Position numbers and translations under genes: made by a program | DNA from: Monocercomonoides exilis PA203 | Taxonomy: Eukaryota > Protista > Preaxostyla | Length of the DNA: 64,000 bases | Reading direction: 5' to 3' | NCBI GenBank assembly: GCA_001643675.2 | Contig: LSRY02000005.1 | Span: 372,001-436,000, forward strand | The notes under the pieces: model-generated | What the model was told of the DNA's origin: nothing | The model's database searches: none | Seen by the model: only the letters and a program-made list of their open reading frames with translations | Shown here: positions 1 through 64,000 of the stretch, in pieces | How positions within the stretch are numbered: the first letter of the stretch is position 1 | Layout: every line of letters starts with the position of its first letter

Positions 1-515
1 AATTCCTTAACCTTTTCTTATTTCATTTTTTATTCAATGAAAACACACACATATATGATTTAATAAGAATTCATATATCATTAGAACTTGGTTTTCAACG
101 ATCTTTTCATTGATTTCATTGCGAAAGTTGCATTATTCTTGAATTGTTGGAAAAAAACTGAAAAATATCTGTAATCATGAATTTTTGGATAAGAAACATT
201 TAACAAAATTTGCAATGCTTTATTGTGAATATTTCTTTTCAATTATTGCAGAAACTCGTCAAAGGGCTAACTTTCTTATTGATTTATCTGATATGAAAAA
301 TTTTATTTGTTTGAATGTATTTACCAAACATGTGTATTTTCAACACATCTGCTTTAAAAAATCACAACCGAAAATGATTGATTCAAATTCGCTTCAATAT
401 TGCATATAATTTTTAAAGCTTTTCGCAAACAAACCAAATTATAATTTGGATTAAACTGCGTAAACAACATAAAAATGATCATATATGCCATAGCTTAGTA
501 TTATAACATCCGAAA

Positions 516-2223
516 ATGGTACATCCTCTGATTCAGATTGGCCTTTCGGCTGGAATGCTTCTTACAGGAACTTTAAATACTGTGTCTAAAAAACTCCAAT
601 TTCAAGTTTGCGTACCAGGTGACGACACTTGTCCTGGTGATTTAAAGAGTTTTGAATTTTTTTTTCAAATAAAAATAACTTAGTCCTTGTGAAATTTTGT
701 TCAGATTGTGATTTAACAGTCCATCCTTCAAATCATAAATTTGATAAGGTTATCATTTCTTTTAATTGAGATTTCATAACAAAGATTTTTAGCCTTTCAC
801 TCAAAGTGGCTGTATGTTTCTTGGAGAAGCAACATGCCTTCTGTTTCATGCATTTTTGCTATTTAAGAATAGAAATAAACCAAAATCGCCAGAAGAAGCT
901 GGACGTACAATGAAGCAAACTATTTTCAGAACTATAAAATACTTTCCATTGTTTATAATGCTTGCATTTTGCGATATGGTTGGAACAACTTTAGCAGCAA
1001 TTGGTCTTGTTACAATTCCATCATCTATTTACCAATTGTTTCGCGGTTCTATCATTATTTTCTCAAGTATATGGTCTGTTACTTTCTTGAGACAAAAATA
1101 TGGTTGGTACAAATGGGTCGGCATCGCTCTGGTTGTTACAGGTCTTTTGATAGTTGGACTTTCAGGAGTACTTAACAACTTAACATCAAAGAATTCCATA
1201 TCAACAGGTAAATATATATTGGGGATTGTTCTTGTTATTCTTGGACAGCTGGCAAACAGGTTTGAAATAAACATTCAACAGTTTTAAACATTAACAATTT
1301 TTATATAAATGCTTCTTAAAGCACACAAATGATTTTTGAGGAGAAATACTTGAAATCAGCAAATCTTCAACCTCTGCTAGTTATTGGATTTGAAGGAATT
1401 TTTGGGTTTCTTATGTGCGTTGCAGTGGCATATCCAATTGTATCTTCAATTCCAGGTGATGATTGCAACAAATACGAGAACGTGTTAGATGCTTTAACCA
1501 TGCTCGGGCAAAATACTTTTTTGCTAATTATGTTTCTGTGCTATTTTGCTTCAATTTCTTTTTACAATGGGCTGGGATTGACAGTGTGTTTCTTTATCAT
1601 TATTTATATAATTATTAATGTGTTTGCAAACGTTAACTATAAAAATTTCTTTCATCCCCCCCCCCATTTTTGAAAAATATTTTCAAAAAAAAAAATAGGT
1701 ATCGAAACTTCTTTCAGCAGTTCACCGCACGTTGATTGATGCGTGCCGATCAATTTTCGTATGGCTGTCGATGCTTATTGTTAATTGGTGTACAAAAGAA
1801 TCATTTGGAGAGCCTTGGCTGCAATACTCCTGGATACAGGTTATTGGATTCATTCCGCTTGTGATAGGAACTCTTATTTACAATCACGTCATCCCAATTG
1901 ATGAATGGGTGAAGAAGCTGAGGAAGTCAAAGCAGACAGCAGAAGTCAGCGGAGGAGAAGACAAGCCTTTGCTCTCATCTCAGGATGACATTCCATATCA
2001 ATCGCTGGAGGAGAAAGATGACACTAAAAGTGGAAGTTTGTTGGATGATGACATGAAAAGCGATAAAGGGAAAGAGAACGCTAATTACGGAACTTCTATG
2101 ATGTCACCTTCTCCATCACCATCACCATCACCATCTCCTTCATCGTCTTCTTCGCCATCTTCCAATATGCAGACAAATAATCCTCTCGCAACCGATAAAA
2201 ACTCTGTTAATTCAGATCACTAG
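516..2223 (+). CDS. SLC35F6: SLC35F6-like drug/metabolite (nucleotide-sugar) transporter, multi-exon
   Basis: ATG at 516 (MVHPLIQIGLSAGMLLTGTLNTVSKKLQ). Short GT-AG introns at about 649-704, 749-792, 1260-1321 and 1584-1698 join the ORF pieces. Family motifs: FDKPFTQSGCMFLGE, SIYQLFRGSIIIFS, QMIFEEKYL, IGFEGIFG, SAVHRTLIDACRSIFVW, LVIGTLIYN. Stop TAG at 2221-2223. Confidence 0.85.
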
Positions 2224-2561
2224 AGTTTTAATCTTTTTTACATTAAAATTTTCTTTAAGAGTGTTTATTTTGGAAAATATTCTTTCTTTGAAATTAATTA
2301 TTTTATATTAATAGCAATGATTTGATTTTTATTCTTAATTTTCATGACTTTCACAAACTGTATTTTAAAATTTTTGTTGATATCACATTTCTTTTTTAGA
2401 AGTCTGTTTGAAAAAAAATGATGAGAAGAGATTTCATGAATAAGAAGATTTTTTTTTTTTCTTTTTTGATGTAGATAAAATACAAATCGATTTTTATCTT
2501 GATGTGGTTCCGATCACACATTCATTTGTAATTCTTTATTTTTCGCAAAGTGCAGACAACG

Positions 2562-5500
2562 ATGGATTCTGACGATGAAGGAACAGAAGATTATCGCCAA
2601 GGAGGTTATCATTTTGTGCATATTGGCGATGTCTATAACAATCGTTTCAGAGTCGAACAGAAACTTGGATGGGGGCATTTTTCCACAGTCTGGTTTTGCA
2701 CTGATTTGTTTGATTCTTTATTTGTTATCAAATAAGTATCATAACTTATTTTTGGTAATTAACAAACATTTTTCTTTGATAAATCCGAATGATTTTTCCT
2801 TGGAATAATTCTAACTTTTTTTGTGCTATCAAACGAAAATTGAAATATTTTAATATGATTATGCTTCACAATAAATGCAAACAGACGTACAGGTAAAAAC
2901 GTTGCACTTAAGATTATTAAAAGTGCGTCTCATTACATGGAAGCTGCTCGCGATGAAATTGTTCTTTTATCTCAAATTGCGAATGGAGATCCAGATTTTA
3001 ATAAATGCGTAGTTCATTTAATCGATAGCTTTGAGCTTGAAGGTCCAAATGGAACCCGTTTGATTGTTCTCTTTCATATTTTTTCACTTTATTGTCAAAT
3101 ATTCAATTTATATTCAGACATGTGCATGGTCTTTGAAGCTTTGGGTAGCAATCTATTAGCATTAATTAGAAACTATTCATATCGTGGGATTCCTTTGCCA
3201 ATTGTGAAATACATTTGCCGTGAAATACTTGTTGCACTGGATTATATTCATCGAGAATTAGGGATAATTCATACAGACCTAAAGCCAGAAAATATTTTGC
3301 TTGAATGGCCAATTGTTTTTACTCGTTGCTTGGACGGTCAAAGACCGAAGGAATAGTTTGAATTAAAAAATTTATCATAATTTCTGAATGGATATCTTTC
3401 GATTCATTTTTGATTAAATTCGCATTTTTTGTTCATTAACTCTTCAATCTTCAACTTCTATGACAAACACAGTCCCATCTCATCAGACGCCCAAAGCGAG
3501 TCTTTTTTGCATGCGCCAATTCCTCAGTCGCCATCAATGACTCCGCCTGGTGACGAATACAATGAGACTCAACAGACTCCTTCTGCTCAAAATGAGATAT
3601 CATTTGGTAACTCTGAAGGATCGCAACCATCTGCTTCAACGACCACAGAGATACAGTCACAAGCCCATTTGCCTTCCACTTCTGGTGAGAATCCGTCAAG
3701 CAAGCAGGATAACACTGTAACTGCTGAGGCGGCGACTGATGCAACAAGTGAGTCATCATCATCATCTTCTTCTTCATCTTCTGCTTCAGAAGAGGCACTC
3801 CCTTGCGTCAACCCTTCTCCCACACCATCTCCGACATACCTCACTCTTCAGTCTATTCTACCGTCTGATGTCATTTGGTCTGAGCTGTCAGCCAAAGAAA
3901 AGCAGAAATACAAACAAAAACTGGCAAAAAAGCGGAGAAAAGAAAAGCAGCGAATGGCAAAAGCTGCGAAAGAGGCAGAGTCAGAAAGAGAAGAAAAGAG
4001 TGAAGGTGCTTTTGTTGAAGAGAAAGCTATCAAAAAGACAGAAGCAGAAGAATTGCCATCTTCTTTGGCAACTGCTTCGATTGACTCGACTGCGAAGGAT
4101 GAAAGACAAAAGAGTGATTGCATGAAACGTTCAGATGCAGTTGTTATTAAAGAAGAAGAAGAAGAAGAAGAAGAAGAAGAAGATGATGATGATGATGAGA
4201 ATGATGAAGACGATCAAGCTATTCACAAAGAATCAACAAAGGCTGGTGACAATAGAGATATTCTGACGAAAAAAGAAGATGGAACAACAGAATGTGAAGA
4301 TGGAAAAGCAACGCCTCATCTTTTGGAAGAAGACATAAATGCAGAAAGGAACGAGGAAAAACAAAAAACTGTTTCTTTTGATGCTCCAACGAACACACAG
4401 AAATCAAATGCATCGATTTTATCCACACCAACCACAAAGCAAGACAGACAGCCATTTTCAGCTGAATCTTCTTCAAAAACAGATTCTTCTTCTGTTTCAG
4501 ACGCTGAAATGCTTTTGGACGACCCAATCTCAACGCCATCTATCGACACCTTGACTGATTCACTTTCACGTCTTTCGATTCACCCCACTCCACACACTGA
4601 ACAAAACACGTCATCTTCTTCATCCTCATTCTCTCCCTCTTCCTCATCTTCCTCTTCCTCATTTTCATCTGACACTTCTTCTCCAAATGTCACTTCAACA
4701 GCAGCATCGTCTGCTCCTCATTCACCCAACACACCCACTTCACCATCCCATCCTCTTTCGCCTTCTACCAACTCTTCCTCCACCGACAACACTTGCAGCT
4801 CCTTCGCTCTCATTTCACAGACTGAAACTTTGTCGCCTGCTGTTTTTGCAATGCCATTTCCTGCTTTTCGCAAAAAGATTAAAAACGACAATGAAACTAC
4901 TGAGGCTTCTTCTTCTTCTTCTTCTATTCCATCGAATGCCAATCCGAATCAATCTCATCTGTCCAATTCGGATTCTTCTCCACTACACTCTTCAAATCAA
5001 CCAGAATCTGTTCTTGAAACTTCTGACAATCAGAATTCTTCATCTTCATCTTCTACTTCTGCACATTCATCACGAGCAGCTGTGTTTGAAGAAACTGATT
5101 CAAAATCATCTCCTCCTGCTCCTTCATCTCAAGATGGATCCCTTTCAGCCAAAAAACAGACAAATGAAGAGAAAGCAAACTCAAACAATGCAAATGCCAC
5201 AAACATGCCAATCATCAAGCCAGAATTCAAGAAGAAAACAGACTCACAATCATATTCACCAGATTTTGCATCTCCACCAGCGTCACAGCCTCGTCCATCA
5301 CAACACATAGCATCCACCACCTCAATCAGAACCAACTCCATTTCCTCGCCTGTTCCATCTCCTCCTCCCTCAGCCCTCCCCGTGGGGCCATACTTGCTGG
5401 GCACTGTCCCGAGGGAAGGCTACTCCAAATACGACGTCAAAGTGGTGGACTTTGGGAATGCGTGCTGGATCGACAAGCACTTCACGTCGAACATCCAGAC

Positions 5501-6613
5501 GAGGCAATATCGCTCGCCTGAGGTCATTTTGGGGTATGACTACGACGAGAGGACGGACATCTGGTCGTTCGCATGCATCGTCTTTGAGCTTTTGACAGGC
5601 GATCTGCTGTTTGAGCCGCACTCGGGCGACAACTACGACAGAGACGAAGACCACATTGCGATGTTTGTGGAGCTTCTGGGGCCGGTCAAAAGGGAGTCTG
5701 CAATGAAAGGGAAGTGGTCGCGGCAGATCTTCAACAGGAGAGGAGAGCTGAGGCACATCAAGCAGCTCAATCTGTGGCCCTTGCGCTCGGTGATGATCAG
5801 AAAGTACCACGCCCTGCCGCAGCAGGCAGACGAGTTGTGTGCGTTTCTGCTGCCTTGTCTGGACTTCAACTCGAAGAAGCGGCCTTCCGCAGAGGAGCTG
5901 TTGAAACACCCGTGGCTGAACATTCGTGAGGGGGAGTCGCTGACAGGGGTGAGCTGGGTGGAGAAGCCGATTGCAGGGCGGGCAGACATGAGCGGTGGAG
6001 GAGATACTGACCCGCTGGTTGACAAGGAGATGGTGGAAAGAGAGCGGAAGAGGGCGGAGGCACTGGAGAGGAGGAAGATAAAAGAGATCGAAAGGAAGAG
6101 GAAGCGCGATCAGGAGGCACAACGGCGTTTTTCTGTGAGGCAGCACAAGTTGGAGCAGAGGCAGCTGAAAGGGAAGATGAGAGAAAGGCTGATAAGCGGA
6201 TGTTCAGATGAAGAGGCAAAAATGATGCTGAAGCAGCTGTTTGGGATTGAAGTGGAGGAAAATGATGACTTGCTGAGAGTGTTAGAGGAGCTTGGGATCA
6301 GCAGTGGATCGATGGAAAGTGATGACTATGAAGAAGAAGAGGAAGAGGAAGAGGAGGAAGAGGAGGAAGAGGAAGAAGAAGAGGACGAAGATGATGATAA
6401 CGAAGACTCAGAGGATTTAATTGCACATCAGATGGATCCAGTTGTTGTTGTTGATGATGACTCAGACGAAGAGAGCAACGATGAAAGAGAGTCAAACAAA
6501 ACAGGAAAGAAGCAGGCTTCGAAGGAAAACTTGAACGAAAACAATAAAAATAACACGGAGGAAGGAGATGAAGAAGAGAATGACGATGAGGAAGGAGATG
6601 TTGAAGAATCCGA

Positions 6614-6646
<33 letters not shown>

Positions 6647-7868
6647 TGATGAAGATGAAGAAGATTCTGAAGAGGAAGAGGAGAACGAAGAGGAGCAGTC
6701 GGATGAAGAATATGAAGAAGAATACGATGAATCTGATGAAGAGAAAGAAGAAGATGATACTGAAGGGAAATATACAGATAAAGAAGACGAAGATGAGGAA
6801 GACGAAAACGAAGAATCCGAAGGAGTTTCAGAAGAACTTTCAGAAGCAGATTCAGGTGGAGAATCAGAAGCATCGAGCGAAGCATCGACTCGATCGTTTT
6901 CTGTTGAAAGCGGAAGACAGACCGAAGGGTCGTTGAGTGAGTCATACAGCGAGGAAGGGAGTGATGAAGAGATGGCATCTGAGGCAGAGTCAGAGCAAGA
7001 AAGCGAAGAAGGAAAGGAAGAAGGTACAAAGAATGACGAAAGTGCAGAAGATGAAGAAGAGAAAGAAGAAGAAGAAGAAGAAGCTGAAGATGAGATAAAA
7101 ACAGACTCAAGTGAAACTGATGAAAATGATAGAGAAGAAGAAGAAGGAGAAGCTGAGGAGGAGGAAGAAGAAAATGATGATGAAGAAGAAAAACACACAG
7201 AAGAAGCAGATGAAAGCGAAGTAATCCAAAAGAGAGAAGAAAGAGGCAAAAAGATCATTGACGAAAGCATAGAAAGGAGGATGGAAGCAGGAAGAGACGG
7301 CACGCTGAATGAAGACGAGAACTATCAGCATTCTCTTATTTCATCTGCATTGGGGATGCGCAGGGACGAGGGCCATCTATACAGAAAATCGCATCTTCGT
7401 TCTGATGAAAAGGGCAGACAGAGCGACAGAGAAGATGAGCTGGAAGGCGATGTGTTGCATGTTTCATCGCCATTTGCAGAGGACAGGCAGCATTTGCACC
7501 AGAGCATCAATGCGCACCGCTCGCTGGAGCATCAGCTGCAGGAGATAAACAAGCTTCTGCAGAATGCGCAACAGTCAGAGCTGGATCTTCCGCCAGAGCT
7601 TGTGTACAAATATTTCTACTACGAGAAAATGCTTCTGGACGGGGCAACTGGGCATTTTGCGTCGCTTCCGCAGCAACTGCAACAGAAAGAAAGAGAGAGG
7701 AGTCATATGATAGATAGTGCTGAAGAAGAGAAAGCAACGGAAAACGAAGAAGCAGAAGATTCAGAGAGCGAAGAAGAGCAAGAAATATTGCACGAAGAAT
7801 CTGCTGATGATGATGCTTCAAAGCAAAATATTAATGATGAAGTTGAAAAAGAAGATAAGGAAAAATAA
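2562..7868 (+). CDS. SRPK: SR-protein kinase (SRPK family) with a very long spacer insert and acidic C-terminal tail
   Basis: N-lobe DYRQGGYHFV...KLGWGHFSTVW; VALKIIKSASHYMEAARDEI; IIHTDLKPENIL; then a Ser/Glu-rich spacer; then VVDFGNACW, IQTRQYRSPEVILG, DIWSFAC. Three introns with GTTTG donors (about 2707-2884, 3058-3117, 3356-3472) splice in frame. An upstream exon cannot be excluded. Confidence 0.93.
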
Positions 7869-9259
7869 GGGGAGAATAACGAAACGAAAATTTTGAAAAG
7901 AATTTGTTGAAGATTTGAATTATGCGAATCTTTTCATGATTGAATCAAAGAACTTATCGTTTCTTGTCACAAAATATAAAAAGAAAAAGAAAAAGAAAAC
8001 TTATTTCACCTCTGGCATGACATGTTTTATATTTGTTAAAAAACAGCGTTTATAAATGCATTTAGTTTCATTTTCTTTTTGGATCATTTTTTCTAGAATT
8101 TTTGTGTTTGAAATTTTAATTTTGATTCTCTCCATTGGGATGAAGTAACATTCAAATTGGATCGATTTTTAATTTTTTTGAATGAAAAATATGTTCAAAT
8201 CTGCGGATAAAAAGGTTTGCCTTTAACAGAATAATTACACCAAAAATTTATCAACATCCAAAAAGTTTTAAAACACGATCGAAAAAATTGAATTTATGAT
8301 TGAAAAATATCTAACCTTCGAAATTTTTAAAAATTAATAAAAATCAGATTCTCATCACTTGCATTTCTATATTGTTAAATAATCCGAGAAAGTGATAAAT
8401 TTGAACAAATAATATATATTTTTTCTTTTATTAGATGAAATTTGAATAAACTTCTTTAATTCAAATAAACCCATTTAATTCAAATGAAGTTTGTTTATTT
8501 TAAATGAAGTTGGAACATTTTAATTAAAGATTGCATATGCAAATTAACGCTGAAATCCATCATGTTAAAGCTTTGATAAATTATATTTCATCTTTCAAAA
8601 TTACTAATTGGCTCATTTGGTGTTGTTTCTTAAAGTCTATAGAATTCAATTTTTTCAACGGTTTTGATCTTTTTGATATTAATTGGAAATGAAACAAAAT
8701 CACAACAAAATGAGCTTCAAAGACAAAAAAAAAGAAAAATTTCGTGAGTTGAAAGTTTGTTTCGTTTATATTTTTATGTTTTTTTTTAAAAAACCAGAGA
8801 TGAACGATTTTTATTTGGATAAAAATGTTATGAGGAAAAGTGAAATGCTCTGAACAATTTCAATGTCTAATACACAAATAACTGCAAAAGTGTACGAAAT
8901 GAAGCGTGGAAGCTGACAAACTTAATTTTCTTTTTTCTTCTTCCTCTCCTTCCCCCTCTTCTCCACCCTAAACAATCTCCTCCCACATGCCCACTCCCCA
9001 ATCCCAACCTCCTTCTCCATCTCCCACTCCTCTTTCTCCTCCTTCATCTCCCTCATCCAGCCTTTCCTTTTTTCTCCTTCTTCTCTCTCTTCCTCGTCCT
9101 CTTCTCCATCCCCTTCCCTTTTCCCTTCTCTTTCATCTTTCTCATCCTCATCCTCATCATCTTCTTTTTCTTCCCCTTCCCCTTCCTCTTCCCCTTCGAT
9201 TTCCTCTTCCCCATCCCCTCTCCATATCCATCACCAATCCCATCCCCACCTCCAAATCC

Positions 9260-10335
9260 ACCTCAATCTCCATCTCTCAAACACCCTCTTCTCCAACATC
9301 TCCTCTCCCCAATCCCCTCGATCTCTTCCATCCCTTCCCTCCCACTCACTCAATCCATTCATCTCAACCACCTCTTCCTCTTCTCTCTCTTCCACCAACA
9401 TCAACATCAATTTAATCCCCTCCTTCTCTCTTCACTCATCCCTTTCCATCCACTCAACCATCTTCAAACACACCCACAACCCCATCGATGGTGCCATCCT
9501 CCCAAACCTCAACAGCCCTTCCACTTCTCTTTCTGCCTTCAATGCTTCTTTCCTCCACCAAACACGTTCTTCACCAAATGCTCCAGTGGTGCATGTTGGA
9601 AATGAATCTCAAAGAAAGAAACAAAGCAGAATGTCTGAATTTGATGAGAACAACCATCGCTTCGAATGGTGCGAATGGAATGATTCAAATGGTGGAAGCG
9701 ATTGGGGTGGAGCGCTCAAAGTCAATTGCACAAATGCAAATCTCACGATCACTTCTTGCTCGTATAGCAAATGCTCAACAACAAAACATGGTGGAGCGTT
9801 ATATTGCGATTATTTGTTAAAAGTTGATATCGCAAAATCCAATTTCACAAGCTGTTCAGCTGCTCATGCAGGAGCAGTCCATGCTACAAGTCCACGATCA
9901 AATTCTGTTTGGACATTCTCAGAAAACAGAGTGGAAAGTTGTTCAATAACAAACTATTGCGGAACTGGTTGGTACTTTTTCCTCTATTACATACCATCAG
10001 ATGCAAAATTCCTATTCAAAAGTTACGTCTGCATTGCAAATACTGGTGGAGATGCGGCTGGTGCAATCACGTTTCATTTCCCTCCACCAGTTATAACTCC
10101 TCAATATTTTCTCCAAGAGTTCCAGTTCATCAACAACAAAGTCGAAAATCCATTCACCTTCGGTGGTGCTGCCCTGTGTTGCACAAGAATATTTGATTGG
10201 ACGAACGTAATTAAATTCATCACATTTTGTTTCTTCAATTACAACAACGCTTCTATTTGCAGATGGAATGATGTGTTTTTCAATGGAAGCATAATCACAC
10301 AATCCCCATTTGATAATTGTATATCATCAATTTAA
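9260..10335 (+). pseudogene. Fragment of a Cys-rich GGA-repeat (beta-helix-like) surface-protein family gene
   Basis: IDGAILPNLNSPSTSLSAFNASF...FEWCEWN...GGAL aligns by eye with YDGGIVPSLNSPSSSLAASNTSF...FTWCVWN...GGAI at about 55190-55440. No clean start; truncated. Confidence 0.65.
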
Positions 10336-10470
10336 ACAAAAATAATTAGAAATATCGGAACTTCTGGATAAGAAATTATCAACGTTTGCTCCGTTTCGTC
10401 TCTTCTCCCTTTTTTCCTACAAATAAATTCCATATACCATTTTTCCACACTCTTTTCTTCCTTTTCTTCT

Positions 10471-11750
10471 TCACATTCTCTTCCTATTCCTACCGTTTAT
10501 CCTCTGCATTTTTAAATCTTTTTTTGATGATGATGAATTTGCGCATCCACTCCTCTCCTGGTTCTCATAAATCCATCTCATTATTTCCTCTTTTTGCTTT
10601 TGTCCTTTATATTCCTTAAAAATAAACTTCATGCCTCCATTAAATTTCTCTTCTTCTTCCTCCTCTTCTTCCTTCTCCAAATCAATCGAACTTCCCTCTC
10701 TTCCTTGCTTCTCATTCATCCCCAAATCATTCGTACACATTTCCACCTGTTCCACATCTTTTCTCACCCACTCTGAACTTCCATCTGAAGTTATTCCTGA
10801 AAACCCATCTGCTGCTTCTTCTTCTGCTCTCCTGTTCTCCTGTTGGATTCCATCGGATGGAGAAGAATCACACACTTCACTTTATGCTTATAACTGTTTG
10901 TCTGCCTCAGCCTCCGTTCCCGCCTTCACAAACCTCAGCCCACTCAGCCCAAGCGCCTCCACAACAAGCAGCGCTATCGCTTCTTCCAGTTTCCCCTGGT
11001 TCTCTTTGATTCTCTCCACAAACTCTCTGCGCGCTGTCGGATACCCACCTTTCTCCTCATTCCCATCACCTTCCTCTGCCTCTTCCCGCTCATCAAACAC
11101 TGCCTGCACAATCACTGCACGAGATTGAACAATATCTTCAATCCTCAGCCCCGCTGCCGACAGCCCCTTCTCCACAATCCCCCCCACTTCACACACTGCA
11201 ATCCCTCGCCCCATCACTTCGTCGTCCAGCTTCACCACCACACGCCTCGACTGCGGCGATCGCGACACCAGCCGCGCTATCGCCGACGGCAGCAGCGACG
11301 GGTCAAATAGATCGTTGATCGACTGGTACGCATTCACATCTGCCGCTGCAAAGATCCGCTTGCTCCCCGACTTCGTGCCCACCGACGCTGCAAGTGACGG
11401 AAGCTGCCCCACCAGCGGAACCGAAAGCATAGCCAAAAGTGCGACAATCCAGGCGCAAGCAACATTACCATTCAGCAACGCTCTCCGCGTAACAACATAT
11501 CCCCGCAACGTCTTCGGTGGATGGGGTGACAGCTGCATATGCCGCACATACACCCCAGCCGCCTCTCGATGCAGTCCATCGCTGCTGCCGACGTGTATGA
11601 CGCAGCCACCGCTGACGCATCCGAATGGTTAATCGCAGGCGCTGATGATGGCAGATCATCCCCTGCCGCCTTCTTCTCTTCACTTCTCCGATTCCGGAAT
11701 GGAAAAGTTGATCGGCGTGCTGCTCCATATCAGAATGAAGAAATATATTA
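10471..11750 (-). pseudogene. IQCH: IQCH-like (IQ domain-containing protein H) gene fragment with frameshifts and stops
   Basis: VPLVGQLPSLAASVGTKSGSKRIFAAADV...DLFD...RRVVVKLDDEVMGRGIAVCEV matches the conserved IQCH segment from memory (PILG..P....YSTKSGSKRVF...WLFKMD.EF.G.G.A). In-frame TAA at about 10888. Confidence 0.7.
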
Positions 11751-13423
11751 GGAAGATGGGATTTGATCTGGAAGAAACAAAAGTGGAAGAAGAAGAATGA
11801 AGAGAAGATGAAAATGAGCCATTGCTTTCTACGGTACGTGAGAAGCAGTTTTTCATAGAAGGTGAAAGAATGTGTTTTCGAGTATTTCTGCGTTGAATCC
11901 CCACCAGCAATAAGTGAGGATGAGAAGGCGGGAACAGATCATTGCAGTTCGAAGGATATGAAGAAGAAAAAGATGTTATGATGAAATTATTTGATATTTG
12001 GAATAATGAAGGTTGTCGATAACAACTGCATCGATTCTCGTTGAAATCTATCTTGATTTGATTTAAACTTCATTGGTCGCATATTCTTCTGGCAAGCAGT
12101 AATTGCTGGATCCTTCAAACATTCAACTTGCCCCTTCACTTCTTTCCAACAAAAAATAGGTAACAATTGGCAATTCCTATTTCTCTTTCCTCATTTCCTC
12201 ATTTTCCTCTTTCAATTCCTTTTCTTGGTAAAAAATATCTTTCAACTTAAGCATTTCCTCAACTAGAACTAAGGTCAAGCGTTTTATAATGTTATATTCA
12301 CGCTCAATTTATGTATATCCACCTTTTCTCATCCGTCTTTCTTTTTTTTGATATGTTCTTTCCTCCTTATTCTTCATCTCGCTGAAAATGGATTTCTTCT
12401 TCATCTGAAAATCAGTCGTCATGTTTCAATTCTGTTTCTCTTTTGTCAAGTTCCATATTATCATTTCATCAGCAGAAATAAAAATATGAATATTCAAATG
12501 CGTATAACAACACATTCAACATTATTCAGGAAAATAAACCTTCAAAATAACTTGCAAACATTAATTCTGATTCAAGTATGAACGTTTAAAAAATAATTCT
12601 TCATTACTGACCCACGAATACGCCTTTAAACTATTTGTTTTTATTTCACCATCCATCAACAATTTGCGTAAAAAAGTGATGATCCCTCGCTTTAAAAGAA
12701 CTTGCATGCTCCATGTATTAGGCTTGCAAAATGATCCATTGTCTTGTTAGCCAAACATCGAATATCTGCAATTTCAAATTTCCATATTTTTTTGATTTTT
12801 TGTTTTCAACAATTTCACTTAATCAGATAAGCGATAAAAATTGTTTTTGATTAATGTATTTATAATGTTTGCATATTTGGAATTTCCTTTATTTTCATCC
12901 AAACCAATGTGTTCATTTTTTTGAATTTCAGAAAAATGAAATCATATTTTCACTTATTCACAAGAGAGAAAAAAACATAAAAATAATTTTTATTGAACAT
13001 CTAAATTATAATGTTCATTATTCTGTTCTTAATGAAATCATGATTTTTCAGAAACTCAAATGAAGTTTGGAATTTCTAAATGAAGTGAGTTTATTTGAAT
13101 AAATTGTGTCTTATTCAAATAAAGTTATATTTTTTTCGAATAAAATGGAGTTATTTAAATTGAAATTTCTTATTTGAATTTCATCTATTATTGCGTTCTT
13201 TAGTGAAAAAAAGCTATTATTGGTTTGAATTGAATTTTCAATAATATTTGACATGTGTTCGGGAGAAAAAATGACAATTATTCAAGCATTTGAAGAAATT
13301 ATTTTGGTTGGTGTTTTTATTTGCACCCTTTTTTTATAAGCACAAAATTTTTGAAATGAAAAATAAAAGGCATGATTTAAGAAAGGTGGACAAAAAATTT
13401 TTATTGAAAAAATGGCAAAAAAG

Positions 13424-13505
13424 AGCACCCCTCCGGGTTCGAACCTTCGACTCACCAACTTGCAAGTTTGTTAGCAAGTCGCTGGTGCCGATCGGCTAGA
13501 GTGCT
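13424..13505 (-). pseudogene. tRNA-like sequence (possibly Val-AAC derived) with Pol III A/B boxes and a T6 terminator
   Basis: Minus strand: acceptor stem AGCACTC/GGGTGCT; A-box TAGCCGATCGG; ACTTG-CTAACAA-(ACTTG)-CAAGT; B-box GGTTCGAACCC; then TTTTTT. The T-stem is mostly unpaired, so it is probably not a functional tRNA. Confidence 0.65.
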
Positions 13506-13547
13506 CTATTTTTCTATACTTTTCTTACACAAATATTTATAACAAAT

Positions 13548-13710
13548 CCCTAACCCTAAAAATTGATCAAAAAATAAACCACTTTTTTCGAGCGCAAACC
13601 CTAAAAAGAAGAGCGGGAACAAAACCCTAAGCCCAAGAACTGTTACGCTAACCCTACAACCTAAACCAAACAATTAATACAGAGATTATTTTTGAATTTT
13701 TACCCTAAAA
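13548..13710 (+). repeat. Scattered telomere-like CCCTAA motifs inside the MITE
   Basis: CCCTAACCCTAA at 13548; AAACCCTAA at about 13596 and 13622; TAACCCTA at about 13649; ACCCTAA at about 13702. Confidence 0.6.
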
Positions 13711-15013
13711 ATATAATTATACTGGGTCAGATCAATTTTGCCCACCTTTCTTAAATATTGCCAAATAAAAAAATAAAAAAAAAAAATAAAATAAAATAAA
13801 AAAAAAAATAAAATAAAAAAAAAAAAATAAAATAAAATAAAATAAAATAAAATAAAAAATAAAAAAGAACAGACTCAATAAGCAAAAATAAACAAAACTT
13901 GGGTCTAACAGTCTTCAAATTGATCTTTTTCCTTTTCTTTGATATGGGTGATTTTTTTTGACATCATAAAAAAAGATCAAAAATCGAAAAAATAAAATCT
14001 ATTGTGGTATTTATTGATCAAAGAATATAAATGATTTTTTGCAAGTATTTTGCTTTTATTTCTGTCATATATATTTGGAAAATTTATAAGAACAAAAAAA
14101 CATACCTTTTTTCATTAATAAGAATTTTTTGATCAAGTTAAATAAAAATGATACAAAAATATAATGACAAATATCATAACTTGTTGAAAAAAATAATATA
14201 TTTAAAATTAAATAGAGAGATATAAATATAGAAAATTAGTTTATTCTAAATTGTATGCAATGTGTTTTATATTTATGAAGCTGAAACTTCATCTCCAAAT
14301 TCCTGCTCCAGTTGTTCATTTCTTCGACTTTATTAAACGTTAGCAGAGATAGTGGATAATCTGATAAAGCTGAGTTCAACAGCTGGCTTTTCCTCATCGC
14401 TTTGAACAAAATGCTGACCATCAATGGAATTGATGCTGACGTCTATGGAAGAGAAGGACAGATCCCATGTGAAACCGTTGAATACACCTTTAATGGCTTC
14501 ATTTCCTTCCTCAGTTCAACATTTGTTCCCACTTAAACACTCACACTCAGCTCCGATGGTACAAAAATCACTTATAACAATGAATTTTTTCTGATTTCCT
14601 CATAGTTTCTTCCTTTTTCTAAATTTCTCATTTTCCATTTCATAGAAAAATTCATGAGTTTTCATCGACTTAACTAATTGGTGCATGTTCCATCACTTGC
14701 TTTTAAAAACCCTTGACATCCACTCAAAAACTTATATCTCTTTTATATTTCCTCTCCCATTTCATGTTCAGCGACTTTTTGAAGGCACACGATGTTGTGA
14801 AATCTCTCGAAAACTATCCCTGCAACTGTTTGTTCAAAGAAAAATTTCCCCGCCTCGTTCTTTCTGTTTCCTCAAATTCTTTCAATCTCAAAATGAAAAA
14901 GTCAGAATCGATTTTCTTGTTGATTTCGTGCCTTCTGATCAGCTTTTCTTGGTTTAATATAGTTCTCTCATTTTCATATAACTTCAGCTGGCATTCTATG
15001 TTAGAATAAATAA

Positions 15014-16858
15014 TTATCTGTGCTTCCGAAAAGAAATGAAAGATAAGAAACGATATCGAATTTGAGGGGAGTTGAATGAAAGAGAAGGAGATGAAGATAG
15101 AGCAGTAAGTGAGAGTAGAGAAAGAGAGTCAGGAGCTGCAGGACTAGCAGAAGATGAAAGTTTAGCGTGGTATTGCTGCGAGGGAGATAAAGAAGTTCTG
15201 ATGGAAGGAGAAGATTGTTGTTGGATGTTCATAAACATGAACGAATTGAAAAGTGAAGAAGTGCAGTTAGAGAGAGGATGAAGAGAAATATTTTCATTTG
15301 CGTCAAATTCTGCAGCTGAATCAAAAGACGAAACCAAATTTTGAGCAGAATATTTTTGCATCAGATCCATCGCCATTGAATTCTGCAAAGTGGAGAAAGA
15401 TACCAATTTTGAGAACGACAGCGCATCTCTTCTCCCAGGCACGTTGTTCTGACTGAATGTTCTTGTTCCTTTCTCTTGAAACAGCATAGGCGATCCTTTC
15501 CCTGCTCCTTTCCTTCCCTTCCTGTGTATCACTTCTGCTTCCTCTTTGTACGGACACCAGCTCCGCCACTTCATCACTCTTCCTCTTCTAAGCTCAGCCC
15601 TGATCTGCCTCAGCTCGCTCATTAGCGCACTCATCAGATTCAACCGCTTTCTTGTCTGCCTTGCATCGACTGCTGCATACGCAGGAACTTTCTCCATTTT
15701 CCTGCGCTCCCGCTCTTCTTTCTTCTTCCGCCTCCTCTCTTTCTCTTCTTTCTTCTCCTTTTTCTTCTTTTGAATTTCCTGCAGTTTCATCAGCCGAAGC
15801 AGTTTTTCTCTCTGATCATCAGATTCCAATGAATAAAACGTAGTTTTTGCCTCTTCATCGTCTACTTATCCTTTCTCGTTCTGAAATTTATCAAATATCG
15901 CCCTTGTCACTTCTTTGTTGAAATTCTTCGTTCCCATAACACCCAACGTAACCCCTTCTCCCCCTCCTCCTCCAACAGCAGGTGACAGCGGCGTTGTAGG
16001 TGCACCAACAGCCCCTCTCCCCATCTCCATCCTCCGTCCATTCGCTTCCCTCGCGTAAAGTGTATCGTTTCAAAGGCGCCTCTTCCTGAAGAATATTGTT
16101 TAGGCCGCGGAGAAGGTGATGGTGTTGTGTTCTGTTGCTGCTGTTTTTGTTGTGATTGCGATGAAAGAGGCTCTGGTTTTGGCTCATTATTATTCGTTTC
16201 GCCTTTTTTGTTGTTTTGAACAGATTCTTTTGCGTTTGTATTCTTATCTGATTCTGTTTGACAGTCTTTCTTTTGAAGCAGCTTCTTTGGGGTTGTTCAT
16301 TGAATCCTCTAAAACCACTTCTTTATCATCATCTTTCGTGCTATCTTCATATCCTTTCTCTTCTTCCTTATTTCCATTTGCATTCACAGAATTATTCCAA
16401 TCTTTCTCTTCTTTTCTGTCTTCTTTGCTATCTCCCTCACTTTTAGAAGCATCCACACTCATTCCTGGTCTTTTTAGAGACTCGTCAATCGGCGCTGGAG
16501 AAAGCAGCAAGTTTGGTCTGACCATCAAAAGCACCTCATTCACAACAGAATCACGTTGAAGCTCAAGCGCCTGGTAATACCTTCGCATCAACCTCTGTTT
16601 CTCTCTCTGTTTGTGCCTCTTCTCTCTTCGCTCTACTTCATCACTGATGATGAAGCTGTCGGAAAGGCATTCACTATCTTCATTTTTCTTCGGTTCCTTC
16701 AAAGAATCTTTTCTAATCAATGATAAACTCTCGTTTTCTTCTGCTTTGACATTATTTTCTTTTTCATCATCATTGTAATCTCTATCATTTTCAGGCTTCA
16801 ATACCTTCCTCATCTTAATCAGTTCTCTTATCCTTCTTTCTTCTCTTCTCTCATTCAT
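15014..16858 (-). pseudogene. Unidentified charged, low-complexity gene fragments (cargo)
   Basis: Broken minus-strand ORFs 16244-16858 and 15014-15829, K/E/R/S-rich, with no recognisable domain. Confidence 0.35.
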
Positions 16859-17151
16859 TCATTCTCTCTTTCGCTCTCTCTCTTTCTCTCTTCCTTTTCT
16901 CCAGATTCTTCGCTTACCGCTCCACCATCCGAAACTCTGCAAACAGCGGCAGCGCCTCAAACACATCTGGTGGGAGAATGAAATATTGTCTTTTCCTTCT
17001 TCATTTTAGCTGTTGCTTCATCCTTTTTATCTGCTGGTCTTCTTATGTCATGAATTTGTTTCAAAAAAATCGACGCGAAGAGGAAAAAGTAGAAGCTGAA
17101 GAAGAAGAAAAAGAAGAAGATGAAGAAGAAGAAGAAAGAGAAGAAGGAGAG

Positions 17152-17301
17152 GAAGAAGAAGAAGAAGAAGAAGAAGAAGAAGAAGAAGAAGAAGAAGAAG
17201 AAGAAGAAGAAGAAGAAGAAGAAGAAGAAGAATAAGAAGAAATGGAAGAAGAAAGAGAAGGAGAAGAAGAAGAAATAGAAGAAGAAGAAGAAGAAGAAGA
17301 A
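17152..17301 (+). repeat. (GAA)n microsatellite
   Basis: Long pure GAA run at about 17152-17231 with a degenerate continuation. Confidence 0.9.
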
Positions 17302-17362
17302 GTTGCAGCAATCGCTTTATCAGCCCCATTTCCCTCTCTTAAATCACTCCTATTCTTGTCTC

Positions 17363-19616
17363 TCATTCTGCTGTCTGCAATCGAATCGAGCCAAACGGAG
17401 CCATAGACGACACCTCCTGTTCGATCTCATACGTTCTTTTAAACAGCTTCTCATCCCTCTTTTCGTTTCTGTGTATTTCCGGAAACAGCTGGCCACACAA
17501 CTGCAATGACATTGTTTTGCATGTGTGAATCAACAGCGGCTTCTTGTAATGTGCCCGCGTATTCATCTTGCTGTTCACCAAACGTTGCAGCTGCTTTGCC
17601 ACCTGCTTGAAAAAGAGCACTGAGTCGCTTCGGACAGCAACCAACGACCGGTAAATGTGATGCTTTGCTAGGGACGTTGAATGGCTGATCAGTGCCATCG
17701 AACTCGTTGCCAGGTCAACAGGCAGCAGTAGCGTTGGAATCGATGAATGTATCTCCACCAGTGCCAAGGGCAGCTTCACGAGGGAGGAGGCAGTGACAGT
17801 GAAGGAATGGAGTGCGCTGTTGCTGATGGGGTTCACACCATTCAGTTTTCTGTACAACATGCTGGTGTGTGTGGTGTCGAAGAAGCTCATCTTTGCGTGG
17901 AAAAGCTTTGAGAACACTTCTGTCTTGATGGCATGGGCAGACTGCATCCGGAAGCGGGTGGTGATCAAATTCACAAGAATCTCGCCGAGCGACAAGAATA
18001 ATTTCATGATGATGTGGATAAAGAATAAGAAACTTGACGAAAGATTGAAACGGCTCAGAAAGGAGAACAGAAACATTTTCTTCTTCTGCTTCTTCTGCTT
18101 TTTGTGCTTGAAGGAGTTTTTCTGAAGTGAATTTTTTGATGTTCTTGTTTTTGAATTGTCACTATTTTTGTGATTGTTTTCTTGAGATGATGGTGGTGGT
18201 GATGACATAACTGAATCATTCAATGTTTTGTTCAAAATTCATTTTTCTTTTCTTCTCATCCTCCCCTCTCTTTTCTCCTCCAAGTCCATTGAGTATCCTG
18301 TTCATCTGCTCCATCTGTGCATCCTTCGCAGTCCACGTGTTGAGCACAGCGCTCTTCCCATTCTGAGCAACGTTACTCAGCACAATCGCCAGCAGCGCCA
18401 AGAACAGCAGGAAAAACGACGCATGCTTGAAATACCACAAAACAGAGGAGAGAGAGACAGAATCAGCCTCCATGTCGAAGGACTCCTTCAGATGCCCCAG
18501 TTCAGAGGGAGAAGGAGAAGGAGAAGGAGAGGAGGAAGAGGAAGAGGAAGAGAATGAGGATGAGGAAGAAGAGGATGGAGAAGGAGAAAGAGAAATCGGA
18601 GTTTGAATGATTGAAGAAGAAGAAGAAGAAGATAAATGTGAAGGTGAATGTGAAATGCGTGAAATGGGTGGAGAAAGTGAAGTGTTTGAGTGAGTCAAGT
18701 TGAATGGAGAAGAAGAAGAAGAAGATGATGATGATGGAGAAGGAATGTCATTTGCATCTTTAATCTTCTTCTCACAATTGTTTTCAAAATTATCTCCCAA
18801 TGTTTTTCTTTCTCTTTCACCTTCCTTCTTCTCTTCTTCCTCTCCTCCTCCTCCTTCCTTCTCCTCCTTCACCATCACCCCCATCTCCTTCACAATCCCC
18901 TTAAACTCCTCTGCCCTGCCTATCTTTCTGATCCTCCCGTCCTCTTCCATCGCGATGGCCGTGTCAAAATAAGGCAGATATTTCGTGTGATGTGTCGCTA
19001 ACAAGACGGTCTTCCCTTTCAGCAGCTGGCTGATGCATTTGATGACCAGCGCTTGTCCCACATGAGCATCGACACTCGCCAAAATGTCATCCAACAGAAA
19101 CACCTCAGCCGATGAATAGACTGCCCTCGCCAGAGCTATCCTCACACACTGCCCGCCCGACAGGTTGTATCCTCTTTTGCCCACTTCTGCTTCGTCTCCG
19201 CCAGGAAGAATGTCCAAGTTTTGTTCCAGACAACATGCTTGAATGACACGAGCGTAGCGGACGGGGTCAAAGGGAGTGTGGAAGAGGATGTGGATTTGAT
19301 AATGTCGTTGAAGATGAAGGGAATCTGAGTTGAAAATGATAGATGAATGGGCATACGATGAATAATATAAGAATGAGGGAAAAAATCGGTTCAGAAAAAG
19401 AAATGGTGGATAAAATGTTTATCAGTTATAAAGAAATTTAAAAAAAATAACAAAAAAAATCATCTATTTTCATTTTTATTCATCTTTACTTACACACCTG
19501 AGGACATAAGCCACCTTTCCCCTCAAACAACCTTTCCCTTCCAAACAGATTGTCTCTCCCAGAATGGACGCTAGCAGCGCTGACTTGCCACAGTCAACAG
19601 GGCCGAAGAGGATTGT
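17363..19616 (-). pseudogene. ABCC/MRP-type ABC transporter fragment (NBD1 plus start of TMD2), cargo
   Basis: Degenerate Walker A LFGPVDCGKS; VAYV; intron 19325-19497; LPGGDEAEVGKRGYNLSGGQCVRIALARAVY; Walker B FLLDDILASVDAHVG; later AKMSFFDTT. Frameshifted and truncated at both ends. Confidence 0.85.
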
Positions 19617-19664
19617 GTGGGAATGTCTTGGGAGGGAGAGGAGGAAGGAGGTGTAATAGATGAA

Positions 19665-20080
19665 GAAAAAGACAAAATATGCTTATTTTCGAATAAATTG
19701 AGAAAAATTTATATTCTGTTGCTTCTAACGAGAAGCAGTGAAGTAGAAACCAGCATTATTTATATCAAATGGAAGAGAAGTGAATTGGGCGTATCTTTTG
19801 AAGTATATAACAGAAGAAGTAGTAAATTACGATATGAATTATATATTATGCAGTTTCCTCAATAAACGAAGGTTTTCAAAAGATAATCAAATTTTATTTT
19901 TCTTGTTATAAACCCATTTCAAATTTCGTATTTTTTGTTGATCTGCAATTTGCAGAAATGATAATTTTTTGATTGTAAATGGTACAAATGATATAAAGAA
20001 GAGATCCATATATGCAAAAACGATTTCTGCAAATTGCCAAATAATTACAATCTTTTATTGATCGAAAAGATCAACTTGAG
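19665..20080. repeat. Left internal inverted arm of the giant element
   Basis: CCCATTTCAAATTTC...TTGATCTGCAATTTGCAGAAATG (19913-19960) is the reverse complement of about 25498-25546. Degenerate similarity extends outward to about 19665/25805. Confidence 0.75.
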
Positions 20081-20663
20081 CAATTTTCAGAAAGAATATT
20101 TTATGAAACATTAATTAAATAAAAAATTTTTAATTTTAAATTTTCAATCGATGAAATAAATTTTATTTGTTTTTTATTTGTCAACATTGAAAAAAGAACT
20201 TTTTGGAAAAAAATTTTTCAATAATTTTAAATATAACTGTTCAAAATATTTCCATTTATTCTTTTGCTGTGAAATTTTTTATTAACAAATGAATAATGAA
20301 TTTTAACAATATTTTAGTTGTGATAGAGATGCTAATTTCTTGTTATTGAATATTTTTAATCATTTTTTTAAAAGAATTATTTTTTTATTGTTTAATGTTG
20401 ATGTTTTTTCCTGATGATGTGGAAAAGGAGATAAAAATCATGTTAGTTTTGAACTTTCGGAAATTTTCAGAAGGATAATTTTGAATAATATTAATTCATT
20501 TTTGGAAGCTCTTTGTATTTTTTTATTTGCCAATTTTTCTTGGAATGAACACAAATCTTAAAAAAAATTTAGAAAAATTAATAAAAAAGTATTATAAATT
20601 CAAACAACAGCATATGAATCTCTAATATCATCAAACCATAATTAGAAAATTTTTTCAATAAAA

Positions 20664-23022
20664 ATGTCTTTTTCAAAACCTCAATCAACTCTTAATTCTC
20701 GATGCAAAGTTTTATGGAACGAAATAAAACGAATTGGTGGAGATGACGTTGATTCATTGCTTGTCTATCTCTTTTGCAACTATAGGCAATCATCTTCAGT
20801 AATTAATGATTTACTGAAGTCTTTGAATGGTTTGGCTTTAATTTTATGGATTGAGTGAAACATGTCATTTCAACTCTCTGTTAATTTTTCTTTCTTTATT
20901 ATTTGTTTATTATTTATTAATTTAAAACAGAATATCACATAAAGCTACTGGAAGACCTGTCTGTGGTGTACAATAACGCTCCATTGCACACTCAGACAAC
21001 ATTGCTGCAGGCGTTGTCTCGAAACACATTATTATCCGATTTTCAAAACTATGGATATGATGTGACAGAAGGAAAATTTATTTACGCGAAGCAAACGCTC
21101 AAAAAGAACCAAGGATTAATCATTCAGCCTCAAAAACCTCATCTTCCGTCTTGCAAAAGTGGTTTGTTTTTATTTGATTTTTTTTGAATAATTTTCTCTG
21201 TATTTTAAGGCTTAAATGAACAGGACTGGGAAAAGGGCAACAACTGGATGTTAGCCCATTCAACTGAAGCCTCAACTTCGCTTCAGTCAGCAAAGAAAAA
21301 GCAGCGAGCTGAGCCTGACTGTGCGAGATTTATTGACGAAGCAGCGTGGGATGAAGAAATCATCACAGAAAATTCATCTCAAAGAAAAAAACAATCTTCT
21401 TTTCCTTCAATATCATCTCTGCAAAACAAAAAATCAAATGTCGTTACAGAAAAAAATTCTTCTTCAACAAATTCTTCTCCATCTCAAGCTGTTGATGCTC
21501 CAATCAGTGCTCCAATTAGGAGAGAAAGGGGTTCAACAAAAAGAAAAACAAATAAATCACAACATAGACGTTGTTCGTCTCCTTCACCAATTCCAATTCA
21601 CAAATTATTCAAAGCAAAACTTTCGAAATCTTCATCATCCTCCTCATCATCCTCATCCTCTTCATCTTTCAAAAAGAAACAAAAAGAAAATAAAAATTCT
21701 TTTTCTATTGAAGAATCTTCAACTGCCTTTTTCAACGATGATGTGTGGGTGAGTGATCAATTAATTGAATATGCCACTTCACCGACTCTAATTCCACCAC
21801 AAGCATTTCAAAATCTTCTTTCATCATTTTCAAAAGAGAACAACACTTATTCGTCTCAACATAACACACCTGCCGATGAGAATGTTATTTCGCATCATGA
21901 AAATACTGCACAGATCACGATGAATAACAATCAAACAGATTTTCCTCATTCAAATTCTTCTCCTTTTTCATCTACCTCTTCAAAAATTATATCATCAGAT
22001 TCTTCTTCATCAACATCAATAAAAGGATTAATAAATTTAGGAAACACATGCTATCTTTCATCTCTTCTTCAATGCTTCTCTTCGATAACCTCACAAAAAC
22101 CATTCTTATTTAAAAAGCAAACAGCAATAAAAACAATGTCTTCTCGTGTTTTAAGTGTTTGTCAGCAACTTGCCAAAGATGGTTCATCAGTGCGTTCGTG
22201 GGCTCCATCACTGATCAACAAATGGGAAACATTTTGCGGATACAGCAGCAGGCAGCAACAGAATGTGACAGAAGCATTTGAAAATCTTCATCAACTTCTT
22301 CAAGATAATAAGATATTTGAAAAGGATACCTTCAATCCAGTGCTCATTACTCATTTCAAATGTCAAAAATGTCAAAAAGTCTCTAATCATTTTAATGAAT
22401 CTTGTTGCAGTGTTATCATCAATACATCATCACCTCACAAAGGTTTATCTTCACTTTTTGCAACAGAAATTTTGGATGGAAAAAACAATGTTTATTGTAA
22501 TGAATGCAAAGAGAAATGCTGTGCTGCTAGATGGGAGGAAATGGTTGCATTTCCAGAGGTTCTAGCCATCTGTCACGAATGCACTGAAACTGCTTGCTCT
22601 GCACCTTCAAAAACCTTCGTCATGGAAACCGATAGAGTGAATCAGCGTTCGTTTTGCAAAGGGTTTTCAAATGATAATTTTCAACATCTCCTGGAGAACA
22701 ATAAAGAAGTGTATTTTTATCATTTTGTTGGGCAAATTCTTCATAAACAGTTGGATCAAAGAAATGGCCATTATATCGCTGTCATCAAAAGAAATAGAGG
22801 AAACGATGTCTCATGGAATATTTGCAACGATGCTGATGTGACAGAGCTGAACATCGAAAATAGGACAAAGGCATGGAAGGATCTTTACGAACAAGGTTAC
22901 ACTCCATCACTCTCATTCTATACCAAAGAAAAAACAAAACCAACGTTTTCAACAATTCAATTTGGTGGTTCCTCTTTTTCTTTATCTTCTGAACCATCAA
23001 GCATTAACACTTCAAACATCAT

Positions 23023-23097
<75 letters not shown>

Positions 23098-24463
23098 GTT
23101 CATCACACCACCTCATCGACCAACTTCCATTCCTCCACTCTCTTCATCAATAACATCAAGCTACGGATTGGAAGCATTAAAGGAAAGAAGAAAGAAAACG
23201 GGCATCTTTTCTCCGAATGAAAAGAGATTAATCTTCAAGCCCAAAACCAAATTGTTGAAAGAGTTTTCAGAAGAAACGAATATCAAAGTATCTCTTTCCC
23301 ATTTCAACAAGCTGACAACCAACTTCTCGAAAGCAAAAAGACGAACCGACCTTTGTGGAATGTACGAGAAGTTGGACTATTTGGAAAATAAATTGAAATC
23401 TTCTCAAAACAAAAATGGACTTTCTCCTACAGAGTTTCATACACTCAAACTTCTTCGACAACATCGACTTGTTGCAGAAATGCAACGAAAACATTATCAA
23501 TCAACTGTTGATAATTTGAAAGAGGGAGAAGCAGTCTTCGTCTTCGACTTTAAAGAAAAATGGAAACTCCCTATCAGAAAAGATCAACTTCAACAAGAAT
23601 TCTTCAACTATCAACAGGTTTCTCAGTTCACAATCATCTCTCTTCATAGAATTAATAATCAAAAAATAAAACGAACATTCAACTTCTTCTCCGACTGCCT
23701 TTCAAATGATCACAGATTTGTTATTGAGTGTCTGGAATCTGTGATCAAAAGACACTTCTTCTCAGACACTCACACTTTTTAGTTCTTCTGCGATTCAGGT
23801 CCACACAACCGAAATCGCTTCCTTCTTCACTTCATCCTCTCCAAACAATCAAAACTTCTCAAAAAGAAAAACATTCAACTCAACGTCTTCGCTGAGCATC
23901 ATGGAAAAAATATCTGTGATAGTGAATTTGGTGCGTTAGTGAATGCAATCGACAACAATCTTTCGACAGAACACATCACCACACTTCATGACTTGATCAA
24001 CTTCTTCGAAAACAATATGAACACTTCGACATCAGCTTCTTCAACTTCACAATTGAACAACATTTCAACATCATCATCAAACTCTTCATCATCTTCAACA
24101 TCTGTCAATGACTCTGTGCATGAGAGGAACTTTGAAGAATATGCACCATCTCAACAAATCTAGTGGCCATCATTGTCTGTTCCACACATGAAGGACTACT
24201 TGTATTTTGAGCGCAAGGGCTCATTTGTCTGTGCTTCGGCTGTTGGATATCTTCCTCAACGCTCTCTGGTTGCCCTCGAATCTTCGACAATGAAAGAAAA
24301 AGTTCAACGAACAAGAAAGTCATTTCACTCTGGTAATGCATCATCAAACTCTTCTCTTCTTTCTCAATCTTCTCAAAATCTTCTTTCAAGGAGATTTGAG
24401 CTTCTTCTTGACTCTTCTTCTATTAATGAATCTCAAAGTTGTTCTTTTGGTGTCCCCTATTAA
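20664..24463 (+). pseudogene. Sola2-like DDD transposase with an in-frame USP (peptidase C19) domain; decayed
   Basis: Introns 20830-20930 and 21162-21209 splice in frame. USP: GLINLGNTCYLSSLLQC, QQNVTEAF, CQKC/CNEC, GHYIAVIK, WNICNDA. Transposase: TDLCGMYE, FVFDFKE (D at 23546), FSDCLSNDH, FCDSGPHNRN (D at 23792), FAEHHGKNICDSEFG (D at 23918). In-frame TAG at 23780 and 24161. Confidence 0.8.
23024..23097 (+). repeat. (TCA)n microsatellite encoding the poly-Ser linker after the USP domain
   Basis: Pure TCA run within the ORF. Confidence 0.9.
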
Positions 24464-24467
24464 GAAA

Positions 24468-24605
24468 CTAGTTGTTGTGCATGCTTAGCCGGTACTCTAT
24501 CGGAAGGGTGCTGGACATGACTGTTCGTATTTGATATTGCAGCCTTCGGGCTGCTTTATCCGGACCTGGATACGACGAACAGCCTCCCCGGTGCACAATA
24601 GTTAG
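24468..24605 (+). ncRNA. Putative structured RNA element just after the transposase stop codon
   Basis: 14-bp closing helix 24468-24481/24592-24605 with three G-U pairs. Inner helices CCGG/CCGG and CTGTTCGT/ACGAACAG. Apical GCAGCC-TTCG-GGCTGC. GC-rich island in AT-rich DNA. Confidence 0.45.
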
Positions 24606-25379
24606 AATCCGATTGTTTTCTTGTGGTTTTTGTCCCCATAATGTTCCTATTTTCACTTGGTAATAGTCCCGAATTTTTATGTATATATCGAGATTCATTA
24701 ATAAAGAGAGTTGTGAGGGAATTCATTGATCTTTGGGTGAGATTTTTGGAAGGGAGAGTTGTTGAGAGTGTGAAGTGATGTTTTGTCATTGTGTCTGTCT
24801 TTTTTCTTTGTTGGATTTGTTCTTTTTGAGTTTGGACAAGAGAAATATCAGAAAGTGTAGAGTGGATGGAAAACAGAGGGAAAATAGACTCGTTTGTTTT
24901 TGAACTTTTTATACAAGTATTCTTTTTTGTTTGGAATTGTCTTTGATACCACAAATTTGCTGAAATAGTATAGATTTTTTATTTATCTTTTATTGTTCAA
25001 AATTGTTGACGTTTTGTTGATATTTGGTGATTGTTTTATGATTATGTGATAGAATTATGTTTTTTGGAAAGTTGATGAATCTGATAAGAAAATTTCTGAT
25101 TGTTTTCAATTTTTTTTATGATTAATATCATGAAGAACTTTTTGTTTTTTTATGTCATATTGATTGGTGTTCGACTGTTATTTTTTAACGTATTTTTTTC
25201 ATTCCATTGATCTTTTTTCCATTTCGAAAAAAAACTCAAATTCGAATATACAAGCATTTTTCTCCTTGAAATCATTTTTATTTCTTCCACATTGCAATGT
25301 CATATAAAGAAAACCAACAAACTCAAAAAAATTCATCATGAATTTTTCTCAACAGATCAACAAAAAAATTTTTTTGCTT

Positions 25380-25805
25380 TAAAAAAGATCTCAATGATCA
25401 TGAAAACTTTTTATAACGTGGAAATTTGCAGAAATCGTTATTAACCTCATTAAATACTTCATCAACATATAAATATTATCTTGATATATCAAAAAAGCAT
25501 TTCTGCAAATTGCAGATCAATAAAAATATTGAAATTTGAAATGGGATTATAATGAAGAAAAAGGTTTGAAATTTCGTGTTGATACTTTTTTTTCGAAATT
25601 TTTTGCAACTTATGAAAGACTCTATTTAATATTTCGAATGCTTTTTCTCTTTTCCTATTCGAAATTCTTTCACTATTATCCAACTGAATCCTGAGTAGAA
25701 TTTTGCTGTTTCCCGTTTCCAATGGAGTGAAAGCAAATTTTTCTATGTTTGTCCTTCAAGGTATTTTATTTATTTTTATTTTGAAATTTTATTTTCAAGT
25801 CTTTT
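25380..25805. repeat. Right internal inverted arm of the giant element
   Basis: Mirror of 19665-20080. Contains AATTTGCAGAAAT at 25423 and ATTTCTGCAAATT at 25499. Confidence 0.75.
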
Positions 25806-25899
25806 ATCTTCTTCTGTTTCTGTTTCATTAAATGCTGGATTTCCATCTTCCTCTTTCCCCATTTCAGGAATTCAAACAAAGAATTCTTCATTCTCTTCT

Positions 25900-28800
25900 T
25901 TATTTGTTTCACTGCTGAGTGTTTCAACAACCGCACTTGGAAGAACACTCAAAAGAAGCAACAGATGAAAAGCGCTTGCTGCCTTCAAGCGGATAGTTCG
26001 TATGAAGACATACACGGGCTCAAGAATTGCTTCACCAGAGTTCAAATCAGAAGTGCTGGGGCTGACAAACAAGAAGGGAGGAAGTGGAAATAACATCAAC
26101 AATAACAATAATAATAGTAATAGGAAGAAGAAGCTATTACGTGTTGTGATGGAACAAGTGCCGCTGGCTATACCAAGAGGAAGACCACCGAAGATGTGGA
26201 GGAAGAAGATGATGACGGCGATGGGGCTGAGTCAGCAGGGGAAGAAGAGCGAAGGAGGAGTAAGTGCAAATGTGACTGCACAGAATGCGAGGCGTTTGAA
26301 GTCAACTGTTGTAACATTGGAGAGTTAGAGGAAGCTTGGAAACAAAGAGAAAGTGAAAGAAGAGGAGAAAAAAAGGAGAAAGGAGAAAGGAAAAAGATAA
26401 GAAAAGAATTATTTCTGTGTTTAAAGAGCTTTTATCAGATGAATTGGAGTTTTGCAGGCAAAAAGGTGAAAAGCGGAGAGGATAAGCGAGCGTGAAAGGG
26501 AAAGGAAAAGCGAAAGGAAAAGCATTCAGATCAAAGACAAGTCCGACGTTGAATTTATATGATGTGCTGAGTGAGCTGCTTTCGAGAGAGCTGGAGCTGC
26601 TACGTGTGGCAGATGGCTGCATCACATTTAACTCTTCTGAGTCTGACACGAGTGGGACAAGTGGAAGAAGTGAATGAAACACCGATAAAAATGAATATGA
26701 CGAGGAAGTGGATGATGATGAGGAGGAGGAGGAGAAAGAAGAGAATGATAAGGATAAAGAAGAGGGGAAAGAAGAAGATTTGAAGTTATACAGGATTCTC
26801 AGTGCAAAAATATCTTTGACAAGCATACAAGCCAACCGCTAGATACAGAAAAAGTACAGATCTGTTTTTGAATATGACACAACAGTCACATTCAACTCTG
26901 CAAAAATGAGAGAAAACAGCTCAGTCGAAACAACATTCAAAGCAGCTGAGATGAAAGAGAGACAGAAGAAGGAGGCAGTCACGATGCTGAAGGAGAACAC
27001 ACTGAAACTGACACATGGAAGGATCATTCCGACAATCAAGCCAGCTGACCTTCTGCTACCGACTAATCTTGTTCAGGAAGAGGAAAGAAGGGAAAAGACA
27101 CCAAAAAGAAAGATGTGGCCGAGAGGGAAATGGAAGAATGTGTATTATTTGAAGCGGAATGAAGAGAGGAGAGAGAGAATGAACGGAGCAGGTGCAGCAG
27201 ACTCAGAAGAAGCAGAAGAAGATAGCGAGAATGACGATAGCGATGATAGTTACGTTAGCGATGATGAAGATTATTTCGATATATCACGATCTGCTGACGC
27301 ATTAAATGCCAATAAAGCAGACAAGGCAGCGGAAAGAAAAGAAGACTCATACACACTCCATGCCTTGCGCTTCACTCCAAAGCAGCGAAAGACGCTTTCA
27401 TCTGAATCCAAAAAGAGAAATCAGAAGAAGTCGCATGTCACTTTCTCACACACCTCAACCATCTCCAGCGGAGAGCTCAGTCCAACCCATCTGCCTCTGT
27501 CCCTCCTTTAGCCAAGCCCGCAAAGGAAAATGGAGAGAAAGAAGAAGGTGAGAATGCAATTGGCTCAGAAGGCAGCAGAGAAGCCCGGCAGAACCCGCAC
27601 AGAAGTCACAGCAATTACAGTTTGTTGGCTGTTTCTGTGTCACGAAGGCATCTTGTCCTGTCTGCCATCAGAGCAGCACTAAACAGATCAACGCAGACAT
27701 GCCTCAGAACAGCTGCGGCGAACGTGTTTGCGAAGGCTTCTTCATGAGAGAGTTTGTCAAGCCAGACAGACATGCCAATGCAAATGGAGAAGATGGAGGA
27801 GGAGGAGGAGTGGATGACTATGGAAATCCTTCTGTGTTTGGGAGAAAATACAGACAGAAGACAGGGCTGGAGACGCTGTTTGTGCGGTCGATGCAGCAGA
27901 TAGGGCAGAAAGAAGGCACTTCTTTGCTTCACTCTCTCGGAAAGGAGCTATTCCATCTTTTCAACCAGCTTTGGCCACCTCAGCTTCCAAAGCAAACAAC
28001 CATTCCTTCTTCGCATGCCGGGACAACAGGGGGAATATTGGCAAATGATGCGAACTCGTTTCTGAGCCTGTTGCGTGGAACGAGGCTGTTCAGCTTGGGA
28101 GGAGAAGATACCGTGAGTGATATGCAACTGGTGGAGAACATGAGAAAGTAGATGAGTTTGTGGAGAGGAGAAGGAAGGGCACTGTGGAAGGAAGGGACGC
28201 TGCAAATGGCACGGCGGAGTTGTTTTGCGAAGAGAGGTGAATCTACAGCAACGAGTTTGAAGTGCATAAAAAGATCAATAGAGATAATGGTAATGGCATC
28301 TCTTCAGATTCAATTGACAATGAAACATTTGCAGTCAACACGATTATTTGCAGACCCGCTTCTGTTTGCTTCGTCTGTCTTTATCAAAGACAAGTAAATA
28401 TTACCGTCTGCCTCAGAAAATATAATTTTAGTTCCTCCTCAATGAACGGCATATGTCCCATCCATCGGAGAAACTCAGCTCGAACTGACAAATCCATCTT
28501 TTCAGGTTGTTCCGCTGCGCACTGAACATCCACAGAAAGGAAAGAAGCATTCGATTCTGTCTTCTCTAAAGTTTTCATGAGTGCTTCTTGTCAATGCGTG
28601 CCCTCTCATGCTTTCTTATCCTCTAACTTCAATTATCCGTACTCTGCCTTCTAAGCTGCTTTCAGCATCTTTCACTTCATCTTCAGTATTCTACATCCCT
28701 TCTCTATTCATATTTTTATGTCGCTTCTTTTTCAATTTCTCAGTCCATATTATCCTTCAGCACAACACCTGCCATCATCTCAATTTCCACGCAGCCACTC

Positions 28801-29190
28801 ACCCTTTTGCCGCGTAGTCCAATCGCCTACTGCTTCGTCTGCCGGTATCACTAACTGCACTCACAGTTGTTATCACCGTTGCTCACAGCCTGATGGTGAA
28901 GAAGGTCCTGTTCCACTTAATATCAGCCATATTCGAGACACACCATGACCAGAAACCTTCTTCTTCTCCTTCGATGTTCATTTCTGCCTCTCTCATTCAG
29001 CGGTTGAAGGCTGTTGGTGCTTCATTCACACAACAAGCCACACCTTCCGCTTTTGCTTCCGTTCAGCAAACATCTGAACATCAGTCGACTTCATTGGTAT
29101 CGAAGGTTGCAACAAACGCACAGGATATGAATGGATCTTCAAACGCTGCTACTGTGGGAGCTAATACAACTTCTGTTGGTAGTGAGTGAA
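25900..29190 (+). pseudogene. Unidentified frameshifted gene fragments (cargo)
   Basis: Chain of broken plus-strand ORFs (26002-28397, 28893-29189) with coding-like composition and Cys motifs (CKCDCTEC, CPVC). No family recognised. Confidence 0.35.
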
Positions 29191-32146
29191 TGCGTAAGGA
29201 ACAGCAAGTGGAAGAAGAGGAGAACTTTCCTATCAGATAAAGATAGGCTAATTCTCAGTTATTCTTCCACATCAGCTGATGACAAGCATCACCTCCTCTC
29301 AGTCACTTTTCTCTTCTCTTTCGCAATCTCCTTCTCCTTCTCCCTCTTCTCCTTCATTCACATAAAAAAATTCTCCATCCTCAGTTTCCCTCCCTTTTCC
29401 TTCGACTCATTCTCTTTCACTTCAGCGTTATCAACGAACATCTCCTTCTCTTTCTTTTCTCCCAGCCATCTGGAACAATTCTTGAGAATTCGACGATGCG
29501 AAGTCAACTTTCTCGAATTCTTTCTCATTTGTTAAAGGATGCTCTTTCATCTTCACCTGCAACTATCCTCCTTGTTCTGCTTTTGTCACAGCTACAATCT
29601 AATTCATAATCTTCTTCTTCTTCCTTCTTCTTCTTCTTCTTCTTCTTCTTCTTCTTCTTCTTCCTTTTTCTCTTCCACTACTACCACTTCTTCTTTTTCT
29701 TCTTCTTCCGATCGTATTTCTTCATTTTTGCATCTTCATAAGTGATAATAACCGAAATAAAAAAGAATGGAATTTATGATGAAAAGAAACGGGTTGAAGA
29801 TGAGAAGATGATTGTTTTGTGAACGAAGAGAATGAAGATAAAAAGAAAGATAAATTTATTAAAGACTGAATATTACGAATGGAAATCGGATTAAAATAAT
29901 TGAAGAGATTAAAAAAGAAAAAAGTATAATATGGAAGAGGAGAGAAGTTGGAAGAGAAGACTTCAACGAGAAGAAAAAGAACGCTAAAACGGAGAAATAA
30001 TCAATTGTTATTTATCTGAATCATTCCGTCTGCTGCTTCTTTTTCATAGGTGTCTTAAAGCACAGCAACAAACTTCAGGGAAGGGATTTAAAAGGTGATG
30101 CTTCGAAGAGCTTATCCGTGGTTGGGAAGCTACTTGGAAGTGCCAGGGAGTGCGCAGTGGACGGGCTGATCTGTTGCAGGTGAACAAGCAGCGGTCGACA
30201 TGCACACAGTTGTTCGCCTCTGAGCTGGTCGAAAAAAATGGTGGTGAAGAAAGAGTTCATCATGCTGAAGAAGCTTATTGACTTTTTTAAAACAAAAAGA
30301 TGAAAATGACACGCTGAATCATTCAGTTGCCACATTCGTGGTCATGAGATGATCGAGGGAGCAGCTGGAACCATCGTCGAACAGGAGCACATGCGAGGCT
30401 GCACTTAGGGTGAAGAGGTTGGCGTGGCATAGAAAGAGAGAGGAAGCAGGAAGATGAAAAACAGGGCAGGTGAGGTGGAGGGAATGGACAGATATGTTGG
30501 AAAGGCGAAGGTTGCCTTGGCAAGAACAAATGAGAGGAAAGCTGAGGTCGATATGATGTTCGGGGAAGAATAAGAGGGAGGAGGACACAGCAAGCGATCA
30601 GTCGAGGAGGTCGAAGACTTAGGTGCAGGCGAATATAAAAGAGGAATGGAAGGAGAAGTGGTGGCTGGAGTACATGCAGGTATTGAAAAAAACGACAACA
30701 ACAACGAGAAAATGGTTGTGATGCGAACATGAACAAGACTTAACGAGACAGATACGATTCGGATGAAGGAAAGGCAACCCTGGTGGAAGATGTGGAGATA
30801 GGCTATGGAGAGGAAGGCACAGGGCGCAAGCAAGGAGCAGCGCTGGAGGGCAGAGGAGCAAGTGTCCTGGATAACGAATATATGGAAAGCGCGGTAGAAG
30901 GTGATGAAGAGGAGGAAGAAGATATCCACATCGAGGTCAAGGCCGGACTATGAGGAGTCGGAGCTACAGATGGAGGTGTTTGTAGCAAGAGAAGGATAGG
31001 TGAAGTCGAGAAAAAAGAGGGACTCATTGTTTTGGGCATGAATGCTGGAACAACGAAGAAAGATATCCATGTTCACTAAACAGTTCAAACAATAGCCTTC
31101 AAAATAGCGCCAGAGACGAAACAACAGATTCACATTGCTTTGTTCAATTTTCGGGAGAATAAGAAAAAAAAATGCATTGACAGAGGTGGAACATACAATG
31201 TTACCGGTTTGATGCTCAGCTACGGAGGATAATACTCTGGCTGACTCAACATTTGCGTCAGGAGCAAGAAATACTGAAAGAGAAAGTTAAGAAGCGCTCT
31301 TCTGAAAAGTAGTGGATGCGCTTCAAGCTGGCTAACTTCTTTCTCGACTAAAAAGCAGAAGGATCTCTGTCAGGAAATTCAACTGAGTTGGCAAAGATAA
31401 AGGAAGGAGAAGAAACAGAGAAGAACAGATAACACAGAGAATGTGAGATCTTTGGAGTCGTTGAAGCAATAGAATGCGATGCCAAAAAGAAAAAGATGAA
31501 AAATGAGAATATTTGAGGAAGAGGAGGAAGAAGAAATGAGGATGGTTGAGGGGCGGAAGCGTTTTAAGAAATAAATTCTTAACTTCGCAAAATTTTTCTT
31601 TTAAAATTTTCAGTTTTGTTTTTTTTTCAAACTTTGATCAATTAATAAAAAAAGTAATTTTAAGAATTAATGTTTTTTAACAATAATTAACAACAAAGTG
31701 TTGTTTATTAGATAAATATCTAGCTTTCTATCATATTTTTGTCTCTTTGCTTTTAAAATTGTTTGTTTTCGACAAACGTTTTTGGATCTTCAACAGCAAT
31801 TTTTGAATTTCTTTCCATTAACATTATAAAACTAATTTCATTCTAAAAAGTAATTAATAGTATATTGTTTTAATTGTTTTCATGTTTTCAAACATGTGAA
31901 CTTTTGCGTTTTTATGTTTATAAAATTTTCGAAATATTTTGAATAGTTTTTTATTATGTTTTTTTCAAAATTTGTAATAAAAACAATTTAAATAAATTAA
32001 AAATCAACAAATTAATTATTATAATAATATATTAATGCATATTTTCGCAAAATTTTTCAGAAATATTTTCTTATTAACCAAACCCTTAATGAAAAAATAT
32101 TTTGATCAACCATCGTAATTTTTTATGATATCAAAAAAAATCACCC

Positions 32147-33500
32147 ATATGAAGCATTTTCTTCTTTGATATTATCCATGTCATCATGCAAAATTCTTCG
32201 AAAAACTCTTTTCTTCTTTGACTTCAATAGAAGATTATCTTCAACGTTTTCTGTTTCTTCTTCGGCTTCTGAACATTTCGCACTTGATCAAAAAATTATA
32301 TCTTCTTCCCACTTTTCTGAGAAATCTACGTTTGTAAGCAATTTTCCGCGAAAATAATAACGATTTGAAAAAGATGACAACTGCAATGTAGAGAATTTGT
32401 GTAATTTTCAGAAACTGGTCCTGATGATTTATGCAAAACACCACTAGCATCGAAGGTATTCTTTATCACTGACGGTGCGAATGCATAGCGAAGAGCTTGA
32501 GGAAGGATGTCTGCAAAAGCCTTTCAGTTGGAAGTTGGAGTTGAAGGTTGTGAGATTTTTTTTTGATGAATTATGAACTGATTTTAGAACAGCAAACACA
32601 TCTCTATCGAGAGGTTACGAAATATGTGTTGTGTGAAAAATAAATGGAATGACATCCACATTTGATTCCAAAATTTATCTCCAAATAACAGAGTTTGTAC
32701 CAGAGCTGTGCAAATCCACGAATAGCAAACATCTCTCTTCCGTTTATTCCATTCTTTTCTTTCTTTCTTTTATTTCTGGAAGCAGAACACTCAAAGAGCA
32801 TCGTTCGAATAGAGAAAATGTTATCCAACCGTTAGTATTGCTCCACACATCAAGCGAAGGAGATTGCAAAGGAGTCAACTATTCTGGAATATTGGAACTC
32901 GGACAAAGAACAATTGCAAGCAAAGAAAAGCCATCCGAGGCAACAGCAGCCACAAGTGTCGCGTTTCTCACTCTCAAAGGAGCAAGGCAATAGGCTGAAG
33001 GAGACTCCGAGGATGTCGCAACTTGTTTTTAGCAATTATCAGATAATCTTAATGATGTTTAATCTGCATCAAAGATCAGCTCCCTTCGGTATTTGTGCGT
33101 TGAATGCAAATCATTAAGCATTTCATTCCTAGGTTTCAACACGTCCTATCAAGATGCCGTAAGAAGTTTTGCATCCAAAATCTTTGGCTTTTGTTATTTC
33201 AATTCGAGTTGAATTTTCAAGAAGGAATAAGCAACAGATTTTGAAATTTTCTTTTTTTGGTGAAGCATCTTCAATAATATCTGATTCTTCATCTTCAATC
33301 GCATTTTCAATCTAAATAGAATCAAATAAATAGAAAATAGAAATATTTAGAAAACCAATTCTTTTGTTTTTCGTCGTCGGGTTTGTTCCACACTTTGCTT
33401 CGATTTTTATAACGTCTGAAACAATTTCGTTTTTTTCCTTGCGCAGTGATGATGTCCTTCCCACTTTAATAACATCTCTGTCATTTTGAACAGCTTTCAC
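32147..33500 (-). pseudogene. Degenerate pogo/DDE_1 transposase (its C-terminus continues at 13941-13875)
   Basis: Minus-strand NATLVAAVASDGFSL, LDVWSNTNGW, CLLFVDLHSS and HTTHIS*PLDRDVFAVLK parallel the copy at 57600-58070. Many stops. Confidence 0.85.
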
Positions 33501-33561
33501 TACATTTTTTTTCTTTTTTTCATTTTTTCATTTTTTTCTTTTTTCTTTTTCTTTTTCTTTT

Positions 33562-33601
<40 letters not shown>

Positions 33602-34502
33602 TTTTTTTTTTTTGATCATTATAAAAACAAATCTATTTTTTGGGAAATAATCAAAAAAAGTCCTTTTCCAACAGTCAAGAGACATTTAAAGTTCTGAGAC
33701 AGGAAGTTTTTGCTTTAATGAATTTTTGTTTATTCAATTTGTTTTTAAGCGGATTTTTCATGTTTTTTTCATACGAAAATTTCACAAATGAATTAAATTG
33801 TTATCCTGAAATCAAATTAACACATCTGTTCATCTACAGATGATAAACATAATTTAATATACGAATATTCTCTGTTTCTTATTGAAAATTATATCTATCA
33901 CAAGGAAATTGAAAAAAGGTGCCAATTAAAACACCAACTAATAAATTAACCAAAAAAAATATAGAAAATTTCAGAAGTCAATGTCATGAATGCAATAAGA
34001 ACAAACCCATTCTTTATTTTGTAATTTTGAAACACATATGATAATTCATTTCCAATTTAATTAACGATTATGGATGAATAATTCTTCGTTCGTTAAAAAA
34101 AAAATACAACATTATCTTTTTCATAATTTGGAAAATGTTTTTTTCTGAACGCAGTTGGGTTAAACATACGAATTAATAAACAATTAATTGAAAAGAAATG
34201 AAATTTCACAACTTAATTTCTTGATAATACATAGATATTCAAAAAATATTTTATTAATTTGTTTTATTTAGCTATTTTTATTTATTTATTTATTTAATAT
34301 TTTTTATCAAATTTCAAAGAATTCAACTGATTTTGACATACAAAATGAAAAATTTTGTTATTCACAAAAAAATGTGATTAATGATACCTCAAAAACATTT
34401 AACTCTTGTTGTTATTAAATCAATAAATATTTTTGATCGAACTATAATAAATTATATGGCACACATAATTAAAAATTTTCATTCATTTATTTTTCCTCCT
34501 GC

Positions 34503-37500
34503 ATGCTGAAGATTGTACTTATCTGCTTTTTTCATCATATATTTGGCTCGTACACAGATGAAAATGCAGAAAACATTGATACCATCGTTCAACCGATAGA
34601 TGAACTAATGAAAGAACAACAATTTTCAAAACACAAATTGACGTCTTTCCTGCAGAACTTCGAAAACTTTTCTCAATCAGATTTGATGAAGAAAACACGG
34701 AACGTCAAAGATTATTGTGAAAATAAGAAATTGATAAAAGAAAAAACTTTCATTTATGGATGCTTTGAAGAAAAGAACTCATCAATAGAATTGAAAGCAA
34801 TTAGCCTTTACCAGTCAAACAGAAACAGTTTATTTCTTGTTGATTCGCTCTCAAGTGCAAGAATCGAAGATTGCCAAATTTTCATTGAAAAAAGCCAAAC
34901 GAAGTGGATTGTGGAGAGTTTTGGAGGAAGAACTGTTTTTTCAAATGTTTCGCTTGCTCCTGAGAAATCAAAGTCTTTTGTGCCTTGCATTCAGCATGGC
35001 AGGAGTCCAAAAAACTGTTTTGAAGGATTTTCCTCTTTGGAATTGAGCTTCTGCCATTTCTCCTCATTTTGTGTTGATGGAACCCGACCATTCGTTGGAA
35101 GCTCTGATGCACAGAGAGTGTTTGTGAGTGGATGTACATTCGAGAATGTTTCACATGCAAATGTTGAACAAAATGTTTGTCCACAAAGCTTGAAAAGAAA
35201 CATCCCAGGAGGAGAATGCTTGGTGACAAACAGCCAGTTTTCTTCTGTGGACAATGCATATTATGGAAGCATATTTGAAGGACTGAAGATGCAGAGCGGA
35301 ATGTTTGGGGCTTTCAACAGCTCATTTGAGAAAAGCACAAAAACAGTCATAACAACAAGATATGAGACAACAGAAGGAGACACAGAATTTATCGATTGCA
35401 TTTTCAAAGATTTGTCTGGAAGCAATGGTGGTGCCATTGATCACTTTTCAAGTGGATCGGCAACAATTGCAAGATGTGATTTTATGGTATGGCTTTTATT
35501 TTAATTTGACTTTTTAATGATCTTCGATAATCATTTTCGTCTTTTATTACATTGAATTTACACTTATAGAGATGTTGGAGCTTCGTTAATGATGGAGCAA
35601 TGCGGTTATGCCATGGAATTCATAATGCAACAAACTGCACATTCAATTTATGCTGGTCAAATGCACATACAGGTGGAGCAACATTTCTTTATGCTTCGTC
35701 AGGCAAATATGTTGGATTGAACTTTTCATCTTGCTTGGATTCCAAAGGAGGAAATTGCGTTCACTTCAGAAACAGTCAGTTGTCATTTTTTGATTCATGT
35801 TGTTTTGTGAACGGAACAACAACAGGAACTGTAAATGGAGGCGCTCTTCAAGAGCTTGGATCAAATCCAGCAACAATCACGAATTGCCTTTTCAAAAATA
35901 ATACTGCATCCCAGGTGAATGGAGGGGGTATCACATTCAATATTTACTCTGACAACTATGTGAATGAATTCTTAATTGAATTTTGTCTTTTTGACAACAA
36001 CACAGCAAAAGAAGGTCACGATTTCTATGCTTCATCCCAATATGCGAGCGTGATAAACTTCAATTGCTTTGTGGGCTGCCGTTCACTTTCATCGAATTTG
36101 ACAGGTCGAAGAGTAGTGATTGAAGGAGGAACTGCGAGCGATGAATGGATTCCTTTGTTTGTTGGAAAAGTGCATGCAGACAGTGGAAATGGAACAGATG
36201 AGTGGATATGTGGCACAGCTGACAGACCTTGCAAAACATTGAACCATTCACTGTGGATGTCTGATGTGAGGAGAGAAATGCAAGAGTTTGTGCTTGGCGA
36301 AGGCGTCTATGGGGATACTGAACTGGTAGTGAATGCAATGGGGATGAAGTTTGAAGGCAGCGGTGCAAGTTCGACAAGGATGGAGCCAAGAGCGGAGGGA
36401 GGTGCTGGGATGAAGATCACAAGTGAAAAGCTGATTGTTGAAAAGATATGCCTGGTTCACAATTCTGGATTGTGGAAAGGATCGCATCTGCTCAAGATTG
36501 AAGGAAGTGCAGGAGTGGCAGAGCTTCGAGATGCAGTGTTGAGGAGTGAAAGAAATGCAGAAGGGGATGAGCAAGCAGAAGTGTTTGAGAAGAGCGTCAT
36601 TGAGATTGGCGATGGAGAATTGATATGCAACAATGTTTCAATGAAATGGATGAAGAGCAAACAGGAGCTGGTGAGCATTGGTGCAGCTGGAACTGCAAGG
36701 ATTGAAGTGAGCACATTTTTGGAGATTGAACGAAGCGAAGGAGATGGAAGTGTGTTTTGTGGGGTTGTGGAGGATGGAAAGGTGATGGAGCTGAGTGGTA
36801 TTTCATTTGAAGGTTGCAGATGTTTGAGCGGGAGTGGTGGTGCATTGTGGTTGGAGATGAAGATGGGAAGCAGGGTGGGGATTGGGAACACGACCAGTTC
36901 TGATGAGAAGACGATGTTTGAGTCGTGCATTGCGGGAGGATCAGAAACAAGAGGGAATGGGGGAGGAGGATATGGAGGAGGAGTGTATTTATATGTCTGC
37001 GAGGGGATGAGAGACTTTGTGGTGAAAAATGTTGGATTTTCGAATTGTGAGGCAAGGGTCGGGAGGAACATGTTTGTGTTTGCGCTAAAGCTGAACGATT
37101 GCGTGACTGTGGAATCATTCGTGTTTGATGTTGGGAATTGGAGTGAAGACACAAATGGATTTGTGGGAAGTGATTGTGTGTTCACAGAAACAGATTTGTT
37201 GCGCTTTGTAATTCTGTTCAAAGGCAGAATTGTGCATGTGGCAGAAGACGGATATGATGTGATGAGATGTGGGAGCATTGAGGATCCGTGCATGAGCTTG
37301 TGGAAAGGGTTGATGCATGTTGATGATTGTGAAGAAGAGAGAATGATCGAGATTATTGAGAAGACGAAAATGGACGATACACTTGATGTGTCTGGAATAA
37401 AGATCGAGGCATATGGAGGAACAATGATTGAGGGGGATGCGAAGGCAACAATTATTGTTGAAGTGAAACAGAGGATGGACGGTGTGGGACTGGTGAACAG

Positions 37501-40500
37501 CAAGAATGCGGGATTTGAAGGGATCCGATTTGAAGTTGTGAAGGATGAAGAGTGCTTGAAAACAGTAATAATAGCAAACAACGAAGGAATTCTGTCACTC
37601 ACAAGATGCGCATTGAGAATTGAAGAGAATGAATTCGTTGGAGAGATTGTTTTTGTCCACCTGATTAAAGGAGAGCTGAAGGGAAAGGGAATTGAGATGG
37701 AAAGTGAAAGTGCGTGCAATGGAATGTTTGTTGTTGAGAGCGGGTGCGGATGCGTTGTGGAAGAACTGAAAGTGGAAGGATGCAAAGTGAAAAGTGGGGC
37801 ATTGATATGTGTGAGAGTTGGGATGGAAGCAGGGGAAAGAAAAGGGAATATTGACGATCAAGAGGCAGGGATTGGGATTGCGAACTCGAGCATTGGGTGG
37901 GTGGATGGAGAAGGGAGTGATGCGGTTGTGTTGAAGAGCGAGGGAGAGGTGAGTGTTGGGGCAGAGGTGAATGGAACGAAAGTGGAGGGGTGCAAATGTG
38001 GAAGAAGCACAAAAGGAGGAGGGATGTGTTGGCAGATGAGTGCTGGGGGCCGGCTCCGTGTGAGTGAATGCAGCGTGGTGCAGTGCGGATGCTCTGGGGT
38101 CAGTGGGAGAGGAGGAGGAGTGTATGTTGGGGCAGAGGTTGATGGGGTGTTGGACTTTGTGTTTGAGGGAGACAAGTTCGAAGGGAACACGGCATATATT
38201 GGGAGGCATATTTTTGTTGCTTGCCACAACATCTCTTCACAGATCAACGAAACACAATTTCGAATGGATTTGAGAGGCATTTCTGGGCAGGCGCACATGA
38301 TATCAGGATCAGACGCAACAGATCACAGGGAAGATACAGACTTGATGCCGTTCATCACGATATATCAGTCATCGACGATCTTTGTGAGCTCTGGAGGAGC
38401 AAAAGGCGGGGAGAACAACAGACAATGTGGGAAAGAAGACAAGTGCTGTGAAACGCTGGGATATGGGCTGGCACACATTGTGCACGAGTATGGAACGCGA
38501 GTTGTGGTGGATGAAGCAAGTGAAGTGGAAACAGAGATCAAGCTGGAGAATCTCACACTGCTGGCAAAGGGAAGCAGGGCAACGGTCGGGATGGGCAGAT
38601 TGGTGAGGAAAGAGAAGGGTTGTGTTGTGGAGTGCAAGGGGAATGTGAGTGTGGAGAGAATCAGCTTTGAGGTTCCAGAAGTCTTTCCAACAGAACACGA
38701 GCAGATATTTGGTGTGGAGGAGGGGACACTTTCAATGAGTGAATGTTGGGTGAAGCCAGCAGAAGGATGCAATGTGTGCAGATTGCCAATGCTGATGCAT
38801 GGAGAAAGATCATCAGTCACAATAACTGGATTAATTGTTTCACAGTTTGCATGTGCTTCGCTTGTTGAATGTGTTGAGTGTGAGGTGAAGTTATCAGAAG
38901 TTGTTGTGGAGCAAGGTGAGAGCAGGAATGGGTTGATTTTCTTGAGGAATGGAGAGATGAATGCGATGAAACTTGATGTGGTGGATGTGAAAATTGAGAA
39001 TGGGCCTGCTGTCAATATGTTGAGAGAGGGTGGAAATGAGAATAATGGAATGTTACCAGATGAGAAGAGGAGGAAGCAGCTGAGAGGTGATGAGAAAAGA
39101 ATGGATATGATGTTATCAAAGTTCAACAACATCAGCAGAACAAGTGAAGGAGCGTGCGGAGTGGAATGTGAAGATGGAGAAGGGAAGATTGTGTTGCAAA
39201 ACTGTTCGTTTGCAGAATGTGAGTCAAGAAGCACTCGGGGGATTGAAGCCTCTTTTTGCAAGTGCACGAGCTTGAGCTTGGACTCATGCATGTTTGTGGG
39301 TGCTCTTGAGGAAAATGAACAAATGAAAGAAAAAGAGGGATTTGAGAGAGAAGAAATATGCAGATGGAATGGATCTGTTGTGGATGTTGAAGAGAGCGTT
39401 GTGAGCATGAAAGATGTGTCAGTCTCAAACTCATCATTGGGTGGGCTGTCTGTGAAGGGAGGAGAGGTGAATATTGACTCAGGCCTCTTTGCATTCAATA
39501 GCTTGACAATTCGAGGCTTTCCATCAGCCAGAAGAAACATAATATGCTCTGATTCTTCTGTGTTGAATATTGTGAGTCTGAAGGGAGGAGATGGGGTGAA
39601 GGATAATTCGTCATTGTGGATTCTGAATGATGGATGCATCTTGAAGGGAATTGCAGAAGAACGAGCATCACCACTGTTTATCCCAATTCTTCGATCTGCA
39701 ACATCAGAACAGAACGAAGAGCTTTTGAGCATTGTGTTCAGAGGAGCACTTCTTCTCCCGTGCAATCTTTCTTTTCGTGTGACTTCCTCCATTGGAGATG
39801 TTGAGCAGGTCGAGACTCATGAAATACCCGACTCGGGCTTTGTGAGCGAAGAGGAAGTCAATGTGGTAATTGAATCTGGAATTGTGAGAACAGCAGCTGC
39901 AAATGCAGAGGTGAGTGTGTGCATTCTGTTTGGAAATACAGAATCTCCACCTTTAACACAGTCATTCATTCTGAAGAACAAAAGTGAAGCAAAGATGAAT
40001 GGAGATGAAAGAAATGTTGAAGGAAACAAAGAAGGGAAATCCTATTGGTTACTGATTGTTATAATCATGGCAATAATTCTTTTAGTTGTTCTTATTGTCG
40101 CAGTTGCCTTTATTGTCAGATGGAAAGAACAAAAACAAAGAACGAAAGAATTGGAAGTGATTGTGGAAGATACGGTGAGAAAGGATCCAAAGGCATTTGA
40201 GATGGTTACGATGGAAATGTCTCCTGAGGAGCAGTGGAGGAGAGCAGAGAGGGAGGCAGAGCAGAAAAACGAAAGAAATGTGAAGAAGAGGGTGTATGAG
40301 AAGGCAATGGTGCATTCGGAATCTGAAGAACATCTTCTGTCTGAGAGTGGTTCCACTGAATACATTCTGGGGAAAGATTCAGACAAGATCCCAGAATGGA
40401 TGCTGGAGAAGGTTGAGGAAGAAGAGATAAGGAAGAGAACTCCTTCACCATCCATTTCATCCACTTCAACGACTGATTCAGATTCCACTTTTATCCGACC

Positions 40501-41353
40501 AGAGAGCATGTGTCCAACCACCTCGTCGATGTCGAATCTGGTAGATGCGATGGCGTGCTCATCGCCACACGAGAAGCTGATTGTGGATCTGAGGGATTCG
40601 CTGTTCATGCTGCTGCATGGGAGGAACAAGACGAAGGAGATGGCGATTGGCACTCTTCAGGAGAGAGAAGTGACAGCTGCCCAAATCCTGTTCTGGGTGG
40701 CTAATCTCGCCCTTCACTCATTTGATGAAATGGAAAATCCACTTCAATCATTGGCCAATCTGAGTCCTCACATTGTGTTGTTCTCTGAGCATATGGTGAT
40801 CTGCATTGTGATGCACTCAGGTTTATTATCAGATGATGACTCAGATTCCTCATCCATCTCTTCATCAACAGTTGCGACATCTGCCAGTGATGATGATGAC
40901 GATGACTCTCTGCCCTCATCGGCATTTGAGGATGAGGATAGCTTCAAAAAAGAGTGTTTGAGGTGGAAGGCACCAGAACTGCTGATCAACAAGAAGATGG
41001 GTGCAACAAAGAAGTCAGTTGCCTTTTCGATTGGGATGATGCTGTGGGAGTGCTTGACGCTGCAGATCCCGTTTGGGGAGTATCCAGCAGAGGTGGCAGG
41101 GCAGAAGATTGTGAATGGAGAAAAGCCAAAGCCAGAGGCTGTTGAAAACTCGTCTTTGAGCAACGCAGTGAGATGCACATTGTGCCAGCAGCCAAACGAT
41201 CGGCCGGCACTCACTGATTTGAAGAAGGAGTTCATCCAGCACTTTCCAGAAGGAGCAATGGTAATGACCATTGCTGATGCAGTTGATTACCAGATGCCAT
41301 CTGAGTGCAACTCGCAGATCCCTGATTCAAGCAGCTCGCTCATATCATTGTGA
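34503..41353 (+). CDS. Large single-pass surface protein with Cys/GG-rich ectodomain and C-terminal TKL-like pseudokinase (about 2255 aa)
   Basis: Signal-like N-terminus. Intron 35487-35569 joins ORFs 34503 and 35600 in frame. GGA/GGG repeats and CG...PC motifs; TM helix YWLLIVIIMAIILLVVLIVAVAFIV; RWKAPELL, SVAFSIGMMLWECLTLQIPF and NDRP. No HRD or DFG. Confidence 0.85.
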
Positions 41354-41960
41354 GTGTGCGAATGGCTTCAACTGCATCTTCTTCAAAAAGCACAAATGGC
41401 GTTTGCCAATGAAAGAGACTCAAACGAGGTTGCAAGATCTTTTCTAATCAGAAAACGGATCCTCTGATAACGGTAATATTTCGATGCTTGTGGAAGTCTC
41501 GGATATGCAATCCATTGCTCTTTCGGAAAGATCGAGCGGAGTTCAATCCAAACTTTGCTGAAGCTGTGTGAATGCTGTTTGAACAAAATGGGAGACATAT
41601 TTTATCAGTTTGTGGCTATTCATTTCAAGCCACTTTCTGAATAACGCTTGTTCCATTTTTTTTTTTTTTTTGCCTTTGAGTTTATTGTCAGGTTTTGCTC
41701 TTGGTTGAGCATGGGTATTTGATAATGTGATTCAATTCTTTTCGTTTTCTTCATTTTTTCTTATTTATTTGTTTGTTTATTTTTGTTTTTAATGAGGATA
41801 ATGAATGGTTTTCTGACCAATCAAAAACATGCTTTTGAGAAAAGTGCTTCCAAGAGTTGTTTTTGCTGTTTTGTCTTTCCTGGTTGCTTGTTTTCATGAT
41901 TTTGGCTCAAAAGAAGAAACAAACAACAATCATTAAACAAGAAAGCGAATAGCAGAACTG

Positions 41961-42021
<61 letters not shown>
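41961..42021 (+). repeat. (GTA)n microsatellite
   Basis: About 20 pure GTA units. Confidence 0.95.
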
Positions 42022-45000
42022 AGAAAGATAATTTAAAATTGTCAACTGAATTATTCTGTTAGTTAGAGTTACTTGATATATCTCAAAACAAAAAATTCCA
42101 TTTCTATTTCTATTTCCTTTTCATTCTTTTCCATTCTTTACACAAAAGTCTTTTATAAATATGTGACACATAGCAAAGCAATCTCACAAGAAGATTATTC
42201 ATTGCAGATCAAAAACATATTTCATCATAATGAACCAACAACTTGATCAATCTTTTTTAACCTTTTTTTTCTCTTCTTTTCTCTTCATACTCTAAAACGT
42301 TAAATTCATATTGGTAAAATAGAAGTTGAATCTCCAGAGTTCTTTCCCCTTTCCCCAGAACTCAATTTTATTCAGAAGAGAAAGCACACTTTTTAAAATG
42401 AACTTTATTCTCATCAATCATATCGTTTATTTCTTCAAATTATTTCCGAAATTAAAATTTCCATTTCAGCAACTCTTCATATTTTCCATTCGAAATTTTA
42501 ACTCCTGGATTATTGATACATGTTCATGAAAGAATAATAATTGAATTCATCTTGTTGTTCCATAAAATGTGTGAATGATAAATTAATTATTTCGAAGAAA
42601 ACAAATAAAGAGATAATGAGAAAGCGAAACTGAAAACTAATATTTTTTTAATATTTAAATTCATAGAGAAAATCGATGTTTTGACAAAAATAAAATAAAT
42701 TTATGGGTTACTGATCAACAGACAAATCAAAATTTTCGGATCGAATGATGTTTTTGTGTGTTGTATGAAAGCCTGGTTGACGGATTGAAAAATTGATGGC
42801 TACGTCAGTCAGTGGAATATTTTCACGTCAATTTGCTCTTTCTCTCTCTCTCTCTCTTGATATTTGAGGCAATAAACACAAATTTTATTGAATAAAAATG
42901 TATGGCTATTTTTTGAAATAATTAAAAATGTATTTCTTTTTTCCATAAAAAAAAAGAAAGAAAATATTATGAACCATAATTCTAATAATACTTATTCAGA
43001 GAAATATCTTTTTGCAATTAAACGCTTGCAGTCAATGATAGCTGATTGGTTTGCATATTGTTGTATTTGCCTATTATCTGTAAATGTTCTTCTTTCATGG
43101 AATCCAGTGGAAATTTTCGAAAATAAACAAAAAGTGGAATATCTTATTAATCTGCATGAATATCAAGTTTATTCTACAAATTCATAAAGAAAGTTCACAG
43201 GATGAAGAAACTTGGAAGTGAAAACAGAGAATCAGATGATGAAACACTTGAAAATCGAAGGCATCATGAATTTCTTTATAAAGGAAAACAAGCATTGACT
43301 AGGGAATAAAAAACAGAAAATTGCTTTAAAAAATGCTTTGAAGGTTTGCTGCAGTTATTTTTTTGGAGTGATTATTATTTTTCATTCAGGATGCTGAAAG
43401 AGAGAAGGAATGGATGGCTTTGAAGAAGAACAAGATAAGCAAGAAAGGGAAAAAAAGACGGACACATGAAATGCAAGATATTTCGAAGATACACTGAATC
43501 GGGCTTTGATGAAGAATTCGTTTTTGAGGAAAGATGTTTTTTTTGTGAAAGAGGGGAAGCGAATATGGAAGAGATGAAATGAAAAAGGGATCGCTCAATC
43601 TTTCGTATTTTTTGTTGGATAGAAAGAAAGTGGATTGAGCTGAATGTTTGATGGATTTGGAGGATATTATTTGCCAGAAGAAAAAGAGACAGAAGAAAAG
43701 AATTTCAATGTATTTTTCCGTTGATGTAAATTGACTCTCATCTTCTCAATCTTCAACAAATAATCATCTCATTCAACACATTCATCATCATCATTGTCTT
43801 CTGGATCTTCTTTAAATATATCATCAACATTTCACACAACTTCTTCTTCTTCTTCTTCTTCTTTTGTTAATTTGACATGTCTGTTTTCAATTGAGTTAAG
43901 GAATTATCTCCGGAATAAATTGAACGGACCCTATCGATGGAATTTATTTTTGGTGATTTTTTTCTGAATTATTTGTAGAAGAAGAAGAAGAAGAAGGAAG
44001 AGGAGAACAAGGAAAAGAAGAAGAATATGAAGCTGGTTGAGAGCTAGCCACCAACTGCGGAATGTGCTTAACAGAGCGAGAAAAAGAGAAATGCTACCAG
44101 GGAGACTCAAACGAGATAGGATGAACTTCATCCATGCCACATGACTCAGAAAACCACTTCGTATCTCTTTCAACTACCTTCGGTGTTCTGCAGCTTGTTA
44201 TTTTAACATGGAACAATGAATGACTTTTATGCTTATGTGAGTGTCTGCCTCATTGTTACTTGCACAATCTTCACAATACTTTCAAATGGCAAATGAATGT
44301 TCGACCTCTTCTTCTCCTTCTCCTTCTTATTCTCTCTCTGCATCGTCCATCCCAGCTTCCACTTCTCCGCTTCAATTTCTTAATTATTCATTCTCTCTCT
44401 CAGCTGAATGTGTTCAAACGGATTAAAACCACAACAGAATACAAGTGCGCAAAGGGCAAAAAGCAACAGGAAAGCAAGCAACTAAAGAATTTGGCAGAGA
44501 AAATTACACATACGAAGAGGAATACGAAGAAAAAGGGAAAGAGGAAGTGGAAGAGCTGGTTGTTTGAGTGAAACATCACGAAAGAGAAGGAGATGAGCAC
44601 GAGGTGATCCAACAACCGACGAATAGGATGAAAATGTTACTGGAGATGGGGAATAATAATAGGAGAAAGAAGGTGATAGATCTGAAATAGCAGGAGAAGA
44701 GAAAGAAGAAGACATTCAAAAGTGCAAAGAGGCAGAGAAAAGAGGATAAGATCCATTATAATTCATGTTTTTGAACAATCTCATAAATTGAAGTGGAAGC
44801 ATTGAAGAAGAGAGAAGAGCCACGGCTTGACAGATCAGGTGCTGCATTTGGAGAGTGAAGCGAGGTTGATACAAAAGGCAGCTGAAACGCACTGCTTTGG
44901 AATTCGACTGATGAATTGAGATGAAACGAAGAAAAGGAAAAAGATGAAGTTGACTATGACAATGATGGCAATGACGATTTATCGCTAGAGTCATTCTGTT

Positions 45001-45767
45001 GTTTCATTTCGTTTTTTTCTCCAACACTTCCTTCTTCATCTGTTGTGGTGCTTTCATCCGTTCCAATGGGAATGATGATTGATGTGATGAGTGCTGCCCT
45101 CAAAAGCGACAGGTCGTCTCTGCCGAGGCAGAAGCAGTCGTCGATGGAGAACAACACGGCATCTCTAAGCTGGTTGTCAGAAACAAGATGGATGACTGGC
45201 TGTGGGATGAGGGAAAATATAGCAACGATCTGTGGAGTGAGTGTGGGAAAGGACTATAGCTCCGTTGGGAAAGAAGTGAGTGAAAAAGAAGAAGATGGCG
45301 AAGATGGAAAAGAAGCTGCAATAGAAGAGGAAATATCAGTGAAGCGTTAAAATAAAATTGAAAAATCAGCAAGCAATAATGGAATTCAGAAGGCATAGAG
45401 AGATGCACAAAGCTGTTGAGAATACAGAATGCATGACAAAGAAGATATGTTGAAAGCTATTAAAGCACTTCGAACATTATCATAGAAAAGAAGTGAGATT
45501 TAATTGAAAAGAGCAAGAAACGCAACACATATTCTCCTTCTCGTTTACTTCCATCACGAATATTGCTTTCAGTTTCCTCATTCAGATGTTCTTCTTTTTT
45601 TTGCTCATTGATATTAACGCTTCACAAGAACTATTAGAAAATATGCTGTATATTCATGAAAATATTGATTGATATTTTTGTGAAAATCAAAAAAGAAAAC
45701 AGATGATTTATTGTTTTTTTTAAATTTATTGAAAGTGTTGTGAAATGTAAATACTTTTGCAAAAAGG

Positions 45768-48368
45768 CTAAATTGTTAAAAGAGCATTTAGAGCTTCTAA
45801 TGATAGGGAATGCCTTCTGTCACCAGAGATCATTTTCATCCTTGAAAAGATACGTTCGCAGCTTGCTTCGCTGCATGGAGACGAAACGAATGAATAACAG
45901 ATGTTTGAGTATATTGTTTGAATAGGTCCTTTCTTCGTGATCTCTGCATAGAACTTTTGTGTATCGTCTTCAAATATGAAGCTTGGTGCTTCATTCAAAT
46001 ATTCCAGAAACAGTTTGAAACATAAATCCCTGATCTCCTTCGATTGATTTGATAAAACTGTTGTCACGTATCTTTCAAAACTTTGTCTAATTCGTGTATC
46101 CCAGCAAGATGATATGGAACACACCACTTGATCACAAACTTATTTCTCTTTTTCTGGTTCCAGACGGGAAATAAAACTAATCTTCTGGTTAGAAAACAGC
46201 ACCTCCACATCATCAGTGCCATATTCTATTTCATCTGTTCCGTCTTCCATTGAATCTTCAAGTGAGTCATGAGAATTATCTTCGAAAACAAGCGTTTGAG
46301 AAGATGTCAAGCATGTTGAAGAAAAACTTTCAGAAGAAGAAGAGCAGGAGGAAGCAGTTGAATGAATTAAAGAAGACTCATTCATGGTTTCATCTGTTTT
46401 CTTTTCGCTTTGTTTGAAGGGTACGGTCATTATAAATTCATCATCTTCTGAATAATCTTCAGCCATGCATAAGCCAAAAAAGTCCTCTTCACTAGACTCT
46501 GTTTCACTTTCGTCACTTTTGCTTTCCTTTCTTGAAGCTTCTACGTTTTCAAATTCTGAACGCTTGAAATTTGAAACCATGATGATCATGCTGCGAATTT
46601 CTTCTATAATCTCTTTTGAATGATAACCTTCATCTTCCTCAATGCCATTTCTTATCAGCTTTGTCATGGGAACACAGTTGTCCTTTATTTTATGGAGTTT
46701 GTATGATACGCAGTTTAATGCTTCAAAAAAACAGTCATTTGTTAAAGAATAACAAACTGATTGATGTGGTTGTCCTGTAAGAGTTTGAAATGAAGGATTT
46801 GAAGCGCAAATGATAGGTGAACGTGTGAATGATGAATATTCCGAAGCTGAAGAGGATTGTTAAAATGAGATTAATTGCTTTGGCTCTGAATTCAACGGTG
46901 TGCAAGAAATAGATTTTTCTGCTTCAAAAAAAGAAATTGAAAATTTATTTCGAATGATATTTTGAAGTCCTGTTGGAGACAACACATAAGATAACGTTAT
47001 AAATTCACCAGTGTTCCCGGTTAACATGTAATTATGGAATATTATAATAAAATTAACGAAAACATTTTTCCATTCTGTTTCTTTAATAAATGAAAGATTT
47101 TTGATTCCATATAGCAAACCGAATGCATTCAGCACCTTTGGAAAGACATTTCCCATCTTTGTTCTTTCATTTTCCATTTCTAAATGTAATCTTTGAATTG
47201 GAAAAAGGAGAAGTTCTGCGATCATTATGTTTCTTATTTGATCGAATAGTAATAATTTTTCGAAAAATATCTTTTCTCTGTTTTTTCTAATAAAGCAACA
47301 AATAGAATACAAGCACAGCCATCTCGTTTGAATAAATGTTGGACATTTCCGTTTTAAGGATTTTTTCACAGAAGAAGTGCGGGCATTTTTTGCAAATTCT
47401 GTAATAATAGTTTACTGGTTCTTCAGATAAAAGATTTCAGAAAACGCGTGAACAACAACCAAATTCAGCAAATGATTCATGCAGTGAATGAAAAATGGAG
47501 CAGCCTTTAAATTTTCAATTAGTAACTTTTCATTATCTTCCATTGGAATTGTAATATTTTCAATTGCTTTTTTTTGCGGACTTAAGCCATCCGAACAAAA
47601 ACAGCGAACATGCGCATTGATTACTTCCAGTTCCCGAATTACTGTCCAAGCTAGTTTTCTGTACTGCTTTGCATTGTTGCAGCATGGATATGCTTTCCAA
47701 AACACTGATGATGCATTTGGTACCAATGGAGCTATCGTAACAACTGTGCACTTCTGATTTCCCACAACACCTGAATCCATCATAACGCACACGCCCATTC
47801 CCCTCAGTGCTGCGTCACGCTTCTGTTTTGCAAACTCGCTGTCCTCAATGACCATTCTTCGTATTTTCTTTCTTGTTAGGAATGGGAAAATGTTTGACGG
47901 AGACAGTCCTGGATTCATTTGAGATAAATGAATTAAGGCTGTGATAAAATTATTAAATACTTCAGAAGACGCTGATAAGAAAGATATGTTGCAATGGCTT
48001 ATTATTTTCGCAAATAAAGTCTGTAAATTGGTGGATGTGCTCTGAATCAGTGTTCTTTCTTTGCTCTCCCTAATGCGATCGATTTTTTGAAGAGCTTTCT
48101 GCTCTTTGAAAGAAAACATGATACGATTTTCCAATAATAATCAACGATGATTTCTTATTGCAACGTAACTCCTACGACCACTTGTTCCACATATTTGATT
48201 TCCCCGAACATTTGGGCATAAATATTGTTTATGATATTCTTTTGTTGGAGAGCCATCAATGTTTGAAGGAAAAAATGATATCCATATTTGATTATTGATG
48301 ACCTCTAAAGATATTCTGGTTGAATATTAATTGTTTTTCTTAGGGTGCTTGTGAACTTTTTTTTCATA
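45768..48368 (-). pseudogene. hAT-superfamily transposase pseudogene
   Basis: VMMDSG (D1), FCSDG (D2), CMNHLLNL (CxxH), TRW, and the C-terminal dimerisation motif SPCSEASCERIFSRMK...RRHSL. Degenerate N-terminal zinc-finger-like region; several in-frame stops. Confidence 0.88.
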
Positions 48369-49056
48369 ATAAAAGCAAAAAAATATTAAAAATTAAGTAA
48401 CATCAAACTTGCTCCTTTTTCATATGATCCCACTTGCTCCAGTTTTAGAAAACAACATCCGTGATTGTTCAATTCTTCCATTTTTCTTGCAAAAGCCAGT
48501 TTCTGATAAAGCGACACAAAAAATCAAGCTTCAATTATCAAAACAAAAGAAGCAAGAAATAAAACTCACAAACTATTTGATTATCCACCAAGGCATTCTG
48601 AAATTCACTTAAAAGATTTTCACATTCACGCATGTTGGGCGTTGACAAAAATATTTGTCAAAGTCAAAAAAAAGATCGACCAGTCTGTGACTTGGGCAAT
48701 TTCCAAAAAACTGATCCGGTCAAAACCCATAAACGGATGCTTTTTTTCTCAAATGAAAATTATTGATCATAATAAATTCTATAATAATTCTTTAGCTTTT
48801 TATCTTGATTTTTTTTTCATTTTGAAATAATAAAGTACATGAAAAATGAACTATTAAACTTATGAATTTTAAAAATAAAATTTTACTGTATTTTGACTTC
48901 AATCATTTTCAAAGTCAGTCAATAGCATATTTTCAAAAGTCAAAAGTCTGAAGTCACCCAGGGTTAGTTGAATGTCTAATATCAAATTGTTATTATGAAA
49001 TGATTCCAATTCACATTTCTCAATATCATGATATTTCCCGTAATTTTTTTGGGATA

Positions 49057-49433
49057 CAGTTTGTGCAAAAAATACAGGACATCGCAAAAAATACCGGACA
49101 GGATCGATATCTCAATAACCGCAAGAGAATTAATTCTGACATTTTTCTTCAAAATATATCTCATCAATGCAAACTCAATACATGCATGAGACTTACAAAA
49201 AGACTTCATTTGTACTCAGAAATAATTATTATTTGATTCTTGGAGAAATAAAATTTTGAGTTTCTCCGAGATTTTTAAAATAAATTTTTCTGAGCGCAAA
49301 TGCGGCTATTTTGAAAGTTTTGAATATCAATTGAGTTTGTATCAACGAGATATATTTTGAAGAAAATAGTCAGAATTATTCCTCTTGCAGTTATTGTGAA
49401 ATCGATCTTGTCCGGCATTTTTTGAACAAACTG
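49057..49433. mobile_element. Tc1/mariner-type MITE with TIRs over 100 bp and TA TSD
   Basis: TA|CAGTTTGTGCAAAAAAT ... TTTTTTGAACAAACTG|TA. Arms at about 49057-49180 and 49330-49433 are near reverse complements. Confidence 0.85.
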
Positions 49434-49655
49434 TATTTGAAGTTTCTAGCTGTGGAAAGAATGATTTTGATAAACTTTTGTAGAGAGAAACAATACACCA
49501 CAATCCAAAACCTATATTTTCAAGCAGGAAATCACTAATTATTCATTTGCAAGAAAGAATTATCATCTCAAACCTCCCGGTTTCTGAGAAATAACTATTT
49601 TTTATTTTGGGAAAAAATCTCCTTTTTATGGGATGGATTAAATTTGATTGCATTG

Positions 49656-50674
49656 ATGTCTCACATTCCTGATCGCAAATCTTATATTTTTCAAAAAATA
49701 AAACTTTTCCAAGATAATAAAGCAACGTGGAATTGGTTAACGAGATATATGCCATTTGCAGTGTTCAGAAAATGCTTTCAGTGCAGGAAAAATCACTCCA
49801 TAGAAGCTCGAGATAATTGCAGAAATTACTGGTGTAACAAATGTGGAAAATATTGCTCATTGTTAGGATTGAATCCTTTGAAAAATTCAAAAACATCTTT
49901 TGAGAAAATAATGATGATATTTCTGTGTTTCTAAATCAACATAGATATATTTCAATGCAGCTTGCTCACTGATGTTTCAAGACAAACTGTTGGGGGTTTT
50001 TATTCCATTGGAAGAGCATGTATGGCTGATTACGGTTCAACATCTTTTTGAAAGCTTGGTTGACCTGGAATAATTGTTGAAACAGATGAAGCAATTCTGC
50101 GAAAAAGAAAGTTTTGAAAAGGAAGAAGAAAGAAATGGATACGGTTATTCGGAATGATAGAAAGAAAACATGATGGAAAGAAAGGGAAATGTTTGATTGT
50201 GAGAGTGAAAAACAGAAAAAAAGAGACATTAATTTCATTTATCGAAGATTACACAATTCCAGGATCAACAATTTACTCAGACAAGTGGAAAGCCTACAGC
50301 TCATTGTCATCTTTAGGTTATGATCATCACACTGTTTGTCACACAAACAATTTCGTAGATCCAGAAAGTGGCATTTGCACATATTTGATTGAAAGCACTT
50401 GGTCATGCTTTCGAAAATCTCTTCCAAGAAATGGAATCAAAGAAAAATACATTGATAACTTTGTGACTAGCTTTGTTGGAAAAAGATCAGAAACACTTGA
50501 ATTTGAAGATATCATTCAATAATTACTCGTTCATAAGCTCTAAAATGTTGAAAAAGAAATTGATGAAACCCAAAAAAATGAAACAGAAGAATCTGTTGAA
50601 AGTGATGTGCCGGTTTATAATGAAAATGAAGAAGAAACTGAAGCAAATTCTGATTATTTGTCTAAATTTTTTTG
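49656..50674 (+). pseudogene. Merlin/IS1595-family transposase pseudogene
   Basis: N-terminal CxxC..CxxC; IVETDE; FGMIER; ETLISFIEDYTIPGSTIYSDKWKAYSSL..GYDHHTVCH..NFVDPESG...IESTW. Several in-frame stops. Confidence 0.9.
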
Positions 50675-51569
50675 AAAAGTTCCTTTTGTTGAATTTTCAA
50701 ATATTATAAAAATTTCAAAAATCTATCAAGTTTCTGTTCACATTCACGAAACAACACTCAAATGGAAACAATAACATTGTCATGTTTTTATTTCAATGAC
50801 AACAAAATTTGGCAAGTGTGATATAAATTTTTAACGAAATATGAATTTTTATTTTATTTGAAAATTAAACAAAAGGAGCTTTTCAAAAAAATATAGACAT
50901 ATAGGAGCGTGTGATGGAGCAGATGCATCCGAGTATGAATTGTGACAAATTTTTTTTTTTCATTCGCATTTTGAACAAAAAAATATATTTTCAAAAAAAA
51001 TTCATTTTTGTTTTTCTTCAAAACCAGGAGTTGGCAGTTACCGAAAATGTTATTAAACAACGAATATTAACATGTGGAACACAATTATAATGAATTTGGG
51101 TTGCGGCGTATTGAAACCTTCTGCCTATGCTTCTTGTGGATGTTGTTTTTGTATAAATAAGTGGATGTTTTAATCAGATTTCTTTCAGAATGCATCTTCC
51201 TGCCGAAAAAAATACATCAAGGAAATTAATTAATGAGAGGAATAAAAAAGCTTCAAAAAGTTGGAATGAAGCTGATTGAAATTCAGAAAAATAATCAACA
51301 TTTCATTGACAAGCAAATCCCCCTCTCTATTCAAATCACAAAATAATGATTGAAATGAAAATTGTTTATCTCATTGGCTTTTTGCAATCCGCACTCACCT
51401 TAACATTGTTTCATTTCTGCTTCAATAAGCTGGTCTGAGTAGGGTCATCTTTTTTGTTGGAACTTTTTTCTTTATTGGCACTTTTTTTTAAATAAAAATT
51501 AATCTGACCCAGAAATGATATTTTAAAATATATTTTTGGTATATATACAAATGTGATATATTCTAATAT

Positions 51570-54500
51570 GGGTCATTATTTTTCATATCGTAACTTTGTT
51601 CGAAGAAAGATCTTTTTTTAAATAATTGTGGTATAAAGAGAAAAAGTCAAAAATACATGTTTATAATTAAATAGAAAAAGAATTGTGAATGAATTTTTGA
51701 AAACCAAGTCACTTTGAGAAAAACTTATAAATTCCATTATAACATTTAATTTTTGAGTTATTTATTTTATTTGAATTATTTGATATCACAACATCGAACA
51801 AGTCCAATTATCTATTATTGAAGATTACAATTTGAGTATGATTATATTATATTAATTTTTTACTGCTTTTTATTAACTATCATCAAAAAATACAAAAATA
51901 ATTGTTTTATGAAATTTAGAAATGAATTTGTGAGATTTATAATTTTTGTGGTTATTTTTTTTATGACATTATAAATGTTATTAATGACGTATTTATATTT
52001 TGATGATTTGAGATATTCGAAAGAAGCATTGAAGATTTTTTTTAAATAAAAAGGAAAAATGAAGCTTACGAACTATTTGATGTTATGTTAGTTGTTTGGT
52101 CAAATGTATAAACAAAGAAGAAAAATTCTGAAGGTAATCAGCAATTAGATATATGTGTAATTTTACATATTCATTCATTTATTTGGTTGTTTAAATATTT
52201 GTTGATTTAAATATTTGTTTGTTTTGTTAGCATCTTTCGAGAAATGTGAAGCAGAAATGAAAGAAACAGAGACTGAAAACATTTAAGCACTAGCCTGGGA
52301 AAGAAAGGGATGCAGATGAAAAGGGAAAGCTGTATTATAAATGGAGAAGGAGGCAAAGTCGAAGGGGATTCTTGGGTGAATGATGAAGACGCCGACAGGT
52401 GCTTTGAGGCGTTGCAGCGGTAGGAAGATGAACGAAAATGGAAAAGCAGGAATGGGTTGTGTGAGAGAGCTATGGAAAGGAGGAGCTTTGGAAGGATGGC
52501 TACAAAGGAATGGAGGTGCTACTTAGCACTTGGGCTCAATTTCGAAAAGACAAAACAGGTGATGCCACCACATTCGTTGATGCCTTTAACTTCATCGCAA
52601 CCATATTCTTTCTTTTTATCTTCTTCGTTTTCTTCTTCTTTTTCGTCGTCATCGTCGTCATCACCTTCGCCTTCTTCTTCTTCTTCTTCTCTGGTTTGTT
52701 TTTAAAGAATTCAGCTGCAGCAGACTCCGCACAGCTATTGAACTCTCAGCAAATCGAGTGCAACTGTACATCATCTCATCTCATCTCTCTCTTCTCTTCT
52801 CTTCTCTTCTCTTCTCCTCTACCACACCGACGCCACACCGACGACACAGTCACATCCATCAGGTGGTGTCTGAAGAACACGGGCAGCTCCTCTTTGCCAA
52901 GCGATGGCAGCACAGCAGCAGCGGTGGAGGTGGCAGATTGTGCATGGGGTAGCTGTGGGGCGCTTTCCGCAGGGGCGACTGGCCTGGTATCTCCGACTGG
53001 ATGTTCGCCGCCTCCGCTTCTGCATCTCTTGTCAGGATAGCCTCGCGCAGCTGGTCATTGCCCTCCATCTTGTTGGCAGATGGATTATCGGGCTGTGTGT
53101 TGGAGGCACAGCCATTTTGTTTGGTGTGTCTTCAAAGGGCGAGAGGACTTTCAGGAGAAGACTGCTGCGATGTGAGAAACCATTCACCAGAGAAGCGATG
53201 GAGCAGAGGAGTTGAGAGGAAGAGCTGTGCGGAGGATGAGAAGGGAAAGAGGAGTGGAAGAAAAATTTGGAAGAGAGCGAGAAAGATGAATAAAAGGAGA
53301 GGGGTGTTGTTTTCGGAGAATTTTGTGAGGTGGATGGAGGAGGACAACAGCAATGACAAGAAACTGAGAGCAGCCACCATTCTGGAATTGTGAGGGGAAA
53401 GGGAGGGCGATGGTGAAGAAAAGGCAGAGGAATGAGCAGTGGATGACAGGGTGTGGTGATTTGGATGGAAGGATCAGGCACAACATTTGGGAATGAGATT
53501 TTGTGAGGAGTTTTTTAAGTGAGATGAGGAAATGGGATGTTTTGGGGGATGTTCAAGATCTTATGAAATATGATTGAATTGCGAAAAGTATTGTTTGTCA
53601 CATTATTTATTAGCCTTCTTCAATATGAACTTCCTCATCTTCCTCATCTTCCTCATTTTCTTCTTCTCCATCATCATCATTTTCTTCTTCTTTATCATCA
53701 TCATCTTCCTCATCTTTTTCATCTTCATTATCTCCATTATCACCATCATGTTTTCGTTTGCACCACTCCAACAAATGAAAGTGTTTTTATGTGAAATCTT
53801 CTTGTTGGTTATTATCATTTTTGCCTTCATGGCCTTCGACAAGTCTGAGTTCTCCTCTAATTCGTCTGCTTCATCATCTTTATCTTCATCTTCAATATTT
53901 TTAAGAATAGGGTTTGTGGATGTTATTTGAGAAGAAGCAGAACAAGAAGTTGGACTTTGACTGATTTTTTTATGAGGAAATTAGGTAAATGAAGAAGGGG
54001 TATATGGGTTTTGTTAGCAGAAAGGAACGATGTTTGGAGGAGGAGAAGAAAATTTTCCAAGATAATTCGTATTAAAGTCACAGGTTTGCATTTTTTTAAA
54101 AATAATTTTTATCATATGTTATTTTTTATTTATAAAATAAGGATTTTTACAAGAATGTTCAACGACAACGAATGAACAAGGAACATGGAAAGAGAGGATA
54201 TAAAATGCATTAAAGAAATCAGAAAACAACAATTGAAGGGGTGCATGGAGGAGTAAGGGGGCGTGAAATATAAATGAAATAAAAAGAAGATATTTTTCTT
54301 TCTTTTTTTGAAGGCTTTGGAAGACATATAGGACGAATCTTGTTAAAAGCCGAAAATGAGATCAAGGAATTGATGATACAGCAGAAGAAGAAATTTGGTA
54401 AATGATTGAGAAGAAAAAGATATATTTTTGGAAGTTAGATAATGAAAAATAAGTTGATGAGTTAATAAGTCAGAAAACAAGGCAGTTGAAACGGCAATGG

Positions 54501-56740
54501 GGATGAAGGTGACTGAGGACAAAGGATGGAAGGAAGAAGATGATTATTTTTTTGTGAGGGAGTTATTGAACTCGTCAGTTGAGTTGAAAAGGATTGAGCT
54601 GATTGGAGATGAAATTGGGAGGATTGTGTGTGGAACGAGGGGGAGTGTGGTTGTGGTGAAGGGATGTGGTGTGGAGATGGGGAGAGGCAAGGAGGCAGGG
54701 GTGTTTGAGCTGGGAGGGTGCAGAGGGGTGTTTTGGAACATCACGCTGAGAGGGATTGGAAGGGGAGGAAATGTGTGTGGGAGACTGTTTGGAGGAGAGG
54801 GGAGGATGGGGCAGACGGGGAATGAGAGAGAAGGTGGGGGAGGAAGAGGAAGAGGAGGATGGGGAAGAGGAAGCGGAAGAGATGAAGGAGGAGAGAGAGG
54901 AGGACAACGAGGAGGCGGAGGAAGAAGAGGTGGAGAAGGAAGAGGAGAAGGAAGAGGAGAAGAAAGCAAAGGAGGAGGGAGTGTATTGGTGAGTGAGTCA
55001 GATTTCTCATCTTTTTGTGTGTCTTCAGCCCCGTTTCTGGCGCCTCCCCTGACACCACTTGTGACACTCACCCAGCTGACCTTCTTCAACATCTCCACAA
55101 ATCCATCAAAAGCGACACATCTGGGTGAAGGGGTGAGCCAAAGAGTGTTTCTGATGAGTGGATGTGAATTAGTATCAGTGTGGGATGTGTATGATGGGGG
55201 CATTGTCCCCTCACTGAACAGCCCCTCATCATCCTTGGCTGCCTCGAACACCTCGTTTGTCAGGTGCTATCGATCACAGAATGTTGCAGTCAATGGGAGT
55301 GAGGGGAATCCGTCGAAGCCAGCGAGACAGCAGATTACAGATAACGGAGCGAATTCGTTCACTTGGTGTGTGTGGAATGGGTCAAAAACCACTGGAACAG
55401 GAACTTCTTATTCAGATGGAACTTCAAATGGTGGAGCGATTTACATGTATAACAAGGCATCTGGAACTCTTTCAGTGAAGTTTTGTTCGTTCAACGATTG
55501 CTATGCATATTGTGCTGGGGGAGGTATTATGTGCTATATAATCAGTTCAATCAAGATTGAGAACAACTCGTTCGATGCATGTACTGCTCAAAGTCATACT
55601 GGATGAGGGATGTATGCTTATAATATTAAATCATGTGTCAGGGTCAGTGGTTGTGAATTCCAGAAATGTTCTGCTTATGGCTGGGGGGGAGGCCTTTATC
55701 TTGATAATTTTCAGGTTTCAGGAATAGACTGAATAGGAACAATTAATTTGCTTTATGTTTGTGAAAAAAATGAAGCTTTGCAATTAGACAGATTCTTTTT
55801 GGCTTTCATTGATGTTTCAAAATTTTCTTCTTTTTTTTTTAAGTTTAATCTTTTTTCTTCATTTCATTTGTACACTGGTAAATTGAAATAAATATTTTGT
55901 AATTGATAAAGTTAATTATATGTTTATTGAAAAATCAAATTAATGTGTTATGTAAAACAAGTTCTTCTATAGAATTTATCAAAAACATGAAGATCTCATA
56001 AGAATACAGATAAATGAATAATCTCATGTAGATAAATGAAGTGGAAATTTCATAAATAAAAAATTCTTCAATTAAATAAACAAAGTCCAATGTTTGAAAT
56101 GAAGAAAAAACATAAAACAATGAAAAACAAAATAATTTTTTAACCAAACATTACGGTCACTTTTCACATTTTATCTTAAATATTTGAAATGATAACATGT
56201 TATTATCATGATTTGACCTATCTTTTATCTAAATACTCTTTCTCCATCAAAAAATACAGAACATTTATATTTGAAAACATATTTCATATTTTAAAAATCT
56301 TCATTCGTCATAAATCGAATGTGCGTCATTCACGACATAAATACGGTTATAAAAAGCACAGTTTCCAAACAAAAACCTTGAAATTTCGAATTAAATTTCA
56401 TAAATCAATTATTTTTGTATTTTTTGATGATAGTTAATAAAAAGCAGTAAAAAATTAATATAATATAATCATACTCAAATTGTAATCTTCAATAATAGAT
56501 AATTGGACTTGTTCGATGTTGTGATATCAAATAATTCAAATAAAATAAATAACTCAAAAATTAAATGTTATAATGGAATTTATAAGTTTTTCTCAAAGTG
56601 ACTTGGTTTTCAAAAATTCATTCACAATTCTTTTTCTATTTAATTATAAACATGTATTTTTGACTTTTTCTCTTTATACCACAATTATTTAAAAAAAGAT
56701 CTTTCTTCGAACAAAGTTACGATATGAAAAATAATGACCC
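51570..56740. mobile_element. 5.2-kb non-autonomous cargo element with perfect 335-bp TIRs and ATAT target
   Basis: 51570-51904 is the exact reverse complement of 56406-56740. GGGTCAT termini; ATAT at 51566-51569 and 56741-56744. Confidence 0.93.
54497..55740 (+). pseudogene. Fragment of the Cys-rich GGA-repeat surface-protein family (cargo)
   Basis: SDFSSFCVSSAPFL, YDGGIVPSLNSP, GGAIYMY, GGGIMC. In-frame TGA at 55604 in a GGG motif; truncated against the AT-rich arm. Confidence 0.7.
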
Positions 56741-56964
56741 ATATTTGAATTTTGAAAGAAATCCAATTTCTCATGGGGGGAAATGGGGGGGGGGGGGGGG
56801 GGGGGGGTTCAAGTCCTTCCATTGAGCTTTCATGAGAAATTGGACTGCACAAATGTTTGTAAATATTTCTAATTCATTCAAAAATTTAAATATTAATTAA
56901 AAATTCTTCAATGAGATTTAATAAATAAAAAAATTTATTAACGATCATTTCCCATAATATATAA

Positions 56965-58605
56965 ATGAAATTGCTAGTGAAAAAGAAAGCTGAAGCGGCG
57001 CAGAAGCGGCTGAAGGAAGCAATGTCAACATAACGTTACAGGAAATATAGTTCAAGATTAGAAAGGATTGCGCACATTGTTAATGACAATGTTGTCAGGC
57101 TGGTTGATGGAGTCAAATACGGTGGAAAAAGCAAGAAGTCATTGGAGCATGCTGTTAAAGCTATAAAAAACGGCAGGCCTATTGCAAAAGTTGGGCACCC
57201 ACCAATTATTAGTGGCGAAAAAGAAAAGCAATTCTTGGAAGAAGTGACAATTAAATCTTTCTCTGGGACAAGCCTCACATTACGAAAAGCGCGCGATCTG
57301 GTTTGTAATTGATATTTGAATTGTATATTAATTTGTATTTCGATGGAAAATATAATAAACGATAGTGAGGAAGAAGGAGAAAAAGAAGAAAAGAAGAAAA
57401 AGACAGTCACTCTGAAGACAGTTTACGCATTCATAAAGCGCCATCCGGAATTGAAGTCCTCGCTGCCAAAGCAAGTTGATATTAACAGACTTGCTGCATC
57501 TTGTCAAAAAGTCCTTAAGCCGTGGTATACGGAATTACAAGCATCACACGACGAAAATAAATATCCAGAGGAACTAATCTTCAATATAGATGAATCTTCG
57601 CTTCGCATTCCAACTTCTTCACGCGGTGTTGTTGTTCATCCCGCAGATGAGCAAGCTGGATTCAAAAAGACTGCCGAAAGGATGCCGAATGCCACTCTCG
57701 TTGCTGGAATAGCTGCTGATGGCTTCTCTCTTCCGTCTGTCGTGCTGTGGCCGAGCGCAAATCTTCCAAAAGAACTTACAACACTGTTGACGCCGTCGCT
57801 TGACATTTGGCCAAACACAAACGGCTGGATGGATAAAACGTCATTCAAAAAATACGCCTTAACAGTTCTGCTGCCAGCTATCATTGACAGAAGAAAGCGA
57901 ATTCTAAAAGAATCTCATCGTTGCCTTCTTCTCCTGGACTAGCACTCATCACGGGATGATCCAACTACATGGAGACAGTTCAAGGAAGACGAAATTGACG
58001 TCGTCACCTTCGTTCCACACACCACGCACATATCGCAACCGCTGGACAGAGGCGTACTTGCAGTATTGAAGTCAGAGCTATCAAACAATTACAGCTCTCC
58101 ATCATCCACCTCCTCATCTTCAAAAAGAACAGCTGTTGCAGATGTGTTGCCACAAGCCCTTCACACAGCATTCACCCCATCAGTCATCAAAAAAGCCTTC
58201 ATTAACAGCGGAGTCCTCAGCAATGGATCTGGATCGGTGCTTATGAAGCTTCCTCAGTCTTCTCAATTCTTCATTCCTACTCATTCTCATTGTTTCGACT
58301 TCTTCGGAAAAGAAATAACAAAAGAAAAACTTCTTGATGAATGGGATGAATATTATGAAAAGCACAAGATGAAAATTGAAGAAATTGAAGAAAAAGATAA
58401 GGAAATTGAAGAAAATGTTGAAAATGAAAAAGAAATTGAAGAAGAAGAATTGCCCTTGGAGAAAAAAGTGAAAAGAAAATTCAGAAAAATTAAGAATGAT
58501 GACGATGAAACAAGTGATGAATTTGACCCCTTTGAACGTGAAAATGGAAAAAGAAAAGTTAGAAGAGTAATTGATTCGAGTTTTGTATTTTTTGATGTGT
58601 TTTAA
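56965..58605 (+). pseudogene. pogo/Fot1-like DDE_1 transposase (DD35D), with in-frame stops
   Basis: IFNIDES; NGWMDK; LLLLD*HSSR; PHTTHISQPLD, with 35 residues between D2 and D3. TAA near 57031 and TAG at 57940. Confidence 0.9.
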
Positions 58606-59678
58606 ATTTTTTTTCATTTCAAAAAATTTTGGTGCCAATAAAGAAAAAAGTGCCAATAAAAAGATGACCCAATAAATAATCATACAAAACTCATCTTAAC
58701 TATTCTGAAAAAATAAATAAAAATTTCAGATTCAGTTCATATATCAAATGTCAATTTATTTGCCAAAGTTATCATTGATGCTTGCAGAATAATTGTCAAG
58801 ACATTACAACAACGGAATACGCCTTAACAAACAAATCATAAACACAACTTTCACAAGAGAACAACAGGAGGTGAAGTGCATTCAAAACTCAGATTTAAGA
58901 ATGAAGATAATTTCCACTTAATATCCAATAAAAGTTCAATGCTTTATTCCTTTCACAATAGAAGAATAGGCAAGAACAACAACGTCCAATTTCTGAATTG
59001 CAGAATTCATTCTTCAAACAATTTTGCCTTCATTTCAGTTTTACTCTGAATTGTCACAAAGGCATCAAAATGGTGAATGTTCCTTTTCATTTCCAAATTT
59101 CTGTTCTCACGTTTTGCAGTTCTTATTCTTTATCTTTTAAACAGTTTTATAAACCTTTGAATTCCAATATGGATGATTGAGATTGATAAATGCTTACACA
59201 TTCATCAAAGAGATATTCATATCTTTGTTCTTTATTATTCAGAAGAAACCCTTTTGTGTTCAAAATGGAGTTTTAATTAAACTTTGATTATAGCACTAAT
59301 TCGATACATTGAATGCATTCCGATATTTTTGTCTTCTTGAGTGAAGAATGAAATGAAAACTCAATAAGCCTAGATTTTTTGAGTACATTTGCAAAGCATA
59401 AAAATAGTTTTTCCAATAAGTTCACAAGCATCAAATACATATGCACGAAAACATGTAATTAAAAATTTCATTGACAAGCAAATTCGAGGTTTCTTTTTGG
59501 TTGGTAAAACAACCCCATAATAATTTCACATTTGTTAATTTTCAATAGAATTATTGTAGTTCTTTGTATGAGTGAAAATGATGAAAATGATGAATGTTTT
59601 GTTGTATGAAATATATATATTATTATTATTATAATGTTATTTATGTTTGTTCTTTTCAAGCCAACTCAATTTTTGGAA

Positions 59679-62600
59679 ATGTCAAAGAATGCAAAACAAA
59701 TAACTCAAAAGACGTTTAATAATCTTATTCTTGCTAAAAGTGTGCTTAAAATACATTTTCAAAGAAATGTTGGTAATTTTATATTTATTTTAATTTTAAA
59801 TGGTAAGGAACTGACGAAAATGAACAATTGGATAAATATGACAAACCTTTTTTGTCTTTAACCTCTCAACTGGAACAACTACGTTCAGTTGAAACAAAAC
59901 ATTTCCCATGGTATATGCGACCAGAGTATAAATCACTTCTTCCCCTTGACGAGCAAGTCCGCTTCAATCCTTCTCCGATGGGAAGAGCAGAAGAAAGAAA
60001 GATAGCAAACCAAAAAATGCCTGTTCAAACTGCAATAACTGTTTTACAACGATGGTGGAGAATGGTCAAAACGAGAAGAATATGGAAAGGTCATAGAGTT
60101 TGCTTTCTTTTCTTTTCTTTTCTTTTCTTTGAATTGCTTTTTAACGAAATGATTGCGTCACTTTTAATTATCATGTTTCTTCGACAAAAGATTTTAATTA
60201 GCATTGGGAGGAAATGGATTTTAACGCCTTTTTTTATCTCTTGGAAGCAATATACTGAAGCCTCTCTCAAAGCTCGAACACATTTTCTTCCGTATTTTTT
60301 TAAAAAATGGAAGACTCATGCATCCAACCGGAGAAAAGTGTGCACAATCATATTTATTTTAAAACTCTGTGCTATTTTCTTTTTTTAAAAAAATCTGTCT
60401 TCATTCTTTTCTTTTCTATTCTTTTCTTTATCAAAAATATTAATGAAGATATCAACTATCCAAAACAAATCTCATTTTTCACTTCCACCTTCTCGAATCA
60501 TTCGTTCTTGGCACATGTATGCACAAAGACGTATTCAACATCGTAAAGCATGTATTATTTTTTGTGATAATGAAATTCAAAAAATTTTTTTCTTTTCCTT
60601 TATAATTTAAATATGTTTCCTTTTTTGCACTTTTGTCAATTTTTTCGATCCCAGATCGTTGCAGCATTTCGCGAAGCCTCGCTTTTGAAAAAGATGAAAG
60701 CAAGCCTTCAGTTTTGGCTCAATTTTTCAAGGGATAAAGTGTGTTTTTACAAGTGTTTCACGAAACTTTTGCAAAGAGTTATTTCATTTATTTTATTGCA
60801 ATTTTAATAATTTTCTTTTATTCCTTTTCTTTTCTTTTCTTTTCTTTTCTTTTCTTTTCTTTTCTAACCTTTTTTTTTATATAATTATTATTATTAACAT
60901 ATTTATCGGATTAACTTTACAATCAACCGTTTATTTTTATGTATTTTCAGAAATTCCGTCGTTTGAGAAAGCATGGAATTGATGCTCCCACTCAAGGAAG
61001 AGGTGCATCAACTTTGCCATGTTGGGAGAAATACAAGAAGGAAAAAATGGAAATTGATAAAGAAAAAGAAGAGTTAAGTATTTATGTGTGATCTATTTCT
61101 TGATGAAAATACATCAATTTTATTTGAATTTCGCTGTGGAAATTGGATTTATCATTGAATCACGTATTTCATCCAATGAATTTTAGTTCACACAAATTTT
61201 TCCTGTACGCATGGTTTTAGGTCGTTTGACAGAGTTTTTACAGTATAAAGATGCAAAGCAAGAAAGGTTATGAAAAATTTCTTGTTGGATAATTTTGATA
61301 TTTCACAAATTGACGAGGAAAGATTCATTTCTTTTTGAAGAAAGTGATTTATTTTTTGTAATTTTTATTTGTGCTTCGTATTCTTTCTTTTTTTCTTTTC
61401 TTGTGTTTTTTTAATGGTATCTTTTTTGTTCTTTTCAGAAATGAGTGGGTTCGCACAGTTTATGCTCCTTTTCACATAAAGCGTGAAGCTTTGTCAAGAT
61501 GGATTATATTTCACAGGGTTTGAGCAATCACCTTTCAAATCAGAACATTTCGCTCTAAATTTAAACAAATATAACTCTTTTTGTATTTAATCTGTTTGAA
61601 TTTTGTTCTTTGGCGTGATTTCGCTTTGAATGACGTGCTGAAATACACTCAGTATTTGAGGCCACTCACAAAGAAATGCTTTTCAAATTGGAGTGATTGG
61701 TCAAAAGAGAAAGTTCGGTTTGCGCTCTGTCATTGAATTATTATTATTATTATTATTATTTTATATGCTCTTTATTTCACTTGCTGTGATATTGAAGATT
61801 GATGTCTGCTGAAGAGAAAATACGGACGCAGCACCATTTTTATTTGACCCGCGGAGCTTTTCGCGTCTGGGCACACTTCCAAAAGACGAAGCACATGTGC
61901 CATGTTGCTGGTTTGTGCTCAAAAAATCCAATTTTAATAAAATCAAGTATTTTATTCTGCAAATTGCCAAACATTTGTGCTTTCTGCTGAACACGCATTA
62001 TGCTTTTTCCTTTAAGCCACACTTACAATTCGATCTGCTCCTACAAAATTGCTTTATTATGCATACGTTTTAAAGAAGGATAAAGCTCGTGCCACGTTTG
62101 TTCGCGCATTTCTGCACTGGAAAACGATTGCAAAAGTATAATGAATCTTTTTTAGCACTGTTCTTTAACAGATTTATCTTTCAATTGAACTTTTGATTTG
62201 ATGAATTTGAATGAATTATCTTTTTGATAAACTTAAAAATTTATCCATTTTTCAAACAAACATCCTTCAGCGACGTGTTGCATTCGAGCGATTTCTAACT
62301 CTTCACTTTCTGTCAGAAAGAAGGCGAGTGCTAATGTTTTATTTTCGATATTGGAGGTTTGAGAATTTTTGGCTGTTATAAACGAAAGTCATTGAAATTA
62401 CAAAATTTGAAATAAACTCTTCTTTTCTTATCTTTTTGCAAAAAAAATCTAATAAATTTTTTGGGGGAAACGATTTTCATTTTAATTGAAATAAACAGAG
62501 GAGAAGCAAGAAAAGCCAACAGCATCACGTCTGACGAGTTTGTTAAGCAGGAGGCTTGGGCGCAGTGCAAAAGATCTCATATGGGATGGCTTGTCAATTT

Positions 62601-63214
62601 TATCCTCAATTTTTTAGAGATGATTTGAAGCATTCTGATCTCTGATTTCTTTTTAGCTTGTATTTCTGCGATGAATGCGGAGCTTTGGTGAAGGAGCCAT
62701 TTGTTGATGTTTGTCTGGATCGTTGTTTTATAACCCTTTTTCACTGTTTTTTTCTTTGCGTTATTATTATTTTGTAATTATAACAAAAATTCCTCATTAT
62801 TCATGATCACTTGTTAAATTTTTTCTTTATTTTTTCTGATTTCTGAATGTGTTTTTTCAATTCAGTTGCACCTTCTGTCACCGCTTTCACGTTACATGGC
62901 GTCCACAAGCAGACTTCGCGATCTAACACTTTTCACTGATTCTGTTGTTGATATCACAAATGTGTCATCTGATGCAGTTCCTCAGTCGACAACTGTATGA
63001 CAAATGAAATTGAAGGAGAATGATATCATCTCTTAACATTTGTTTCTTTCTTTCTGCATTTGTAAATGCTAATTATGAAATTTTAAAATAAATTCAATGT
63101 TGTCAAACAACTTTCACTCTTTATCAACTTTATTTTCTTTTTTGCAATTACATTACTTTTTCACTTATTTCTCTTTCTATTTCTAAAATCACATTTTTTT
63201 TACCATTCATTCAT

Positions 63215-63248
<34 letters not shown>

Positions 63249-64000
63249 AAGCCTCAATTGGAAGATATACACTCAGTTGGCGTCGAGTCATCTCCTCCTT
63301 CGTTTGGCTTACTCTATTCGCGCCAGTCATTTCCTTACGCTTCTCCCGACAGAATGTACCTGCCATTGTCCTACAGCTCTTTGTGGCCAGACTCCTCGTT
63401 GTGTCACTATTGTGTGTGCAACAAAGCAGAAATGGATGCAGGTGATCCAAAGAAGCGCTCGAAAGAGCAGCTGAAAAGAGGAATTTCTCGATCACAGCTG
63501 TCTCGTATGCCTGGTGCGGATGTCATATACTCACCAGCTTTCAAAGCTGATCATGATTTGAATGTGAACGGAGATTCTGCTAAAAGAATGGAAACGTTGG
63601 TGATGTTTGAGCAGAAAGACTGTATGCGAAACTGTCGAAGAATAATCCTTTTTTATCAAGCAAATTTTCTCTTTTTTTCGATAGTTGGACTACTGAGTAT
63701 ATTTATTATTTAACTGTTTTCAAGTGATGTGGTTATTTTTGAATATTTGTAATGCAATTTATTTTCATTCTGATTCTTCAATTTATTTTTCATTTTTGCA
63801 TAAAATAGTAACATTTCTGCTTCGAAAAATCGCGTTTCTGCTCGTTCACCAGAACAACATGACTCATCCCGTTCTCAGCTTTTCTTCTCAATCTTCTCCA
63901 ACAGCGCAAGACTTGTATCATCAAAGAGTGAAAATGATTTTGGTTAAATACGTTTGTAATGCATTTATTGCATTTTAATTTATATTATTATGATAATAAT
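59679..64000 (+). CDS. Intron-rich gene with an IQ-like motif and Sfi1-like (F..W) repeats; 3' end outside the window
   Basis: AITVLQRWWRMVKTRR; periodic FFISWKQY, FFKKWKTH, SLQFWLNF, LSRWIIF, CFSNWSDW, AFRVWAHF, AFLHWKT in short exons between AT-rich GT-AG introns. Start uncertain. Confidence 0.55.

Follow-up and report, generated by a model that had tools for sequence, protein, structure and literature searches.

A typical cut-and-paste transposon measures a few kilobases. DNA transposons that capture gene fragments include Pack-MULEs, Pack-CACTA and Helitrons, the classical Pack elements being short and non-autonomous, while Starships, Mavericks/Polintons and Teratorn are giant cargo-carrying mobile elements. 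The catalytic triad of Sola elements is reportedly DDD, as described by Bao et al. in 2009. The Sola2 elements of dictyostelids, namely DFa-1/2/3 of Dictyostelium fasciculatum and PPa-1/4/5 of Polysphondylium pallidum (Bao & Jurka 2013, PMC3627910), encode a DDD transposase homologous to the one described below and are large for cut-and-paste elements (10-15 kb), with short terminal inverted repeats (TIRs) of 12-22 bp. They are modular chimeras in which the transposase part is common and the remainder varies, and carry a Fanzor/TnpB-like gene as a passenger. Sola2 families are described with 4-bp AWWT/ATAT/AAAT/ATTT target-site duplications, and the 5' ends of the D. fasciculatum elements start with GAA or GAG (PMC3627910).

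The 18.2-kb segment at positions 13946-32146 of the window (the whole stretch of 64,000 nucleotides that was analysed) is a real element, one now-disabled copy of a very abundant and unusually large transposon family. Its host, Monocercomonoides exilis, is a mitochondrion-less protist. The segment is very probably a complete giant cut-and-paste transposon insertion of the Sola2 superfamily in the 3' end of an old pogo remnant. The left 28-bp TIR (GGGTGAT..., 13946-13973, + strand) and the reverse complement of the right TIR (32119-32146, - strand) agree at 27 of 28 positions, as an earlier note on this DNA had it, and these two ends are the only matches to the TIR with up to three mismatches in the window, where none is expected by chance. 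ATAT abuts both ends, the left duplication occupying 13942-13945 and the right one 32147-32150. The M. exilis termini begin with GGG. The left subterminal region (13946-14165, + strand) is kept in most copies compared and has more than 270 candidate matches, and the right subterminal region (31520-32118, + strand) is conserved across copies.

The interrupted pogo-type transposase remnant lies on the - strand, with its distal, C-terminal end at 13885-13945 (the last four bases being the left duplication) and its proximal part, which contains DDE_1-like motifs and several stops, at 32151-34000. Removal of 13946-32150 gives exactly the - strand pogo peptide quoted in the earlier note. This peptide aligns without gaps over 36 aa, with 13 identities, to a second pogo copy in the window (+ strand, C-terminus at about 58.47-58.59 kb), and the alignment is anchored on either side of the junction by KR.FR.I..DD upstream and GKR..R..D.SFV.F downstream. 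Taking out 1, 4 or 7 bases along with the element restores the frame equally well (scores of 130, 132 and 135; 86-93 for the other offsets tried), so the empty site fixes the boundaries less firmly than had been claimed. The further claim that the outer ends mark one insertion site holds, established mainly through the ends of other copies and their 4-bp duplications.

A sibling copy at C35:642424-660809, which sits in another 4-bp duplication (ATGT), matches the window copy at 95-97% identity over the whole 18.2 kb, and its similarity ends no more than 2 bp from either terminus. Each of eleven more full copies, 17-30 kb long, has a perfect 4-bp duplication, so that with the window copy included such duplications flank 12 of 12 full elements compared (ATAT in ten, ACAT in one and ACTT in one). 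These 12 copies are spread over ten contigs, with unrelated flanks, and their similarity stops at the TIRs. A genome-wide search for the GGGTGAT ends, which the earlier note had proposed, returned 407 termini with up to two mismatches, of which 225 were exact, and none in the control. Full-length members span 17-35 kb, short derivatives measure 4.4-7 kb, and the family numbers roughly 200 elements, which by a rough estimate occupy 2-3 Mb of the 82-Mb genome. The assembly rests on nanopore reads (PMC8767320), which might suggest a segmental duplication or assembly artefact rather than a transposon insertion, but the chance of this is negligible: it is already contradicted by the dispersed copies with their unrelated flanks and perfect duplications, by the count of termini against that of the control, and by the restored pogo frame.

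Of the 225 exact termini, 114 (51%) are flanked by ATAT; A stands at -4 in 222 and T at -1 in 224, and about 99% read A-N-N-T. The family integrates at A-N-N-T sites (ATAT in half), leaving, on the conventional reading, a 4-bp duplication. The earlier note had allowed for a TA duplication with a terminal T. About half of the termini have a central dinucleotide other than TA (such as ACAT, AGAT, ACTT and AGTT at 22), which excludes a target specific for TA. The other part of the caveat survives: since about 99% of flanks read A-N-N-T, a 2-bp duplication with terminal T...A is inseparable by sequence from a 4-bp ANNT duplication. The termini would then be T-GGGTGAT...ATCACCC-A and only the two middle bases of an A-NN-T target would be duplicated, in line with the near-constant T and A and with the exceptions to them, three at -4 against one at -1, where a strict 4-bp duplication predicts equality. 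However, these counts are tiny and leave out partner ends with inexact TIRs, the 4-bp repeat is perfect in all 12 elements, and the reference Sola2 duplications are described as 4 bp (PMC3627910), which makes this end chemistry improbable.

The family transposase has about 1200-1300 aa encoded in three exons, and comprises an N-terminal region, a USP/C19 deubiquitinase domain (Pfam PF00443, 7e-16), a zinc-binding CxxC...H motif and an RNase-H-like DDD core, in that order. In the window, the gene lies at 20664-24463 on the + strand (exons 20664-20829, 20931 to about 21161, and about 21210-24463), with the USP domain at about 22025-22864 and the DDD residues at 23546, 23792 and 23918. This copy is disabled only by two nonsense mutations, in-frame stops at 23780-23782 and 24161-24163, the first of which lies just before the second catalytic Asp; it is the broken one among the 12 compared elements, the frame being intact in the other 11. 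More than 100 transposase copies are found at >87% amino acid identity, and about 50 of these retain an open frame of at least 1000 aa. Among the 11 intact copies the DDD core has a dN/dS of 0.04 and the USP domain one of 0.19, and a frame scan gives a frame-specific signal of 0.16, the transposase being the family's one selected gene. In the sibling copy C35a, Tyr replaces a nearly invariant His beside the second Asp, and the activity of the ‘intact’ copies is therefore putative.

Homology of the enzyme to Sola2 was found in a phmmer search against 1.8 billion proteins, which returned 688 hits, one of them PPL_04538 of Heterostelium album (E = 3e-15), a protein near-identical to the published Sola2_PPa-1 transposase. 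A pairwise BLASTP alignment of the M. exilis enzyme with this Sola2 protein spans 250 aa, all three catalytic motifs included, at 28% identity (E = 3e-23), and the motifs RTD.C..C, DFKE, W/F.D.G.HF and HGK..CD are common to the M. exilis and dictyostelid enzymes. The 51 homologues aligned show no variation at C156, C159, H192, D220, D302, HGK338-340 and D344. An AlphaFold model of the core (pLDDT about 90 or more, with 10-residue block means mostly 83-97) has the RNase-H strand/helix order, with D220 on strand 1, D302 after strand 4 and D344 in the following helix, and a search of solved structures with this model matched only distant RNase-H-like transposases. These homologies support a Sola2-type DDD transposase, as judged against the Sola2 reference alone, and bear out the Sola2-like enzyme of the earlier note; the DDD residues on an RNase-H-like fold and the 4-bp AT-rich duplication are further Sola2 features of the family. 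As a separate observation, the non-TA centres in about half of the termini and the lack of a DDE_1 or DDE_3 Pfam domain in the transposase set the family apart from Tc1/mariner/pogo.

The USP domain embedded in the M. exilis transposase is absent from 48 non-family homologues scanned, and a full-text literature search found no description of a USP/C19 domain fused to a DDD cut-and-paste transposase. Ulp1 domains are known in MULEs and Zisupton. VTD and OTU domains occur in Helitrons/Helentrons (PMC9741609). All of these are alike in having a papain-fold ubiquitin(-like) protease under selection in a transposon protein, but the M. exilis protease is of the USP/C19 class and is located inside a DDD cut-and-paste transposase. 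A selected USP domain in this position offers a tractable test of the role of ubiquitin removal in transposition.

The transposase cassette is bracketed by internal inverted arms at 19897-20058 (left) and 25400-25561 (right), which measure 165 bp in the window copy; in other copies they reach 1.26 kb and are 99.4-99.75% identical. Both orientations of the cassette relative to the outer ends occur, and the internal arms and this invertibility distinguish the family from dictyostelid Sola2. Such arms and orientations might point to a composite, in which a non-autonomous cargo element with the GGGTGAT ends was later entered by the USP-transposase cassette, itself a separate long-TIR transposon. 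However, the outer boundaries of the arms fall at different positions in different copies, with no common terminal motif and no flanking duplication, which makes a nested element unlikely, and the variation in arm length from 165 to 1260 bp is as expected of repeats that grow and shrink by conversion. In addition, the GGGTGAT ends enclose the cassette in 12 of 12 elements examined, giving the link between ends and transposase that the earlier note had sought in other copies, and four copies of the subfamily collinear with the window copy (on C1, C7, C48 and C21) are collinear on both sides of the cassette, implying one ancestral arrangement rather than repeated insertions. The composite is thus very unlikely.

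Cargo makes up the other roughly 11.5 kb of the 18.2-kb window copy. The left-arm cargo (14509-17140, - strand), present in 9 of 12 compared elements, is the decayed remnant of part of a giant host gene: an intact version has 84% amino acid identity to part of a 5757-aa open frame (C25:1666707-1667963), which the window copy matches, with stops, at 16232-16900. The fragment at 17363-19418 (- strand; Pfam ABC_tran and ABC_membrane) is an internal piece of an ABC transporter that runs from the end of a nucleotide-binding domain through a Ser-rich linker into the start of a transmembrane domain, and its nearest long host open frames (>1000 aa, on C64 and C15) are 67-69% identical. The downstream module (25561-29680, + strand), common to at least 25 copies at 81-85% identity, partly matches a 3548-aa open frame (C38:174280-174966). 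The right-arm cargo (30322-31286, - strand) is a decayed fragment from a host family of roughly 2700-aa genes, and the copy on C48 holds an intact 531-aa version with 86-88% identity to four open frames on C29, one of 1405 aa and the others of about 2700 aa. The scrambled gene fragments of the earlier note are thus recognizable in four modules, which probably derive from large host genes, judging by the lengths of the open frames around the matches.

The cargo evolves neutrally and has been carried passively since its capture. This conflicts with a role of the extra 11.5 kb as functional accessory genes, comparable to what Starships carry or to the Fanzor passengers of dictyostelid Sola2, for which the retention of the modules at 81-85% identity over many copies and a protein-guided dN/dS of 0.35-0.7, seemingly mild constraint, might speak. 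By contrast, an unbiased six-frame scan gave 0.47-1.10 in all frames of the cargo, without the frame-specific constraint seen in the transposase (the left-arm cargo scanned as neutral, as did the downstream module in six of six frames), cargo divergence equals the synonymous divergence of the transposase, and stops break the frames in most copies. A Pfam scan of the ORFs, some small ORFs left out, found nothing beyond UCH and partial ABC domains, the ABC piece being an internal fragment unable to make a transporter, and no Fanzor/TnpB-like gene was seen in the ORFs scanned. An accessory function is therefore highly improbable. For the passively carried cargo, the sharing of modules by whole subfamilies places capture long ago, before the subfamilies split, and not in the window copy.

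In the proposed mechanism, the transposase would bind the 28-bp ends, excise the whole 17-35 kb and reinsert it with a 4-bp staggered cut. Ancestral elements would have acquired the gene fragments as DNA, whether through template switching in gap repair, through inter-element recombination or in some other way, and the fragments would have hitch-hiked thereafter. The cassette may flip through recombination between its arms. The window copy would now be mobile only with transposase from intact relatives, which are candidates for a large-cargo gene-transfer tool. A currently active system, in which USP is needed to move 17-35 kb units, the cassette flip-flops and giant genes are captured repeatedly, is conceivable, if rather doubtful. 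If it exists, with arms near-identical despite about 15% divergence between copies, cassette orientation could switch expression, and repeated giant-gene capture would explain part of the 35% of the assembly reported as ‘unclassified repeats’, for which the genome paper suspected confusion with expanded gene families (PMC8767320), and their reported overlap with large gene families. A transposon full of giant-gene fragments is in itself a concrete explanation for unclassified repeats, and helps to clean both repeat and gene annotation.

Against the usual size of cut-and-paste transposons, this family stands out in moving units of 17-35 kb, present in roughly 200 copies, with 28-bp ends and one enzyme. 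Like dictyostelid Sola2, it has short TIRs, 4-bp AT-rich duplications of the A..T type and modular chimeras with a common transposase part, but its elements are larger and far more numerous, and its passengers are dead host-gene fragments rather than a Fanzor/TnpB-like gene. As in Starships, Mavericks/Polintons and Teratorn, tens of kilobases are mobile as one unit, but tyrosine recombinase, polymerase, integrase and viral genes are lacking, the family relies for its movement on one DDD transposase and short ends, and the cargo is non-functional; the scanned ORFs, with UCH and partial ABC domains alone, do not place the family among Mavericks/Polintons or Starships. The earlier designation as a giant Pack-type Sola-like family stands for its Sola2 affinity, size, abundance and host fragments from several loci, whereas ‘Pack’ applies loosely, since the cargo-bearing elements encode a transposase and are not non-autonomous. 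The cargo also differs from that of Pack elements in being old, subfamily-wide and mostly from giant (2700-5757 aa) host genes. In both, unrelated host-gene fragments are joined between the ends, sometimes in one chimeric ORF, and amplified with the element. For example, a small second gene fragment at 17256-17611 (- strand) is fused to the ABC fragment in the ORF at 17363-18235, residues 205-290 of which align to a separate group of loci, among them a 2623-aa open frame at C9:672740.

The element at window positions 13946-32146 ends in a 28-bp inverted repeat (13946-13973 and 32119-32146) that begins with GGGTGAT and is identical at 27 of 28 positions, and both of its ends are bordered by ATAT, as the earlier note had described. 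No further match to this repeat with up to 3 mismatches was found elsewhere in the window, or in shuffled sequences. The reading frame of the empty site, in a minus-strand pogo remnant, had also been taken as evidence for the boundaries. Deletion of 13946-32150 exactly regenerates the minus-strand peptide on which this argument was built, and its alignment to the C-terminus of the other pogo copy (~58.5 kb) was reproduced. In a scan of deletion offsets, removing 1, 4 or 7 bases along with the element restored the frame (scores of 130, 132 and 135; 86-93 for the remaining offsets tried), and the optimal DNA alignment of the empty site contains two compensating 3-bp indels. The restored frame is thus consistent with a 4-bp duplication, but is not proof of one.

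The decisive evidence for the boundaries comes from paralogous copies. A sibling copy on another contig, C35a (C35:642424-660809), is 95-97% identical to the entire 18.2 kb, with similarity ending no more than 2 bp from either terminus, and is flanked by ATGT/ATGT. Perfect 4-bp duplications also border ten further full-length elements, 17.0-30.4 kb in size, on other contigs; for the 12 elements, including this copy and C35a, the duplication is ATAT in 10, ACAT in 1 and ACTT in 1.

Genome-wide searches (82.3 Mb, 101 contigs) identified 225 exact copies of the 28-mer terminus, and 407 with up to 2 mismatches, compared with 0 for a reversed 28-mer control pattern. The exact termini are preceded by ATAT in 114 of 225 cases, with A at position -4 in 222, T at position -1 in 224, and A[C/G]NT at 22, pointing to a target of A-N-N-T with ATAT favoured. 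A Tc1/pogo-like TA target was also considered, and was ruled out by these flank counts. A 2-bp duplication, with T...A as the terminal bases of the element, would be identical to 4-bp ANNT on sequence alone, and is considered unlikely. The 4-bp reading preferred here follows the convention for Sola2 elements, for which 4-bp duplications (AWWT, ATAT, AAAT, ATTT) are described (PMC3627910).

Among the GGGTGAT ends listed, facing termini fall into three size classes, 4.4-7 kb (~13 pairs), 12-13 kb (3 pairs) and 17-35 kb (~15 pairs). Copy-number and genome-fraction figures for the family are rough. None of the short (4.4-7 kb) pairs coincides with a listed transposase match, so these are probably deletion derivatives. 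A search for subterminal repeats as additional transposase-binding sites found nothing convincing. A related family is represented in the window by an element of 5.17 kb (51570-56740), with GGGTCAT termini, ATAT on each side and two ends identical for at least 90 bp. Probably a non-autonomous relative, it would be mobilised by a related Sola2 transposase. Of the two pogo-type (DDE_1-like) transposase copies in the window, the one at ~56500-58600 (plus strand) has a single in-frame stop and is close to intact, and the giant insertion landed in the other, a decayed copy running from 32151 to ~34000 (minus strand).

Across the twelve elements, only the termini (~0.2 kb at the left end, ~0.6 kb at the right) and a cassette containing the transposase gene (~19.7-25.6 kb in this copy) are common to most or all. 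The cassette is present in 12/12, with the USP-transposase lying inside GGGTGAT ends in each, a link that the earlier note had proposed to look for in other copies, and the subterminal matches are absent from one or two. The whole unit would be excised and reinserted by its transposase. Comparison with the annotated protein MONOS_11334 places two short upstream exons of the transposase at 20664-20829 and 20931 to ~21161, and the start of the main exon at ~21210. More than 100 genomic copies match the C-terminal 214 residues of ORF 21248-23782 at >87% amino acid identity, ~50 of them within open frames of at least 1000 aa, and each of the eleven other elements contains one intact transposase ORF (1066-1173 aa, measured from the first exon-3 Met).

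Within the transposase, Pfam detected a USP/UCH domain alone (PF00443, 7e-16), and Cys-box, His-box and Asp motifs are readable in the translation. A word-indexed homologue search was swamped by low-complexity words and returned only two M. exilis proteins; exhaustive HMMER was used instead, and the C-terminal 524 residues gave 688 matches among 1.8 billion representatives. These include PPL_04538 of Heterostelium album (3e-15), which is near-identical to the Sola2_PPa-1 transposase (additional file 3, Bao & Jurka 2013, PMC3627910), as judged by eye from the additional file sequences and the GenBank gene model. Pairwise BLASTP of the family transposase with PPL_04538 gave 28% identity over 250 aa (E = 3e-23), covering all catalytic motifs. 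An alignment of 51 homologues contains the invariant positions C156, C159, H192, D220, D302, H338-G339-K340 and D344, which make up a CxxC...H motif and, after it, a DDD triad. These results bear out the earlier proposal of a Sola2-like enzyme. The core of an AlphaFold model built on this alignment (pLDDT ~90 or higher, with most 10-residue block means at 83-97) shows the strand and helix order of an RNase-H fold; Foldseek against PDB retrieved solely distant RNase-H-like transposases, e.g. IstA, Hermes and Mos1, and no close solved structure. The element has the testable Sola2 characters and very probably belongs to this subgroup, an assignment made by comparison with Sola2 references.

Purifying selection acts on both parts of the protein within the family: across the eleven intact copies, dN/dS is 0.04 in the DDD core and 0.19 in the USP domain. 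The USP domain was found in 0 of the 48 non-family homologues scanned, and a full-text literature search found no description of a USP-transposase fusion. Helitrons are known to carry deubiquitinases of other classes (PMC9741609). The element on C45 (30.4 kb) has a second open frame on its minus strand (element positions 8207-11158), 984 aa long, with a USP-like domain at its end and without the transposase part.

The transposase of the copy in the window contains two in-frame stops (23780-23782 and 24161-24163), the first lying one codon past ...THTF and four codons ahead of the second catalytic Asp, and the remainder is in frame, so this is a copy that was disabled recently. The transposase frame of its sibling C35a (C35:650262-653471) is open, and contains GPY in place of the nearly invariant GPH, a substitution of Tyr for His just after the second catalytic Asp. 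The disabled copy may be mobilised in trans.

The cassette is enclosed by internal inverted arms. In this copy they are ~165 bp long with ~80% identity (19897-20058 and 25400-25561), and each contains two 15-mers 78 bp apart, a motif pair kept in 6/6 members of its subfamily. A second subfamily (C47b, C65, C12, C11, C35b and C45, named for their contigs) carries different cargo modules and has much longer arms, nearly perfect in C11 (C11:761813-781627; 1213 bp, 99.75% identity), C35b (C35:245770-268196; 1260 bp, 99.4%) and C12 (597 bp, 98.8%), with C47b at 327 bp and 85%. Unlike the near-identical arms within C11 and C35b, different copies diverge by 12-25%. The cassette lies in opposite orientations in C11 and C35b, and in C11 and C12 it is flipped with respect to the two cargo arms, with breakpoints inside the inverted arms. 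The earlier note had allowed for a later nested insertion of the transposase core. Compared across copies, the outer edges of the arms vary, with no common motif and no flanking duplication, arguing against the cassette as a nested independent transposon; together with the breakpoints, this fits an invertible segment with arms homogenised by recombination, and suggests that sequences inside a transposon evolve in concert and undergo flip-flop inversion. The cassette would have flipped through recombination between the arms.

The ~11.5 kb outside the termini and cassette is modular. The 25.2-29.7 kb block occurs in at least 25 other copies at 81-85% identity, always adjoining the transposase, the 17.3-20.7 kb block is found again in several copies, and the C48 element (20.6 kb) is collinear with this copy along almost its entire length (83-85%). 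The cargo modules are not private to this copy, and are shared by descent. Their origins were judged by how long the open frame surrounding each match is. An intact version of the left arm matches a stretch of a 5757-aa open frame (C25:1.667 Mb) at 84% amino acid identity, the ~100 remaining matches being stop-ridden transposon copies. ORF 17363-18235 is chimeric: an ABC transmembrane piece makes up residues 1-214, with its nearest open frames (>1000 aa) on C64 and C15 (67-69%), and residues 205-290 match different loci, among them a 2623-aa frame. The upstream DNA holds the tail of an ABC nucleotide-binding domain. The downstream block matches a 3548-aa open frame (C38:171-175 kb; 81% nucleotide, 69% amino acid identity). 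Four open frames on C29 (three of ~2700 aa, one of 1405 aa) share 86-88% identity with the right arm, taken in the intact 531-aa version found in C48, and a C29 member of this ~2700-aa host family is the arm's apparent donor. Four modules bear out the scrambled gene fragments of the earlier note, which may have been captured at the DNA level in ancestral elements. The ~2700-aa family has >4000 candidate matches genome-wide and may be part of the ‘unclassified repeats’, overlapping expanded gene families, that make up 35% of the M. exilis nanopore assembly (PMC8767320).

Pfam searches of 20 cargo ORFs found nothing beyond partial ABC domains. Between this copy and C48, six-frame dN/dS is 0.16 for the transposase in frame and 1.4-1.7 in wrong frames, with no frame-specific signal in any cargo block (0.47-1.10, all frames), and cargo divergence approximates transposase synonymous divergence, so the cargo is old, carried passively and decaying. 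Weak constraint on the cargo, considered from protein-guided dN/dS of 0.35-0.7, was dropped because the six-frame control gave the same range in every frame. The family resembles overall the chimeric, 10-15 kb Sola2 elements of dictyostelids (PMC3627910), but differs from them in size and copy number, and in its dead host-gene cargo, USP fusion and invertible cassette. Within the cargo, GAA and TCT triplet arrays (17077-17302 and 29610-29708) form a long imperfect inverted pair, which topped the automatic inverted-repeat listing and is taken as a low-complexity coincidence.
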